The translations under genes were made by a program, and so were the position numbers. A stretch of DNA of 64,000 nt. Origin: an uncultured bacterium. GTDB lineage: Bacteria; Bacillota_I; Bacilli_A; RFN20; CAG-826. Positions 1 through 64,000 of the stretch are shown here, one piece after another. Location: positions 456,107-520,106 of the forward strand of contig CASDYC010000001.1 in the NCBI GenBank assembly GCA_949285665.1. Reading direction: 5' to 3'. The notes under the pieces are model-generated. The model saw only the letters and a list, made by a program, of their open reading frames with translations, was not told the DNA's origin and made no database searches. Position 1 is the stretch's first letter. Every line of letters starts with the position of its first letter.

Positions 1-746
1 TTTTTTCCAATGAAAATCTTATTTCTTTTTAAAGCCTTAATTTCTTCGGCTAATTCTTTCTTTTTAGTTAAGACTTTATCTTCTTTATCATCTTTTTGAA
101 GCGTAGAAATCATGTCTCCATAAGCTTCAGTAATATTTTTTGCAGTTAATATATTTTCATTTTTAAATAAATCACTTAATTTATCAATTAATTCAACACT
201 TAAAAAATCTCTGCAACTTGCTGTGTAATTAATGTTTTTATTATTAAAAATCTTATTATTTTTAATAAATGAAAAATCTTTTTTACAATCTTTTTTAAGT
301 TGAGAAAGTTTTTTATTTAATCTGATTCTTGTGTATTTAATTTCTTTTTCATTCCATCTAGTACCAGCGGCAATTCTTACATCTTTAAACCAGACATCAC
401 CAGAAGTTATTTGATAAAGTTTAATAATTGATCTTCCAGTTGTAGTTTTTCCACATCCAGATTCTCCAACTAATCCAAAAACTTCACCTTTATAAACTTT
501 AAAACTAACATCGTGAACAGCTTTTGTGTATTTAAAAGCGCCACGGCCAAATCTAAAGAATTGTTTTAAGTGAACTACATCGAGAATTGGAGTTGCATGT
601 TCATAATCAAATTCTTTATTGACTTTATTTTTAACTAAAACTTCACCTTTTTCATTAACTAAATCACTTTTACCATCTTTAGTATAAGTATTTAAATCAA
701 TTTTTTTACCAGTTGGATTTTTATTTACTTTTTTATCTTCTAACAT
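1..746 (-). CDS. oppF: Oligopeptide ABC transporter ATP-binding protein OppF-like, N-terminal part only; the gene runs past the window start
   Basis: The minus-strand reading frame stays open to position 1. The reverse complement of ~430-470 translates to FGLVGESGCGKTTTGRSII (Walker A). The ATG at 744-746 overlaps the oppD stop at 733-735. It is the last gene of an A-B-C-D-F ordered cluster and was absent from the ORF track because it is truncated. Confidence 0.65.
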   Translation of the reverse strand, partial: MLEDKKVNKNPTGKKIDLNTYTKDGKSDLVNEKGEVLVKNKVNKEFDYEHATPILDVVHLKQFFRFGRGAFKYTKAVHDVSFKVYKGEVFGLVGESGCGKTTTGRSIIKLYQITSGDVWFKDVRIAAGTRWNEKEIKYTRIRLNKKLSQLKKDCKKDFSFIKNNKIFNNKNINYTASCRDFLSVELIDKLSDLFKNENILTAKNITEAYGDMISTLQKDDKEDKVLTKKKELAEEIKALKRNKIFIGK

Positions 747-2877
747 CTTTTAATCCTCCTAGTATTGAATTTTTTGCCAATGTATAAACAGGAATATTTT
801 CAGGATTTTCTTTTAATGAACGCTCAATTCTGTCTCTTACAACTTTTGGAGCTTGAACATCTGGTGCATCTTCATGAAGTAACCAAGTTGCAGCAAAATG
901 TGTATCAGAGATTTTGAAAAATGGAGGTTGCATTTCAAAGTCAATCTTCATTGCATATTTATTTCTAGCTGCAAAAGCATCGCCTCTTGGAGGCAACAAC
1001 ATATTTGGTGGAGTACCAGGAATTGCATCTAGTTTTTCTTTAGTATTTAAATCTGGCATAGAACCAAGTAATGCCCAAGTATATGGATGTCTTGGATCGT
1101 AGAATATATCATAAACTGTACCATATTCTACAATTTTTCCAGCATACATAACGGCAATATCATCAGCCATATTTGCAACAACACCTAAATCGTGGGTAAT
1201 GAAAATAATTGATAAATTCATTTCATCTTTTAATTTATTGATTAATTCAAGAATTTGAGCTTGAATTGTAACATCAAGTGCAGTTGTTGGTTCATCACAA
1301 ATTAAAATTTCAGGATTTGAAGATAAAGCAATTGCAATAACAATTCTTTGTCTCATACCACCAGAAAATTCAAATGGATATTGTTTATATCTTCTTTTTG
1401 GATCTGGAATACCAACCGCTTTTAATAATTTAATAGCTCTTTTTTTAGCTTCTGATTTTAAAACTCTTGTTTTTGAACGGTTATATTCATCACAGAAATA
1501 TTTAAAGAATTTGTCAATGTATGTTTGAGAATCAAACTTTTCATTTTCAATTCTGTCTTCAATATATGAAATTATTTCAGTTGTATATTTTCCCATAATC
1601 TTAAAGAATTCTTCTGGTTTTACTATTGTTTCTCTTTCTCCAGCTTTTACATCATTTGGAATTTGAGACATTGTTCCATCTTCATTAAGATATGAATTTA
1701 AAAGTTTTTGTCTTGTTAAAACTAATTTTTTTGATTCAATATACTGTTCAATATAATTTCTAATTGAAACTGGATAGACTTCAATAATATCATCTTTTTC
1801 AGTTGCAAAATCAAATTGAGCTTTTTTAATCAAACGTTTAATTTCTTTTAATGTTTTTAATACTTTTTTAGTATCAAAAGTTTCCATATTTTGGAAATTT
1901 TCTTCATTAAATTTAATTAAATATTCTTTTAATTCTTTTAATTTTTTAAAAGAATAATCATAATTACTTTTTAAAATTGTTGATAAATATTCTCTATAAT
2001 CTTCAAGTTTTAAATCTTCATTATAATCTAAATGAATTAAGTTTTTATGTAATTCATTTAAGTAGAATTTTTTATTTAATTTGTGGAAATTTTCAACTAA
2101 ATCATTAAATTCCTGTTCTTTTAATTTACCTTTATTTAATTTAATTAGTTTTTCAATTTCTAAACCTAATTTATAATTTTCTTTTAAATGTTGAATATTT
2201 ATTTCAACATTTTCTTTTAAAATTTCATCTTTGTTTAATGCTAAATAATCATTAATAAAGGTTTTAAATGTATCAAATTTATTTAATAATTCATCGTTTT
2301 CAAATTTATTAAAAATATCAGAATTTAATAAATCATATTTAATATCATTTCTAATATATTTTTCATGAATATATTTTTTGTATTCATTTTTTTGTAATTG
2401 AGTAATTCTTAAATCATTTGTAATATTTAAAATTTTTCTCTCTTTTGCTTCTGATTTTTTAAGAGAAATTAAATTTTTTCTTGATTCTCTTCTTTGAGCT
2501 TTCGCTTTTAAAAACATTGGTTCCGTTAATTGTTTTCCAACTCTCATAATTGGATTTAAACTACTTAATGGATCTTGGAAAATCATCGAGATTTTACTAC
2601 CTCTAATATGAGTAAATTGTTCTTCTTTTAAAGCTAGTAAATCTTTTCCATCATATAAAATTTGTCCACCTTCAACAATTTTATTATTAGCTAAAATACC
2701 TAAAATTGCTCTTGAAGTAACAGATTTTCCACTACCAGATTCTCCAACAATTGCTAAAGTTCTACCCTTATACAAATCAAATGAGATACCTCTGACAGCT
2801 TTTACGGTACCAGAATTTGTTCTAAAAGAAATTCTTAAATCTTTAACTTCTAAGATTTTTTCTTGTTTTTCTGCCAT
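733..2877 (-). CDS. oppD: Oligopeptide ABC transporter ATP-binding protein OppD carrying a ~330-aa Lys/Glu-rich insertion between Walker A and the ABC signature
   Basis: Walker A GESGSGKS sits near the N-terminus. A long low-complexity K/E/N-rich segment follows, then LSGGMRQRIVIAIAL (signature), ILICDEPTTALD (Walker B), ITHDLGV (H-loop) and the C-terminal oligopeptide ABC domain (PRHPYTW). The stop overlaps the oppF start. Confidence 0.8.
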   Translation of the reverse strand: MAEKQEKILEVKDLRISFRTNSGTVKAVRGISFDLYKGRTLAIVGESGSGKSVTSRAILGILANNKIVEGGQILYDGKDLLALKEEQFTHIRGSKISMIFQDPLSSLNPIMRVGKQLTEPMFLKAKAQRRESRKNLISLKKSEAKERKILNITNDLRITQLQKNEYKKYIHEKYIRNDIKYDLLNSDIFNKFENDELLNKFDTFKTFINDYLALNKDEILKENVEINIQHLKENYKLGLEIEKLIKLNKGKLKEQEFNDLVENFHKLNKKFYLNELHKNLIHLDYNEDLKLEDYREYLSTILKSNYDYSFKKLKELKEYLIKFNEENFQNMETFDTKKVLKTLKEIKRLIKKAQFDFATEKDDIIEVYPVSIRNYIEQYIESKKLVLTRQKLLNSYLNEDGTMSQIPNDVKAGERETIVKPEEFFKIMGKYTTEIISYIEDRIENEKFDSQTYIDKFFKYFCDEYNRSKTRVLKSEAKKRAIKLLKAVGIPDPKRRYKQYPFEFSGGMRQRIVIAIALSSNPEILICDEPTTALDVTIQAQILELINKLKDEMNLSIIFITHDLGVVANMADDIAVMYAGKIVEYGTVYDIFYDPRHPYTWALLGSMPDLNTKEKLDAIPGTPPNMLLPPRGDAFAARNKYAMKIDFEMQPPFFKISDTHFAATWLLHEDAPDVQAPKVVRDRIERSLKENPENIPVYTLAKNSILGGLKDVRR

Positions 2878-2878
2878 A

Positions 2879-4558
2879 TTAGTTATCAGCTCCTCTCAAC
2901 GTTGTATTAAATGCATCTCTTAAACCATTTCCAAATAAGTTAAATGAAATCATTAACAAGGAAATAAGTAAAGCTGGGAACAAAACTGCATGTGGGAATG
3001 TTGTCATTGATTTTTGTCCTTCATCTAGTAATGAACCAACAGAAACCATTTCTCCTAAATTAATAATACCTAAGAATGTCAAACTTGATTCACTAAAGAT
3101 GACACTTGGTATCATTAAAACACTCGATGTAACAAGAGTTCCAATTGCATTTGGGAAAATATGTTTAAAAATCAATCTAGTATCTCTTGCCCCAAGAGTC
3201 CTACTTGCCAAAACATACTCTTGACCTTTAAACCTATAAAATTGCATTCTTGTAAGCGATGCCGTTCCAATCCACCCTGGCAAGATCAAGGCCACAATTA
3301 AACCTAATACGTTATTTCCAGGGAAGTGCGTATTAACAATATTTAAAATAACAATTGATGGAATTGCAGAAATAATATCAGTAATTCTTTCCATTGTAAG
3401 GTCAACTCTACCACCATAATATCCAGCAATTGAACCCCAAATAATACCAATAATAAAGTTAACAACACTTACGCCAATGCCAAGAAGTAATGAAAATCTT
3501 GCGCCTTCTGCAAGTCGAGTCCAAATATCTCTTCCGCCATTTGTTGTTCCAAATAAGAAAGTAGGTTCAAATCCATATTTAAATTCAAAATAATGTTCAT
3601 AATTAACTCTAACATTTAAGTTATTTGAATCCGCTGGAGTCGAATAAACTAAATTACCCTCAGAATCTCTTAAATATATATCTTCTAATGCATTATCATC
3701 ATAGCCAACTGGAACAAAAGCATTACCAGATGAACCTTCAACTCTTTCAAGTTTAAACCAGTAATTTCCTTTACCATTAACATAATATTGTCTAATACTT
3801 GTTAATCTTGATTCAATCGTTGAAGAAGATACACCTTGTTCTTCTAATTTTTGTCGATATTCAACATTGACATATGTTTCATAATCAACAAGTGGCATTA
3901 AAATTGTGACATCATGTTCTTCTTGATAATCTAATATTCTTTGATAATCAGAATTTGAAATTCTAAACGCTTGGATATTTCCAACAGCGTATGTATCATA
4001 TCTAACTCGATACATTGTACTTCCAGAAATAACTTGACCATTTGGAGCTGTTACTCCTTGGAAGAATTTATCAACTACTTCTTTAATTCTTTTTCTTTCA
4101 ACGCCTTGTTCTTGATCAACAGAGTCGTATACTTTATATACACTTTCTCCAACATCTCTAATTTCAGTTCCATCCCAAAAACCAGAATTTTCAAAAGCCT
4201 TTGGAATAACATTTGCATAATACGAATCTTGAAAACCATTTTGGTTAACATCACGTGGAACATTAGATTTAGGATCAACTGCAGGAACAATAATTGCATA
4301 TAAAACTAAAATTCCGATTACACAAGCAGCAGCTATACTTGCTTTATTTTTAGCAAATCTTAAGAAACAATCTTTAAAATATGAAACTGGTTTTGTTTCA
4401 AATTTTAAGTCATGAATACTTTCATTTAATTGTGTAAAATTAAAATCTTCTTTTTTAATATCACTTGTTGAATATGTTTTTTCAATATTTAAATCATTAA
4501 ATTCAACAAATTCATGATGAGGTTTTTTCTTGAATAAATTTTTAAAATTTAATTTCAT
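2879..4558 (-). CDS. oppC: Oligopeptide ABC transporter permease OppC-like with a long N-terminal extracytoplasmic extension
   Basis: The C-terminal half has the 6-TM binding-protein-dependent permease architecture and an EAA-like region (ASRTLGARDTRLIFKHIFPN). The start overlaps oppB by 4 nt (ATGA), and the gene sits between oppB and oppD. Confidence 0.75.
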   Translation of the reverse strand: MKLNFKNLFKKKPHHEFVEFNDLNIEKTYSTSDIKKEDFNFTQLNESIHDLKFETKPVSYFKDCFLRFAKNKASIAAACVIGILVLYAIIVPAVDPKSNVPRDVNQNGFQDSYYANVIPKAFENSGFWDGTEIRDVGESVYKVYDSVDQEQGVERKRIKEVVDKFFQGVTAPNGQVISGSTMYRVRYDTYAVGNIQAFRISNSDYQRILDYQEEHDVTILMPLVDYETYVNVEYRQKLEEQGVSSSTIESRLTSIRQYYVNGKGNYWFKLERVEGSSGNAFVPVGYDDNALEDIYLRDSEGNLVYSTPADSNNLNVRVNYEHYFEFKYGFEPTFLFGTTNGGRDIWTRLAEGARFSLLLGIGVSVVNFIIGIIWGSIAGYYGGRVDLTMERITDIISAIPSIVILNIVNTHFPGNNVLGLIVALILPGWIGTASLTRMQFYRFKGQEYVLASRTLGARDTRLIFKHIFPNAIGTLVTSSVLMIPSVIFSESSLTFLGIINLGEMVSVGSLLDEGQKSMTTFPHAVLFPALLISLLMISFNLFGNGLRDAFNTTLRGADN

Positions 4559-5595
4559 TGTTTGCCACCTCCCATTCTAATTCTTGGATCAACAATACCA
4601 TAAGATAAGTCAACTATAAGACCACCAACTAAACCAATTATTGTATAAAACATACCAACAAATAAGAATAAGTCGTAGTCTTTTTGAGTAACTGATTGAA
4701 GGAAAACTTTACCAACGCCTTCAATTGAGAATACTTGTTCAATAACAATTGATCCAGATAAAACGGAAATAAATTCACCTAAAATCATTGGGAAGATTGG
4801 AACAAGAGAATTTCTAAAGGCATGTCTAACAGTTGCTTGGAATCTTGTTAAACCTTTAGTTCTTGCAAGTAACATAAAATCACTTGTTAAAACTTCAGTA
4901 AGTTCAGCTCTTGTATATCTTGAATATCCAGCGATTGAACCAAATGACATTGCTAAGACTGGTAAAATCATTGCTACAAACATTTCAGAAGAAACCCATG
5001 GAGCATCAATTCCAGCAACAATTGCAGGAAGTGGAGTTCCAGCTGCATAGTCAATAACTTGAAGTAATAATGCATAAATAAAGCTAGGAACTGAAATTAC
5101 AACCATTACAAGAATACTTAAAGCATGGTCTTGCCATTTATTCTTTTTTAATGCCATATAAATTCCAAGTAATAAACCAATTGGAACACTAAAAACCATT
5201 GAATAAACGTTAATTAAAATTGTTGGCGGAAATCTTGGAACCATAACATCCCAAGGAGAAATTCCAGCTGAGTTAACTGACCAAGAATAACCAAATCTTG
5301 AAAGTTCTTGTCCGGTTAATGGATCAATTTGAGGAGCGAATAAATCTGTCCAAAATCTAATATATTGATCAATTATTGGAGTTTGGACATATTCACCGTT
5401 CACTTCAACCATTCTTCCTAAAGATACTTGAATTCTATAGAAAATTTCAGGATCAGTTCCCGGAGCAACTTGACCAGGATCAAGAGGTAACATTCTAATT
5501 AAAACAAAACAAATTGTAAGAATTATAATGAAAGTAATCACCATCAAAATTATTCTTTTTAACGCATAAATTCCTAAACCTTTTAAATCTTTCAT
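4555..5595 (-). CDS. oppB: Oligopeptide ABC transporter permease OppB-like
   Basis: 346-aa polytopic permease carrying the ABC permease motif TKGLTRFQATVRHAFRNSL. RBS AAAGGAAG lies upstream of the ATG, and the gene is coupled to oppC. Confidence 0.8.
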   Translation of the reverse strand: MKDLKGLGIYALKRIILMVITFIIILTICFVLIRMLPLDPGQVAPGTDPEIFYRIQVSLGRMVEVNGEYVQTPIIDQYIRFWTDLFAPQIDPLTGQELSRFGYSWSVNSAGISPWDVMVPRFPPTILINVYSMVFSVPIGLLLGIYMALKKNKWQDHALSILVMVVISVPSFIYALLLQVIDYAAGTPLPAIVAGIDAPWVSSEMFVAMILPVLAMSFGSIAGYSRYTRAELTEVLTSDFMLLARTKGLTRFQATVRHAFRNSLVPIFPMILGEFISVLSGSIVIEQVFSIEGVGKVFLQSVTQKDYDLFLFVGMFYTIIGLVGGLIVDLSYGIVDPRIRMGGGKQ

Positions 5596-5651
5596 TAAGT
5601 GCTTCCTTTCATTATATTTCTTATTTTAAATTATACTTCTAATTAGGCGCT

Positions 5652-5679
5652 AAATCACGGACAAAATTTGTCCGTGATT
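5652..5679 (-). terminator. Perfect 12-bp-stem hairpin between oppA and oppB, a possible partial terminator or mRNA-stabilising stem-loop
   Basis: aatcacggacaaa/tttgtccgtgatt is a perfect inverted repeat in the 123-nt oppA-oppB spacer. No strong U-tract follows it on the transcribed strand. Confidence 0.35.
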
Positions 5680-5718
5680 CGCTTACTAATTATTTATTAT
5701 TTATATATCTTATAATTA

Positions 5719-8529
5719 TTAGTTCTTGTACATGCTACCGGAAAGTTTTCCATCATTCCATGCAGCTTCCCATTCACCATCAGTGTAATTATAAGTCATG
5801 AATCTGATGCCGCCGTAACCAATTAAGTTAATATAATCTTCAGTAGCATCTTCAACTTTAAATGATGTTAATGCAATACTTCCTCTTGCATATAATGGAA
5901 GAGTTCTGTATTGAGAAATAATTCCAGCTTCAATACCAGCTAAGACATTTAATCTTTGATTATGTCTTTCTGTGTATGCTTGTTCAAATTCTTCTTGAGT
6001 TGCAAATTCAGTTTCTTGAACTTCAACTAATGTATCATTTAAGTAGACATACCAGTCATTCATTGATTTTGTTTCACCATCATCAATGACGCCGTTACCA
6101 TTAGTATCAATTTTCATTGTTACATCATCTTGCCATCCTGGATAGACGTATTCACAGCATTGATCAAATGAACTATCACAATAAACTTGCATTAAGTTCC
6201 AAGGATTAATTGCAGCACCACCCCAAGTTGACATGATAACATCATAGTTACCTCTTTGAGCAGTTTCATAATAGTTTTGATCTTGTCTTAAGACAAATTG
6301 AATTGTGAAGCTATCAGCCATATGAATTGGATTTTGTCCAGCTTCAGTTGGATTTGCTAATAATGTTTTAATTTCTTTAGCAAGGCTACCTAATGTTTCA
6401 TTTAAGTAATCTCTAATACCAACTGTTGCAGTACTATCTTGGTCATAGACTAAGTATTCAATTTCAATTTTATCAGTTGTTTTCATTTTACCTTCATCGA
6501 CATATTCTCTAATAGCTTTTGCCATTTTTTGAACACCGAGGTTTCTATTATAACCAATTGAATTAGAATAATTACCACTTGCATCTTTTCCAATTAAGAC
6601 TTCTTCATCTGCAAAACCTTCAGCACCATAGACTTGTCCATAGACACTTCTTCCTTGAGCTGTATCTCTATAAACTTCACCTTTTTCAACATCTGTTAAA
6701 TATAAAGAGTTAAGTAAGTTTGTAGATGCAGTTGAACCAGCACTATTACTTGCTAATTGAACTCTATCAATACCAAGAGATAAACCTTGTCTAAAGTCTC
6801 TACTTGCTAAGATTGTTTTGTTAATACCGTCTGATTGTCTGTCTTCTAACATTGATTCAGATGTATTGAATGATAATTTAGAAGTATATGATTCAGGAGT
6901 TGTTTTTGCTCTTGAAGATGCACCATAATCTCCCATATCATTTGCATCTAGAGTAAAGTCATCTAATTTACCATTTAAGAATTCTTGTTTTGCAGTTTCA
7001 TGGCTTTGAATAATTCTTGTGTAAACTGCATCAGTTTCAAATTGATTTTCATGTTTTCCATCAGTCCATCCATACCATGATTCATTCTTTTGAATATCAA
7101 TAAATGAACCATCAGTGAATGTAACTAGTTTATATGGACCATATGAATCATAGTTTGCTGCATTTCCAGAAGCATAAAGAGTAGTTTGTGTTGAACCATC
7201 TTCACTTCCAGTAACAGATCTAATTAATGATTTATATAAATCGACATTAACAATCCAGTTACCTGATAATTGGAATAATAAATCAAGTTGAGTAATTGAT
7301 TTTTCTAAATAAATTCTAATTGTGTAGTCATCAACTTTTCTAATACCAACATTTGAGAAGTCAACTTCATAATCGTTAAAGTATTCAGAGAAAAGTGGTA
7401 AATAATAGTTCCAAGAAGCGCTTGTTGCTCCACCTCTTCCAAGAGAAGAAACAACTGTTCTTAAGTCAGCTTGTAAATCTGCCCAAGAATATTTTTCAAA
7501 TGTTGATGGATCGTTATCTTCATTTGTTGTAGTTTCAACAGCACCACCTAAACTTGGATCAATAATCATTGGATTAATGGAATTTCTAACATAGATATCC
7601 ATTACATCAAAGTCAGAAATATCAATATTTTCATTTAATTGATCTTCACCAACATCACTTAATCCTTTAACATCTTTCCAGTTATCTGGATCGTGCATTT
7701 TTTGTGGATCACTGCCACCATCAACAAACTTCTTATATGCCCAATAACTTGCAGCATCAGTAATTCTTCCACAAGCTGTTTGTAAAGCAACACTACCTTT
7801 ATCAACTCTGTTATTTAAGACTTGATAGAATGTGAATTGTTCACCAACTTCACCAGAGAAAACAGAATTTCCATATGGAGATGTAGCACCTAAGTTAAGG
7901 TACCAGTTTCCAGTTTTACCAAAATTCTTATCTTTTAATGGCAATGTTGGGCTACTTGTTTTTTCTAAATCAATGTAGTCATAAGCAGGTTCAATAGTTG
8001 ATCTTTGTTGTTTGAAGTATTTTTCTGCGTTTGCAATAACAAAGCTAGAAGCATAGAAACTATCTGCTCTTCTATTAACTAAGTGTGGATTTAATTGTAA
8101 TTCTAATGAATCAACATATGTGTCAGCATTAATTTGTGTGCCCGAAGCAAATTTTGCTGCTTGATTTAATTTAATTTCCCAAACTGTACCACTTGTTGGG
8201 TTTAAAGCATTTGGATAATATGTTTGCATTTCTTCATCAGAAATAGTTCTTGAAACATCAACAGGTCTGTCTGCTGCCATTTCATTAGCAAATTCATATC
8301 CATCTTTTGTTGAATTTAAAATAACGTCATATAAACCCATTTCTGTAAAGCTCATAATGTAGGATTCATCGTTTGTTTCCCATCTATGAACATTCCATGT
8401 TTTAGGATTTACTTCCATATAGGTGTTATATGTATGTTTATCGCTACCACTATTTTCTGGTCCACATCCGACGATTGTGAACAATGAAGTGAGAGCAATA
8501 ATGGATGTACATAATATTTTCTTGTTCAT
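5719..8529 (-). CDS. oppA: Large substrate-binding lipoprotein, probably OppA
   Basis: Lipoprotein signal MNKKILCTSIIALTSLFTIVGC (lipobox VGC). 936 aa. It is the first gene of the cluster, immediately upstream of oppBCDF, with a strong RBS AGGAGGGA. The family call comes from gene context and is not motif-confirmed. Confidence 0.6.
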   Translation of the reverse strand: MNKKILCTSIIALTSLFTIVGCGPENSGSDKHTYNTYMEVNPKTWNVHRWETNDESYIMSFTEMGLYDVILNSTKDGYEFANEMAADRPVDVSRTISDEEMQTYYPNALNPTSGTVWEIKLNQAAKFASGTQINADTYVDSLELQLNPHLVNRRADSFYASSFVIANAEKYFKQQRSTIEPAYDYIDLEKTSSPTLPLKDKNFGKTGNWYLNLGATSPYGNSVFSGEVGEQFTFYQVLNNRVDKGSVALQTACGRITDAASYWAYKKFVDGGSDPQKMHDPDNWKDVKGLSDVGEDQLNENIDISDFDVMDIYVRNSINPMIIDPSLGGAVETTTNEDNDPSTFEKYSWADLQADLRTVVSSLGRGGATSASWNYYLPLFSEYFNDYEVDFSNVGIRKVDDYTIRIYLEKSITQLDLLFQLSGNWIVNVDLYKSLIRSVTGSEDGSTQTTLYASGNAANYDSYGPYKLVTFTDGSFIDIQKNESWYGWTDGKHENQFETDAVYTRIIQSHETAKQEFLNGKLDDFTLDANDMGDYGASSRAKTTPESYTSKLSFNTSESMLEDRQSDGINKTILASRDFRQGLSLGIDRVQLASNSAGSTASTNLLNSLYLTDVEKGEVYRDTAQGRSVYGQVYGAEGFADEEVLIGKDASGNYSNSIGYNRNLGVQKMAKAIREYVDEGKMKTTDKIEIEYLVYDQDSTATVGIRDYLNETLGSLAKEIKTLLANPTEAGQNPIHMADSFTIQFVLRQDQNYYETAQRGNYDVIMSTWGGAAINPWNLMQVYCDSSFDQCCEYVYPGWQDDVTMKIDTNGNGVIDDGETKSMNDWYVYLNDTLVEVQETEFATQEEFEQAYTERHNQRLNVLAGIEAGIISQYRTLPLYARGSIALTSFKVEDATEDYINLIGYGGIRFMTYNYTDGEWEAAWNDGKLSGSMYKN

Positions 8530-8589
8530 TTAGTCCCTCCTATAAAAATATGTTTTAAATTAAACACCATTAAGGACAATATGTCAAGA

Positions 8590-8628
8590 AAAAAAATACG
8601 TATTAAATAAAATTTAATACGTTTTTTT
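8590..8628 (-). terminator. Rho-independent terminator of the CarD-like gene
   Basis: Near-perfect palindrome aaaaatacgtattaaat-aaa-atttaatacgttttt flanked by A/T runs. On the minus strand the stem is followed by a U-tract. Confidence 0.6.
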
Positions 8629-8635
8629 CTGTTTT

Positions 8636-9124
8636 TTATCTAATTATGAACGATTTGATTTTATTATCAGCTTCTTCTTGGTTGATGTTTAACACTATAG
8701 AAAACTCTTCACCAAGTAATTTTTTAACTCTTTTGTAAATATATTTATCTTCTTGCGATAAAAATTGATTTTTCTTTTCTTTATCAAGCTTATAAAGGTA
8801 TAAATTTTTCAATAGAAAAACTAATTTTTTTGGATCATTTGAGTATAAAAGAGATTTAAATAATTCTCTTCTCTTTTTTGAACTTTCTACAACAAAATTC
8901 GTAATTGTTGTCATATATTTTAAAAGATCATCCGTTTCTTGTTTTGTAATTAAGTTTCTAAATGGTTGATTTTGACTATCAACTGGAGAATAAACAATGT
9001 TATGAAAATCACCAGTGGATTCTAATTTGTAAAAAGGTTTACCATTTATTTCTTCAATTGAAACTATTTTGCAAATTCCATCGCTTCTATGACTTACAAA
9101 AGTGCCAATTTTATAATCTTGCAT
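8636..9124 (-). CDS. CarD/CdnL-family RNA-polymerase-interacting transcription regulator
   Basis: The N-terminal segment YKIGTFVSHRSDGICKIVSIEE..KPFYKLES resembles the CarD_TRCF RNAP-interacting domain, and the rest is a helical C-terminal domain. The start is moved to the ATG at 9122-9124, which is preceded by AAGGGGGT (ORF-track codon 15). Confidence 0.5.
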   Translation of the reverse strand: MQDYKIGTFVSHRSDGICKIVSIEEINGKPFYKLESTGDFHNIVYSPVDSQNQPFRNLITKQETDDLLKYMTTITNFVVESSKKRRELFKSLLYSNDPKKLVFLLKNLYLYKLDKEKKNQFLSQEDKYIYKRVKKLLGEEFSIVLNINQEEADNKIKSFIIR

Positions 9125-9320
9125 GGAAACCCCCTTTTTTGAATTTATTATTGATATCTTCAACAATCAAGATTATTTTATCATGATTATAAATATTATT
9201 CAATAATATTTATCCATGAAAGTCCCATAAAATCGCCCATTTTTAAGAAATTTAACTATTAATTCAAAATCTCTAATTATGAATATTAACTTAAATTTAA
9301 CTTATATTGTTAAGAGAAAT

Positions 9321-9344
9321 AAAAAAAGGTTGAAAACTTCAACC
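9321..9344 (-). terminator. Terminator downstream of tRNA-Thr
   Basis: Hairpin ggttgaa-aac-ttcaacc (9328-9344). On the minus strand it is followed by U7 (plus-strand A-run 9321-9327). Confidence 0.55.
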
Positions 9345-9347
9345 AAA

Positions 9348-9421
9348 TGGTGCCTCGTGCCAGAGTCGAACTAGCCATTAATCCTTACCATGGATCCGTT
9401 ATACCGATTAACTAACAAGGC
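9348..9421 (-). tRNA. tRNA-Thr (anticodon GGT)
   Basis: Hand-folded cloverleaf on the minus strand. The acceptor stem GCCTTGT/ACGAGGC has one G-U pair. The D-stem is GTTA/TAAC. The anticodon stem is GATCC/GGATT with loop ATGGTAA. The T-arm is GCTAG-TTCGACT-CTGGC. It ends with discriminator A and an encoded CCA. Confidence 0.8.
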
Positions 9422-9443
9422 AGTGTTTAAAATTATATTAAAA

Positions 9444-10757
9444 TTATTCAAATTTTTCAATCACTTTAACCACTTCTCCACTTAAATCATAAATTGATGA
9501 AGATAAAATCTTAATTTTGACAATATCTCCTTCACTTAATTCAAAACTTGATTTGACATAAATATTGCCATCGATATCATCTGGAGCATTAAAATAAGTT
9601 CTCACACAATATTCATTACTGTCTTTTAATTTATTTGTAATAATTCCAATCATTTCTTCACCTATATGTTTTTTATTTAATTCATAAGAAATGAAAGTTT
9701 GTTGCTTCATTAGTTCGTTTTTTCTTTTTATTTTTGTCTTTTCTCGAACTTGATCATCCATTAAAAACCCTGCAGTTCCTTCTTCTTTTGAATAAGTAAA
9801 GACTCCAAGATGATCAAATTTATATTTATTTAAAAATGATTTTAATGAATTAAAATCTTTATTATTTTCATGTGGAAATCCAACAATTATTGTTGTTCTT
9901 AAAATTGCTTTTTTATAAGTTGATTTAATTTTATTATATAATTTAATGATGTCTTTTTTTGTATCTTTTCGGTTCATTAATTTAAGCATTTTATTTGTAG
10001 AATGTTGGATCGGAATATCAAAATATGGCAGCAAAACCTCATTATTTTCTTTAATTAAGTTAATTAAACGATCAGAAACTTCATAAGAATAAAGATATAA
10101 TAAACGAATAAATCTAAATGCTTTTAAATTTAGTATATCTTGCAATAAGTTGACAATATCATAATCTTTATAAATATCGGTTCCATATTTTGTGGTATCT
10201 TGAGAAATAATTATTAATTCTTTAATATTTAAAGAAGCTAATCTTTTGGCTTCTTTTAATAATTCTTCTTTTGGAACACTATGAAATTCACCTCTAATTA
10301 ATGGAATTGCACAATATGCACAATGATTTGAACAACCATCTGATATTTTTAAATAAGCAGAAAATTTTGGAGTTGACAATACTCGATAATATGGATTATA
10401 TTCTTGGAAAACTTCATCATTAAATAATGATTTAATTAAAATTGGTAAATTTTTATAATTAGTAATTGGTACTATTAAATCAATTTCTGGAATACTTTCT
10501 TTTAATTCTTTTTCATATCTTTGTGCTAAACATCCGACTACTACAAGCTTTTTTTGATATTTTGCATAGTTTAAAATAACATCTATTGACTCTTTTTTTG
10601 CATCTTCAATAAAACCACATGTATTTATAACAATTACATCAGCATCTTTTGGATTTAAAACAATTTCAAAACCAGACCTTTTAAAAAAAGACAATAATGT
10701 CTCGCTATCAACAGTATTTTTTACACATCCTAAAGAAATTAAAAGTACTTTTTTCAT
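9444..10757 (-). CDS. Radical-SAM methylthiotransferase of the RimO/MiaB family
   Basis: MTTase N-domain cysteines (ISLGCVKN, NTCGFI, VGCLAQRY). Radical-SAM motif SDGCSNHCAYCAIP. C-terminal TRAM-like domain. The start is moved to the ATG that encodes MKKVLL (ORF-track codon 18). Confidence 0.75.
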   Translation of the reverse strand: MKKVLLISLGCVKNTVDSETLLSFFKRSGFEIVLNPKDADVIVINTCGFIEDAKKESIDVILNYAKYQKKLVVVGCLAQRYEKELKESIPEIDLIVPITNYKNLPILIKSLFNDEVFQEYNPYYRVLSTPKFSAYLKISDGCSNHCAYCAIPLIRGEFHSVPKEELLKEAKRLASLNIKELIIISQDTTKYGTDIYKDYDIVNLLQDILNLKAFRFIRLLYLYSYEVSDRLINLIKENNEVLLPYFDIPIQHSTNKMLKLMNRKDTKKDIIKLYNKIKSTYKKAILRTTIIVGFPHENNKDFNSLKSFLNKYKFDHLGVFTYSKEEGTAGFLMDDQVREKTKIKRKNELMKQQTFISYELNKKHIGEEMIGIITNKLKDSNEYCVRTYFNAPDDIDGNIYVKSSFELSEGDIVKIKILSSSIYDLSGEVVKVIEKFE

Positions 10758-11003
10758 TACTAAATAATTATAAACTTTCTTAATCAAAAGAAAAAGATGA
10801 TAAGCCAATTAGAGGGCGATGAAGCTCATCATCTTTTTTGAAAGGAGGTGCAAATTGAAAACTATTACTTATATTATAAAATTATTAAATTATATTGCAA
10901 GAAAAAATTGAAAGCGGTTTCATACTTTTAATTTATAATTTTTTAAGTATTTTTAAAGAAAAGTATATATAAAATTATTATAATTTTATATGAGGTGTTT
11001 ATT

Positions 11004-12848
11004 ATGGAAAATTCTTATAAAATTAATGAAAATTTATACTATATTGGTGCAAGCGACAGAAGAATTCATATTTTTGAAGCAATTCAACCATTAAATTATG
11101 GTATGGCATATAATTCATACTTAATGGTTAATGATAAAACTTGTTTATTTAATACAGTTGATCATTCCGTAAGTGACCAATTTTTTGAAAATTTAGAACA
11201 TTGTTTAAATGGAAGAAAATTAGATTATTTTGTTATTCAACACATGGAACCAGACCATGCAAATTGCATTAAAGAAATTATATTAAGATATCCAAATGTA
11301 AATATAATTTTAAATGCTCAAATCTTAAACATGGTTAAAAATTTCTTTAGAGATTTAGATACAACTAAATTAAATTTAACTATCGTAAAAGACTTAGATA
11401 AAGTTCAAATTGGAGATAAAGAACTTCTTTTTGTATTTGCTCCAATGGTCCACTGGCCAGAAGTTATGATGGTTTATGAAACAACCACTAAAACATTATT
11501 TTCGGCTGATGCTTTTGGTTCATATAATGCATTAAATGGAAAAATATTCTTTGATGAATACAATTATGAAAAAGAATTTTTAGATGAAGCCAGAAGGTAT
11601 TACACAAATATTGTTGGAAAATATGGAAATCCGGTTCAACAATTATTTAATAAAGTTAAAGGCGTTGAATTTGATTTAATTTGTCCACTTCATGGACCAG
11701 TCATTAGAAACAAAAATGATATGGCATATTTAATTAATAAATATGATATTTGGTCAAGTTATACTCCTGAAGAAAAAGGTGTATTAATTGTTTATGGATC
11801 AATTTATGGAAATACAGCAAAAGCTGTTAATAAATTTGCTCATATGTTAGCTGATGCAGGAGTTAAAAATATTAAAATTTATGACTCTTCAATGAACGAT
11901 GTTTCATATTTATTAAGCGATGCATTCAAATATTCTCATCTTGTTATTTTCTCAAGTTCTTATAACGCTGGGGTTTTTCCAAAAATTGAAGAATTTTTAT
12001 TAGCATTAAAAGCTCATAACTTCCAAAATAGAAAGATAGCATTTGTTGAAAATGGAAGCTGGGCACCTACTGCTTTTAATTCTACAAAAGCTTTAATTGA
12101 ATCTTTAGCTGATTGTCAATTATATGATAAAAAAGTAACAATTACTTCAAGCTTATCAGACGCTAATTTAGTTCAATTTGAAGATATTATTAACTTTATT
12201 AAAACTGATTTTACTAAAGTAGATTTAGCAAATTTAAAACCTTTATTTAACATTCCATATGGTTTATATATTTGTTTTGCAAAAGATGAAAAAGAAAATA
12301 AATTAAATGGATGTGTCTGTAATACATTATCTCTTGTATCAGAAAATCCAAATATTTATTCAATAGCCCTAAATAAATCAAATTACACAACAAAATTATT
12401 ACAAGAAAGTAAAAAAATATCTGTTTCTATCTTACACAAACAAGCAACACAAGATTTAATTAAACTATTTGGTTATAATTCTGGAAAAGATATGAATAAA
12501 TTTGAAAACTTTACTGATTATTCCCTAAATTCTTTAAATTTACCATATTTAAATAAAAATTATTCTAATTCATTTGTAAGTGGTGAAATTATTAATTCAG
12601 TTGAAGTTAATGATCATATCGTATTTTATTTTAAAGTTGTTGAAGAAAAAGTTTTATCATATGATGAAACTCTAACCTATTCTTATTATCAAGAAAATAT
12701 TAAACCAAAATTTAAATCAGCAGGCAAAAGAGTTGGCTGGAGATGTAAAATTTGTGGATATTTATACAAAGGTGGAGTCTTACCAGATGACTTTATTTGT
12801 CCATGGTGTAAACATTCAAAAGAAGATTTTGAAAAAGTTTATTATTAA
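11004..12848 (+). CDS. Multidomain flavodiiron protein: metallo-beta-lactamase-like diiron domain, flavodoxin, flavin-reductase-like domain and C-terminal rubredoxin
   Basis: Diiron ligand motif HMEPDHAN. Flavodoxin VLIVYGSIYGNTAKA. A flavin-reductase-like segment runs from about residue 400 to 560. Rubredoxin motifs WRCKICGY and CPWCKH. Start at ATG 11004, preceded by GAGGTG. Confidence 0.75.
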   Translation: MENSYKINENLYYIGASDRRIHIFEAIQPLNYGMAYNSYLMVNDKTCLFNTVDHSVSDQFFENLEHCLNGRKLDYFVIQHMEPDHANCIKEIILRYPNVNIILNAQILNMVKNFFRDLDTTKLNLTIVKDLDKVQIGDKELLFVFAPMVHWPEVMMVYETTTKTLFSADAFGSYNALNGKIFFDEYNYEKEFLDEARRYYTNIVGKYGNPVQQLFNKVKGVEFDLICPLHGPVIRNKNDMAYLINKYDIWSSYTPEEKGVLIVYGSIYGNTAKAVNKFAHMLADAGVKNIKIYDSSMNDVSYLLSDAFKYSHLVIFSSSYNAGVFPKIEEFLLALKAHNFQNRKIAFVENGSWAPTAFNSTKALIESLADCQLYDKKVTITSSLSDANLVQFEDIINFIKTDFTKVDLANLKPLFNIPYGLYICFAKDEKENKLNGCVCNTLSLVSENPNIYSIALNKSNYTTKLLQESKKISVSILHKQATQDLIKLFGYNSGKDMNKFENFTDYSLNSLNLPYLNKNYSNSFVSGEIINSVEVNDHIVFYFKVVEEKVLSYDETLTYSYYQENIKPKFKSAGKRVGWRCKICGYLYKGGVLPDDFICPWCKHSKEDFEKVYY

Positions 12849-12871
12849 TTAAAAAACAAAATATAGCAATT

Positions 12872-12900
12872 AAAAAAAGAAATGTCATTCATTTCTTTTT
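12872..12900. terminator. Bidirectional terminator between the convergent FDP and ABC exporter genes
   Basis: aaaaaaagaaatg-tcatt-catttcttttttt: a hairpin flanked by an A-run and a T-run. Confidence 0.6.
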
Positions 12901-12903
12901 TTA

Positions 12904-14658
12904 TTATTCGTATTGTGAATTATAAAGTTGATAATAATAGCCTTTATTTTTTATTAATTGTTCATGATTACCACTTTCAATTATTTTCCCACTATCTAAA
13001 ACAATAATTAAGTCACTATTTTTAATTGTTGGTAAACGATGAGCAATTACAATTGAAGTTTTATGTTTTAATAATTTATCAAACGCTTTTGTAACTTTAT
13101 CTTCTGTTAAAGCATCAATATTACTCGTTGCTTCATCTAAAATAACAAAATTTGGATTTTTTAATATCGCTCTTGCAATACATATTAATTGCATTTCTCC
13201 AATACTAAGTCCAGAATTATCAGAAATTAAAGTATCGTAACCATTTTTTAAATTACGAATAAAATTATCTGCTTGAGCCTTTTTTGCTGCATCTATAATT
13301 AAATTTTCATCACTTATATCACTTCCAAAGGTAATATTTTCTTTAACAGTTCCATTAAAAATCCAGGTATCTTGTAATACCATGGCAATATTTTCTCTAA
13401 ATTTATCAATATCTAGTGAATATAAATTTTTATTATTAATTAATATTTCACCGTTTTGAATTTTATAAAATCCCATAATTAAATTAATTATAGTAGTTTT
13501 ACCACAACCTGTTTTCCCTACAATTGAAATTCTTTGTCCTTTATTTAAATTAAATGATAAACTATCAATTATTTTTTTATTTTGATCATAAGAAAAGTCG
13601 ACATTTTTTAATACTAATTCTTTAATATCATCATTTAATAATTCTTTTCCATTATTAATTTCTTCATCAAGAGTTAATATTTCATAAACCCTATTAAATG
13701 ATGCAAGAGCGTTTTGAAGTTCAGTAACAGTTGCTGAAATATCATTAAATGGTTTTGCATATGAATTTGCATAAACAAGTAATGCTTGCAAACCTCCAAC
13801 ACTTAATGTTAATCCTAAACCAATAAATGCATCACTATAAACAATCATAAAAGCACCTAATAATAAGACAAAACAATATGTAATATTGTTTAAAAATCGA
13901 GTTGTAGGATTAACCCAACTTGAATAAAATTGAGCCTTTTGACCAGATTTATATAATTCTTTATCTAATTTTTGAAAATTAAAGTTTCTATTATCTTCAA
14001 AATTATATGTTTTATTTATTATTAAATTATTGAGTGATTCTAAAGAAAATGAAGATAATTTTCCACTGCTTGAAGCTTGTAATTTAAAATATTTATTACA
14101 TTTTTTTGCAATAAAATAACTAATATAAATACTTAATGGAGTAATTAAAACAATGACCATAGCAAGTAGCCAATTTAGATAGAACATAATTACAAAAATT
14201 ACAATAATTGATATAATTCCTTGATAAAATTGTTTAAATCCACCAATTAATCCGTTTGAAATATTTTCTATATCATTAATTTCTCTAAGCAATAAATCAC
14301 CTTTATTTCTTGAATCTAAATCCTTGATTGCAAGTTTATTATATTTTGTATATAAATCGTCTCTAAATTTTTTAACAAGAGATTGAACAAAATAACTTGA
14401 TAAAAATTCAAACAAATATTGCAAAATAATTGAAAAAACAATTAACAAAACTATAAATAAAATATTTTGTGAAATAGTTGTTAAAATCGTATCAATTGAG
14501 TCGCTTTTGCCCATTTCTTCAATATAATCAATTATATTTCCGGAAATAATTGGAATAACTAATTGAGCAACGACAAAGACAATTGCTAAAAATAATATAG
14601 CAACTAATAAAAATATAAGAGGTTTTATATATTTTAAAATAAATCTAAACTTACTCAT
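12904..14658 (-). CDS. Heterodimeric ABC exporter subunit (TMD-NBD) with a degenerate signature motif
   Basis: Six-TM domain. Walker A GKTGCGKTT. Signature LSIGEMQ in place of LSGGQ. Walker B ILDEATSNID keeps the catalytic Glu. Confidence 0.8.
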   Translation of the reverse strand: MSKFRFILKYIKPLIFLLVAILFLAIVFVVAQLVIPIISGNIIDYIEEMGKSDSIDTILTTISQNILFIVLLIVFSIILQYLFEFLSSYFVQSLVKKFRDDLYTKYNKLAIKDLDSRNKGDLLLREINDIENISNGLIGGFKQFYQGIISIIVIFVIMFYLNWLLAMVIVLITPLSIYISYFIAKKCNKYFKLQASSSGKLSSFSLESLNNLIINKTYNFEDNRNFNFQKLDKELYKSGQKAQFYSSWVNPTTRFLNNITYCFVLLLGAFMIVYSDAFIGLGLTLSVGGLQALLVYANSYAKPFNDISATVTELQNALASFNRVYEILTLDEEINNGKELLNDDIKELVLKNVDFSYDQNKKIIDSLSFNLNKGQRISIVGKTGCGKTTIINLIMGFYKIQNGEILINNKNLYSLDIDKFRENIAMVLQDTWIFNGTVKENITFGSDISDENLIIDAAKKAQADNFIRNLKNGYDTLISDNSGLSIGEMQLICIARAILKNPNFVILDEATSNIDALTEDKVTKAFDKLLKHKTSIVIAHRLPTIKNSDLIIVLDSGKIIESGNHEQLIKNKGYYYQLYNSQYE

Positions 14659-14660
14659 AT

Positions 14661-16391
14661 TTAGATATCCTTTGTTTGAATGTCATAAATTTGTTTATAT
14701 AACGGAGAAATTTTTAACAATTCATCATTATTTCCAATTGCTTGAATTTCTCCATTATCTATAACTATAATGGCATCTAAATCTTTTAAACTTGATATTC
14801 TTTGTGAAATAATAATTGTTGAAAGATTGCAATTTCTCTGCAATTGTTCAATATTTTTTCTAATTGTCTTTTCTGATAAATAATCAAGAGCGCTAAAAGA
14901 ATCATCGATTATTAATAATTTTGAATCTTTAAGTAAACTTCTTGCAAGAGATAATCTTTGTTTTTGTCCACCTGAAAAATTAGTTCCATTTTCTTCGACT
15001 TCGTGATTTATTCCATCATCATATTTCATTACAAATTCATAAGCATTAGCTAATTTTAAAGCATTTATAATTTCTTCATCACTTGCATCTTTTTTGGCAA
15101 TTAACATATTTGATTTAATTGTTCCTTTATAAAGGAGTGATTTTTGAGGTGAATAAGAAATTAATTCTTTTAAATAATCAATATTATAATCATTTAAATT
15201 ATTTCCAAAAAAATTAATCTTACCATTACTTGCGTTATATAATCGTAAAATTAAATTAACAATACTTGTTTTACCTGAACCAGTTGTTCCAATTATTCCT
15301 AAAGATTTACCTTTTTCAAGTTTAAAATTTAAATTATTTAAAACATTTTTCTTTCCATCATTAAATGAAAAACTAACATTATTAAATTCTAAACAGTTTA
15401 AAGAATGTTCATCAATTTTATTTAAATTACCAGATTTTATTTCATTTTGTTCGTTTAAAAAATCATCAAGTCTTTTTTTACTGGCAAATGCTTTATTAAA
15501 AATAACAACTAGATTGCTGACAACTAATAATGCAACTAAAATTTGATTTAAATAATTAATTAAAGCAACAATTTCTCCACCATTTAAATTAAAAAATCCT
15601 GGATAAAATGAAGTAAAATATAAAATTAAAACGATACCGACATTAATTATTCCAAATGTTAATGGATTAATAAATGAATTAAATTTTTCTACACTTAATA
15701 CTTTCTTTTTATAATCATTTGATTCTTTTTTAAATTTAACAACTTCTTCATCTTGATAATTAAAAGCTCTTATAACTCTGCTTCCTTTTAAATTATCTGA
15801 GACATTATTGCTTAAATGGTCTAATTGTTTTTGAATTATTAAATATCTTTTTGATGCATAAGAAATAATAAAATATAAGATAATTGAAATAATTATTGTT
15901 AATCCTAAAAATATAAATCCGACAATGTAATTAATAATAAATGAACATATCATTGCACCCAATACTAAAAAAGGTGCTCTAATTAATAATCTAATTCCAA
16001 CTGCAACGGCATTTTGCATATATATTGAATCATTTGTAATTATGGTTTGAATATAACCTTTAGAAAAAGAATTAATTTGTCTTAAAGATAAATTATTTGA
16101 ATGTTCAAATATTTTATCTCTTAGTAGCGTTCCATAGCCTTGGGAGGCAATGCTTGCAAAATATTGACAAACAAGCGTTGAAGTTAATCCTAATATTCCA
16201 AGACTTATAATTAAAATACATCTAGTTATAATAAAAAATACATCATTATTAACAATTCCAATATTTATAACATCGCTCACAATAAATGGAATTATAAGTT
16301 CAAAAATGACTTCAAAAGATTTAAAGATTGGACCTGCTATTAATTGTTTTTTAAAATATTTTAATAAAGATAACGACTTACTTTTTTTCAT
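14661..16391 (-). CDS. Heterodimeric ABC exporter subunit (TMD-NBD) whose Walker B lacks the catalytic Glu
   Basis: Walker A GTTGSGKTS. Canonical signature FSGGQKQRLSLA. Walker B LIIDDSFSALD has D-S where D-E is expected. Paired with the downstream subunit this predicts one degenerate and one consensus ATP site (BmrCD/LmrCD-type). Confidence 0.8.
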   Translation of the reverse strand: MKKSKSLSLLKYFKKQLIAGPIFKSFEVIFELIIPFIVSDVINIGIVNNDVFFIITRCILIISLGILGLTSTLVCQYFASIASQGYGTLLRDKIFEHSNNLSLRQINSFSKGYIQTIITNDSIYMQNAVAVGIRLLIRAPFLVLGAMICSFIINYIVGFIFLGLTIIISIILYFIISYASKRYLIIQKQLDHLSNNVSDNLKGSRVIRAFNYQDEEVVKFKKESNDYKKKVLSVEKFNSFINPLTFGIINVGIVLILYFTSFYPGFFNLNGGEIVALINYLNQILVALLVVSNLVVIFNKAFASKKRLDDFLNEQNEIKSGNLNKIDEHSLNCLEFNNVSFSFNDGKKNVLNNLNFKLEKGKSLGIIGTTGSGKTSIVNLILRLYNASNGKINFFGNNLNDYNIDYLKELISYSPQKSLLYKGTIKSNMLIAKKDASDEEIINALKLANAYEFVMKYDDGINHEVEENGTNFSGGQKQRLSLARSLLKDSKLLIIDDSFSALDYLSEKTIRKNIEQLQRNCNLSTIIISQRISSLKDLDAIIVIDNGEIQAIGNNDELLKISPLYKQIYDIQTKDI

Positions 16392-16794
16392 AATTAACTA
16401 ATCTAAATAATTCAAATCCTATAATAATTGCATCAAGTAATGCAATCATAGATAAAATAATAGATAAATTATTTATATCTATATCATTAATTATTGGTCC
16501 AGTTAAAAATAAAATAATACAATTTATAAACATTGAAATTCCAATAATACTTGAAAAAACAATCTTTAAAACTCTAAATTTACTACTTAAACATTCAAAA
16601 AATAAATAAATAATATTGATAATTAAACTAACTGATAAAAACACAAAAAACATGACAAAACTTGCATTATTTTGAATAAAAATTATATTAAAAAAATTTA
16701 AATTATCATTATAATTTAAAGAAAGTAAACCAAATAAAATAATAATCAATATTAAACTAAAACTTATTAAAAATAACGACTTAAATTTTTTCAT
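16378..16794 (-). CDS. Small polytopic membrane protein of unknown function
   Basis: 138 aa with four predicted TM segments. Its stop overlaps the ABC exporter start by 14 nt. No recognisable motif. Confidence 0.4.
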   Translation of the reverse strand: MKKFKSLFLISFSLILIIILFGLLSLNYNDNLNFFNIIFIQNNASFVMFFVFLSVSLIINIIYLFFECLSSKFRVLKIVFSSIIGISMFINCIILFLTGPIINDIDINNLSIILSMIALLDAIIIGFELFRLVNYEKK

Positions 16795-16797
16795 ACC

Positions 16798-17535
16798 TTA
16801 ATATTTTACATCAAATAAGTATAATCCATTAGCATTTAAACAATATGCAGTTACATTTCTTGAAGTTAAGTTATTTAATTTATCTAATATTTCTTCTTTT
16901 TTAATTTTATTTTGTCCATAAAGTAAGATATTAGCTGAAATCATTCTAACTTGATACCTCATAAAACCATCACCATAAAATCTAATGTGAATTAAATTAT
17001 TTTTCTTATATATTTTAATTTTATAAATACATCTAATAAAATTAAATTCATCTTCTTCTTTAGATGTAAAATTTATAAAACATTTTTGTCCAATAAACAG
17101 TTTTGCAATTTTTTTCATTTTATTAATGGATGTTTTGTTAAATGAATCAATAACATAATTATTTAAAAATGGATTATGTTGAAAATTATTAATTACCATA
17201 TCATATATTTTTATTTTTACATTAAATCGAGCATTAAAGTTTTCGTCAACTTGTTTAATATCTTTAATATAAATATCATTAGGTAGCATTTTATTTAATC
17301 GATATTTTAAATCATTTAAATCATAATTTAATTTGTCTATAAAAAAATTAGCATATTGATTTAAAGCGTGAACTTTTGCATCAGTTCGACCACTTCCATA
17401 TATTTTAATTTCTTTATTAAATAATTTTGATAAAACATTCTCTAATTCTTGTTGAACACTTCTAAAATTAGGTTGTTTTTGAAACCCATAAAAATTACTA
17501 CCATCATATGAAAATCTTAATAATAAATTGATCAT
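16798..17535 (-). CDS. truA: tRNA pseudouridine(38-40) synthase TruA
   Basis: Motifs RFSYDGSNFYGFQKQPN and GSGRTDAKVHA. It sits directly downstream of ecfT, as in the Firmicutes ecfA-ecfA-ecfT-truA arrangement. Confidence 0.8.
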   Translation of the reverse strand: MINLLLRFSYDGSNFYGFQKQPNFRSVQQELENVLSKLFNKEIKIYGSGRTDAKVHALNQYANFFIDKLNYDLNDLKYRLNKMLPNDIYIKDIKQVDENFNARFNVKIKIYDMVINNFQHNPFLNNYVIDSFNKTSINKMKKIAKLFIGQKCFINFTSKEEDEFNFIRCIYKIKIYKKNNLIHIRFYGDGFMRYQVRMISANILLYGQNKIKKEEILDKLNNLTSRNVTAYCLNANGLYLFDVKY

Positions 17536-17537
17536 AA

Positions 17538-18416
17538 TTACCTCAAAACCGTTATTGTACTTGTAAAATTAAATAAAACTTCTAATAAATCAAACTGCAT
17601 ATAAGCTAAATAAAATAAGAAACAACAGCATCCTGTTACAAAAATAAATGAAAATAAATCAGCTAGAGAAAACTTATAAATGTGATAACGAGTTCTTTTT
17701 TTACTTGGAATAAATCCTCGAATAGTCATTGCATCAGCCATATCAAGACTTCTTGAAATTGCTGATAATAATAATGGAACAATAATTGAAGTAAAAGTTA
17801 TTATTCTTTTAAAAATATTTCCAGTTGTAAAATTTGCTCCTCTTGATTCTTGTGCTTTTTTAATTCTTGTAGTCTCATTTAAAATTAATGGAATACACCT
17901 TAAAACAAGTGAGATAATCATTGCAAAATCACTGACTGGAAATTTAATAAGTTTTAATGGATACATATACCACTCTAAAGCAAATGATAAGTCAGTTGAT
18001 TTTGTTGTTGAAGTTAAAATAACTGTCAATAATATCATCATTATTAAACGAAGCAATATTCTAAAAGATTGTAAAATTGATTCCCAATAAATGTTATATT
18101 CATAAATATCAAACGCTACCGTTACATAATTTTTATTTGGTAAAAATATATTAATTAAAAATATAAATAAAAATGTAATCCAAATAAATTTTAATGATTT
18201 TAAAATTGTTATAAATTTAATTTTTGAAATAAACATTATAATAGAAATTAAAACTAATAAAATTCCATCAATAATTAAAGTTGTAACAAAAGTGCCATAG
18301 CTAAAAAATACCGCAACCATTAAAATAACAAGAAAAAATAACTTCAATCTGCAATCGATTTTATGGATTATTGTATTATATGGAGTATAATTCCCAAAAA
18401 CAAAATCATTTCCCAT
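17538..18416 (-). CDS. ecfT: Energy-coupling factor transporter transmembrane component EcfT
   Basis: 292-aa polytopic protein downstream of two ECF-type ATPases. Its position and size fit CbiQ/EcfT. Confidence 0.7.
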   Translation of the reverse strand: MGNDFVFGNYTPYNTIIHKIDCRLKLFFLVILMVAVFFSYGTFVTTLIIDGILLVLISIIMFISKIKFITILKSLKFIWITFLFIFLINIFLPNKNYVTVAFDIYEYNIYWESILQSFRILLRLIMMILLTVILTSTTKSTDLSFALEWYMYPLKLIKFPVSDFAMIISLVLRCIPLILNETTRIKKAQESRGANFTTGNIFKRIITFTSIIVPLLLSAISRSLDMADAMTIRGFIPSKKRTRYHIYKFSLADLFSFIFVTGCCCFLFYLAYMQFDLLEVLFNFTSTITVLR

Positions 18417-19251
18417 TCTTTTTTAACTCCACAATGAAATCATCAATATTTTTAACTTTATTAATATCAATAAATCTTTCAAAATCTCTACAAAACTCAA
18501 ATATTTTTGGCTTAACTATACCATAATTTTCTAAATCATCTCTTTTAAAAACACTATAAACATCATTAAAATCAATAACCTTACCTTTATCCATTAAAAT
18601 TACATCATTGCAACAATTTAAAACTAAATCCATATCATGAGTTACTAATAAAATTGAAACACCACTTTCATATAATTTTTTTAAAAGATTAATTAAATCG
18701 TTTTTACCACTTACATCTAGGCCACTTGTTGGCTCATCAAGCAATAAATATTTTGGTTTTAAGGCTAAAATTCCAGCTAAAGCAGCTCTTCTTTTTTCTC
18801 CCCCAGATAAATTAAGTGGACTTTTTTCATATAAATTTTCATTTAAATTAACTAATTTTAATGATTCAATTGCTAATTTTTTTGCTTCTTCTTTTTCAAT
18901 TTTAAAATTGAGTGGTGCAAACATAACATCATCTAAAACGGTATTTTCAAATAATTGATTTTCAGAAAATTGGAATAAATAACCAACTTTTTTTCTAATT
19001 TCTACAATATTTTTTTTAGATTTTTTATAATTACTTGTAATTTTAAAATCGTCCAAAATAACTTCACCATCATTTGGAATTAATAAACCATTTAAATGTT
19101 GTAAAAAAGTTGTTTTACCACTTCCAGTTTTTCCAATAATTGCTGTGAAAAAATGATCTTTAAGTTTTAAAGATATATTATTTAAAGCAGATGTTTCAAT
19201 ATCTGTTTTCTTATTATAAACATGAGTTAAATTATTTATAATGATTGCCAT
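18406..19251 (-). CDS. ecfA2: ECF transporter ATPase EcfA2
   Basis: Walker A GKTGSGKTT, signature LSGGEKRRAALA, Walker B LLLDEPTSGLD. It is the second ATPase of the module. Confidence 0.8.
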   Translation of the reverse strand: MAIIINNLTHVYNKKTDIETSALNNISLKLKDHFFTAIIGKTGSGKTTFLQHLNGLLIPNDGEVILDDFKITSNYKKSKKNIVEIRKKVGYLFQFSENQLFENTVLDDVMFAPLNFKIEKEEAKKLAIESLKLVNLNENLYEKSPLNLSGGEKRRAALAGILALKPKYLLLDEPTSGLDVSGKNDLINLLKKLYESGVSILLVTHDMDLVLNCCNDVILMDKGKVIDFNDVYSVFKRDDLENYGIVKPKIFEFCRDFERFIDINKVKNIDDFIVELKKNGK

Positions 19252-20054
19252 ATTTTATCCCTTATAGTTTTTAAAGAATCATTAAAATCTAGAGTAAAAC
19301 CAGCTTTTTTTAATTTAGTAACTAATTCATATTTAAAAGGTGGATTAATATTTAAAGTTTTTAATAATTCTTCGTTTTTAAATAAATTATCTGGTGTCCC
19401 ATCATATGATATTTTTTGATCTTTTAAAACTAAAACTCTATTAGTTAATAATACTTCTTCCATATTGTGAGTAATTATAATTAAAGTCATTTTATTATCA
19501 GTTTTTTTTAATTTTTCTATAATATTACTAACTTCTAATTCGCCTTTTGGATCAAGCATACTTGTAGCTTCATCAAAAATTAATAATGATAAATTTAAAG
19601 CTAGATTACTTGCAATTGCTACACGTTGTTTTTGTCCTCCAGATAATAAATTTGGCTGATATTTTTTATAATTAATCATGTCAACTAAGTTTAATTTTTC
19701 GTCAATAATTTTTGGCATATCTTTAGGATTTATACATCTATTTTCTAATCCAAAGGCAACATCATCTTCAACGGTATTTCCAATAAATTGATTATCAGGA
19801 TTTTGAAAAATCATTCCAAAATTTTTTCTTATTTCTTCATTTGATATTGAATAATTTTTATTTTTAAAAAATAATTCTCCTTTTGTGGGTTCAATTAACT
19901 TTGTTATTAATTTTCCAAGAGTTGATTTTCCAGATCCATTTTCTCCAATAATTGAAATAATTTCACCTTCGTTTATGCTAAAAGAGATGTTATTTAAAGC
20001 AACATCTTTTTTGTTATAAATTAAAGATACATTTTTTAATTCAATTAATTTCAT
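19236..20054 (-). CDS. ecfA1: ECF transporter ATPase EcfA1
   Basis: Walker A GENGSGKST, signature LSGGQKQRVAIA, Walker B IFDEATSMLD. It is the first ATPase of the module. Confidence 0.8.
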   Translation of the reverse strand: MKLIELKNVSLIYNKKDVALNNISFSINEGEIISIIGENGSGKSTLGKLITKLIEPTKGELFFKNKNYSISNEEIRKNFGMIFQNPDNQFIGNTVEDDVAFGLENRCINPKDMPKIIDEKLNLVDMINYKKYQPNLLSGGQKQRVAIASNLALNLSLLIFDEATSMLDPKGELEVSNIIEKLKKTDNKMTLIIITHNMEEVLLTNRVLVLKDQKISYDGTPDNLFKNEELLKTLNINPPFKYELVTKLKKAGFTLDFNDSLKTIRDKIWQSL

Positions 20055-20522
20055 TTATTTTAATATAACTTCGCTAAATCTTCCTTGATATTTAGTTAAT
20101 TTTACCCCACTTAATTCAAGCATTAATTTCGAGGCTTGAGTTGAAATTTGATCGGCGTATTTATTATCTAAATAAATAACTTCTTTAATACCAGTTTGAA
20201 TAATTGCTTTGGCACATTCATTACACGGAAATAATGTTACATATAATCTACAACCTTGTAGTGCTGAACCGTTTCTTGTATTTAAAATAGCGTTAAATTC
20301 AGCATGACAAACGTACAAATATTTAGAATCTAAACCTTCGCCTTTATTCCAGGATATTTTTGATTCATCAATTTTTCTAGGCATTCCATTATAACCAATT
20401 GAAACTACTTTATTATCATCATCTACAATACAAGCTCCAACTTTAGTATTTGGATCTTTGCTTCTTTTTGCGCTTAATAAAGCAATTCCCATAAAATATT
20501 CATCCCAAGTAATGTTACTCAT
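20055..20522 (-). CDS. dCMP deaminase (ComEB/DCD family)
   Basis: CMP/dCMP deaminase zinc motifs HAEFNAI and PCNECAK in a 155-aa protein. Confidence 0.75.
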   Translation of the reverse strand: MSNITWDEYFMGIALLSAKRSKDPNTKVGACIVDDDNKVVSIGYNGMPRKIDESKISWNKGEGLDSKYLYVCHAEFNAILNTRNGSALQGCRLYVTLFPCNECAKAIIQTGIKEVIYLDNKYADQISTQASKLMLELSGVKLTKYQGRFSEVILK

Positions 20523-20628
20523 CTTTCAAACCTCTTTATACTTTAATAATTATAAATAATTATTAATTTTTATCAAAATATTATTTAATATCTTTATTAA
20601 TAAAGTCTAATCTCATATAATTTTATAT

Positions 20629-21060
20629 ATGGATAATGTTTTATTTTTTATGACACCAAAGTCACAAGTTTGTTATTTAAATTCCGATTTTACAATTAGA
20701 CAAGCTTTAGAAAAAATTAAATTTCATAGATACACATCCGTTCCAGTAATTGATAAATTTGGAAAATATGTTGGAACAATTACTGAAGGTGATATTTTAT
20801 GGTATATTGTTGATAATGAAATTTTGGATGTTAAAAAATTAGAAGAAATTAAATTATCTGAAGTTCAAAGAAATAGAGATAATTTTGCAATTAATGTTTC
20901 TAGTAAAATTAGTGATTTATTCAATGTAATAATTAATCAAAACTTTATTCCACTAGTTGATGATAGCAATGTTTTTATTGGAATTGTCACTCGAAGAAGA
21001 GTAATTGATTATTTACAAAAACAAAATTTAAATAAAAATAACAATAAAGAAGACAAATAA
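20629..21060 (+). CDS. Stand-alone CBS-pair domain protein
   Basis: Two CBS-like repeats (VPVIDKFGKYVGTITEGDIL and IPLVDDSNVFIGIVTRRRV). No other domain present. Confidence 0.6.
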   Translation: MDNVLFFMTPKSQVCYLNSDFTIRQALEKIKFHRYTSVPVIDKFGKYVGTITEGDILWYIVDNEILDVKKLEEIKLSEVQRNRDNFAINVSSKISDLFNVIINQNFIPLVDDSNVFIGIVTRRRVIDYLQKQNLNKNNNKEDK

Positions 21061-21086
21061 AAAAGATTCAACTGAATCTTTTTTAT
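21061..21086. terminator. Bidirectional terminator between the convergent CBS and GT2 genes
   Basis: aaaagattca-act-gaatctttttt hairpin with a flanking A-run and T-run. Confidence 0.6.
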
Positions 21087-21090
21087 TTAT

Positions 21091-22434
21091 TTAGTTATTA
21101 GATTGCGTTATATCAGTAGTTCTTTTTAACTTTTTCCATTTTGGTTTTTTAAACATACCAACACAACTTGCAATTGCTTCAATTAAAGAAAATACACAAG
21201 AAAATAAAATACCAGGAATTAATTTTCTAACTTTGATATTTAATTTTTTTCGATCTAAGAATAAACCTAACCATGATTGGAATGTAAATAAAACATAAAA
21301 TACAACCACAACCCAGACAATCATTAATAATAACATTGCTAAGTTTTCTTGAGCCATTGTTGTATTTAAAATATTTGAATCCCCAAACCATGAAGTCGAA
21401 GATAAACCAAAAATATCTGGGAATGCAATTAATGCATTAACAATAATGTAAAAGATGTAATATGGAACAAACCAACAAACTGCAATAAAAGAAATAACAA
21501 TAAATTGCATCGTTAATAAGATATCAATATTTGAAATTCTTCCAGTTTTAAAAAAATTAATAAATAATCTTGGACCATATTTAAAATAATTCTTATTAAT
21601 TCCATAAGCCATTCTTGAAACTCTATTATATGTATCTTTTAAATTGCTTGGTTGATCTTCATAAACAACGGCATCACACACAAAATGCATTCTTTTTTTA
21701 TCTAATAATCTAAGACAAGTAAACTCACTATCATCTGAAAATCCCATCGCATCCCAGCCACCGATATCTTTTAATAATTTATAAGAAATCATTAAACCAG
21801 CACCAGATAACATTTGATCTAAATGGAGTTTTTCTCTAACATGACATGCGATTCTTGAATCTCTAATATAATAAATTCCATTTACTTGTGTCCAAATATT
21901 TTTAGTTAGATTACTGCTTGCTTCATAACTTCTTGCAATTTCAACACCCGTATCAAAAGCATCGTTCATTTTTTCAATATATTCCTTATTGACTAAATTA
22001 TCAGCATCTAATTTAATGATGGCATCATATTTTCCATCATATTCTTGAATAATTTTATCAATCAAAAATTTAATTGGGAAAGCTGCTCTTTTATGACTTG
22101 AATCATTATCAAATCTTTCAAAAACAATTGCTCCTGCTTCTCTTGCAACTTTAGCAGTCTTATCTTTACAATTATCTGCACAAACAAAAATATCATAATA
22201 TTCTTTTGGATAAGTTTGATTATTTAATAATTCTTTAACAGTATTTCCAATAACTTCTTCTTCGTTACATGCTGGAATTATTATTGCAAATTTATGTAAA
22301 TTTTTAGCTTTTGGAAAATGTACTTTTTTAACCCAAGTTAAGCAAATAAAAATTAATTGAACAAATAAACTAATACTTACAAATGCAATAAAAAAATAGT
22401 TGATATAATAAAGTACTTGATAAAAAATATCCAT
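21091..22434 (-). CDS. Membrane-embedded family-2 glycosyltransferase (synthase-like; N-terminal TM plus C-terminal TM bundle)
   Basis: GT-A fold motifs IIIPACNEEEVIG, DAD (DxD) and GxxxxSDD. The catalytic domain is flanked by hydrophobic helices, as in processive NodC/HasA/PgaC-like synthases. Confidence 0.65.
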   Translation of the reverse strand: MDIFYQVLYYINYFFIAFVSISLFVQLIFICLTWVKKVHFPKAKNLHKFAIIIPACNEEEVIGNTVKELLNNQTYPKEYYDIFVCADNCKDKTAKVAREAGAIVFERFDNDSSHKRAAFPIKFLIDKIIQEYDGKYDAIIKLDADNLVNKEYIEKMNDAFDTGVEIARSYEASSNLTKNIWTQVNGIYYIRDSRIACHVREKLHLDQMLSGAGLMISYKLLKDIGGWDAMGFSDDSEFTCLRLLDKKRMHFVCDAVVYEDQPSNLKDTYNRVSRMAYGINKNYFKYGPRLFINFFKTGRISNIDILLTMQFIVISFIAVCWFVPYYIFYIIVNALIAFPDIFGLSSTSWFGDSNILNTTMAQENLAMLLLMIVWVVVVFYVLFTFQSWLGLFLDRKKLNIKVRKLIPGILFSCVFSLIEAIASCVGMFKKPKWKKLKRTTDITQSNN

Positions 22435-22444
22435 AAACTAACTC

Positions 22445-23419
22445 CTAAATTACTTCAATATCATCATTACCAGTTTGTTTTTTCAATTTTTGTTTTTGAA
22501 TAAATTTATTAATAAACATTTCAAAAATTAAAATTAAAGCTAAAACTGAAAATATAATTAAACCAATTGGTTCTTCAAAAATTGTCCGAAAATATTGATT
22601 GTCTTGTAATGTAAAAACAAGCATAATTAAACTTGCTAAAAATACAAAACTTGTAATTAAAATATTAAATAATTTAGAATTTTTATCGTCTTTTTTAATA
22701 ATATTAAATATATTAAATAAAGTCAGAGAGAAAATTAATACACCAAAAACTAATCCCATAATAAATTCAATACCAATTCCATTAAATGCATTTAAAATTG
22801 CATTTAAAAACATTGAAATGCCATAATAAAAGAAAACAACATTAAAATACACTAATAAAATTCTACCCTTAACATTTATTACTTGTTTATGATCATAGAC
22901 AATATTAGAAAATTTTAATGAATTATCATATTGATTTAATCTAACTTGATATTGTTCAATTGAAAAATATTTTAAAAAGAACAATAAAATTAATAAACAA
23001 CTACTAGCAAATCCTAAAATAACTAAGATATTAACAACACTTCCAGATATTCCAAAATTTAAAACTTCGGCAATCATTTGCATAGTGCCAGATTTTAGAT
23101 AAGTTAATAGTGTTATAAAAATATATGTTGAAAGAAACATGCAATAAAATGATGGTCTTGAGCTTGTATCAGCTCTATTTTTAGCCATTATATAAATCAT
23201 TCCAATTAAACAAACTATATCTAATATTAATGAAAATAAATTAATACTTTCATTTAAAAGAGTATCTTGAAGAGCTGCATCAAGAGAATAATATGAAAAT
23301 AATAAATATAAAAATACAAAGTAAACTGCAAAAATAAATACATTTATTGCTATTGTAATAAATTTAATAATATAACTGTTTTTTAAATAAAAATCTAATA
23401 AATTTACCTTGGTTTTCAT
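22445..23419 (-). CDS. Polytopic membrane protein (about 8 TM) of unknown function, co-transcribed upstream of the GT2 synthase
   Basis: Hydrophobicity pattern only. It lies 10 nt upstream of the GT2 gene on the same strand. Confidence 0.4.
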   Translation of the reverse strand: MKTKVNLLDFYLKNSYIIKFITIAINVFIFAVYFVFLYLLFSYYSLDAALQDTLLNESINLFSLILDIVCLIGMIYIMAKNRADTSSRPSFYCMFLSTYIFITLLTYLKSGTMQMIAEVLNFGISGSVVNILVILGFASSCLLILLFFLKYFSIEQYQVRLNQYDNSLKFSNIVYDHKQVINVKGRILLVYFNVVFFYYGISMFLNAILNAFNGIGIEFIMGLVFGVLIFSLTLFNIFNIIKKDDKNSKLFNILITSFVFLASLIMLVFTLQDNQYFRTIFEEPIGLIIFSVLALILIFEMFINKFIQKQKLKKQTGNDDIEVI

Positions 23420-23473
23420 TTGTAATATTTTAACATAAAATTAATTTATTTAATAAAATAATTGTGTTAATAT

Positions 23474-24793
23474 ATGAGCATGAAATTAAGAAATTTTTTT
23501 ATTGCGATATTATTTGCTACATTACCTGGGCTAACTTATTCAAAAACTACTGCAAAACCCTTACAAAATTCAAATTTAACAGTTTTAAAAGCTGGTGAAA
23601 ATCAAACTAGTGGGAAACAAATTTTTGCTACTCCATTAGTTAAATCAACTTATATTAAAATTAAAGATGAAAGTATAAGAGATACACTTGATTTATCTAA
23701 TTTAAATTTATATACCGGAAACGAAGGCATTGATTTTGAAAATTTAACATCATTACAAGGTGATGATTTATTATCAATTAAAGAATATCACGGCGATTAT
23801 CAAGTATTTTTACAAGATGAATTATTATATGATTCAACAATTCTAGGTGAACAAATTATTGAAATTGATTCAAGATTTGAAACTGGCGTTGTAAATTTAA
23901 CAATTAAAGCTCCTGAAGAAAGTAATTTAGTTGATGGAACTCTTCCAATTGTTGTAAGTGAACCACTTCCAACCTTTACTTCTTTATTATTTATTGAAGA
24001 ATTGCCAACAAAAATTGATTATTCTATTGGCGAAACAATTTCATTTGATGGATTAGTTGTAAAAAAAATTTATTATGAATCAACTGTTGCAGATCCAAGT
24101 ACTAATGATGGATTTTATTTTAATGCTGCAATTACATCAACTGAAATTTTAAATATTGACCAACTTGATATTATTTACCAAGACACTTCAACTGGAAGTA
24201 TTGATGAAAATAATACAATTAATTCAATGGGATTATATGCGTTTGCAATCGGTGAAAATGGCCATACTGATGGAGAAATCGAAACTTGGGATCCTCAGTT
24301 TTGTTTATTAAATTTCTTTGTAATTGAAACTTTTGATACACTTCTTCCAAGTTTAAGATTAGAAATTATATCTCAGCCAGAAAACACAAAATATTATGCA
24401 AACGAACTTTATTCTCCAAATGGTTTAGTTGTTGGTTTAAAAGTTAATTACGATAACGAAGATTTAGATTTTTATATTCAAGTCATTGGATTTAAGACAA
24501 CTTATGTAAATAATTCAAATCAAGTCATTGAAATTAAACCAGGCGAAACATTTAAAAATATATCTGATGGAAATCATGATGTTACAATCTCATTTGATTT
24601 TGAAGGATTTAGTTTTGAAACAAAATATCAAATAGAATTTTCAAATATAAATTCAACAGATGTAGATAATGTAGATCCAACATCGAATGGTCCAATGTTA
24701 TTTGCAATTGTCGGTGGTATAATATTTATTGTTTTGGGTGTTATTGGTTTAGTACTTCACATTGTTTTAAATATTTTTAGAAAAAAGAAATAA
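23474..24793 (+). CDS. Secreted surface protein with N-terminal signal peptide and C-terminal TM anchor
   Basis: Signal peptide MSMKLRNFFIAILFATLPGLTYS. C-terminal anchor MLFAIVGGIIFIVLGVIGLVLHIVL followed by RKKK. No LPXTG motif. It is divergent from the GT2 operon. Confidence 0.5.
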   Translation: MSMKLRNFFIAILFATLPGLTYSKTTAKPLQNSNLTVLKAGENQTSGKQIFATPLVKSTYIKIKDESIRDTLDLSNLNLYTGNEGIDFENLTSLQGDDLLSIKEYHGDYQVFLQDELLYDSTILGEQIIEIDSRFETGVVNLTIKAPEESNLVDGTLPIVVSEPLPTFTSLLFIEELPTKIDYSIGETISFDGLVVKKIYYESTVADPSTNDGFYFNAAITSTEILNIDQLDIIYQDTSTGSIDENNTINSMGLYAFAIGENGHTDGEIETWDPQFCLLNFFVIETFDTLLPSLRLEIISQPENTKYYANELYSPNGLVVGLKVNYDNEDLDFYIQVIGFKTTYVNNSNQVIEIKPGETFKNISDGNHDVTISFDFEGFSFETKYQIEFSNINSTDVDNVDPTSNGPMLFAIVGGIIFIVLGVIGLVLHIVLNIFRKKK

Positions 24794-24809
24794 TAAATTT
24801 TATTAAATT

Positions 24810-25823
24810 ATGAAAATATTATTATATTTTGGTAATAATGAACCGTTTCATAAATCAGGAATTGGACGTGCTCAATTTCATCAACAAAAAGCAATTGAAT
24901 TGATGAATTATTCTTATACTCATAAATTAAAAGATAAATATGATATAGTTCATATCAATGTTTTAAGTTTTAAATCATATCGATTATTAAAAAAAGCTAA
25001 AAAGAAACATATACCTGTAATTGTCCATGGTCATTCAACTTTTGAAGACTTTAGAAACTCATTTCGTTTTTGGAAAATTATGAGTATTTATTATTACAGT
25101 GTAATAAAGTTATTATATTCTCATGCTGATTTAATAATTACTCCAACAAATTATTCCAAAAATTTAATTGAAAATTACAATTATAATGTAAAAGTTCTAG
25201 CCTTATCAAATGGTATAGATTTAGAAAATTATAAATATTCACAAGAAAAAATTAATAAATTTAAACAATATTTTAATATTACAAATGAAAAAGTAATTAT
25301 TGGAATTGGATTTCCATTTCAAAGAAAAGGAATTTTAGAATTTATTGAAATTGCAAAACATTATGAAAATAATAAAAACTTAAAATTTATATGGTTTGGT
25401 TATTTAAATAAATTTTTAGTATCTCATAAAATTAATAAATCAATGAAACATAAACCACAAAATTTAATTTTTCCAGGTTATATAGAAAATGAAATTATTA
25501 AAGGTGCTTTATTATATGCAAAATGTTTATTATTCCCATCATATGAAGAAACTGAAGGTATCGTTGTATTAGAAGCGCTTGCATCAAATTGTATCGCTTT
25601 AGTTAGAGATATTGGTGTTTATAAAGATTGGTTAACCGATTCTTATGATTGTCTAAAAGCAAATTCAAATGATGAATTTATTAAAAAAATTGACTATATA
25701 TTAAATGATGAAAATAAAGAAAAACTAGACGAAATAAAAAGAAACGGTTATAACACCGTTTCTAAATTAAGTATAAAAAATATATCAATTAAATTAAAAG
25801 AAATTTATGATTCTTTAGTTTAA
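24810..25823 (+). CDS. Family-4 glycosyltransferase (GT-B, retaining)
   Basis: C-terminal E-x7-E motif ETEGIVVLEALASNCIALV, typical of GT4. 337 aa. It lies 16 nt downstream of the surface protein gene. Confidence 0.65.
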   Translation: MKILLYFGNNEPFHKSGIGRAQFHQQKAIELMNYSYTHKLKDKYDIVHINVLSFKSYRLLKKAKKKHIPVIVHGHSTFEDFRNSFRFWKIMSIYYYSVIKLLYSHADLIITPTNYSKNLIENYNYNVKVLALSNGIDLENYKYSQEKINKFKQYFNITNEKVIIGIGFPFQRKGILEFIEIAKHYENNKNLKFIWFGYLNKFLVSHKINKSMKHKPQNLIFPGYIENEIIKGALLYAKCLLFPSYEETEGIVVLEALASNCIALVRDIGVYKDWLTDSYDCLKANSNDEFIKKIDYILNDENKEKLDEIKRNGYNTVSKLSIKNISIKLKEIYDSLV

Positions 25824-27386
25824 TTTTAAAATATAAACACTCCTTGCAGGTAGAATTAATTTATTTCCATTTAATGTTGCCTTATTATAACTAAGTAAAA
25901 CGTTTCCAGTGTATAAACGGTCTAAATTAATTTCTTTTTTCCTAGAACTTGCATTAATTGCAACTAAAATTTGACCTTTTTGAGACTTTCTAAGATAAAT
26001 AATTGGGTATTTCTTTTCTTCTAAATAAACATATTCCAAATCTGAAAAAGCCCACAATTCTTCATTATTTAATCTAATTTCGATCATTTTTTTAACAAAA
26101 TTTAATAAAGAATCTTTGTTATTTTTTTGTTGTAAAACATTTGGTCTATCTTTACTAGAATCTAATGAAATATATAATTTTGCATTTTCTTGATTCATAC
26201 TAGAAAATCCAGCATATTTTGTATTATCCCATTGCATTGGAGTTCTACTTCCAGTTCTTTGATAGCCACCTTCAATACTTTTTAAGCCTTTTACATAATT
26301 CATTCCAATTTCATCACCATAATACATAAAAGGAATTCCTGGCCAAGTATACATAAATGCATAATACATTTTAATATCTTCATCATCAGTTAGAGTTTCT
26401 TTAATTCTAAATGTATCGTGATTTCCAGAAATTAATGAGATACTACAGTGATTTTTATTAACTTGATTAAACATATTCATGTAATAATCGATAAATCCTT
26501 TTGCATCTCCACCTTTTGATTTAGCTGAAAAATAAGGTTTATCGCCTCTTGTTAAATCAGTGTGATATTTTGAAAAACTATCTTGTAAAATAAAATCTGC
26601 ATCAAAACCACAATTAAGTGATGATAGAGGTTTTGACCACTCAGAAACAAAAAAGCTTTCTGGATATTTTTGTTTAACTTTTTTAAAAATTTGCTCCCAT
26701 ACTTTCATTGTTCCTAGACCATCAGGATCTCTTTTTACAAGCCAGCCAGCCATATCAACTCTAAAGCCATCAACACCTAAATCAAGCCAATAAGAAATAA
26801 CATCAATTATTGCTTTAATTGTGTCTTGAGGTCCTTTATCATCTATTTTTTGTTCAAAAGAATTTTCAACTTTATAAAAACCATAATTTAAAGCTGGTTG
26901 AATGGAAAAGAAATTAGTCATTACAGCTCCATCTCTTTCGCTAATTCCTTTTAAAAAAGCAAAATCTTTTGGTAAATCCCAACAACCTTTTGTCCAAATA
27001 TATCTGTCAGTGAATTCGTTTTTTTCATCTAAACATGATTTTTTAAACCATTCACTATCAATTGCAGTATGACCTGGAACTAAATCAAGGCAAATTCTAA
27101 TTCCTTTTTCATGAGCTTTTTTTAATAAAGATAAAAAATCTTTAAGAGTTCCATATCTTGGAGCTATTTTATAATAATCAGTTACATCATATCCAGCATC
27201 AAAAAAAGGTGATAAGAAAATTGGATTAAGCCACAAAGCGTTAAAACCTAAATCTTTAATGTAATCTAATTTTTCACTAATTCCGTTTAAATCGCCGATT
27301 CCATCACCATTGCTATCTTTAAATGATTGAGGATATATTTCATAAAATACAGCATTTTCTGCCCATTTTGGATGAATAAATTCCAT
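25815..27386 (-). CDS. GH13 alpha-glucosidase or oligo-1,6-glucosidase-like enzyme
   Basis: GH13 regions YEIYPQSFKDSNGDGIGDLNGI, GFNALWLNPIF, DLVPGH, the catalytic GFRVDMAGW, and GNHD. Confidence 0.75.
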   Translation of the reverse strand: MEFIHPKWAENAVFYEIYPQSFKDSNGDGIGDLNGISEKLDYIKDLGFNALWLNPIFLSPFFDAGYDVTDYYKIAPRYGTLKDFLSLLKKAHEKGIRICLDLVPGHTAIDSEWFKKSCLDEKNEFTDRYIWTKGCWDLPKDFAFLKGISERDGAVMTNFFSIQPALNYGFYKVENSFEQKIDDKGPQDTIKAIIDVISYWLDLGVDGFRVDMAGWLVKRDPDGLGTMKVWEQIFKKVKQKYPESFFVSEWSKPLSSLNCGFDADFILQDSFSKYHTDLTRGDKPYFSAKSKGGDAKGFIDYYMNMFNQVNKNHCSISLISGNHDTFRIKETLTDDEDIKMYYAFMYTWPGIPFMYYGDEIGMNYVKGLKSIEGGYQRTGSRTPMQWDNTKYAGFSSMNQENAKLYISLDSSKDRPNVLQQKNNKDSLLNFVKKMIEIRLNNEELWAFSDLEYVYLEEKKYPIIYLRKSQKGQILVAINASSRKKEINLDRLYTGNVLLSYNKATLNGNKLILPARSVYILKLN

Positions 27387-27434
27387 AAATTTCTCCTTTT
27401 TATATACAAACTAAATCATTATACACTAAATTAA

Positions 27435-27815
27435 TTAAAACTTATCAAAATTTAATTTATTAGCATCTGTTAATCCTACAACTTCATGAATTGGAAGTGT
27501 AAAAATAATTCCAGCTCCAACTGTATCTAAACCCGCCGCTTCATACATTGCTTTTAAAATTTCATCACTTAATTCTTTTTTAACAACAATTAATAAAACT
27601 TCTTTTTCTGGAACAATATCAATTCCATAAAATTTTCCAACTTCTTTATTACCTGTTCCACGAGCTTGAAAAACAGTCCCACCAGTTGCACCTTTACTTT
27701 TTGCAGCATTTATTGCTAAATCGGTAGAACCCTTATTTAAAATACAGACAATTAATTCATATTTTTGTTCATCTAAATTATTTAATTCTTCTGCTTTCTT
27801 ATCCATATTAATCAA
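27435..27815 (-). CDS. PII-like (GlnB-fold) signal transduction protein
   Basis: 126 aa. The pattern KYELIVCILNKGSTDLAINAAKSKGATGGTVFQARGTG fits the PII beta-alpha-beta fold and its T-loop region. Confidence 0.6.
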   Translation of the reverse strand: MINMDKKAEELNNLDEQKYELIVCILNKGSTDLAINAAKSKGATGGTVFQARGTGNKEVGKFYGIDIVPEKEVLLIVVKKELSDEILKAMYEAAGLDTVGAGIIFTLPIHEVVGLTDANKLNFDKF

Positions 27816-28257
27816 ACTCCTTTTCTTTCATAAAACCCATCTTTGTAAAATATTTATATAAACTAACTCCCGCCATCGAACTTAAATCGATTGTAAAGAA
27901 AATTCCTTTTGCATAACGAGAAATTTTAAATCGATCGATTAAATCATTTTTAACTTTATCATAATCATCTTGAGAAATAATTCCCATAACAATTGTTTTT
28001 TTATCTTCAAATAAGTCATTTAAATAAGTTTCTTTACTTGCAGTACCAACTCCGTGAAAAGCAAAAGATGCTGAAACTTTATTTTTTGAAAGAATATTTT
28101 GAATGGCTTCGCCTTGTCCTTTATTGACAATTACAATTAATAAAAATAACTTCATAATTTTATTAGAATCTTCAAAATTAGAAGAAGTTTTAGATTTAAT
28201 ATTTCTTCTTTTTGGAATTATTTTATTTCTTATATCTGATATTTTTTGTTTAACCAT
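27808..28257 (-). CDS. Second, divergent PII-like protein
   Basis: Core KLFLLIVIVNKGQGEAIQNILSKNKVSASFAFHGVGTAS. Its stop overlaps the downstream PII-like start by 8 nt. The true start may be the internal ATG encoding MKLFLL (about 28155), which would give roughly 115 aa. Confidence 0.5.
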   Translation of the reverse strand: MVKQKISDIRNKIIPKRRNIKSKTSSNFEDSNKIMKLFLLIVIVNKGQGEAIQNILSKNKVSASFAFHGVGTASKETYLNDLFEDKKTIVMGIISQDDYDKVKNDLIDRFKISRYAKGIFFTIDLSSMAGVSLYKYFTKMGFMKEKEFD

Positions 28258-28268
28258 AAATCTAATTT

Positions 28269-29780
28269 TTAAGCAAAATGAATAATTTGATTTTCATTTT
28301 CTTCTTTAATCCTTTCACGAGCTTTTTTGTAAATTAATTTTGCTTTGATCACACTATTTAAACCTAATAATTCAACAACAAGCAATGGAATCATCGCAAC
28401 AATAGCAGCAACTCCAAAGCTTGTACTACTTGCAAGACTAACGTCATTATTATATTTTTCTAATGCCATACCACTTGCAATTGGAGTAATAAAAGCAGCT
28501 GTTAATGTACCACTTGCAACACCACCACTATCAAATGCAACTGCGACAAATTGTTTTGGAACAATTAATGCTAAAGCAAAAATTAAAATGTATCCAGGAA
28601 CAATTATATATACTAAATTTATCTCATAAATAACTTTATATAATGACAATAATAGAGCAAAAATATTTCCAACAGCTAATGTGAAAAATAATTGTTTTCT
28701 TTTAATAATACCTTCGCTTAAATTTTCAACTTGTTCACCTAAAATTCTAACTGAAGGTTCGGCATAAATAATAGCTGCTCCAATAATTATAGAAAATAAT
28801 AAGACATAATATGGTTCATCAACAAGTGATTTTCCCATACTTCTTCCAATTGGAATTAAACCTAGATTTGCACCAGATAAAAAGAAAATTAATCCAATAA
28901 ATACAATTAAAATTCCAATTAAAATATGAATGATTTCTTTTAATTTTGATTTAATAAATATGAAATCATAAATTAAATAAAATGCTAATATTGGAAAAAT
29001 TGAAATACTGGTACTAACTAATGTATCAATTAATGAAGATGAAATTGTTTGTCCAACAGTTACAATTTGGTCAACTTCACCAGTTAAATCTAGTTTTTGA
29101 TTTGCAAAAATAAAATAAATTAATAATACAATTAATGGTCCGCTTGAAACAATTCCAGTAAAACCAAATGATGTATCATCTTTATTATTTATTTTTTTAA
29201 TACTTGATAAACCAACACCTAAAGAAATAATAAATGGAACAGATACACTACCAGTTGTGATTCCACCACTGTCAAATACAAATGGAATTACATTTTGATC
29301 AACTAAAATTGCTAATGCAAATATTAATCCATAAAGTGCTAATAAAGTATAAGTTATATTTATGTTAAATAATATTCTAAGAGAAGCTAATATAAACATA
29401 ATACCGATTCCAAGGGCAATAATTGAAATTAATAACCATTTATTAGTATTAATTTGATCAACCAATAATTCCAAATCAGGTTCTGCTAATGTAATAATAA
29501 ATCCAATTAAAAAGACAACAACAAAAATTAAGTAAATATTTTTATGTTTTGTCAAAGAATTACCAATATTATTTCCAATTTTTCCAAGAGATAAATCCGC
29601 TCCAAAAGAAAATATACTTGCGCCAATTATTAAAAAAGATACTCCTATCCCAAATAAAATTAACTCGTCATTATTAGAAATTGGAGTAACATTAAAATAA
29701 CAAAAACAAAGTACAATTAAAACAATTGGTACTAAAGAAGCAAATGTTATCGAAAAGTTCTTCCACAATTCTTTGAGCAT
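28269..29780 (-). CDS. Internally duplicated polytopic membrane protein (DUF1538-like), a putative transporter
   Basis: Two homologous halves. Each carries a G-rich helix followed by an AEP motif (LTLAEPDLELLVDQ in the first, IIYAEPSVRILGEQ in the second). About 12 TM. Its stop is 11 nt upstream of the PII-like gene. Confidence 0.55.
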   Translation of the reverse strand: MLKELWKNFSITFASLVPIVLIVLCFCYFNVTPISNNDELILFGIGVSFLIIGASIFSFGADLSLGKIGNNIGNSLTKHKNIYLIFVVVFLIGFIITLAEPDLELLVDQINTNKWLLISIIALGIGIMFILASLRILFNINITYTLLALYGLIFALAILVDQNVIPFVFDSGGITTGSVSVPFIISLGVGLSSIKKINNKDDTSFGFTGIVSSGPLIVLLIYFIFANQKLDLTGEVDQIVTVGQTISSSLIDTLVSTSISIFPILAFYLIYDFIFIKSKLKEIIHILIGILIVFIGLIFFLSGANLGLIPIGRSMGKSLVDEPYYVLLFSIIIGAAIIYAEPSVRILGEQVENLSEGIIKRKQLFFTLAVGNIFALLLSLYKVIYEINLVYIIVPGYILIFALALIVPKQFVAVAFDSGGVASGTLTAAFITPIASGMALEKYNNDVSLASSTSFGVAAIVAMIPLLVVELLGLNSVIKAKLIYKKARERIKEENENQIIHFA

Positions 29781-29814
29781 ATTTTTATTATAAATAAAAA
29801 TATGATAATAAAAA

Positions 29815-29847
29815 AGAAAAAATGCTTCAATTGAAGCATTTTTTTCT
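29815..29847. terminator. Bidirectional terminator
   Basis: aatgcttcaattgaagcatt is a perfect 8-bp stem (29821-29840). An A-run flanks it upstream and T7 downstream. Confidence 0.6.
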
Positions 29848-29867
29848 AATTGATTTTTGTTAATATA

Positions 29868-31274
29868 TTATTTATTTTTAGATTTAATATATTCGTCAAT
29901 TGCTTTAGCTGCTTTTTTACCAGCACCCATTGCAAGAATAACAGTTGCAGCACCAGTTACTGCATCACCACCAGCATAAACGCCGACTCTTGATGTTTCT
30001 CCAGTTTCTTCTTTTGCAATAATACAACCATGATCATTTGTTTCTAATCCTTTAGTTGTCTTTTTAATTAATGGATTTGGTGAGGTACCTAAAGCCATAA
30101 TTAAGCAATCAATTGGTAAAACGTATTCACTACCTTCAACTGGAACTGGTCTTCTTCTACCAGATGCATCTGGTTCTCCTAATTCCATTTTAATTACTTT
30201 AACACCACAAACATGTCCATTTTCATCACCTAATACTTCAACCGGATTATTTAAAGTATCAAAAATAATTCCTTCTTCTTGAGCGTGATGAATTTCTTCT
30301 TTTCTAGCAGGCATTTCTTCAATGTCTCTTCTATAAATAATATGGACTTCTGCTCCTAATCTTAATGCACATCTTGCAGCATCCATTGCAACGTTGCCAC
30401 CACCAACTACTGCAACAACTTTCGAGTGAGCAATTGGAGTTTCACTATCTTCTTTGTAAGCTTTCATTAAGTTAGTTCTTGTTAAAAATTCATTAGCACT
30501 ATAAACACCATTTAAATTTTCACCTTTAATTCCCATAAATTTTGGAAGTCCAGCACCTGAACCAACAAATACAGCCTCAAATCCTTGTTCAAACAATTCG
30601 TCAATTGTAATAGTTCTTCCAATAACGGTATCAGTGTAAACTTTAACACCTAAATCAATTAAGTTTTCAACTTCTTTTTGAACAATAACTTTTGGAAGTC
30701 TGAATTCTGGAATACCATAAACTAAGACACCACCTGCTTTATGTAAAGCTTCAAAGACTGAAACTTCATAACCTAATTTAGCTAAGTCACCAGCACAAGT
30801 TAATCCACTTGGGCCAGCACCAACAATTGCAACTTTATGACCATTTGATTGAGGTTTTACAGCTTTTTCAGTTGAATTATTCATATGCCAATCAGCAACG
30901 AATCTTTCAAGTCTTCCAATTCCAACTGGTTCTCTATTAGGGCCTTTTCCTCTTACACATCTTGATTCACATTGACTTTCTTGAGGACAGACTCTACCAC
31001 AAACAGCTGGAAGAGAGCTTGATTTATGAATTATTTTATAAGCACCTTCGTAATCTTTTTCTTTAATTTTTGCAATAAAGTTTGGAATGTCAATTGAAAC
31101 AGGACATCCTTCAACACAAAGTGGTTTTGGACAATGTAAACATCTATTAGCTTCATCTAAAGCTAATTCTTCTGTATAACCTAATGCAACTTCTTTAAAA
31201 TTTTTAGCTCTTTCTTTTGGATGTTGACTTGGCATTTTGTTTTTGTCAGGTCTCATGTTAAATTTTGCTGGCAT
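29868..31274 (-). CDS. nfnB: NADPH-dependent GltD-family oxidoreductase (NfnB/SudA-like large subunit)
   Basis: Two [4Fe-4S] motifs (CLHCPKPLCVEGCP and CGRVCPQESQCESRC). FAD and NAD(P) Rossmann folds (VAIVGAGPSGLTCA and VAVVGGGNVAMD). Confidence 0.7.
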   Translation of the reverse strand: MPAKFNMRPDKNKMPSQHPKERAKNFKEVALGYTEELALDEANRCLHCPKPLCVEGCPVSIDIPNFIAKIKEKDYEGAYKIIHKSSSLPAVCGRVCPQESQCESRCVRGKGPNREPVGIGRLERFVADWHMNNSTEKAVKPQSNGHKVAIVGAGPSGLTCAGDLAKLGYEVSVFEALHKAGGVLVYGIPEFRLPKVIVQKEVENLIDLGVKVYTDTVIGRTITIDELFEQGFEAVFVGSGAGLPKFMGIKGENLNGVYSANEFLTRTNLMKAYKEDSETPIAHSKVVAVVGGGNVAMDAARCALRLGAEVHIIYRRDIEEMPARKEEIHHAQEEGIIFDTLNNPVEVLGDENGHVCGVKVIKMELGEPDASGRRRPVPVEGSEYVLPIDCLIMALGTSPNPLIKKTTKGLETNDHGCIIAKEETGETSRVGVYAGGDAVTGAATVILAMGAGKKAAKAIDEYIKSKNK

Positions 31275-31276
31275 AA

Positions 31277-32119
31277 TTATTTGACCTCCTTTTTAAATAA
31301 ATTACAGGTCTCTTCGTATTTCTTTCTTTCAAAATCACGATACATTTTATTTCTATTGATGGCTTCATCAAAATCAACTTCATGGCCATCAAAATCTGGT
31401 CCATCAACACAAGCAAATTTGACTTTACCACCAACTGTTAATCTACAGCAACCACACATTCCAGTTCCATCAATCATAATTGGGTTTATGGAAACAACAG
31501 TTTTGACGTTGTATTTCTTTGTTAATAAACAAACAAATTTCATCATAATGAGTGGTCCAATACAGATAACTCTATCAAATTTTTCACCTTTTTTGAGTAA
31601 TTCTTCTAAAGCGTTAGTTACTAAACCTTTTGTTCCTACACTTCCATCATCAGACATCAAAATATATTCATCTGATACTTCTTTAAATTCATCTTCTAAA
31701 ATTACTAAATCTTTATTTCTAAAACCAACAATAGAAGTAACTTTTGCACCATTTTCATGTAAAGCTCTAGCAACTGGAAGAGCAATTGCACAACCAGCAC
31801 CGCCACCAATTACACAAACTTTATTAAATCCTTCTACTTCGCTTGGTTCACCTAATGGACCTACAAAATCTTGTAAATAATCTCCAACTTGTTTGTGTGC
31901 CAATAACAATGTTGAACCACCAACAACTTGGAAAATAATTTCAACAGTACCTTCTTTTTTATTTGTACCAGCTACTGTTAAAGGAATTCTTTCACCTTCT
32001 TCATTAACTCTTAAAATGATAAATTGTCCAGCTTTAGCTTTATTTGCAACTAAAGGAGCTTCAATATCCATCATTATAACAGTTGGATTTAAATCTCTAC
32101 GTCTTACAATTTTAAACAT
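31277..32119 (-). CDS. nfnA: PyrK/FNR-like electron-transfer subunit with a C-terminal [2Fe-2S] cluster (NfnA/SudB-like)
   Basis: FAD/NAD-binding barrel and Rossmann fold (VCVIGGGAGCAI). Cluster cysteines GMCGCCRLTVGGKVKFACVDGP. It lies 2 nt upstream of the GltD-like gene. Confidence 0.7.
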   Translation of the reverse strand: MFKIVRRRDLNPTVIMMDIEAPLVANKAKAGQFIILRVNEEGERIPLTVAGTNKKEGTVEIIFQVVGGSTLLLAHKQVGDYLQDFVGPLGEPSEVEGFNKVCVIGGGAGCAIALPVARALHENGAKVTSIVGFRNKDLVILEDEFKEVSDEYILMSDDGSVGTKGLVTNALEELLKKGEKFDRVICIGPLIMMKFVCLLTKKYNVKTVVSINPIMIDGTGMCGCCRLTVGGKVKFACVDGPDFDGHEVDFDEAINRNKMYRDFERKKYEETCNLFKKEVK

Positions 32120-32191
32120 AATAAAACCATCCTTTACAAATAATATTTTATAACTTATTGACTAATTTTAATATAAAAAATTTAATAAAAC

Positions 32192-32221
32192 TATATAAAA
32201 AGAGACAACTTTCGTCGCCCC
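32192..32221 (-). terminator. Terminator of the Fe-ADH gene with a GNRA tetraloop
   Basis: On the minus strand the RNA GGGGCGAC-GAAA-GUUGUCUC forms an 8-bp stem (three G-U pairs) with a GAAA loop, followed by UUUUUAU. Confidence 0.55.
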
Positions 32222-32275
32222 TTTTTTATGTATTCGTGTATTATTTAAAATTATATGTTTTTTGGAAAAAATTAA

Positions 32276-33460
32276 TTAGAAATCAACTTTTTGTCCGTAG
32301 TAACAATAAGTTAATAATTTTTCCATTTCTTCTTGGCTAGGTTGTCTTGGATTGCTACCTGTACATGCATCAGCAATTGCATTTTTAGCAATATCATGAA
32401 CTTTAGCTTTGAATTCATCTTCTGGAACCATTCCATTATTGAAATCTTTAATACAAGCTGGAATGTTTAAAATCTTATTGTAGTCTTCAATTTTCTTACA
32501 AAGTGCTTCAATTTTGTTTTCTGCACTACCAACGATACCACATGCTTCAGCAATTTCTACATATCTTGCAGCAGCAACTGGGTTTTTAGAATTGAATCTA
32601 ATAACGTTTGGTAAATACATAGCATTAGCACATCCATGTGGAATATGACCATTTTTAAATGCTGCACCAGTTTTGTGAGCCATTGAGTGGACAATACCAA
32701 GTAATGCATTAGAGAATGCCATACCTGCTAAACATTGAGCATTGTGCATTTGATCTCTTGCGACGTGGCATCCATTGTATGAATCTGGTAAATATTCAAA
32801 AACCATTTTAATAGCTTGCATTGCAAGTGGATCTGTATAAACACTGTGAACTGTTGAAACATAAGCTTCAATAGCATGTGTTAAAGCATCCATACCTGTA
32901 TAAGCTGTTAAGCTTTGTGGCATTGAATAAGCAATTTCTGGATCAACAATAGCGACATCTGGAGTAATATTGAAGTCTGCTAATGGATATTTAATACCTT
33001 TCTTATAATCTGTAATAACAGCAAATGCTGTAACTTCAGTAGCTGTACCGCTTGTAGAAGAAATAGCACAGAATTTTGCTTTAGTTCTTAATGTTGGGAA
33101 TGAGAATGGTGTAATTAAATCTTCAAATTTAACATTTGGATATTCATAGAATGCCCACATAGCTTTTGCAGCATCAATTGGGGATCCTCCACCAATAGAA
33201 ACAATCCAATCAGGATTGAATTTTCTCATTGCTTCAGCGCCTCTGTAGACAGTTTCAACACTTGGATCTGGTTCAACACCATCAAAAACTTCTACTTCCA
33301 TACCAGCTTCTTTAAGATAATTAACTGTTTTATCTAAGAAACCAGTTTTTTTCATTGAATGACCACCAGTTACAACAATAGCTCTGCTACCTTTTAAATT
33401 TTTAAGTTCAGCTAATGAACCAGCGCCATAATAAACATCTCTTGGTAATGTAAAACGCAT
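32276..33460 (-). CDS. Iron-containing (group III) alcohol dehydrogenase
   Basis: Fe-ADH signatures GGGSPIDAAKA and the His cluster HSMAHKTGAAF..HG. 394 aa. Confidence 0.8.
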   Translation of the reverse strand: MRFTLPRDVYYGAGSLAELKNLKGSRAIVVTGGHSMKKTGFLDKTVNYLKEAGMEVEVFDGVEPDPSVETVYRGAEAMRKFNPDWIVSIGGGSPIDAAKAMWAFYEYPNVKFEDLITPFSFPTLRTKAKFCAISSTSGTATEVTAFAVITDYKKGIKYPLADFNITPDVAIVDPEIAYSMPQSLTAYTGMDALTHAIEAYVSTVHSVYTDPLAMQAIKMVFEYLPDSYNGCHVARDQMHNAQCLAGMAFSNALLGIVHSMAHKTGAAFKNGHIPHGCANAMYLPNVIRFNSKNPVAAARYVEIAEACGIVGSAENKIEALCKKIEDYNKILNIPACIKDFNNGMVPEDEFKAKVHDIAKNAIADACTGSNPRQPSQEEMEKLLTYCYYGQKVDF

Positions 33461-33503
33461 AAATTAATTTTTCCTCCTTATTTTACATAATAACCAGTTT
33501 TGA

Positions 33504-33525
33504 TTGTTATATATTTATATAACAA
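33504..33525. promoter_or_regulatory. 22-bp palindrome TTGTTATATA-TT-TATATAACAA in the Fe-ADH promoter region, a candidate operator
   Basis: Perfect 10-bp inverted arms. The outer half-sites TTGTTA/TAACAA resemble clostridial Rex half-sites, but the spacing is not canonical. It lies about 45 nt upstream of the ADH start codon. Confidence 0.35.
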
Positions 33526-33659
33526 CAGGATTTTCCTGCCTTAAATATTATATAAAAAAATTATAAATAAGTATAGAATTAAGTATTTTTTTACCGATTA
33601 ATTTTTGTCAAAAATTAACAATTATTACTATAAAATATAATATAGATTTATAGTATAAT

Positions 33660-34223
33660 ATGAAAAGTATGAAAATAATGATTTTTGGATACAGTGGTTC
33701 TGGAAAATCAACTGTTGCTAAGATTATTTCTGATCACATGCATTTACCACTTTTAACAACTGATAAAGCTTTATTTAATAGTAATTGGAAAAAGAAAAAT
33801 CATGAAGAAACAAATGGAATAATTCAAGATTTTATGAATAAAAATAAATGTTGGATTATTGAAGGAAATGCAACAAATAATTTATTTTTAGAACGCGGAC
33901 AAGCTGCTGACATTATTATTTTCATGAATTTTTCAAGATTTGTTTGTTATAAACAAGCTAAAAATAGAGCTAGATATTTTAAAAATAAACCAAGAGATAA
34001 CCGACCAAATGGTTGTAATGAAAAATTTAATTTATCATTTCAATTTTGGATTTTATTTACATCAAGAATTGGTGAAAATAAAAGAAAATATAAAAAATTA
34101 ATAGAATTAAATAAAAATAAGATTATTAACATTAAAAATCGAAAACAATTAGATAACTTTTTAAAAGATTTTTTAGAAAATAACGGAAAGGATGTTTTAA
34201 TAAATTATGAAAGAGAAAATTAA
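33660..34223 (+). CDS. P-loop NTPase of the topology-modulation (FlaR-like) or adenylate-kinase-like family
   Basis: N-terminal Walker A IFGYSGSGKSTVAK. A WIIEGN motif. About 187 aa. Confidence 0.5.
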   Translation: MKSMKIMIFGYSGSGKSTVAKIISDHMHLPLLTTDKALFNSNWKKKNHEETNGIIQDFMNKNKCWIIEGNATNNLFLERGQAADIIIFMNFSRFVCYKQAKNRARYFKNKPRDNRPNGCNEKFNLSFQFWILFTSRIGENKRKYKKLIELNKNKIINIKNRKQLDNFLKDFLENNGKDVLINYEREN

Positions 34224-35082
34224 AAATATTATTGAAAATAACTTAATTAAAAGAGATAAAAATTCTTTTAAAGGATCTTATGGAAAACTACTTGTTTATG
34301 GTGGTAGTAAAAATTATGTTGGAGCTCCAAAAATTGCCTGTCATGCCGCTTTAAGAAGTGGCGTTGGATATGTAACTTTTTTAAAAACAGATGTTAATAA
34401 GGATGTTAATAACTTTTATGATGAAGTAACTTATTTAAATTATGAATCTAAAACATTTATAAGTAATATTTCAAAATATAATGCAATATTATTTGGAAAT
34501 GGACTTGAAAATAACTTATTTAATAGAAATTTATTAAAAGATATCATAAAAAACTATAAAAATAATTTAGTAATTGATGCAACCGGTATTGATATATTAA
34601 AAAGTCTTGGTTTTGATGTTTTAAAAAATAAACAATGTAATATCATAATTACACCTCATATCGGAGAATTTAAAAGACTTTTTAATATAAATATTGACTC
34701 AAATGATGTTTTTAATTTTGCAAATGAAGTTAACAAAATGTCAAATAATTATGATATTTCTATAATTCTAAAAAGTTTTAACTGCTTAATTGCAAGTAAA
34801 AATAAATCAAGAATTATTGAAGGCAAATCTCCATCTCTTGCAAAAGCTGGAACTGGCGATGCACTAGCTGGAATAATTGCAAGTTTAATTTCATATATAA
34901 ATGAAGATATTTTAGATATTTTAGAGACTTCTTATACAATTTTATTAATTTCTTCAAAAGATTTAGAATCTAAAAAAGCCTGCGGATCCTTAATAATTTC
35001 TGATATTATTGAAAATATTCCTCAAAGTTTATTTAATGCAATTAAAAAAGAAAATAACTTAATTAAAAAACCACCAAATTAA
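34207..35082 (+). CDS. nnrD: ADP-dependent (S)-NAD(P)H-hydrate dehydratase (YjeF C-terminal domain)
   Basis: Carbohydrate-kinase-like motifs GSKNYVGAPKIA, TPHIGEF and KAGTGDALAGIIASL. Confidence 0.7.
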   Translation: MKEKIKNIIENNLIKRDKNSFKGSYGKLLVYGGSKNYVGAPKIACHAALRSGVGYVTFLKTDVNKDVNNFYDEVTYLNYESKTFISNISKYNAILFGNGLENNLFNRNLLKDIIKNYKNNLVIDATGIDILKSLGFDVLKNKQCNIIITPHIGEFKRLFNINIDSNDVFNFANEVNKMSNNYDISIILKSFNCLIASKNKSRIIEGKSPSLAKAGTGDALAGIIASLISYINEDILDILETSYTILLISSKDLESKKACGSLIISDIIENIPQSLFNAIKKENNLIKKPPN

Positions 35083-35095
35083 TTAAGACAACAAT

Positions 35096-35650
35096 TTAGT
35101 GGTTTTCTTCACTTTTATTTTCGTTTTCTTTTTCAATTTCTGATTCTAGATAATCATAATAATAATCAATTATTTTTAAATCATCGAAAGGGAATATTCT
35201 TTTTTCCATTAATTTTTTAATTTCGGTTATCGTATTTTTTAAAATCGCATCAATTTTTGGATTGTAATGAAATAAGGTTTTATGATTTTCATATTCATTT
35301 ATGTCAATCAATTTAATTTCATTTTTATAATTAAATTTCATATCTAAATCATAATCGACATATTTTATTACACCATTTTCTAAAATTGGAGGGGAAGCCA
35401 AATTGACATAATATCCAACAAATGGATCTTTTAGCATTGCAATAACGTTAAACCATTTATTTTTTGGAAAGATTGTAATTGCTGGTTCTTTTGCTTTCCA
35501 TTCTCTACCATTTCCTTCAAAAACGAGAGCTTTTTTAGAAAGCAAAACAAAATAGTCTTCATTATTTTCAATTAAATATGACTTTTTCCAAGTTCTATGA
35601 AGACTTCCATCATGCTTATAGCATTTTACAATTACTTCGTTTTTTCGCAT
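35096..35650 (-). CDS. DUF402 (Ntdp/FomD-like nucleoside di- and triphosphatase family) protein
   Basis: 184 aa. The FVGYYVNLASPP and KYVDYDLD pattern resembles the DUF402 family. The call rests on memory only. Confidence 0.45.
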   Translation of the reverse strand: MRKNEVIVKCYKHDGSLHRTWKKSYLIENNEDYFVLLSKKALVFEGNGREWKAKEPAITIFPKNKWFNVIAMLKDPFVGYYVNLASPPILENGVIKYVDYDLDMKFNYKNEIKLIDINEYENHKTLFHYNPKIDAILKNTITEIKKLMEKRIFPFDDLKIIDYYYDYLESEIEKENENKSEENH

Positions 35651-36798
35651 TATTTTTCTTCTTTATAAATTTCTTTTACCTTTTCATTTAAATATTCAAT
35701 TAATTCAAAAGCTAAATTTGTTTCAACTTTAAGTCTTTCAATTGCTTTATAATTAATTGTTTCTTTATAATTATCAGCAACTCTCATTATTGAATCATTA
35801 TAATCAAGCGCAAATAAGACTTGTTTTGGAGTTATGGAAATAATAATATCTAATAAATCATTATCATATTTAAATTCATCAAGTTTAGATAAAAATTGAG
35901 AAGTAATAATTAATTTAGCTTTATTTAAATTTGAATAAACTTTTAAATTATTTCTTTCAATTATTGTATCTAATCCATCAATATCATTGACAGAATATAC
36001 TAAATCATTTTTACTTCTAATTTGAAGTAAAATTCTACCTGGTAAATCAACTTCATTTTCAACAACTAAAACTCTTCCTAAAAAAATAGAAACTAACTTC
36101 TTTTCCCCATTTCTTTGCATTGAAACTTCACTATATGAAATATTGCTTCCTTCTTGGTTTAAGTTTTTATAACAAACTCCAACAACATTTCTTGAACCCA
36201 TATTTGCAATATTAGTATAAATTCTTGCATTAGAAACTACTTCTTTATTTAAATTTCCACCTGTATTTAAGGTTACATTAGAATATTTTTCTTTATCATC
36301 AAAAATTAAATCAGTTGTTACTTGATAAAACTTTTTAGCATATTCTAAATATTTCTTTCTTAAATATTTTTTCCCAAGCCAAATATAAAGAAAAAGAGCA
36401 GCAACAAAAAGTATTACAAGACCTAAACCTAAACCTGATCCATATCCTTCAATTGGCATTACAAAAATATAGATTAATACAAAAACAATAATAACTACTG
36501 CAAATAAAGCATAATTAATATAGTTTATGATTTTACTAAGTTTTAAAAATTTAAGTCTATCTTTTTCTAAATCTATTGCATATTCTGGTGCATCTTGAGT
36601 TAAAGTAGATTTTTCATTTCCTGCGATTGCAAAACCTTCTTCATCAACTAATAATTTACTTGAAGAGTCAGGTTTTTCTTCTTGCAATTCTTCACTATTT
36701 TCTTCTAATTTAGTCTCAACTTCTTTTCCATTTTCAGTGTTTTCAACTAAACTTTCTTCTTTATTAATTTCTTGATTTTCGTCTTTTCTTTTTAACAT
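35650..36798 (-). CDS. Membrane protein with an acidic disordered N-terminus, two TM helices and a ~240-aa C-terminal domain
   Basis: The first ~90 aa are E/K-rich. Hydrophobic segments fall at about residues 92-142. Its stop overlaps the DUF402 start by 1 nt. Confidence 0.4.
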   Translation of the reverse strand: MLKRKDENQEINKEESLVENTENGKEVETKLEENSEELQEEKPDSSSKLLVDEEGFAIAGNEKSTLTQDAPEYAIDLEKDRLKFLKLSKIINYINYALFAVVIIVFVLIYIFVMPIEGYGSGLGLGLVILFVAALFLYIWLGKKYLRKKYLEYAKKFYQVTTDLIFDDKEKYSNVTLNTGGNLNKEVVSNARIYTNIANMGSRNVVGVCYKNLNQEGSNISYSEVSMQRNGEKKLVSIFLGRVLVVENEVDLPGRILLQIRSKNDLVYSVNDIDGLDTIIERNNLKVYSNLNKAKLIITSQFLSKLDEFKYDNDLLDIIISITPKQVLFALDYNDSIMRVADNYKETINYKAIERLKVETNLAFELIEYLNEKVKEIYKEEK

Positions 36799-36878
36799 AT
36801 TTAACCTCTAATAACTTAAAAATTTTAACACTTATTTTATATTAATAAAATAAAATTATTAGAGTACTATATCAAAAT

Positions 36879-38024
36879 TTATAAACTCTTATCACTATTA
36901 TCTTTGATTTCTTTGCTATTTTCTAATGTAGAATTTTCTTCTAAATTTTGATTTTCTAGTTCACTATTTTCTACTTCAGTATTTTCTTCTTCGCTTAATT
37001 TAATCGCTTTTAAGTTTAAATCATCTTGACTTGGTAAAACAGAATTAATCATAAATAATGGTTTAATATATAAAACAATTAAAACTGCAAGATTAATTGC
37101 TCCAGTTGGAAGTACATAAATTGCATTATAAATTAATGCGGCTCCAAATGTTGGAGTTTCTAAATCAGCAAGATAAAATACATAACTATCAATACTTGCA
37201 GCAAACCATCTAATTAAAGTTTGTCCAATAATCAAACCTGATAAAATTAATAAACCATACCAAGTAAAATGATCTTTTCCAATAATAAATTTTCTAAAAA
37301 TAGAAACAATCATTACACTTCCAAAAGCAATCATATATTCCATTGGGAATGTAAATAAACCATAACCATCTAAAACACAACTTAATAAACCATAAACTAA
37401 GCCACTAGCAATAAATGTTTTAGCTGGGCCATATCTTAAAGCGATCACAAATAAAGGAACAATTTGAAGATTAATACTTCCTCCGGTTGCTCCAAGTGGT
37501 ATTTTTAAATAATTTAATCCAAGTGCTAAAGCAACTAATACTGCAATTTCAGTCATACTTTTAACACTAAATACATCAGTTTTTCCTTCGGCACCAAATA
37601 GTAATAAGCAAGATAAAATTTCAAATACAGCAGCAAAAATAAATGTTGTTGTGTATTCAAAATTAAATTCTTCACTTATCATTCCAGGAGATTTTAAAAA
37701 ATTTGGAATTAAAAATAAACCAGCAACAATAACAAGAATTAATAAAGGGGTTATTCCTTTAATGTATTTTTTAAAAAACAATGAAATAGGAATCATAATT
37801 AATGAAACTACATTAAGAATGAAAATACATAATATAAATCCATTAAAATATTTCCCAAAAAACATTGAAGTACCTGAAATTTCTTCAATCACATCTTCTG
37901 TGGTTTCAAAAGATACTAGATTAAAAAAACTTAAAGTAAATCCAATTATCAAAAATAAAAAGGATAAGCAATAAAGAATAAATGATTGCAAATCCAAATG
38001 TAAGAATTCTAGTAATTTTTTCAT
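36879..38024 (-). CDS. ECF-type S-component-like membrane protein (ThiT-like thiamine or precursor transporter candidate) with extra N- and C-terminal regions
   Basis: The central region MTEIAVLVALALGLNYLKIPLGATGGSINLQIVPLFVIALRYGPAKTFIASGLVYGL is typical of ECF S components. A TPP riboswitch sits directly upstream. The start is moved to the ATG at 38022-38024, which is preceded by GGAGGTG. Confidence 0.5.
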   Translation of the reverse strand: MKKLLEFLHLDLQSFILYCLSFLFLIIGFTLSFFNLVSFETTEDVIEEISGTSMFFGKYFNGFILCIFILNVVSLIMIPISLFFKKYIKGITPLLILVIVAGLFLIPNFLKSPGMISEEFNFEYTTTFIFAAVFEILSCLLLFGAEGKTDVFSVKSMTEIAVLVALALGLNYLKIPLGATGGSINLQIVPLFVIALRYGPAKTFIASGLVYGLLSCVLDGYGLFTFPMEYMIAFGSVMIVSIFRKFIIGKDHFTWYGLLILSGLIIGQTLIRWFAASIDSYVFYLADLETPTFGAALIYNAIYVLPTGAINLAVLIVLYIKPLFMINSVLPSQDDLNLKAIKLSEEENTEVENSELENQNLEENSTLENSKEIKDNSDKSL

Positions 38025-38026
38025 AG

Positions 38027-38106
38027 TCACCTCCGCTAGCATTACCTAGATCAAGCATAGTTCAACTGAATCACAGTTGTCTCAGGCGAATTTATTCACC
38101 ACCCAA
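38027..38106 (-). promoter_or_regulatory. TPP (THI-box) riboswitch
   Basis: The minus-strand RNA reads GGUGGUGAAUAAAUUCGCCUGAGA-CAACUG-UGAUU-CAGUUG-AACUAUGCUUGAUCUAGGUAAUGCUAGCGGAGG. The pyrimidine-sensing CUGAGA motif, a P3 hairpin, and the pyrophosphate-sensing GAUCUAG-GUAAUGC-UAGCG-GAGG motif appear in the canonical order. The 3' end overlaps the SD GGAGG. Confidence 0.65.
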
Positions 38107-38191
38107 CAAAATTATAAATATTTAATCAAAAAAATTAAATAAAAAAATTTAAAATATACAAAATCAAATCAAAAATCTCTGCAAAACCTAA

Positions 38192-38857
38192 TTATTTTTG
38201 ATTTATATTCGCCCAATCAATCTCTTTTAAATTATGTTGTTTTAAAAAATTATTACACTTAATAAATACATTGCTATTAAACCAGCCACCTTTATTTGCA
38301 CTTAATGGACTTGGATGAGATGTTTTTAATACAAGATGATTTTTATTTTTAATTAATGGTTCAAGTTTTTGAGCCTCTCTTCCCCATAACATATAAACAA
38401 TTGGTTTATCTAATTGTTCAATAAAATTAATAACATCGATAAAAAAATTATCATACTGTTTAATTTTATGAGATAAAGCCATATGTGCTCTAACAGTTAG
38501 ATATTTATTTAAAAGTAAAACACCTTGCTTTGCAAGATATGTTAAATCTCCATCTTTTTTATTAATATTGCCAAATTCAATTTTAATTTCTTTATAAATA
38601 TTAATTAAACTTGGAGGAATTTCTACACTTTTATTAACACTAAAAGCTAACCCATTAGCTTGATTTTCTTCATGATATGGATCTTGACCAACAATTACAA
38701 CTTTTAAATCACTAACACTACAATAATCAAAACAAGCAAAAACTCTATTTCTTGGAGGATATATTATATGATTTTTGTATTCTATGTTTAAAAATTTATT
38801 AAGTTCAAGACAATAATCTTTGTTTTTTATATTTTTAAATAAATCAGTCCATTCCAT
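38192..38857 (-). CDS. ung: Uracil-DNA glycosylase (family 1)
   Basis: Family 1 UDG motifs VVIVGQDPYH and HPSPLS. 221 aa. Confidence 0.8.
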   Translation of the reverse strand: MEWTDLFKNIKNKDYCLELNKFLNIEYKNHIIYPPRNRVFACFDYCSVSDLKVVIVGQDPYHEENQANGLAFSVNKSVEIPPSLINIYKEIKIEFGNINKKDGDLTYLAKQGVLLLNKYLTVRAHMALSHKIKQYDNFFIDVINFIEQLDKPIVYMLWGREAQKLEPLIKNKNHLVLKTSHPSPLSANKGGWFNSNVFIKCNNFLKQHNLKEIDWANINQK

Positions 38858-39740
38858 TTTTCTTTTTTGATAAATAATAAAAAATCTCGTATAACCCTTT
38901 TATTGCTAAATATGATGTAATATCGTTAATATCGAGTTTTGGAGAAACTTCAACTAGATCAAGAGAAATACAGTTTAAATATCTTATTAAATTACAAATA
39001 ATTTTAATAACTGTTAAATTATCAATGCCAAATGGCTCTGGAGTACCTGTTCCTGGGGCATAACTTGGATCATTTATATCTATATCATATGATATATGAA
39101 TAAGATATTTATCGCTAGAATATTTATTAACTAAATATTCAACTAAAGCATCTGTTTTTAGTTTTAAAACATCGCTTGTTTTAAAAACATCAATTTTAGG
39201 ATGCTTTTTTAAAAATTCAACTTCTTGTAATTCAAAACCTCTTGCTCCAATTATTGTTAAGTTTTCATCTTTTAAACCATAATCTAAGCTTCTTTTATTT
39301 GGACAAGCATGCGAATATAAATTATCTTCATAAATATCACAAATATCTGGATGAGCATCAAAATGAATTACGACTGGGATTTTATTTAATTTTTTTGCAT
39401 AATCAATAAATGCTCTTTCAGAAGCAATTGAAATTGAATGATCTCCCCCTAAAAAGACATTAAATTTATTCTTATTATATATATCAAAAATTTTATCTTG
39501 AATAACTTTAAAATCTTCATCTAAAATATCGCCATTATCAAATAATTTTACATTTTCAATTAAATATCCATCCATTGATAAAGCTGGAACCATAATTGAT
39601 AATTCTCTAATATGACTTGGAGCAAGACTTGCTCCTTTTCCAATTGATGCATTTTTATCTAATGGGATACCAGTTAAAATTATATCTGCATCATTTAAAT
39701 TTTTTGTTAATAAACCTCGAAATTCCTCGCAATTCTTCAT
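38844..39740 (-). CDS. Arginase/agmatinase/formiminoglutamase-family ureohydrolase
   Basis: Binuclear Mn ligand motifs GGDHSISIA, HFDAHPD and SYDIDINDPSYAPGTGTPEPFG. Substrate specificity cannot be determined from the sequence. Confidence 0.7.
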   Translation of the reverse strand: MKNCEEFRGLLTKNLNDADIILTGIPLDKNASIGKGASLAPSHIRELSIMVPALSMDGYLIENVKLFDNGDILDEDFKVIQDKIFDIYNKNKFNVFLGGDHSISIASERAFIDYAKKLNKIPVVIHFDAHPDICDIYEDNLYSHACPNKRSLDYGLKDENLTIIGARGFELQEVEFLKKHPKIDVFKTSDVLKLKTDALVEYLVNKYSSDKYLIHISYDIDINDPSYAPGTGTPEPFGIDNLTVIKIICNLIRYLNCISLDLVEVSPKLDINDITSYLAIKGLYEIFYYLSKKKNGMD

Positions 39741-40123
39741 TATTTTGCACCTCTTCTATTCCAAAATCCACCTATAAATATCATAAAACCTAAAACTATA
39801 TTAACAATTGTATCAATTATTCGATAATTATATGTCAAGTTTGATTCAACATTTAAAAATGTTAAAGAATAAAAAATTCCAAATCCAATAATTAATAAAC
39901 CTAATCCTAGATCGGCTTCTAAAAATCGATTTTTCTTAAATAAATATAATGAATATATAGAAATAACAAGTTTAGCAGTTATATCAAAAAAGGCAATTAA
40001 ATTATCTAAAAAAGTTGATTCTTTAACATAATATGCACCATAGAGAACAATTTGACAAATAGCTATAATAATTAAAGCTATTGATGCACAACAAATAAAT
40101 AATTTGCCGATTGTTTTAAACAT
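39740..40123 (-). CDS. Small membrane protein (127 aa, about 4 TM) of unknown function
   Basis: Hydrophobicity only. Its stop overlaps the arginase-family start by 1 nt. Confidence 0.35.
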   Translation of the reverse strand: MFKTIGKLFICCASIALIIIAICQIVLYGAYYVKESTFLDNLIAFFDITAKLVISIYSLYLFKKNRFLEADLGLGLLIIGFGIFYSLTFLNVESNLTYNYRIIDTIVNIVLGFMIFIGGFWNRRGAK

Positions 40124-40129
40124 ATTTTA

Positions 40130-40507
40130 TTAAAATTCCCATCTATGTGGTAATAATTCTGATAATTTATATACTTTATCATTTAATAAAATTTCTGTAT
40201 TTAAATTATCATTATCAATTTGGACCATAAATTCACGACACCTTCCACAAGGTGGAACTATATCATGTTTTACACTAACTGCAACTAATTTCGCAATCTT
40301 TGTTTCATTATTTGTTAACATTGTTCCAATAGCATTTGCTTCTGCACAATAACCCATTGAACATGCTGTATCAATATTAATACCAGTATAAACATTACCA
40401 TCCACTGTTTCTAAAGCACAAGCAACTTGTCCAATTTCTGTATTTCTTGAAGTAGTTCTTGGATTTAATGTCTTTTTAGCAATTTCATATAATTGTTTAA
40501 ATTCCAT
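40130..40507 (-). CDS. cdd: Cytidine deaminase (homotetrameric type)
   Basis: Zinc motifs CAEANAI and PCGRCREF. 125 aa. Confidence 0.8.
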   Translation of the reverse strand: MEFKQLYEIAKKTLNPRTTSRNTEIGQVACALETVDGNVYTGINIDTACSMGYCAEANAIGTMLTNNETKIAKLVAVSVKHDIVPPCGRCREFMVQIDNDNLNTEILLNDKVYKLSELLPHRWEF

Positions 40508-40674
40508 ATTAATACCTCGGGCATATATAATACCATAAATTTGATAATTTTTTAAGTGTTAATAATGATTGTCATATTTATATTACTTAAAAAATTTCTG
40601 CATTAACTAAAAGTTAATACACAAATGTGAATTGTGCGTTCATAATAATAAAATATTTTTAACGGAGGTGTGTT

Positions 40675-43029
40675 ATGAAGAAAAATTTACTAACAATTGC
40701 AAGTGCATTGTTATTGTCAATTTCTTTAGCTTCCTGTGATGGTCGAACCGTTGATGGTTCATCAAGTACTGCTACGTCTGATACAGCTACTACTACAACC
40801 ACAGGTACAACAACTACTGGTACAACAACTACTGGTACAACCACAACTACTACAACTACTACTTCCGTCCATACAATGGATGAAGTATTAGCTCAACTTA
40901 AAGGCGTTTTAAGTTTAAAAGGCGATTTGTCAATGCTAGTTAAGGAAAATGGCATTGTCGTTTCTAGTCAAAAATCTGTTTTAGAAGTATTAGTTTCTCC
41001 ATCTCATTACTTTAATAGAGAAACAGGTGATTCTTTCTACATTACAGATATGTATTTAGCAGAAGATGGAACAACTGTTGAAAAATCAGTTGATCCTACA
41101 ACTGGAGAAGTAAGTGAATCTGCTTCTTATTATGATATTGCTGAGTATCAAAACCCATTTGCTGATTTAACAGTTGATGATTTAACACTTGGTGCAAATC
41201 ATCAAGTCGCAATAACATTAACTGAAGATGAATTTACAAAAGCTGGTGCTGTATTAACAATGTATGGCGAAGCTTCTGTTACTTTCCAAACAGCTGTATT
41301 AACAATTGATGATGATTACATGATTACAGAAATGACATTTACTGGAGTTAGCAGCGAAGGTGTCGAATCAAAGTTTGCTTGTTCTGTAATTGATGAAAGT
41401 GAATTAAGTATTCCAGTTTATGAAAGAACTGAAACACATGAAGAAATCGATTCATTATTTAGTGAACTTAAAAAAGGTAATTATACTTTTGCAGTTGAAG
41501 ATAGTGCTGGTGTAGCTTTTGAAACTAAAGTTACTTCTGAAGGTTTTATTATTGATGATCAACAAGGATATATTTTAACAGATGAAGGTTTAGCTGATTT
41601 TGAAGTCGTTGATGGAAAATTAGTTGGTTCATCCCCAGCAACAAGCTTAACAATGGCTGATGTTGTTCCTCCATTTGATTATTTATCTTCAATGTTTGAT
41701 AAAGATGGAGATGTTTATACACTTCCAGCTGGTCTTGGATTAGATTTTGCAATTGAAAATATTTTACCAGAAGCTGCAATATATGATCCTCTTGGCTATG
41801 GTATTGTTTTAGTAGATGATGGTTCATATACATTAACAAATAATCAAGATGGAACTTGGGCTGCTTCATATACTTCTTCTGATCCATTATTTGGATCACA
41901 AGTAACAGTTGAAGTTACAATTTCGGAAATTGGTACAACATTATTTGGTTACACTTTAGAAGATTATGTTGAACCAGCACCACAAACTTCATGGGCAGAT
42001 GTTGATTATGCTCTTGAATTATTAGAACTAGCTGGTATTGCAGAAGAAGATTTACCATTCTATTTACCAGAAGGTGGTTTCTGGCAACTTGATACAGAAA
42101 ATCTTTCTGACTTAATTTTACTCTTACCAAGTGATGTAACTGCTACTCAAGCTCTTACTACTTATACAAGTATGTTAGTTAATGCTGGTTGGGAGCAAAC
42201 ATCTACTAGTGATTATGGAACAAGTTTCTCATTAGATACTGGTGAGCCAGGAAAACTTATTGGTAATATTACATTAGAAGCATATGATGAAGATGGTTTA
42301 TTTGTAATTTGGTTTGAAGATCCAACTCTTCCAGAAACAGAAAATAAAGTAGGACCTTGGATTGATGAACACTTTGCAGATTCAGCAACAATTAACTATA
42401 CAATGGAATTTGATTCTACTTTATATTATTATGAAGTTGATCAAGAAACTCAAATTAAATTAGATGATGTTGCAGATGGAAGTCAAGAATTTGGAACTTC
42501 AAGATTTATGTATACAAAAGATGCAATGCTTACTGGTAAAGTAAGTGAAACTAATGCATTTACACCAAGTGTATTATACTTAAATACTACTAGCGGATTA
42601 TCAATTTATACATATTCAACCGGAGAACCAACACTTGCTCAATCATATCCAGATTATACTTATCAAGCTAATGCTGTTTATACAATGGCTGATTTAGTTG
42701 GTATGGAATCATTATTAGCACTTAATGAAGATGGAACACAAGTTGAGGTTATGGATGAATATGATCTATATTACATTCTTGAAATGACTCAATTTGCTTT
42801 GACCTCTGGTGGAGAAGAAGTTGAATTAACACCTGTTAAATGCGTTATGACACTAGATGAAACTGCAAATGAACTTCAATTCACATTAACATTAGAAGAT
42901 CAAAATTATCTATGGTGGTTAGATCAAGCTCAAACTAAACTTGCATGTATGGAAGTTGAAATTGTAGGTACAATTAAAGCAATTGGAACTACTACAATTG
43001 ATGAAACATACTTACCAAGTAGTCTATAA
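40675..43029 (+). CDS. Large surface lipoprotein with a Thr-rich low-complexity linker (paralog 1)
   Basis: Lipoprotein signal MKKNLLTIASALLLSISLASC. It is followed by DTATTTTTGTTTTGTTTTGTTTTTTTT and then a ~700-aa acidic D/E/T-rich domain. RBS GGAGGTG. Confidence 0.7.
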   Translation: MKKNLLTIASALLLSISLASCDGRTVDGSSSTATSDTATTTTTGTTTTGTTTTGTTTTTTTTTSVHTMDEVLAQLKGVLSLKGDLSMLVKENGIVVSSQKSVLEVLVSPSHYFNRETGDSFYITDMYLAEDGTTVEKSVDPTTGEVSESASYYDIAEYQNPFADLTVDDLTLGANHQVAITLTEDEFTKAGAVLTMYGEASVTFQTAVLTIDDDYMITEMTFTGVSSEGVESKFACSVIDESELSIPVYERTETHEEIDSLFSELKKGNYTFAVEDSAGVAFETKVTSEGFIIDDQQGYILTDEGLADFEVVDGKLVGSSPATSLTMADVVPPFDYLSSMFDKDGDVYTLPAGLGLDFAIENILPEAAIYDPLGYGIVLVDDGSYTLTNNQDGTWAASYTSSDPLFGSQVTVEVTISEIGTTLFGYTLEDYVEPAPQTSWADVDYALELLELAGIAEEDLPFYLPEGGFWQLDTENLSDLILLLPSDVTATQALTTYTSMLVNAGWEQTSTSDYGTSFSLDTGEPGKLIGNITLEAYDEDGLFVIWFEDPTLPETENKVGPWIDEHFADSATINYTMEFDSTLYYYEVDQETQIKLDDVADGSQEFGTSRFMYTKDAMLTGKVSETNAFTPSVLYLNTTSGLSIYTYSTGEPTLAQSYPDYTYQANAVYTMADLVGMESLLALNEDGTQVEVMDEYDLYYILEMTQFALTSGGEEVELTPVKCVMTLDETANELQFTLTLEDQNYLWWLDQAQTKLACMEVEIVGTIKAIGTTTIDETYLPSSL
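40789..40863 (+). repeat. Tandem 15-nt repeat (ggtacaacaactact) encoding GTTTT units within a Thr-rich linker
   Basis: Two perfect 15-nt copies at 40804-40833. Degenerate copies extend through 40863. Confidence 0.6.
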
Positions 43030-43038
43030 ATAAAAACA

Positions 43039-43066
43039 AAAGGCTTTGTGTTTTTCAAAGCCTTTT
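43039..43066 (+). terminator. Terminator of lipoprotein gene 1
   Basis: aaaggctttg-tgttttt-caaagcctttt hairpin followed by a T-run. A second imperfect hairpin (atgtttaaaggcc...ggtctttaaacat) lies at 43081-43113. Confidence 0.6.
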
Positions 43067-43187
43067 CACTTATTAAAAAAATGTTTAAAGGCCTTAAATA
43101 GGTCTTTAAACATGATTAGGGTTTTAATATTTTTAACTAAATATTTCTATATATTTAAAAAAAATTATGTAATTGAAAGGAGATTTT

Positions 43188-45635
43188 ATGAAAAATAAAT
43201 TACTAATTTTTGCAACAGCTATCTTATTTAGTATTACATTAGCATCTTGTGATAATAACACAACTTCTTTAAGTAATACTACAACTAGCACTCAAACAAC
43301 AACTCAAACGACAACTACTACAACTACAACTACTACTACAACAACAACTAGTATTGATCCCGCAACAGTTTTAAGTAATGTTTTAAATCAATTAAAGTCA
43401 CCAATTTCATACGATGGAAAAATTGTTTTAAAACAAAATGGTATTGTTTTATCTCAAATGCATATTTATGGCTATCAAGGTGTTGGTGAAGTTTATATTA
43501 ATAGAGATGGCACAGCAATTCACTTATTTAAAGATGAAACTGGTTATGCAGTTCAAAAAATGATTAATCCTTTAAAAAATGAAGTTGTTAGTGTGCCACT
43601 TACATCTTCTTCGCAATATGTTTTATATGATGAATATGTATTTAATCCATTCCTTAGCTTAACTGCCGATGACTTAGTTTTAAGTGGTAATGAAATTACA
43701 ATTACTGCAACTCAAGAAAATGGTCTTGCTCAATCTTTAAGATATTTTGCTTTTTATACTGATGAGATGAAAGAAGTAAAATTAACTATTGATGATGTTG
43801 GGACAATTTTAAAAGTTGAATTATCAAGTGATAATATTACTTATACAGCAGATATTGTTGATAAAGAAACAATTAATGTTCCAGTAATTGAAGCAAAACA
43901 AGCAACTTCTGATCATCAAAAATTAACAGATTTATTTACTGAATTAGAAAAAGGTAATTATACGGTATCTTATAAATCTGTTTATGAAGATGGTACAGAA
44001 AGCATTGAATTAACATCATTTGATTTTAAATTAACTCCTGATGGTTTATTAACTTCTACTGGTCAAGGGTTCTTAGAAACTGATGATGGATTAGTTCAAG
44101 TTGAAGTAACAGATGATAATAAACTTCAAGGTGTTAGTTTACCAGATGATAGTGTTTCAATTCTTGATGATTTTGTAAATCCATTTTCTCAATTTAAAGC
44201 AGAGACTTTTGATTATGAAAATAACATATTTACTTTACCAGAATATATTGATTATGATTATTTAACATATATTCTTCCAGAAATACAATTTGTTTATAGT
44301 AGTACTTTTGGTTATGAAGTAACTCCAGGTAGTTTATCAATTACATTTAATGAAGATAATACTTATACAATTAATTATGAATATATTTATTATACATATA
44401 ATGATGATTATGAACTTGTATATGTTCCATTAAATGTTACAACAGTAATCTCTAATGTTGGAACTACTTCTTTAGGTTATACATTAGATGATTATATTCC
44501 AAAACCAAGACAAAATTCTTGGAGTGATGTTGAAGGAGCTTCTGATCTATTAGAAACTTATTCGATTCCAAGTGATTTACTTCCATTTTATTTACCAGAT
44601 GAAGCAGATGAATGGTACATTTATAGTGACATTTATTCTGGTGATAGTTTATGTTTATCATTCCCAACCGGTGATAATTTAGCAGCTCATTATGCTGAAT
44701 ATAAAAAATTATTAGAAGCAAAGGGTTGGCAATCTCAAGGTGTTGATGATTATGATGAAGAAAAATTTACATATACAACATCTGAAGGTACAATTTTAAA
44801 AATTGGTCTTGTGCAAGTAGAACAAACTGGTCAATATGAATATTACGAAATTGATATTTATTTATATGCTCCAGAAATTGCATCAGAGATCTCAAATTAT
44901 GTAAATGAAAATATTGTTAATAAACATAACTACACACTTACTGGTACATTAGTTGAAACTTATACTGAAGTTGATGCTGATGGAAATACTGTCGAAAATG
45001 GAATAGTCATCGAAAATACTTTAGTTGATGGTTTGACAACTTATGTAACTGAAGATGCTTATTATCAATATATAGAAACTGAAAAAGGAAAAGCAGGCGT
45101 TCTTTATAAAGAAACTCAAAGTAATGGCACCATAAATACTGAAGGATATATTGCAATGACAGATGATCCAAATGGAGAATTAACTTTCCAATATTCCGAA
45201 GATTTATCAATTGACGATTGGGAATTATATTTATGGGTTTATACATTAGATGATGTATTTAATGGATATACTCCACTAGTTGTTGAAGATGACTACACAC
45301 TTGTTGGAAATGAAGGTCAAGGATATTATGGATTTAACGTTTTTTCAGAAGTATTATCTCTTATAATGTTCCCAGAAGATGCTGGATTTGAATTGGATTC
45401 ACTTTTATCTGAAGAAACTTTATTAAAAATTGATGAAATAGATCCAGATTCAATTATTGTAACAATGGATCCAGAAACAAAAGCCATTCAATTAGTTATT
45501 TCTTGTTTTAGTGAATCTGGTGTTACTATTGACGAACAAGAAGGAAAAACATTTAATCATACTATTGAATTAATCGTTGATGTCTCTGATATTGGTACAA
45601 CAACAATCGATCTTGATTCATTTAATATTCAATAA
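43188..45635 (+). CDS. Large surface lipoprotein with a Thr-rich low-complexity linker (paralog 2)
   Basis: Signal MKNKLLIFATAILFSITLASC. Linker TSTQTTTQTTTTTTTTTTTTTT. It shares conserved blocks with paralog 1 (ELEKGNYT..., SW.DV.....LLE......LPFYLP...). Start at ATG 43188, preceded by AAAGGAG. The ORF-track TTG start at 43173 is rejected. Confidence 0.7.
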   Translation: MKNKLLIFATAILFSITLASCDNNTTSLSNTTTSTQTTTQTTTTTTTTTTTTTTSIDPATVLSNVLNQLKSPISYDGKIVLKQNGIVLSQMHIYGYQGVGEVYINRDGTAIHLFKDETGYAVQKMINPLKNEVVSVPLTSSSQYVLYDEYVFNPFLSLTADDLVLSGNEITITATQENGLAQSLRYFAFYTDEMKEVKLTIDDVGTILKVELSSDNITYTADIVDKETINVPVIEAKQATSDHQKLTDLFTELEKGNYTVSYKSVYEDGTESIELTSFDFKLTPDGLLTSTGQGFLETDDGLVQVEVTDDNKLQGVSLPDDSVSILDDFVNPFSQFKAETFDYENNIFTLPEYIDYDYLTYILPEIQFVYSSTFGYEVTPGSLSITFNEDNTYTINYEYIYYTYNDDYELVYVPLNVTTVISNVGTTSLGYTLDDYIPKPRQNSWSDVEGASDLLETYSIPSDLLPFYLPDEADEWYIYSDIYSGDSLCLSFPTGDNLAAHYAEYKKLLEAKGWQSQGVDDYDEEKFTYTTSEGTILKIGLVQVEQTGQYEYYEIDIYLYAPEIASEISNYVNENIVNKHNYTLTGTLVETYTEVDADGNTVENGIVIENTLVDGLTTYVTEDAYYQYIETEKGKAGVLYKETQSNGTINTEGYIAMTDDPNGELTFQYSEDLSIDDWELYLWVYTLDDVFNGYTPLVVEDDYTLVGNEGQGYYGFNVFSEVLSLIMFPEDAGFELDSLLSEETLLKIDEIDPDSIIVTMDPETKAIQLVISCFSESGVTIDEQEGKTFNHTIELIVDVSDIGTTTIDLDSFNIQ

Positions 45636-45654
45636 AATTAACTAAAAACTTATA

Positions 45655-45690
45655 AAAAAGAATTCTTAGCAATTTCTAAGAATTCTTTTT
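45655..45690. terminator. Bidirectional terminator between the convergent lipoprotein 2 and hydrogenase genes
   Basis: aagaattcttag-caattt-ctaagaattctt is a perfect 12-bp stem with a flanking A-run and T-run. Confidence 0.65.
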
Positions 45691-45738
45691 AATTTTTGGA
45701 AAATAATGAATTTTTATTACGACTTATTTAGTAGAAGA

Positions 45739-47151
45739 TTATTTAATATCTTCTACTGCTTGTTTAATAGATTCTTTTTGTGAAGTTTTTCCATATCTTT
45801 CAACAGACATTTTATCTTTTAATTCATGAGTTAAATTACATGGCCCTCCAACACAGCCTCCAACACAAGCCATACCTTCAATAAAGTTTCCGTCTAAGGT
45901 TCCATTTTTCATCTTGTTTAAAGCATCTCTACAAGCAGGAATTCCATCACATGGTACAGATTTTGCAATAAAATCAATATTTTGTTCTTTTAATGATTCA
46001 TTAATTGCATCTGTTAATCCACCACATCTTGCAAATATTCTTCCAAAATATGATGCATCATTTAATTGATCTTCTTTTAAGAGTTTCATATCAATTTCAT
46101 AAGCATCAATTAATGCTTGCAATTCTTCAAAAGTCATTGCAGAATCAATATATTTTTTAACTTTTTCATCTTTTATTTCTTGTTTTTTAGCAGTACATGG
46201 ACCAATAAAAACAATATAAGAATCAGGATATTTTTGCTTCATAACTTCTCCAATACATGCCATTGGAGATAAACTTGAAGAAATATTTTCAACTAAACTT
46301 GGAAAGTTCTTTTTAATATAAGAAACAAATGCTGGACAACATGAAGAAGTTAATTTTCCTTTTTCAGTTAATTCTTTTCCTTCATGAAGAGCAACAATAT
46401 CAGCACCTAGTGCAGCTTCAACAACTAAATCAAATCCTAGTTCTTTAATGGCAGATACGACTTGTCCAGTTTTAACTTCATAAAAGTTTGAACTAATTGA
46501 TGGAGCAATTACAGCAATCTTTTTGATATTTTCATCATTTAAATGATCAATTATATCTAAAATATATGAATCATCTACAACAGCTCCAAATGGACACATG
46601 TATACACAGTTTCCACATTGTATGCATTTATTGTCATCAATAATTGCATGTCCATCTTCACTTGAGTGAATTGCGTGAGTTTTGCAGGATTTTTCACAAG
46701 GTCTTATTCTATTTTCAATTGCATTATAAGGACAATTTTTAGCACATAATCCACAATTTATACACATCTCTTTATTAATATGTGCTCGTTGATTTTCATC
46801 AAAATAAATTGCTTTTTTAGGACATGATTGTTCGCATCGATGAGCAATACAACCTCTACAAGCATCGCCAATAAAATATCCACCAAGAGGACATTCATCA
46901 CACGCAATTGGAATAACTTTAATTACATTAGAATCATTTTTTTCTTTAGCTTTTAAAATTAAAGACATTCTTTCTTCAACTATTGCTCTTTCTTTATAAA
47001 TACAACATCTCATGGATGGTTTTGGACCTGGAACAATAATCTTAGGAATTTCTAATAATTTTTCTTTTAATTGATTATTTTTATAAGCAATAGCAACTTC
47101 TTTTAAAATTCTATATCTTAATTCTTGGACTCTTGTGTCAAATTTTGGCAT
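45739..47151 (-). CDS. [FeFe]-hydrogenase-family protein (N-terminal multi-[4Fe-4S] domain plus a compact H-cluster domain with non-canonical motifs)
   Basis: Ferredoxin-like motifs CINCGLCAKNCP and CIQCGNCVYMCP plus additional Cys clusters. H-cluster motifs TSSCCPAFVSYI (P1-like), IGPCTAKKQEI (P2-like) and EGMACVGGCVGGPCN (P3-like). RBS AAAGGAG. Confidence 0.7.
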   Translation of the reverse strand: MPKFDTRVQELRYRILKEVAIAYKNNQLKEKLLEIPKIIVPGPKPSMRCCIYKERAIVEERMSLILKAKEKNDSNVIKVIPIACDECPLGGYFIGDACRGCIAHRCEQSCPKKAIYFDENQRAHINKEMCINCGLCAKNCPYNAIENRIRPCEKSCKTHAIHSSEDGHAIIDDNKCIQCGNCVYMCPFGAVVDDSYILDIIDHLNDENIKKIAVIAPSISSNFYEVKTGQVVSAIKELGFDLVVEAALGADIVALHEGKELTEKGKLTSSCCPAFVSYIKKNFPSLVENISSSLSPMACIGEVMKQKYPDSYIVFIGPCTAKKQEIKDEKVKKYIDSAMTFEELQALIDAYEIDMKLLKEDQLNDASYFGRIFARCGGLTDAINESLKEQNIDFIAKSVPCDGIPACRDALNKMKNGTLDGNFIEGMACVGGCVGGPCNLTHELKDKMSVERYGKTSQKESIKQAVEDIK

Positions 47152-47175
47152 ATCAAACTCCTTTAAAAATATATA

Positions 47176-47199
47176 GGCATAAGATAATTCTTATGCCTA
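47176..47199 (-). terminator. Terminator downstream of adhE, also the 5' leader of the hydrogenase gene
   Basis: aggcataaga-taat-tcttatgcct is a perfect 10-bp stem. On the minus strand it is followed by AUAUAUUUUU. Confidence 0.55.
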
Positions 47200-47241
47200 C
47201 AAATTATTATACTATAAATTTCAAGTTAACTTAAATTACAA

Positions 47242-49869
47242 TTAGTTGCCTTTATATGCTTTACGCATAATTTCTTTCATATCTTCAACCATTGGAATTC
47301 TTGGATTTGCGGTTGTACATTGATCTTCAAATGCAAGATAAGCTAAATCATCTAATGATTCATCCCAAGCTTTTTCATCTTTTACCCAACATGAGAAGTT
47401 TGGATCAACACCACATTCTTTAATTAATGTAGCAACAGCATCTGCAAGTTTATCAACAGCATCATGTAAATCTTTATATTTAATGCCAATTACATCACAT
47501 ATTTCAGCATATTTTTCTGGAGCACAATAATAATTATATTTTGGCCAAGTAGTTAATTTTTGAGGTAAGATTTTACCATTATATCTAATAACATGTGGTA
47601 ATAAAATTGCGTTTGCAAGACCATGTGGAACATGCCATTCACCACCAATTTTATGAGCCATTGAGTGACACATACCTAAGAAAGCATTTGCAAATGCCAT
47701 ACCAGCAATTGTACTAGCATTATGCATTTTTTCTCTTGCTTCTAAATCATGCTTCCCATCTTTTACACATCTTACTAAATATTTAAATACAATTTTAATT
47801 GCTTGTAATGCAAGACCATCCGTATAATCACTTGCTAAAACACTTGTATATGCTTCAATTGCATGAGTTAAAACATCAAGACCAGTCCAAGCTGTTGTTG
47901 CTGGAGGTAAATTTGTTGTAAATTCTGAATCAACAATAGCGATTGTTGGAGTTAAAGAATAATCAGCTAATGGATATTTCTTCATATTAGCTTTATCAGA
48001 AATAACTGCAAATGGAGTTACTTCACTACCAGTGCCAGATGTTGTTGGAATACAAATAAGTTTAGATTTTTTACCTAATTCAGGATATTTAATAGCTCTT
48101 TTTCTAATGTCCATGAATTTTTGTTTTAAATCATCAAAATTAACTTCTGGATGTTCATAGAATAACCACATACCTTTTGCAGCATCCATACAGCTACCAC
48201 CACCTAAAGCAATAATTGTATCTGGTTGGAAGGATTGCATTAAAGCTACACCTCTTTTAACTGTTGAAATATCTGGATCTGGTTCGACATCACAGAATAA
48301 AGCTGTTGTGACTTTATTTCTTCTTAAATTTAATTGTTCAGTAATTTTATTTAAGAAACCAAGTTCAACCATTGAACCATCTGTTACGATACAAACTCTA
48401 TTTACATTTCTACAAGTTCTTAAATATTCAATTGAGTTTCTTTCAAAATAAATTTTTGAAGGAACTTTAAACCATTGCATTGTATTTCTCCTTTTTCCGA
48501 TTTTTTTGATATTGATTAAATTGATACAACTAATATTTCCTGCAACCGAGTTATGACCATAACTTCCACAACCAAGTGTCATTGAAGGAATAAATGAGTT
48601 GTAGATATTACCAATTCCACCAAATGATGTTGGAGAATTCCAAATGATTCTACAAGCTTCACATCTTTTACCAAATTCATCAGCTAATTCTTGAGATTTT
48701 GTATGAATACATGCACTATGGCCTAAACCATTAAGTTCAACCATTTGTTCACTTAATTTTAAACCTTCTTCATTATCTTTTGCTTTTAAGATAGCTAAAA
48801 CTGGTGATAATTTTTCTCTTGATAATGGTTCTTCATAACCAACCTTTTTAATCTTAACAGCTAAGATAACTGTTTCTTTTGGAACGCTAAATCCGGCTTG
48901 TTCAGCAATCCAAACTGCTGATTTTCCAGCAACTTTAGAATTAAGACTTAATAATTGGCAATCTTTGCTATATGCTTTATTGCCAAACATAAACATTTCT
49001 AATTTTTCTTTTTCTTCTTCGTTTACAAAATAAACGTTATATTTTTTAAATAAATCAACTGCTTCATCGTATACATCTTTATGAATAATTGCAGCTTGTT
49101 CACTTGCACAAACCATACCATTATCAAATGATTTGGACATAACAATGTCATTTACTGCTTGTTTTACGTCTGCGTCTGAAGCAATAAATGCAGGAACGTT
49201 ACCAGCACCAACGCCTAAAGCAGGTTTTCCACAGCTATAAGCTGATTTAACCATTGAGTTTCCACCAGTTGCAAGAATTGTAGCGACACCAGGATGTTTC
49301 ATTAATGCACTTGTTGCAGCCATTGATGGTTTATCAATCCATTGAATACAATTTTTTGGAGCACCATTTGCAACCGCTGCTTCTAAAATAACTTGAGCAG
49401 CCATTTTAGAACATTGTTGTGCATTTGGATGGAAAGAAAAAATAATAGGATTACGTGTTTTTAAAGAAATTAAACACTTAAAAATTACAGTTGAAGTTGG
49501 ATTGGTTACTGGTGTAATACCACAAATAACACCAACTGGATCAGCAATTTCAGTAATTCCAGTAACAGGATTTTCTGAAATTATACCAACTGTTTTCATA
49601 TGTCTCATATGATTAACAACGTATTCACATGCGAATAAATTTTTTGTTGCTTTATCTTCAAAAACTCCTCTTTTTGTTTCTTCAATTGCTGCTCTTGCAA
49701 GTATTCCATGTTTATCAAGTGCAGCACATGAACATTTTGCAACAATCAAATCAACTTGTTCTTGATCTAATTTTAAAAATTCTTCTAATGCTTTTTGTCC
49801 TTTTACAACTAAGTCATTAACCATTGTATCGACTTCAAGTTGTTTTTCATCTTTTTTAATTTCTTCCAT
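47242..49869 (-). CDS. adhE: Bifunctional acetaldehyde-CoA/alcohol dehydrogenase AdhE
   Basis: 875 aa. N-terminal ALDH domain and C-terminal Fe-ADH domain (GGGSCMDAAKGMW and the HSMAHKIGGEWHVPHG His cluster). It starts 4 nt downstream of rex. Confidence 0.85.
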   Translation of the reverse strand: MEEIKKDEKQLEVDTMVNDLVVKGQKALEEFLKLDQEQVDLIVAKCSCAALDKHGILARAAIEETKRGVFEDKATKNLFACEYVVNHMRHMKTVGIISENPVTGITEIADPVGVICGITPVTNPTSTVIFKCLISLKTRNPIIFSFHPNAQQCSKMAAQVILEAAVANGAPKNCIQWIDKPSMAATSALMKHPGVATILATGGNSMVKSAYSCGKPALGVGAGNVPAFIASDADVKQAVNDIVMSKSFDNGMVCASEQAAIIHKDVYDEAVDLFKKYNVYFVNEEEKEKLEMFMFGNKAYSKDCQLLSLNSKVAGKSAVWIAEQAGFSVPKETVILAVKIKKVGYEEPLSREKLSPVLAILKAKDNEEGLKLSEQMVELNGLGHSACIHTKSQELADEFGKRCEACRIIWNSPTSFGGIGNIYNSFIPSMTLGCGSYGHNSVAGNISCINLINIKKIGKRRNTMQWFKVPSKIYFERNSIEYLRTCRNVNRVCIVTDGSMVELGFLNKITEQLNLRRNKVTTALFCDVEPDPDISTVKRGVALMQSFQPDTIIALGGGSCMDAAKGMWLFYEHPEVNFDDLKQKFMDIRKRAIKYPELGKKSKLICIPTTSGTGSEVTPFAVISDKANMKKYPLADYSLTPTIAIVDSEFTTNLPPATTAWTGLDVLTHAIEAYTSVLASDYTDGLALQAIKIVFKYLVRCVKDGKHDLEAREKMHNASTIAGMAFANAFLGMCHSMAHKIGGEWHVPHGLANAILLPHVIRYNGKILPQKLTTWPKYNYYCAPEKYAEICDVIGIKYKDLHDAVDKLADAVATLIKECGVDPNFSCWVKDEKAWDESLDDLAYLAFEDQCTTANPRIPMVEDMKEIMRKAYKGN

Positions 49870-49873
49870 TTTT

Positions 49874-50515
49874 TTACCTCTCTTTTCTTTTTAAAATTAA
49901 TTGATGATATAAATTAGCATAGCTAGATGCCATAGACATGTTTGAAACAACAATATTTGGATTTACATTAATTGCAATTGTCGCAAAATTCCATATCGCT
50001 TCAATTTTTGTTTGATTTAAGATATCAACTACTTCTTGAGCATGATTATTTGGAACTGTTAAAATTGCAACTGAAATGTTATTTTTATCTACATAATCTT
50101 TAAGTTCTTTTAGTGGATAGACATTAATACCATTAATATCTACTTCGTATAATAATGGATTAATATCAAATGCTGCAATAATATTTAAACCATTCTTTTT
50201 AAAGTCATCAAAATTTAACAAAGCTTTTCCAAGATGACCGGCACCAATTAAAACAGCATTTAATTCTTCTTTCACACCAACAATTTTCATTAAGTCATTA
50301 ATTAAAACCGATACTTTTCTTCCAATTCTTGGTAAGCCTTTTTCACTTGAAATAGCCGCTAAATCTTTTTTAACTACTTCAATGTTTAATTTAAGAACAT
50401 TTGCAAACTCACGATTGGAAATATAAGTATTATCATCAAAATTAATGGACCTTAAGTAATCCAAATAAAGCGGGTATCTTTGAACTTGATTCTGAGATAA
50501 TTTGTTCCTTTTCAT
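49874..50515 (-). CDS. rex: Redox-sensing transcriptional repressor Rex
   Basis: N-terminal winged helix (RYPLYLDYL). Rossmann NADH-binding motif IGAGHLGKALL. 213 aa. Confidence 0.8.
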   Translation of the reverse strand: MKRNKLSQNQVQRYPLYLDYLRSINFDDNTYISNREFANVLKLNIEVVKKDLAAISSEKGLPRIGRKVSVLINDLMKIVGVKEELNAVLIGAGHLGKALLNFDDFKKNGLNIIAAFDINPLLYEVDINGINVYPLKELKDYVDKNNISVAILTVPNNHAQEVVDILNQTKIEAIWNFATIAINVNPNIVVSNMSMASSYANLYHQLILKRKER

Positions 50516-50573
50516 AAACTCGGTATTTTTTTACCGATATAATGATACTAAATAATTTCTTATTACTCAATAA

Positions 50574-51467
50574 TTATTTTTTATATATTTTATTATATAT
50601 AAAATCACAATAAATTTTGGCTATATTAACCTTACTAATTTTTTCAATTTCCGTAAAAAAGGCATTAGAATTAACTTCTATCAAAATATATTTTCCGCTT
50701 TTATCCAATACAAAATCAACAGCACAATAATCAAGTTTTAATAATTTACTTGCCTTTGTTGCATCTTTAATAATTTGTTTATTTGGTGTGAAAGTATAAC
50801 CAACACCACCTGCTGCTACATTAGAAACATATGAATTGTTGTTAACCCTTTTCATATAAGCTACAGGTTTTTTATTAATTAAGAAAACTCGATAATCAGT
50901 ACCTTTTGATTCTTGTATAAATTCTTGAAAAATATGAGGAGTATATTTTAATTTTTCTTCGATTAAATTAAAATCATCTAAATTATTAATTAAATAGACT
51001 TGTTTTCCAAGAGAACCAAAGTTTTCCTTAATTAAAAATGGAAAAGTGAATTCTTTTAATATCTTATTTTTAAATTCAATAAATTTACTTTCATTATTAA
51101 AATAATTCAATGGATAAGATATTGTTTTAGGCATCATTATATTATTATTTGACAATTTAATATGCGTTAACATTTTATCATCGCAATCAATTATTGATTT
51201 TGAATTATTAAATAAAATGTATCGTTCTTTTTCTAATAATTCACTAATATATTTATCTTTATCTAAATAAATAATAAAATCATATTTTTTTAATTTATTG
51301 GTAATTTTTCCTTCATTATCTATGTAAATAAAAATATCGATGTTAGAAATAACATCAATTGAAACGTTTACCTCTTTAAATTCTTCAATTAATCGATTAA
51401 TTTGATATATAGTTGAATCTCTTAATATAAAAGCATTTACAATAATTGCACCTAACTTATTTTCCAT
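50574..51467 (-). CDS. ATP-grasp ligase of the RimK-like family (alpha-L-glutamate ligase-like)
   Basis: The C-terminal half (DYRVFLINKKPVAYMKRV..SNVAAGG..KLLKLDYCAVDFVLDKSGKYILIEVNSNA) parallels the RimK ATP-grasp core. Its start overlaps the glf stop by 11 nt. Confidence 0.6.
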   Translation of the reverse strand: MENKLGAIIVNAFILRDSTIYQINRLIEEFKEVNVSIDVISNIDIFIYIDNEGKITNKLKKYDFIIYLDKDKYISELLEKERYILFNNSKSIIDCDDKMLTHIKLSNNNIMMPKTISYPLNYFNNESKFIEFKNKILKEFTFPFLIKENFGSLGKQVYLINNLDDFNLIEEKLKYTPHIFQEFIQESKGTDYRVFLINKKPVAYMKRVNNNSYVSNVAAGGVGYTFTPNKQIIKDATKASKLLKLDYCAVDFVLDKSGKYILIEVNSNAFFTEIEKISKVNIAKIYCDFIYNKIYKK

Positions 51468-52584
51468 TTTTTACGTTCATTAATTTATTAAAATCATCAA
51501 AAGCCTGTTTAATTGTATCATCCATATCAAAATATTTATAGTTACCTAATCTTCCTCCAAATAAAATATTTTTTTCAGCTTCTGCTTTTTCTTTATATTT
51601 ATTATATAAATTGTTATTTTTATCATCATTTACTGCGTAATATCTTTCTTCACCAATTTTATATGAATTAGGATATTCTTTTGAAATAATTGTAAATGGT
51701 AAATTTAAAACATCTTCGTTTTCAATTTGAAAAAATTTATGTTCTATAATTCTTGTATAAGGTATATCAAATTCTGTGTAATTTACAACAGCATTATTTT
51801 GATATGCTTGCTTATTAATTCTTTCGGTTTTAAATTTTAAACTTCGATATTCTAATTCGCCAAAACAGTAATTATAATACTCATCAATTGGTCCGCTATA
51901 TATAATAAACTTTGCAATTCTTGAATATTTTCCCTTATTTTTTAAAAAATCTTCATTTAAAACCACTTCAATTCCGTCGAGCATTCTTTCAATAATTTTT
52001 GTATACCCATCAATTGGAATTCCTTGATATTTATCATTAAAATAATTGTTATCATATTCAAATCTTAAAGGTATTCTTTTAATAATAAAACTAGGCAAAT
52101 CTTTAGCGCTTTTACCCCATTGTTTTTCAGTATAACCTTTAATTAATGTTTCATAAATATCTCTTCCAACCAATGATAAAGCTTGATCTTCCAAATTTTT
52201 AATTTCTTTAATATTTTCTTTTTTAACTTGTTCTTCTATTTTTTCTTTTGCTTCTTGAGGTGTTTTAACTCCCCACATCTGATTAAAAGTGTTCATATTA
52301 AAAGGCATATTAAAATATTTGCCTTTATAATAAGCAAGTGGTGAATTTATAAAATTATTAAATTTAGAAAATTTATTAACAAAATTCCAAACATCTTCAT
52401 AACTTGTATGAAAAATATGGGCACCATAGACATGAACATTAATTCCATCAACATTTTTTGTATAAATATTCCCAGCTATATGATCTCTTTTTTCAATAAC
52501 TAAAACTTTAAACCCTTTATTTTTTAAAAGATAAGCTAAAGTTGCGCCATAAAGACCACTTCCAATAATTAAATAATCATACAT
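51457..52584 (-). CDS. glf: UDP-galactopyranose mutase
   Basis: N-terminal FAD fold YDYLIIGSGLYGATLA and the NIYT pattern. 375 aa, typical Glf length. Confidence 0.8.
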   Translation of the reverse strand: MYDYLIIGSGLYGATLAYLLKNKGFKVLVIEKRDHIAGNIYTKNVDGINVHVYGAHIFHTSYEDVWNFVNKFSKFNNFINSPLAYYKGKYFNMPFNMNTFNQMWGVKTPQEAKEKIEEQVKKENIKEIKNLEDQALSLVGRDIYETLIKGYTEKQWGKSAKDLPSFIIKRIPLRFEYDNNYFNDKYQGIPIDGYTKIIERMLDGIEVVLNEDFLKNKGKYSRIAKFIIYSGPIDEYYNYCFGELEYRSLKFKTERINKQAYQNNAVVNYTEFDIPYTRIIEHKFFQIENEDVLNLPFTIISKEYPNSYKIGEERYYAVNDDKNNNLYNKYKEKAEAEKNILFGGRLGNYKYFDMDDTIKQAFDDFNKLMNVKNGK

Positions 52585-52585
52585 A

Positions 52586-53134
52586 TTAGTTTTTTCCTTT
52601 ATTTTCTAAATATAATTTATATAAAGATAAACCTACTAAAAATTTAGAATCTTTAATTAAACCTTTTTTGTAATATTCATTTATTTCATCAAAAGTTAAA
52701 TAGATTAAAGAAATATTTTCATTTTCATCTAAATTTTGTTTATCTAAATCAAAACTATCAGTAAAATAAACAAAAATTTCTTCACTAGAATTACCAGCGC
52801 TTGGATAAAAGCTACCTAAAAATGTCATATTTTTACTTACTAATCCAGTTTCTTCATGTAATTCTCTAATTGCTGCAGTTTTTGGATCTTCGCCAGCATC
52901 AATTTTTCCAGCTGGAATTTCTATAATACTGGATTTAACAGCATATCGATATTGTTTAACAAATAAAACTTTATTATCTTTAATAACTAAAATACATGAT
53001 GCATTATGAGGTTTTATATATTCTCTTTTTGTCTTGTGATTATTAAAAGTTACTAAAACATCATCTGAATATAAATCTAATATCTTCCCATTATAAACAA
53101 TATTTTCTTTAATAGTGATTTCTTTATTTTCCAT
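52586..53134 (-). CDS. NUDIX hydrolase
   Basis: Nudix box GKIDAGEDPKTAAIRELHEETGL. It lies 1 nt upstream of glf. Confidence 0.7.
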   Translation of the reverse strand: MENKEITIKENIVYNGKILDLYSDDVLVTFNNHKTKREYIKPHNASCILVIKDNKVLFVKQYRYAVKSSIIEIPAGKIDAGEDPKTAAIRELHEETGLVSKNMTFLGSFYPSAGNSSEEIFVYFTDSFDLDKQNLDENENISLIYLTFDEINEYYKKGLIKDSKFLVGLSLYKLYLENKGKN

Positions 53135-53160
53135 AAATTAAATCCCTTTATATTATTAAA

Positions 53161-53772
53161 TTAGTGAATGAAATTTGTTTGATGACCACTTTCAAGTTTT
53201 ATATCATCTCTTTTTAATAAATATTTAGCCATATTTCTTGCTAAATTTCTCATTGTTTGTAAACCTTCTTCATCTTTTTCAACATCTTCTTTTTTCATAC
53301 CATGAACCATATTCAAATAAGATGAAGAAATTATAGGCATATTTGTAATTCCGAAATATTTATAAAGAACATCTAAACTAGCGCTTGTTCCAGCTCTTCT
53401 TGCTGAAACAACAACTGCTCCTGGTTTTCCTTCAAATAATTTTTTATCACTAGAACAAAATACTCTATCTAAAAAACTTAAAATTCTTCCACTTGGATGA
53501 GCATAATAAACAGGGGAGCCAAAAACTAAAGCATCGCTTTGTTTTATTTTTGATATGAAATCATTAACCCCATCATTATCAATTTTTGAAAATATACAAC
53601 CTTCAGAAGTACATTTATTGCAGCCAATACAATCTCTTATTGGTTTATTTGTGATTTGAAAAATTTCAAAATCAATACCAAATTCATTTTTTAATGTATT
53701 TCCAACTTCAATTAATGCTCTATTTGTACATCCATCAGGATTTGCAGATCCATTTAACATTAATACTTTCAT
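53161..53772 (-). CDS. Flavodoxin-fold NADPH-dependent FMN reductase-like protein with a compact Cys cluster (iron-sulfur flavoprotein, Isf-like)
   Basis: MKVLMLNGSANPDGCT is a flavodoxin-like fold. CIGCNKCTSEGC gives a CxxCxxCxxxxC spacing, as in Isf [4Fe-4S] sites. Confidence 0.5.
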   Translation of the reverse strand: MKVLMLNGSANPDGCTNRALIEVGNTLKNEFGIDFEIFQITNKPIRDCIGCNKCTSEGCIFSKIDNDGVNDFISKIKQSDALVFGSPVYYAHPSGRILSFLDRVFCSSDKKLFEGKPGAVVVSARRAGTSASLDVLYKYFGITNMPIISSSYLNMVHGMKKEDVEKDEEGLQTMRNLARNMAKYLLKRDDIKLESGHQTNFIH

Positions 53773-54233
53773 TTCAAAACTCCTTTTTCTAATTTAAGTA
53801 ATTTATTTTTTGTATTTTCTCCTAATACATAATTTGAAATTTTACCATTTGATTTTATAATTCTATGGCAAGGAATAAAAAATAAAACATCATTTTTACT
53901 TAAAATATTCCCAACAAATCTCGCATATTTTTTATTATTGAAACATTTTTTTGCTAATTCTTGATATGATTTAGTTTCTCCATAAGGAATCATTAAAACT
54001 TCCTTATAAACTAATTGTTGATATTTATTAAAATGAGATAGATCAATTAAGACATCAAATGTTTTTCTTTTTAAATTAAAATATTCATCTAATTGCTTGA
54101 TGTAATTTTCTTCAATTTTTTTGTTATCAGAAATTTTGTTCATATTATTTTTGTCACATAAAGAACAATAATATAATTCATTTTTATTATTTACCAATAA
54201 TAAAATATCACCAAAAATTGACTTATATATCAT
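53769..54233 (-). CDS. ogt: Methylated-DNA--protein-cysteine methyltransferase
   Basis: Active-site motif IPCHRII and a helix-turn-helix. 154 aa. Its stop overlaps the Isf-like start (ATGA). Confidence 0.75.
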   Translation of the reverse strand: MIYKSIFGDILLLVNNKNELYYCSLCDKNNMNKISDNKKIEENYIKQLDEYFNLKRKTFDVLIDLSHFNKYQQLVYKEVLMIPYGETKSYQELAKKCFNNKKYARFVGNILSKNDVLFFIPCHRIIKSNGKISNYVLGENTKNKLLKLEKGVLK

Positions 54234-54272
54234 AAAACGCTGTAATTCTTTAATATTTTATCTATTTATGAT

Positions 54273-54299
54273 AAAGGCCCCATATTAAATGGAGCCTTT
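54273..54299 (-). terminator. Probable terminator downstream of PFOR
   Basis: aaaggcccca-tattaaa-tggagccttt is an imperfect hairpin 12 nt after the PFOR stop. Confidence 0.45.
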
Positions 54300-54311
54300 A
54301 CACACATCAAA

Positions 54312-57300
54312 TTATAAACCGAATTTTTTAATTCTTTCGTATCTTTCTTTTGCAGTTCTTTCACATTTTTCGAGTAATTCTTCTGCGTGTTCAGGATTAA
54401 CTTTTGGAAGTTGTGAGAATCTTGATTCTTTCATAACGAATTCTCTAATCTTTGTGAAGTCAGGTTCCTTACTATCTAATGTTAAGCAAGGTTTTCCTAA
54501 TTCTGCATTTCTTGGATCAAATCTAAAGATTGGGAAATATCCAGATTCAACTGCTTCTCTTTCAACTTGCATTGAATTAGATAAACCACCTTTAATACCA
54601 TGGTTAGCACATGGTGAATAACAAATAATTAAACTTGGTCCATCATAACTTTCAGCTTCTTTCATAGCTTTAATAGCTGCCATTGGATTTGCTCCAAGTG
54701 CAATTTGAGCAACATAGACATTTCCATATGCCATTGCCATTAATGCTAGATTTTTCTTACTTGTTGTTTTACCACTTGCAGTAAATTTAGCAATTGAACC
54801 AGTTTGACTTGATTTAGAAGATTGACCGCCAGTATTAGAATAAACTTCTGTATCTAATACTAAGACATTAATATCATCTTCACTTGCAAGAACATGATCA
54901 AGACCGCCGTAGCCAATATCATAAGCCCAGCCATCTCCACCAATAACCCAGACTGACTTGTCAATTAAATCTTTTTCAAATTTTAAGACTTCTTTAACTT
55001 CTTGATCTTTTGAAGCTTTAACTAATGAAACTAAATTACTAACAAGTCCTCTAACTACATCTTTATTTTTAATATTTTCAAGATATTTATTAATAACTTG
55101 TTTTAATTCATCTTCAACATCATCTTTATTTAAAGCTGCAGATAAAATTTTAACAATTTGAGATAATTTATAATTTGTTGCAACTCTCATACCATAGCCG
55201 AATTCTGCATTATCTTCAAATAATGAGTTAGACCATGCAATACCATTTTTATCTTTATCATTTACAAATGGAGTAAGTGGAGTTGAACCACTATAAATTG
55301 AGGAACAACCAGTTGCATTTGCAACCATCATATCTTTACCAAATAATTGTGACAATAATCTATAATAAGGAGTTTCACCACAGCCAGCACATGCACCAGA
55401 AACTTCCATATATGGCATTAAGAATCCAACACCTTTGACCATTGTAAGTGGGAATTTATCACTCTTATAAGATACATGTTTATATAAGTAATCTGCACCT
55501 TCTTCTTGATCAAATTGTGATTTAGCTTCTTCCATTGTAAGAGCCATTTTACCATTTCCAGATTTTAATGCAGCTTTATTAGCCATACATTCATTTACAC
55601 ATAAACCACAGCCAACACAGTTTCTAGCAGAAACTTGAATTCTGAATTTTAATCCAGCAACATTTGGTCCACCTTTTGCATCGACTACATCATTTTTGAC
55701 AACGTCAGGAGCCTTTGCCAATTCTTTTTCATCAATTAAGAATGGTCTAATTGTTGCATGTGGACAAACAAATGCACATTGGTTACATTGAATACAGTTT
55801 TCTTTATGCCACATTGGAACTCTATCAGCGATACTACGTTTTTCTTTAAATGTAATATCTTCTTCCATTGTGCCATCTAATAATTCAAATTCTCTAAATT
55901 TAGAAACAGGTAAATTATCTCCATCAAGAGAGCCAATTGGAGTAACATATGAATCAAAATAATCATCACCAATTAAATGTACTTCTCTAAGTGGTGGAAG
56001 TTTTGCCCATTCTGGATCGACTTTAACTTCTCTTAAACCTTCGGTACCTCTATCGATTGCTTTAAAGTTACTAGCAACGACTTCTGGTCCTTTTTTAGCA
56101 TATGTTTTTTCAGCAAATTTTTTCATCCATTTATTTGCTTCTTCATATGGCATAATATTTTGATTTAAGTAGAAGAAACTAGATTGAAGAATTGTATTTG
56201 TATGTCTTCCCATACCAGTTTCTTGAGCGATTTTATTAGCATCAATTACAAAGAATTTAGCATGTTTTGTAGCTAATTGATATTTAACTCTATTTGGAAG
56301 AGTTTCAATAAGTGTCTTATCATCCATATCTGTATTTAATAAGAATGTTCCACCATCTTCCAAATTCTTTAACATATCAAATTTAAATAAATAAGTATCT
56401 AAACTACAAGAAATAAAGCTTGCATGTTCAACATAATATGTTGATCTAATCGGAGTTTTACCAAATCTTAAGTGAGATCTTGTAACACCACCAGCTTTTC
56501 TTGAGTCATATGCAAAATATGCTTGAGCATATTGTCCAGTTTCATCACCAATAATTTTAATACTTGATTTATTAGCACTAACTGTACCATCACTACCTAA
56601 ACCATAGAATAAGCATGATGTATAATCACCTTTAACATGATAATTTTCATCAACTGGAATTGATAAATGAGTTACATCATCATTAATACCAACTGTGAAA
56701 TTATGATGTGGATTGTGATCTAAGAAATCAAATACACTCTTAATATGTTTTGGTTGAGTATCTTTACTTGAAAGACCATATCTTCCACCAAATACTTCAA
56801 TATCTTTTAAGCCTTCTTTATTTAATGCAGCAACTACATCTAAATATAAAGGTTCTCCAAGAGCACCAGATTCTTTTGTTCTATCTAAAACAGCAATTTT
56901 CTTAACTGTTTTTGGTAATTTCATTACTAAATGTTTACTTGAAAATGGTCTAAATAAGTGAACTTTAATTAAACCAACTTTTTCACCTTTAGCAAGTAAA
57001 TCATCGATTACTTCTTTTGTAGTTTCAGTAACACTACCCATTGCAACGATAACTTTTTCAGCATCTTTTGCACCATAATATGTAAATGGAGCATATTCTC
57101 TCCCGGTTAATTCGCTTGCTTTTTTAAAGTAGTAATCAGCAATATCAACTACTTTATCAAATTCTTTATTTTGAGCTTCTCTTGCTTGGAAATAAATATC
57201 ATCATTTTCAGCACCACCTCTTGTGACTGCATGTCCATGAGGATTTAAAGCTCTTGCTCTAAATTCATCTAATTTTTCTTGATTGATTAATTTTTTCCAT

Positions 57301-57878
57301 TCTTCTGGATCAACAAATTCAACATTTTGAATTTCATGAGATGTTCTAAATCCATCAAAGAAATGGCAAACTGGAATTGAAGAATCAATTGCAAGTAAAT
57401 GAGCAACACTTGCTAAATCAGCAACTTCTTGAACACTATGTGAACAAATCATTGTTACACCAGTTTGTCTAATTGCATAAACATCTTGATGATCTCCAAA
57501 AATTGAAAGTGCACGTGTTGCTAAACTTCTAGCAGAAACGTGTAAAACAGCTGGTAATAATTCACCAACCCATTTATAAATATTAGGAATCATCAATAAT
57601 AAGCCTTGAGAGGCTGTGTAAGTAGTTGCTAAAGCACCAGCTTGAAGAGCACCGTGAACTGTACCACTTGCGCCACCTTCTGATTGCATTTCGACAACTT
57701 TAACAGTATTTCCAAAAAAATTTAATTTACCTTGGCTTGCATAAACATCAACTAATTCAGCCATTGGTGATGATGGAGTAATAGGAAAGATTCCAGCTAC
57801 TTCAGTAAACATATAAGATGTTAAAGCTGCAGCAGTATTTCCATCACAAGATAATTTTGTCTTTTTAACTTCTGACAT
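54312..57878 (-). CDS. nifJ: Pyruvate:ferredoxin (flavodoxin) oxidoreductase, single-chain
   Basis: 1188 aa. Two ferredoxin motifs (CIQCNQCAFVCP and CVGCGLCVNEC) and the TPP-binding region GGDGWAYDIGYGGLDHV. RBS AAGGAG. Confidence 0.9.
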   Translation of the reverse strand: MSEVKKTKLSCDGNTAAALTSYMFTEVAGIFPITPSSPMAELVDVYASQGKLNFFGNTVKVVEMQSEGGASGTVHGALQAGALATTYTASQGLLLMIPNIYKWVGELLPAVLHVSARSLATRALSIFGDHQDVYAIRQTGVTMICSHSVQEVADLASVAHLLAIDSSIPVCHFFDGFRTSHEIQNVEFVDPEEWKKLINQEKLDEFRARALNPHGHAVTRGGAENDDIYFQAREAQNKEFDKVVDIADYYFKKASELTGREYAPFTYYGAKDAEKVIVAMGSVTETTKEVIDDLLAKGEKVGLIKVHLFRPFSSKHLVMKLPKTVKKIAVLDRTKESGALGEPLYLDVVAALNKEGLKDIEVFGGRYGLSSKDTQPKHIKSVFDFLDHNPHHNFTVGINDDVTHLSIPVDENYHVKGDYTSCLFYGLGSDGTVSANKSSIKIIGDETGQYAQAYFAYDSRKAGGVTRSHLRFGKTPIRSTYYVEHASFISCSLDTYLFKFDMLKNLEDGGTFLLNTDMDDKTLIETLPNRVKYQLATKHAKFFVIDANKIAQETGMGRHTNTILQSSFFYLNQNIMPYEEANKWMKKFAEKTYAKKGPEVVASNFKAIDRGTEGLREVKVDPEWAKLPPLREVHLIGDDYFDSYVTPIGSLDGDNLPVSKFREFELLDGTMEEDITFKEKRSIADRVPMWHKENCIQCNQCAFVCPHATIRPFLIDEKELAKAPDVVKNDVVDAKGGPNVAGLKFRIQVSARNCVGCGLCVNECMANKAALKSGNGKMALTMEEAKSQFDQEEGADYLYKHVSYKSDKFPLTMVKGVGFLMPYMEVSGACAGCGETPYYRLLSQLFGKDMMVANATGCSSIYSGSTPLTPFVNDKDKNGIAWSNSLFEDNAEFGYGMRVATNYKLSQIVKILSAALNKDDVEDELKQVINKYLENIKNKDVVRGLVSNLVSLVKASKDQEVKEVLKFEKDLIDKSVWVIGGDGWAYDIGYGGLDHVLASEDDINVLVLDTEVYSNTGGQSSKSSQTGSIAKFTASGKTTSKKNLALMAMAYGNVYVAQIALGANPMAAIKAMKEAESYDGPSLIICYSPCANHGIKGGLSNSMQVEREAVESGYFPIFRFDPRNAELGKPCLTLDSKEPDFTKIREFVMKESRFSQLPKVNPEHAEELLEKCERTAKERYERIKKFGL

Positions 57879-57959
57879 TTTAAATCTCCTTAATATCTCT
57901 AATATTATAAAATATTTATATATTTTATCAATAATACCAAGGAGAGTTTCTTAAAATTT

Positions 57960-58841
57960 TTAGTTATTTTTATCGATATATTTTTTAATAAATTGTTTGA
58001 CGCTTTCACCAATATCGTCTCTTAAACAACTATAAAAAATAAATGCTTCAGCATATCCAAGTTTCGAACCTGTATCAAATCTAATTCCTTGTAAGTTTTT
58101 AGCAAATATTTTGTTATTATCAACCAACATATTTTTTAAAGCATCAGTTAATTGAAATTCGTTATTTTTTCCAACTTTTAATTTTTCAATGAAATCAAAA
58201 ATATTATTTTTAAAGATATATCTTCCAATAATTGCATAATTTGAAGGTGCTTTTTCAATTTCTGGTTTTTCCATTAAATCATTTAATTGAAATACATCAG
58301 CTTCAATCTCTTTTTCAACACCAACTATTCCATATTTAGATACTTCGCTTTTATCAACTTCTTGAACTGCAATTACATTACAATCATATTGATTATAAAT
58401 ATCTAATAATTGTTTTAAACAAGGATAATCTTGATTATACATTAAATCATCACCTAAAATTACTGCAAAATCTTCTCCAGCAATTTCATTTTTTGCAACA
58501 TATAATGCATTTGCAAGTCCAATTGGTTTTTCTTGATAAACAAAACTAATCTTAACACCACTTCCAATTGACTCTATTGCTTTTAATTCATTTAATTTAT
58601 TTTCTTTTTTTAGTGTTTTAGTTAATTCTTCATCTTTTGAATAATACTTTTCAATTTCTGGTTTTTTATTATTAACAATTAAAATAACTTCTTCAATGCC
58701 ACTTTTTTTACATTCATCTACTAAATATTCTAGGTTAGGTCTGTCAACAATTGGAAGCATTTCTTTTGCAACAGATTTAGTAAATGGCAAAAATCTAGTG
58801 CCTAAACCTCCGGCAGTAATAATTACTTTTTTTATTTTCAT
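57960..58841 (-). CDS. galU: UTP--glucose-1-phosphate uridylyltransferase
   Basis: N-terminal motif KKVIITAGGLGTRFLPFTKSVAKEMLPIVD. 293 aa. Confidence 0.8.
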   Translation of the reverse strand: MKIKKVIITAGGLGTRFLPFTKSVAKEMLPIVDRPNLEYLVDECKKSGIEEVILIVNNKKPEIEKYYSKDEELTKTLKKENKLNELKAIESIGSGVKISFVYQEKPIGLANALYVAKNEIAGEDFAVILGDDLMYNQDYPCLKQLLDIYNQYDCNVIAVQEVDKSEVSKYGIVGVEKEIEADVFQLNDLMEKPEIEKAPSNYAIIGRYIFKNNIFDFIEKLKVGKNNEFQLTDALKNMLVDNNKIFAKNLQGIRFDTGSKLGYAEAFIFYSCLRDDIGESVKQFIKKYIDKNN

Positions 58842-58845
58842 ATAT

Positions 58846-59259
58846 TTATTTTCCTTTTTTCTTATTTTTTGTTTTTAATTCTTTATTAATTAAGTATCTT
58901 AAATGTTTCAAATCTTGATTTGAAAATTTATAATGTCGATCGATAAAACCATTGTCTAATAAGAGTTTTGAATAAATAAAATCCATTGTTGTTTGATTTG
59001 GATCATATTTTAATCTTTTTGTTTTTTTCTTGGTTTCTTTTTTCATTGAGTTTGAAATATAATCTTCAATATTTTTTTCTAAATTTCTAAAATTATAATT
59101 TTCAACAATCATTCTCAACATTGGTTCAAAATAAATTAAATCGTCAATAATTAAGTCGGCCTTGATATTTACCCCTTTTGATAAAGTATCAACATCGACA
59201 ATTTTTTTATTTGTTGACTTTAAAAATTTATCGTATTTTTTTAAATTAGATAACTTCAT
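58846..59259 (-). CDS. Small Lys-rich basic protein of unknown function
   Basis: 137 aa, very high K content. It sits between the thioesterase-like gene (overlapping it by 14 nt) and galU (4-nt gap). Confidence 0.35.
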   Translation of the reverse strand: MKLSNLKKYDKFLKSTNKKIVDVDTLSKGVNIKADLIIDDLIYFEPMLRMIVENYNFRNLEKNIEDYISNSMKKETKKKTKRLKYDPNQTTMDFIYSKLLLDNGFIDRHYKFSNQDLKHLRYLINKELKTKNKKKGK

Positions 59260-59998
59260 TTATTTTACCTTCAACGTTGCACTTAAAAACAACCAAATCA
59301 TTTGAAATTCCAATCATTTCTTCTTTATTTTCATCAACCTTATATTTATAGACTTTAATAACATCATTAATATAAGATTGTTTTATAAAATCAACTTGAA
59401 TTGAATCAATTAAATCAAAACTAGAAGAATTAAAAATAATTTCAACATATTTTGCATTATTCATGTGTTTATTTCGATCATAATAACTTCTATAAACTTT
59501 AAATTCATCAACATATTTAAAATTTTTATCGAGTTTAAAGTTTAATTTTTTTAAACTTTCAAGAGAAATTTTATCCCAATATCCTTTATTAAAATCTAAT
59601 TGTCTTCTAATTTCTACAAATTTAGTTTTTAAATTAAAAACAGTCCAAACAGATGAGGCTTTGATCAATAATTCATCATTTAAATCATAAACTTCAAATT
59701 CTCTCATATAGTCAATTTTATTTGGTTTTAATGGCCATGTTTTAATTTTTACTTTTTTTAATTCTTTAACTCTTTTAATTATTTGATATTTTTGTCTAAT
59801 TAAAACCCAAATTAAATTATCCTTAATCAAATCATAAAAACCAAGACCGTTTTCTTCGGCCTGAATTGTTGCCGCTTCTTGTAAAATATCAAAAATAGCT
59901 TCTGGTTTTAAGTTATCATCTTGGTCTAATTGACCACTTGTTATATTGAAAGTATAAGTATTAATTAAAAAGTCGTTCATAGTATGTATATTATACAT
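59246..59998 (-). CDS. Acyl-ACP thioesterase-like (hot-dog fold) protein
   Basis: 250 aa. The pattern DNLIWVLIRQKYQIIKRVKELKKVKIKTWP....REFEVYD...LIKASSVWTVFNLKT parallels acyl-ACP thioesterase family members. Confidence 0.5.
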   Translation of the reverse strand: MYNIHTMNDFLINTYTFNITSGQLDQDDNLKPEAIFDILQEAATIQAEENGLGFYDLIKDNLIWVLIRQKYQIIKRVKELKKVKIKTWPLKPNKIDYMREFEVYDLNDELLIKASSVWTVFNLKTKFVEIRRQLDFNKGYWDKISLESLKKLNFKLDKNFKYVDEFKVYRSYYDRNKHMNNAKYVEIIFNSSSFDLIDSIQVDFIKQSYINDVIKVYKYKVDENKEEMIGISNDLVVFKCNVEGKINEVI

Positions 59999-60054
59999 AT
60001 TTTAATTAATATTGCATAATATAAATTAAAAAACTACAGCAAAACCTTAATATT

Positions 60055-60822
60055 TTATTCTTGAGTAAATAAATATTTTTTAAATATCTTTATAATTAAT
60101 TCAAAAATTACAACATAGAATACAATAATTAAAATACTACCAATTAAATCCGAAGTATTTAGAGAATCTTTATATATTTTAATTAAAAATCCTAATGAAT
60201 TTTCTTGTAAAACTAAATATTCACACATTACCGTTGTCTTAAAAGCTAAGCCAATTCCTTGAAATAAAGACATAATAATATATGGAAAAATCATTGGTAT
60301 AAATATTTTAAAAAACTTAATAAATATATTTGCTTTATTTAATTCTAAATCATCTAATATATCTTTATTTATATTATTAATTCCATTTATGTTAGCTTCT
60401 AATAATAATGGAATTAATAACATACAAGTTACTACATAATTAACTCCATTACTTGGTAAAATTAAAAATAAATATAAAGTAATTGCTGCAAGTGGAGCAA
60501 CTTTAAAAATATATAAAATTGGTTTAAATAAATTTAAAAGTGGCTTATATAATACAAATATAAAAGTTAAAAATAATGAAATAATAAAAGAAATAACTAC
60601 ACTAATTAATACTCTAAAAAATGAATAAGCTAGAGGAACAAATTTACTTAAATCATAAAAAAATCCACCAAAGCTAACAAATACAGAACTTAAATCAGGA
60701 TATACAAATTCATTATTTTGAAATATAGTTATAAAAAAATATATTAAAATTACTACTAAAATCCCACTAATTCCAAATAAATATGGACTATAAGTAGAAA
60801 TCTTCTTTTGGATCTTCACCAT
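60055..60822 (-). CDS. ABC transporter permease (binding-protein-dependent, 6 TM)
   Basis: Polytopic 255-aa protein with an EAA-like loop (LLEANINGINNINKDILDDLELNKANIFIKFFKIFIP). It lies directly downstream of a binding-lipoprotein gene. Confidence 0.55.
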   Translation of the reverse strand: MVKIQKKISTYSPYLFGISGILVVILIYFFITIFQNNEFVYPDLSSVFVSFGGFFYDLSKFVPLAYSFFRVLISVVISFIISLFLTFIFVLYKPLLNLFKPILYIFKVAPLAAITLYLFLILPSNGVNYVVTCMLLIPLLLEANINGINNINKDILDDLELNKANIFIKFFKIFIPMIFPYIIMSLFQGIGLAFKTTVMCEYLVLQENSLGFLIKIYKDSLNTSDLIGSILIIVFYVVIFELIIKIFKKYLFTQE

Positions 60823-61786
60823 AAGTATTAAGATTTAAATCTTTTAATAAATCTAAATAAAAATTAATTGCTTCTTTATCAGTATTTATATCATCTTCTA
60901 CTTTTATATTAGAATTTGGAATTGCTGATTTTAATACATCAATAGAAAACGTTGAAAATGTTGAAATATTATTTTTTGCATTATTCGCCGTTGTTTCAAT
61001 ATCAATATTTGAATCATTAATGGTATTTTTAAAATTATCTAAAATATCAAGATTATAATTTTCAATATAATTTTCTGATACAAACAAAGCTGCTTGAGGA
61101 TAAGAAGATTTTCCAGTTATTTTCTTATATTCTTTTTGCATATCAATAATATTAAATTTTAAACCTTTAGACTTTAATTGACTTAAAGATGGTTCAGCAA
61201 TAATAATTGTGTCAACTTTATTAGATGTAAATTGAGCAACTGCATCTGCTACATCACTTGTATAATCAATACTACAATTTTCAATATTATTAGAATCTAA
61301 TATTGTTCTTAAAATAATATCTGGAGTATTGTTTTTTTGAAATGCTAATATTTTATTATTATTTAAATCGTCTAAACTACTTATAGTTTTTGAAATAATA
61401 TAAAAATTACCCCAAACAATACTTCTATAGTATTTATAATAACTACCTTTATTATAAGTTGTTAAACCTACAGTTAATGGAGCAACAATAAAATCATATT
61501 CTTGTTTTTCTGATATAAAATTTGGAGCAAGTAAATCAGCTCCCCCAACAGTTAGTGATCCTTGATGTTCAGCTTCAAAATTTGCAAGAGCTAATGCTGG
61601 AGTTCCACTAGGTGTTAAAACTTTTATTTCATCTTTAACTGGTTTATCAGTTACATTATTACTAGTTGTTGTAACTTCTGTCTTTGTTTTATTTGATAAT
61701 TTTGTGTCTGAATTATTTTGACAAGATGATAAAAATAAAATTGGTAATATAGATATAATTAAAAATTTGTTTTTCATAAATTTCAC
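60788..61786 (-). CDS. ABC substrate-binding lipoprotein (NMT1/SsuA-like fold suspected)
   Basis: Lipoprotein signal MKFMKNKFLIISILPILFLSSC. Thr/Asn-rich linker. 332 aa. Co-oriented with the permease. Confidence 0.5.
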   Translation of the reverse strand: MKFMKNKFLIISILPILFLSSCQNNSDTKLSNKTKTEVTTTSNNVTDKPVKDEIKVLTPSGTPALALANFEAEHQGSLTVGGADLLAPNFISEKQEYDFIVAPLTVGLTTYNKGSYYKYYRSIVWGNFYIISKTISSLDDLNNNKILAFQKNNTPDIILRTILDSNNIENCSIDYTSDVADAVAQFTSNKVDTIIIAEPSLSQLKSKGLKFNIIDMQKEYKKITGKSSYPQAALFVSENYIENYNLDILDNFKNTINDSNIDIETTANNAKNNISTFSTFSIDVLKSAIPNSNIKVEDDINTDKEAINFYLDLLKDLNLNTYGEDPKEDFYL

Positions 61787-61820
61787 CCTATAAAATTATA
61801 CTTTTAATCTATCAAAAAAA

Positions 61821-61838
61821 ATGTGATAATTATCACAT
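61821..61838. promoter_or_regulatory. Perfect 18-bp CRP/FNR-type palindrome ATGTGATAATTATCACAT (TGTGA-N6-TCACA)
   Basis: Exact inverted repeat in the divergent promoter region. It abuts the ATG of the Crp/Fnr-family gene at 61839 and lies 35 nt upstream of the binding-protein gene. Confidence 0.55.
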
Positions 61839-62432
61839 ATGTTAGATAATTTAATTATTTTTTTTATAAATAATAAAGAAAACTATGCAAAAATTAATCT
61901 TAATAAAAATGAAGTTTTATTTTTTGAAAATCAAAAAAACGAAAATATTTATTTTATCTTAAAAGGGGAAATTAATATTTCTACAAATCAATTTAATGAA
62001 GAAATTATTTTCAACACTTTGAAAGAAAATGATATTTTTGGAAATAATAATATATTTTCAAAAGATAAAATTGTAAAAGGTACGGCATTTGCAAAAAAGA
62101 AAACTAAACTTTTAGTAATTGATAAATTAAGTTTTATAAATTTATTAAAAAATGATTTATTTTTAGAAGAATATTTAACATATCAATCAAATATTATAAT
62201 TACTCAAAAAGCTTATTTAAGATTATTAAAAATTAACAACTTAAAAAATAAACTTATATATTTATTAAAAGAAAATAATAATCAATATAAATATGAATCA
62301 ATTAATAAACTTTCAATCTATTTAGCTACAACAAGAGAAAATTTATCAAGAACATTAAGTAAATTAGAAAAAGAAAATATTATTTCTATAAAAAATAAGA
62401 TTATATTTCTAAATAATGAATCAATTATTTAA
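61839..62432 (+). CDS. Crp/Fnr-family transcriptional regulator
   Basis: N-terminal cNMP-binding beta-roll (IYFILKGEINIS) and a C-terminal helix-turn-helix (RENLSRTLSKLEKENII). Confidence 0.65.
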   Translation: MLDNLIIFFINNKENYAKINLNKNEVLFFENQKNENIYFILKGEINISTNQFNEEIIFNTLKENDIFGNNNIFSKDKIVKGTAFAKKKTKLLVIDKLSFINLLKNDLFLEEYLTYQSNIIITQKAYLRLLKINNLKNKLIYLLKENNNQYKYESINKLSIYLATTRENLSRTLSKLEKENIISIKNKIIFLNNESII

Positions 62433-62904
62433 CAAAAATTGAACCAACTCCTATTAAACCACCGACAATTGGAAATACACCAGCAATAATTGTTCCCGTT
62501 CCAATTCCATAAGAGACAAGTTCGTTTTTTAAATTATCAAAAATATCACCAAGACCACCTTCAGAAGAACTTATAGCTGTATATGTAGATGGAGCAATGA
62601 AAAACATAACACCACCGACAATTGCTAAAACTCCACCGATTAATTTCAATATTTTATTATTACTAAATAACAAAAGAGCACCAATTAAACTTAAAATAAA
62701 TCCTAATAAACTCATTACTAAAATACTATTCTCGTTTAATCCAAAGACATAATCACTAAGATTAAATAAATTTATTGGTTCACCTTCATTAATGCTCATT
62801 GTGATACCAGTAAAGGCTAAACCAATCAGAAATAAAAAGGTTATAATTCCGCCTAAATTATTAACAAAATAACCTTTGATTCCAGAAGAAGCTTTTTTTG
62901 CCAT
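62425..62904 (-). CDS. Small Gly-rich membrane protein of unknown function
   Basis: 159 aa with four hydrophobic segments rich in small residues. RBS AGGAGGAA. Confidence 0.35.
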   Translation of the reverse strand: MAKKASSGIKGYFVNNLGGIITFLFLIGLAFTGITMSINEGEPINLFNLSDYVFGLNENSILVMSLLGFILSLIGALLLFSNNKILKLIGGVLAIVGGVMFFIAPSTYTAISSSEGGLGDIFDNLKNELVSYGIGTGTIIAGVFPIVGGLIGVGSIFVK

Positions 62905-63066
62905 ACCAATTCCTCCTATTTATTTATTTGTTTATACATTAATTATATAGTAAATGTAATATGTATTTAATACATTTCTAATATTTTTTTATTAAAAATT
63001 TTATCTTATTTTTTGTCATCTTTAAAAACTGAAATATTTTATTTAAATTTTAAATTTTTATTGTGT

Positions 63067-64000
63067 TTAAATTTGATTATTAATTAATTCTAAATAAAAA
63101 GTAACTGGTCTAAATCCATCATTACAAGATACCATTGCAGAATATGGATTTTTCATCCAACCATCAAAAAAAGTTTCCTTTACCATTTAATAAATCTTTT
63201 ATAAAAGGATATAAAGTTTCCCATGCTGAATTACATAAATTATCTGGTTTTTCTAATTTGCTAACATAAAAAACATCACCAACTTTTAAATTACATGGTA
63301 GTTCGATTTTATTTTCATATTTAGAAATTAAATCATCATATATTGTAATTTTTAAGACACTAATTTTAACAATCATAAAACTTTTTTATTAAAATGACCT
63401 CTTGTTTGATTTAAATTATCAAAAGTTGTTAAATCTTTATTATTTTTTAAAATATCGATGCAATTCTTAATTATTTTTTCAACCTCACTTTTATTTTCAG
63501 TTGTAAATATTAATCTATAAACGGAGATTCCATTAATTTTTTTAATATTATCCATTAAATTTAATATCTTAGAATTTAATACATTCATTGTACAATCATC
63601 ATTAAAAGTTAATGGAAAAGTAGCAAACTTATCTTTTAGTCCAAATTTATTACTTTTACAAGAATTACACATATTTAGCCTTTTTAAAACACAATACTTA
63701 GAATGCATTAAAGTTTGTCTTCCATATATAATTAATTCTAAATTTGGATAAGTATTAAAATTACTATAATAATTATTAACTAAATTATTTATTTGATCTT
63801 TTGATAATTCTAAAGATAAAGTTATTCGTTTAGCTCCAAGATTACTTAATAATGCAACATCTAAATAATTTGAAACATTAAAAGAATAATCTGTAACTAA
63901 ATTTAAATTACTATCTTTATATTTTTCTAGTGAACCATAGCCTCCAATTAATAGCTCATTATTGTCAACAATTTCTGGTTCATTTTCATTATTTCTTCGA
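63067..64000 (-). pseudogene. U32-family peptidase gene broken at two homopolymer runs (3' part; the gene continues past the window end)
   Basis: The minus-strand frame is open from position 64000 and carries the U32 signature region ELIIYGRQTLMHSKYCVLKRLNMCNSC. A stop at 63373 occurs where an A6 run would restore the frame if it were A7. The stop at 63164 sits in a T7 run, and if that run were T6 the frame continues 35 codons (FDGWMKNPYSAMVSCNDGFRPVTFYLELINNQI) to the stop at 63067-63069. Confidence 0.45.

Follow-up and report, generated by a model that had tools for sequence, protein, structure and literature searches.

A Crp-type palindrome at a predicted class II position probably links a local Crp/Fnr regulator to a NitT/TauT-like transporter pair lacking an ATPase gene

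In a 64-kb stretch of DNA from an uncultured bacterium (the window, by which we mean the whole stretch analysed), the gene of a Crp/Fnr-family regulator begins directly against a perfect palindrome, and on the far side of that palindrome a binding lipoprotein and a permease are encoded divergently with no ATPase gene beside them. The locus therefore raises two questions: which protein reads the palindrome and to what effect, and how a transporter with this gene content could be energized. The features on which our answers draw are the following, in coordinates of the window:

60055..60822, minus strand: ABC-type permease, 255 aa, NitT/TauT-like; overlaps the binding-protein gene by 35 nt
60788..61777, minus strand: substrate-binding lipoprotein, 329 aa, with signal peptide and lipobox LSSC; NMT1/SsuA/ThiY-type class II fold
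61783..61789, minus strand: SD AGGGTGA of the binding-protein gene, 5 nt before ATG 61777; read from sequence
61795..61800, minus strand: predicted -10 hexamer TATAAT of the transporter promoter, beginning 30 nt from the operator centre; no -35 match
61821..61838, no strand: predicted operator, perfect 18-bp palindrome ATGTGATAATTATCACAT; sole exact match in the window, with the same palindrome type in 50/50 dereplicated regulator loci
61822..61830, plus strand: possible extended -10 (TGnGATAAT) inside the operator; read from sequence only
61839..62432, plus strand: Crp/Fnr-family regulator, 197 aa, with Pfam cNMP_binding and HTH_Crp_2 domains; no SD, start codon abutting the operator

The palindrome is centred between positions 61829 and 61830, and its 16-nt core TGTGATAATTATCACA (61822-61837) is an exact TGTGA-N6-TCACA. 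A previous, sequence-only reading of this DNA had described such a site one base before the regulator's ATG, and this proved correct: T61838 is the sole base between the end of the core and ATG 61839, and the 18-mer directly adjoins the start codon. The exact motif occurs once in the window against 0.07 expected, and 7 of 100 shuffled sequences contain at least one copy; when one mismatch is allowed the same site is again the only match, with 2.3 expected by chance. The significance of the palindrome therefore lies in its exactness, its position and its conservation, and not in the looser pattern. The operator is 100% identical, as is the whole 61-nt intergenic region, in strains whose genes have diverged at dS 0.11-0.17. 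Further afield, we compared about 100 related loci, and each of the 50 dereplicated loci with a regulator has a TGT[G/A]A-N6-T[C/T]ACA palindrome with no more than one mismatch (29 perfect).

The site also changes in step with the protein encoded next to it. In the recognition helix of the regulator, TRENLSR, residues R166, E167 and R171 align with R180, E181 and R185 of E. coli CRP and are invariant in alignment A1. Across the family, R-E-x3-R helices accompany TGTGA sites in 19 clusters and R-P/A-x3-R helices accompany TGTAA sites in 24, with one hybrid, and the base that changes between the two site types is the one contacted by CRP E181. Since the Pro clade is monophyletic, this switch counts as one event, not 24; the same pairing of Glu-to-Pro with G-to-A has been published for HcpR/HcpR2 (PMC1274295). 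Conservation of the site and its correspondence with the helix are direct results of computation, and together they lend support to the tie that had been drawn earlier between palindrome and regulator: most likely, the palindrome is the Crp-type binding site of the adjacent Crp/Fnr protein, a member of a superfamily whose dimers recognise 5-N6-5 (or 5-N4-5) inverted repeats. Taken alone, the operator is a textbook Crp-type site for one neighbouring operon, and the three-gene system is a local regulator-operator pair of a conventional kind, previously uncharacterised.

What the regulator might sense is harder to read. The protein has an N-terminal beta-roll (PF00027 cNMP_binding, residues 20-106, 53.7 bits against a cut-off of 27.5) and a C-terminal Crp-type HTH (PF13545 HTH_Crp_2, 29.3 bits against 27), and its best relative of solved structure by sequence is P. 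gingivalis HcpR, 9DAY (E 6e-7, a weak match of 33 bits). Both cAMP and a redox signal had been put forward as possible effectors, and neither has fared well. Among the CRP residues that contact cAMP (G71, E72, R82, S83, T127 and S128) only the Gly is kept. cAMP is an unlikely effector because the protein has N69 in place of E72, V (Y in most relatives) in place of R82 and K in place of S83, and because the protein reaches 30 bits on the NCBIfam CRP equivalog model, whose cut-off is 266. Thiol-, Fe-S- or heme-based redox sensing likewise appears unlikely for the window's own regulator, since it contains no Cys, His or Trp and its sole Met is the initiator; the Cys cluster that holds the [4Fe-4S] of FNR is missing, and the protein scores 16 bits on the NCBIfam Fnr model, whose cut-off is 228. 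Elsewhere in the family the picture differs, with a nearly invariant Cys in 43 of 45 regulators that is absent from the window protein. The near-invariant family residues lost here are G31, C34, L71, Y79 and Y142, and after these losses the effector response of the window regulator may be altered or abolished.

The sign of regulation is suggested by the geometry of the transporter promoter. On the transporter strand, a TATAAT-like hexamer (at least 5 of 6 matches) lies at exactly +30 from the palindrome centre in 46 of the 50 dereplicated loci, 37 of them perfect, against a background of 5.6% at other offsets; this spacing, too, was obtained directly by computation. A hexamer starting 30 nt from the centre puts the operator at -41.5, the position classically occupied by CRP and FNR at class II promoters. 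The sequence-only reading had the site facing the divergent operon from 35 nt upstream. The divergent arrangement stands, but the distance to the likely start is 43 nt, because GTG 61786 sits inside the SD AGGGTGA of ATG 61777, the codon at which public gene calls also begin the 329-aa binding protein; and "facing" says too little of a site held at -41.5 upstream of a conserved TATAAT, which is an activator geometry. Transcription beginning downstream of the -10 at 61795-61800 would start at the SD, leaving a transporter leader of only about 13 nt, and -10-like hexamers are common in the AT-rich DNA of the window. A generic sigma-70 scan, which requires a -35 box, did not find the transporter promoter, a result that fits activator dependence without being evidence for it.

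We favour, and consider probable, a model in which a dimer of the regulator binds the operator through its CRP-like helix (R166-E167-x3-R171), activates the transporter and represses its own gene, with the ATPase coming from elsewhere. Since the operator would lie 41.5 bp upstream of the predicted transporter start, at a promoter with a perfect TATAAT and no -35 box, the binding-protein/permease operon would most likely be activated in the class II manner. The same bound dimer would cover the -10/start region of the divergent regulator promoter, and the regulator would thereby repress its own synthesis. Binding, sign and transcription starts are all predictions here.

The start of the regulator gene bears on the second half of this model. 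ATG 61839, 1 nt from the core, is the earliest start codon in frame downstream of the stop TAA at 61827-61829, so that, as had been noted before, no room is left for an SD. This start column is common to the orthologues, and the SD-less start is common to a clade of about 14 lineages. In other family members 12-16 nt, including a clear SD, separate the operator from the regulator ATG, which places the operator within the regulator transcript or at its beginning; lack of an SD is a derived condition in a single clade. Autorepression is implied by the position of the operator at, or just past, the regulator's own promoter in related loci. In the window, the internal TGnGATAAT, which palindrome symmetry repeats identically on the minus strand, could set the start of the regulator mRNA 0-2 nt ahead of the ATG and so yield a leaderless or near-leaderless message. 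TGTAA-type relatives do not conserve the element and instead carry a TATAAT upstream as well as an SD. We propose that the regulator is translated from an mRNA without an SD that is either leaderless or carries a short AU-rich leader. Autoregulation or leaderless translation had been offered as a pair of explanations for the crowded start; autoregulation has gained support, and strict leaderlessness is only one of two possibilities.

The transporter proteins are recognizable by fold, and their substrate much less so. The binding protein has a lipobox signal peptide and a confident AlphaFold model (pLDDT 88) matching the SsuA/ThiY/NMT1-type class II fold, with a weak NMT1/SsuA-like signal in Pfam (NMT1, 23.9 bits). 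Its top Foldseek match is 3hn0 (TM 0.83 on target, E 2.8e-16, 21% identity), followed by entries titled "Enzyme of biosynthetic pathway" (7an5-7an9, 7ahr, 7ywc), PqqT, ThiY and SsuA, with MqnA/MqnD lower. The 3hn0 protein, BDI_1369 of Parabacteroides distasonis, has the nearest solved fold and is the sole sequence relative of known structure (E 1.9e-7), but it is a structural-genomics entry labelled nitrate transport protein/ABC transporter, without known ligand or function, and therefore gives no clue to the substrate. The other matches span many ligand classes, and we rejected reading a substrate from structure; members of the binding-protein clusters are named no more specifically than "NitT/TauT family ... 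substrate-binding protein". The permease scores 23.0 bits on BPD_transp_1 (PF00528), below the Pfam cut-off of 26.4, and is clearly homologous to orthologues with recorded PF00528 hits. It matches the NCBIfam models SaoP, NtrB and TauC at 1e-7 to 1e-11, far below their cut-offs. The best of these is SaoP (4.9e-11; 5e-19 for orthologues), a member of the same nitrate/sulfonate/taurine group that belongs with SaoA and SaoB to the selenocysteine-assisted organometallic ABC system of C. difficile. Assignment to SaoP was rejected at 43 bits against a cut-off of 295; unlike our unit, moreover, Sao has its own ATPase, SaoA, and there is no selenocysteine here.

The absence of an ATPase gene from the operon, which had been remarked on before, was borne out. 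Downstream of the permease a 56-nt gap leads to an acyl-ACP thioesterase gene (59246-59998), and the same permease-thioesterase arrangement is seen in independent assemblies of the species (L001, L002/L009, L003), none of which has the ATPase gene just past the permease that a corrected assembly might have revealed. Among related loci, 63 of 65 have no ABC ATPase gene within 1.5 kb downstream, and the two exceptions are exporter-type modules. This absence is itself observed, and to judge from these loci it is a family trait, not an assembly gap. Nor did an orphan partner, for which a search had been suggested, turn up within the window: Walker A/signature motifs and Pfam return only Opp-type, ECF (EcfA1/A2/T) and two exporter ATPases, none assignable to the permease. 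We also tried and rejected the ECF ATPases as partner; one related pair (L026) follows ecfA1-ecfA2-ecfT-truA and another (L025) lies near bioY, with no recurrence in the 73 representative loci. Of the two options first entertained, a borrowed ATPase or an incomplete pump, decay is unlikely given the purifying selection on all three genes (dN/dS 0.075-0.20; permease 0.18), and borrowing is the default reading: the NitT/TauT-like transporter would most likely share an ATPase encoded elsewhere. Overall, that first interpretation of the locus is partly supported.

There is some precedent for such borrowing. RibXY of Chloroflexi and Actinobacteria also combines an NMT1-type binding protein with a NitT/TauT-type permease, usually with no ATPase gene, and when expressed in E. 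coli the two-gene ribXY transports riboflavin with no ATPase gene of its own (PMC4418817). The likeness is one of gene organisation, and whereas RibXY is controlled by an FMN riboswitch, our unit has a protein regulator: neither the window nor three loci without a regulator gave an Rfam match at threshold, and the 61-nt intergenic region is too short for an FMN riboswitch.

It might instead be that no ABC ATPase is involved and that the binding protein and permease act, for example, as a binding-protein-dependent facilitator or a sensor. In type I ABC importers the ATPase docks at an EAA-x3-G loop; the window permease has DDLELNKA in its place, and the family consensus has no conserved EAA or Gly, a non-canonical loop that fits poorly with a standard ATPase partnership. 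Coupled with the missing gene in 63/65 loci, the selection on the genes and the sheer size of the family (1546 representatives at 50% identity for the binding-protein profile, E <= 1e-30), this gives the proposal some appeal. However, one subclade retains a good EAA--G loop (LEAAELDGA), shared ATPases encoded elsewhere are well known, with ribXY as a precedent, and we know of no BPD_transp_1 permease that functions without a nucleotide-binding partner. We consider ATPase-free operation improbable.

The activator model for the operator has competitors of its own. Because the operator holds TGnGATAAT on both strands, a purely repressive reading is possible in the window, in which the regulator represses both divergent genes from an operator that carries both promoters and blocks them until the protein is released by an effector. 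Repressors usually act at operators overlapping promoters, and a regulator ATG 1 nt from the core would fit a leaderless start at the internal element. But that element is absent from TGTAAC-type operators, the external TATAAT spacing is kept in 46/50 loci and at the class II position, and a transporter promoter without a -35 box is typical of activator dependence; we think dual repression rather unlikely, while giving it some weight. A different reader altogether could be the redox repressor Rex, encoded in the window at 49874-50515, whose consensus TTGTGAA-N4-TTCACAA also reads TGTGA-N6-TCACA. The Rex-like gene (Put_DNA-bind_N and CoA_binding domains) adjoins adhE and an [FeFe]-hydrogenase gene, and related transporter units often adjoin hydABC, a common Rex target. 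Yet 4 of the 14 positions specified in the Rex consensus do not fit the site, and a search tolerating 3 mismatches fails to recover it; in every G-type orthologue TGTGA is followed by T/C, paired with A/G before TCACA, and none has AA/TT; and the site co-varies with the helix of the adjacent regulator and keeps its activator-type spacing. We see very little chance that Rex is the reader, and scans with either consensus revealed no Rex-type site ahead of adhE, rex or the hydrogenase gene in the window. Finally, the inverted repeat might act as RNA, folding into a hairpin in the 5' leader of the regulator and controlling translation or stability. In many relatives it is probably transcribed within that leader, and the change from TGTGA to TGTAA is compensatory on both arms, so pairing is preserved. 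However, the arm sequences themselves are conserved beyond complementarity, they keep a fixed distance to the TATAAT of the other strand, where the repeat is untranscribed, the changed base matches a changed recognition-helix residue, and the stem would have only 7 AT-rich pairs around a 4-nt loop, so that the hairpin strikes us as highly improbable.

The favoured model, with a locally acting activator that represses itself, has counterparts in E. coli CRP as a class II activator and in the autoregulated FNR: beta-roll and Crp HTH, R-E-x3-R, TGTGA-N6-TCACA, a site at -41.5 replacing the -35 box, and a site overlapping the regulator's own promoter are common to them. Unlike CRP and FNR, this regulator is apparently local, with one site in 64 kb and always beside its target, does not keep the cAMP contacts, scores far below the equivalog cut-offs and lacks an SD. 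The nitrosative-stress regulators HcpR and HcpR2 resemble it in having the same two site types, the same Glu-to-Pro/G-to-A correspondence and anaerobic Firmicutes and Bacteroidota hosts, and divergently transcribed HcpR2 paralogues next to permease genes have been mentioned (PMC1274295). They differ in that the target here is a binding-protein/permease pair, not hcp or frdX (judged by recurrent families, no hcp-sized gene family recurs among the neighbours of 73 loci, 618 kb), and in heme chemistry: Met68 is a heme-ligating residue of P. gingivalis HcpR (PMC12750200), whereas the window protein has no heme-binding Met, His or Cys.

Viewed across relatives, the conserved unit is a Crp/Fnr regulator divergent from a lipoprotein binding protein and a permease, the regulator being present in 57 of the 71 loci with enough upstream sequence; the pattern extends over 73 binding-protein clusters at 90% identity from genome and metagenome scans, and the unit is widespread in uncultured gut, rumen and digester anaerobes. 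The genes that recur across the 73 representative loci (618 kb) encode the binding protein, the permease, HydA, HydB and lineage-specific housekeeping functions. The last of these account for deoB and xerD, which lie beside the unit in many Bacilli MAGs and are absent elsewhere; a nucleoside link based on them was rejected as housekeeping synteny. The hydrogenase genes were unexpected: hydB-hydA adjoin the unit in 18 of 57 binding-protein clusters (70% identity). A literature search on the unit with hydABC, Crp or ABC transporter found nothing relevant. One could speculate that the pair works without an ABC ATPase and serves the electron-bifurcating [FeFe]-hydrogenase HydABC, through cofactor or metal supply or as a sensor, with an HcpR-like regulator sensing via its single invariant Cys, since lost in the window lineage, but taken jointly this is a long shot.

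Why should so small a unit be of interest? It defines a large uncharacterised family in which the ATPase gene is consistently absent and hydrogenase genes are repeatedly adjacent. Its promoter design is unusually rigid, with the predicted site at -41.5 in 46 of 50 lineages, its regulator-site specificity switch is clean, and with operator, promoter and specificity residues all predicted, direct experiments are straightforward to design. Identifying the substrate and the energizing partner would fill a transporter-annotation gap for genome-reduced Bacilli and Clostridia, and it might uncover a route of supply or sensing tied to hydrogen metabolism.

An exact Crp-type palindrome at the start of the regulator gene, first noticed by a sequence-only reading, is real: its 18-mer directly abuts the ATG, and the exact motif TGTGA-N6-TCACA occurs once in the 64-kb window (G+C 26%) against 0.07 expected. 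The divergent start codons of the regulator and binding-protein genes are separated by 61 nt. The distance from palindrome to transporter had been given as 35 nt, but this rested on a GTG inside the Shine-Dalgarno (SD) sequence AGGGTGA, and the true distance is 43 nt. The unit and its control elements are arranged as follows.

60055-60822, minus strand: permease, 255 aa, gene overlapping the binding-protein gene by 35 nt
60788-61777, minus strand: substrate-binding lipoprotein of the NMT1/SsuA type, lipobox LSSC
61783-61789, minus strand: SD AGGGTGA of the binding-protein gene, belonging to the ATG at 61777
61795-61800, transporter strand: predicted -10 element TATAAT of the transporter promoter, offset +30 from the palindrome centre
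61821-61838: palindromic 18-mer ATGTGATAATTATCACAT
61839-62432, plus strand: Crp/Fnr-type regulator, 197 aa, with a cNMP-binding-type domain and a Crp-type helix-turn-helix

Close relatives of the regulator are scarce (10 matches among 5.8 billion proteins), and contigs coding for regulators only 35-40% identical to it show the same divergent layout of regulator and binding protein plus permease, with no ATPase. Three routes yielded related loci, about 100 in all. Scanning genomes with an alignment of the binding protein produced 13, every one from a gut or rumen MAG labelled Bacilli or Erysipelotrichaceae; others came from look-ups of more distant binding proteins; and a metagenome scan confirmed 441 relatives, of which 80 were kept. 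Where 900 nt or more is available ahead of the binding-protein gene (71 loci), a divergent Crp/Fnr gene is present in 57. Dereplicating at 90% identity of the binding protein leaves 50 regulator-bearing loci, and every one has an intergenic TGT[G/A]A-N6-T[C/T]ACA palindrome, perfect in 29 and with one mismatch in 21. A DUF2779 protein is coded directly 3' of the permease in two Clostridia-type loci (L023, 4054-6000; L024, 3538-4956). In the window, the regulator gene shares the last 8 nt of its 3' end with a convergent gene (62425-62904, minus strand) for a 159-aa predicted membrane protein without Pfam or NCBIfam match, which is conserved within the species but not across the wider family.

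The recognition helix speaks to which protein uses the palindrome. R166, E167 and R171 of the window's regulator match R180, E181 and R185 of CRP by alignment, and were invariant in the first alignment. Across the family, an R-E-x3-R helix pairs with TGTGA...TCACA (19 clusters), and an R-P-x3-R helix (R-A once) pairs with TGTAA...TTACA (24 clusters); in CRP, it is E181 that contacts the altered base. HcpR and HcpR2 have been described as differing in the same way, Glu-to-Pro going with G-to-A (PMC1274295). The Pro-type regulators form one clade, so the switch in specificity is a single event within the family, and its weight comes from matching both an independent case and the CRP-DNA structure rather than from its count. 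That the palindrome is a Crp-type site of the adjacent regulator, as the first reading proposed, thus holds as a prediction, with the site kept throughout the dereplicated loci and its type tracking the helix. At one locus, L055, the operator ahead of the binding-protein gene at 4540 is a hybrid, TGTAACAAATATCACA, combining a TGTGA-type with a TGTAA-type half-site. The L055 regulator (3855-4478) is of the R-E-x3-R type and basal; it branches close to the root of the clade containing the Pro-types and may be an intermediate of the specificity switch.

What might the regulator do at this site? On the transporter strand, a TATAAT-like hexamer (at least 5 of 6 matches) starts at +30 from the palindrome centre in 46 of 50 loci, against a background of 5.6% at other offsets, and the hexamer at +30 is a perfect TATAAT in 37 of the 50 dereplicated loci. 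If it is taken as -12 to -7 of the predicted promoter, the palindrome is centred at -41.5, and no match to a -35 box is present at the window's transporter promoter. A centre at -41.5 is the class II arrangement of CRP and FNR. On the regulator strand, most of the family has a gap of 12-16 nt between operator and start codon, with a clear SD, and often a TATAAT 8-9 nt upstream of the operator, which together place the operator at or just after the predicted start of regulator transcription. One bound regulator dimer should thus activate the binding-protein/permease promoter in class II geometry and block the regulator's own, judging from site position and predicted starts; the autoregulation suggested earlier would find its basis here. 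In TGTAA-type loci (e.g. L029, L039, L052, L054, L068 and L072) we also see a conserved TG(C/T)AAA(T/G)AA stretch, 5-10 nt past the TATAAT and around the predicted transcription start of the transporter promoter.

The window's regulator gene does lack an SD, as had been remarked: a TAA within the palindrome precedes the ATG in frame, with no other start codon between the two, and therefore no SD is possible. This state is common to a clade of about 14 lineages, all low-G+C Bacilli MAGs, whose operator-to-ATG gaps span 1-8 nt and contain nothing SD-like; at 1 nt, the window stands at the limit of this range. Transcription may start inside the operator from a TGnGATAAT element, giving a leaderless mRNA or one with a 2-nt leader, or the start may lie just ahead of the operator, in which case the leader would be about 20 nt long and lack an SD.

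As to the signal, the residues with which CRP contacts cAMP are not retained, by alignment, in the window's regulator, which scores far below every cut-off of the curated CRP, FNR, NtcA and FtrB models. By sequence, HcpR of P. gingivalis is the closest protein of solved structure (9DAY, E 6e-7), but hcp is not among the unit's recurrent neighbours. Of 45 dereplicated regulators, 43 have the Cys of an E-G-x-x-C motif, the exceptions being the window's lineage (Asn34, 61938-61940) and its nearest relative, L028 (Phe), and a thiol may have a role in the remaining family members. Cys, His and Trp are all missing from the window's regulator, and its sole Met is the initiator, so sensing by thiol, heme or Fe-S is unlikely there. 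It also departs from the family at sensor-domain positions G31, L71, Y79 and Y142. Comparison with a 93% identical strain gives the gene a dN/dS of 0.20, which indicates purifying selection, and it evolves fastest of the three: identity to L028 is 41% for the regulator, 60% for the binding protein and 64% for the permease.

The permease lacks a linked ATPase, as first observed. Its gene is followed after 56 nt by an acyl-ACP thioesterase gene, and this layout is identical in independent assemblies of the species; the ATPase gene that a corrected assembly might have revealed beyond the permease is not present in them. Of the 65 loci that offer 1.2 kb or more of downstream sequence, just two show an ABC ATPase gene whose start lies within 1.5 kb, one in a TetR plus ABC-2 exporter module and the other coding for a 599-aa exporter-type protein. 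The absence is therefore a family property and not an assembly fault. Nor are the genes decaying (dN/dS 0.075 for the binding protein, 0.18 for the permease). The window's EAA loop is non-canonical (DDLELNKA), and in the family consensus neither EAA nor Gly is conserved; one subclade retains LEAAELDGA. The default explanation is that an ATPase encoded elsewhere would energise the permease; the ribXY pair, from the same class of transporters, is functional when expressed in E. coli with no ATPase of its own (PMC4418817). ATPases in the whole 64 kb belong to Opp, ECF and exporter systems only. One Opp-type ATPase (714 aa, 733-2877, minus strand) is far longer than the usual OppD/OppF, with a long insertion that splits the ABC_tran domain into two stretches. 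In one distant locus (L026, 2398-7845) the ATPase-less pair directly follows ecfA1-ecfA2-ecfT-truA, and the same ECF-truA cluster also lies in the window (16798-20054), 40 kb from the pair; we set the ECF ATPases aside as partner, the L026 adjacency not being repeated in other loci.

For the substrate, a confident structure model of the binding protein (pLDDT 88) best matches 3hn0, which has no known ligand; further matches bind PQQ, thiamine, a pyrimidine precursor or sulfonates, and also include unnamed biosynthetic-pathway enzymes. A riboswitch as a substrate clue was looked for and is absent. Neither Arg nor Lys is among the nearly invariant residues, which include a number of Asp, Glu, Asn, Gln and Tyr; this is weak evidence against a simple anion, for example nitrate or a sulfonate.

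HydA and HydB, the catalytic and NADH-binding subunits of multimeric [FeFe]-hydrogenase, are the commonest neighbours beyond the unit's own three genes (26 loci, 18 of 57 binding-protein clusters at 70% identity). In regulator-less loci (L074, L079, L086, L092, L106, L108) the binding-protein gene directly follows hydB-hydA, in places overlapping hydA by 4 nt. The binding-protein/permease pair likewise comes right after hydB-hydA in L022, L034, L039, L071, L088, L091, L099 and L103, which do have the regulator; many loci of this kind read hydC-hydB-hydA, convergent regulator, binding protein, permease. No hydrogenase gene adjoins the unit in the window, where redox genes instead lie 2-14 kb off.

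45739-47151: [FeFe]-hydrogenase, 470 aa, of a fermentative redox cluster
within 45739-50515: adhE, bifunctional aldehyde/alcohol dehydrogenase, 875 aa
49874-50515: Rex-like repressor, 213 aa
54312-57878: pyruvate:ferredoxin oxidoreductase, 1188 aa

Rex was considered as the binder of the operator and rejected: the site is off the Rex consensus at four conserved positions, and all orthologous TGTGA-type sites also deviate at the two inner ones. Two common consensuses found no clear Rex-type operator at the redox cluster itself. Two large plus-strand ORFs nearby, of 784 aa (40675-43029) and 820 aa (43173-45635), have no Pfam match at E <= 1e-5.

A profile search with the binding protein returned 1546 representatives (at 50% identity) at E <= 1e-30 and 3193 at E <= 1e-10, and the only label among named relatives is a generic NitT/TauT. 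The proposed mechanism is conventional for a regulator of the Crp/Fnr type; the family around the unit is uncharacterised and large, and has some odd features.
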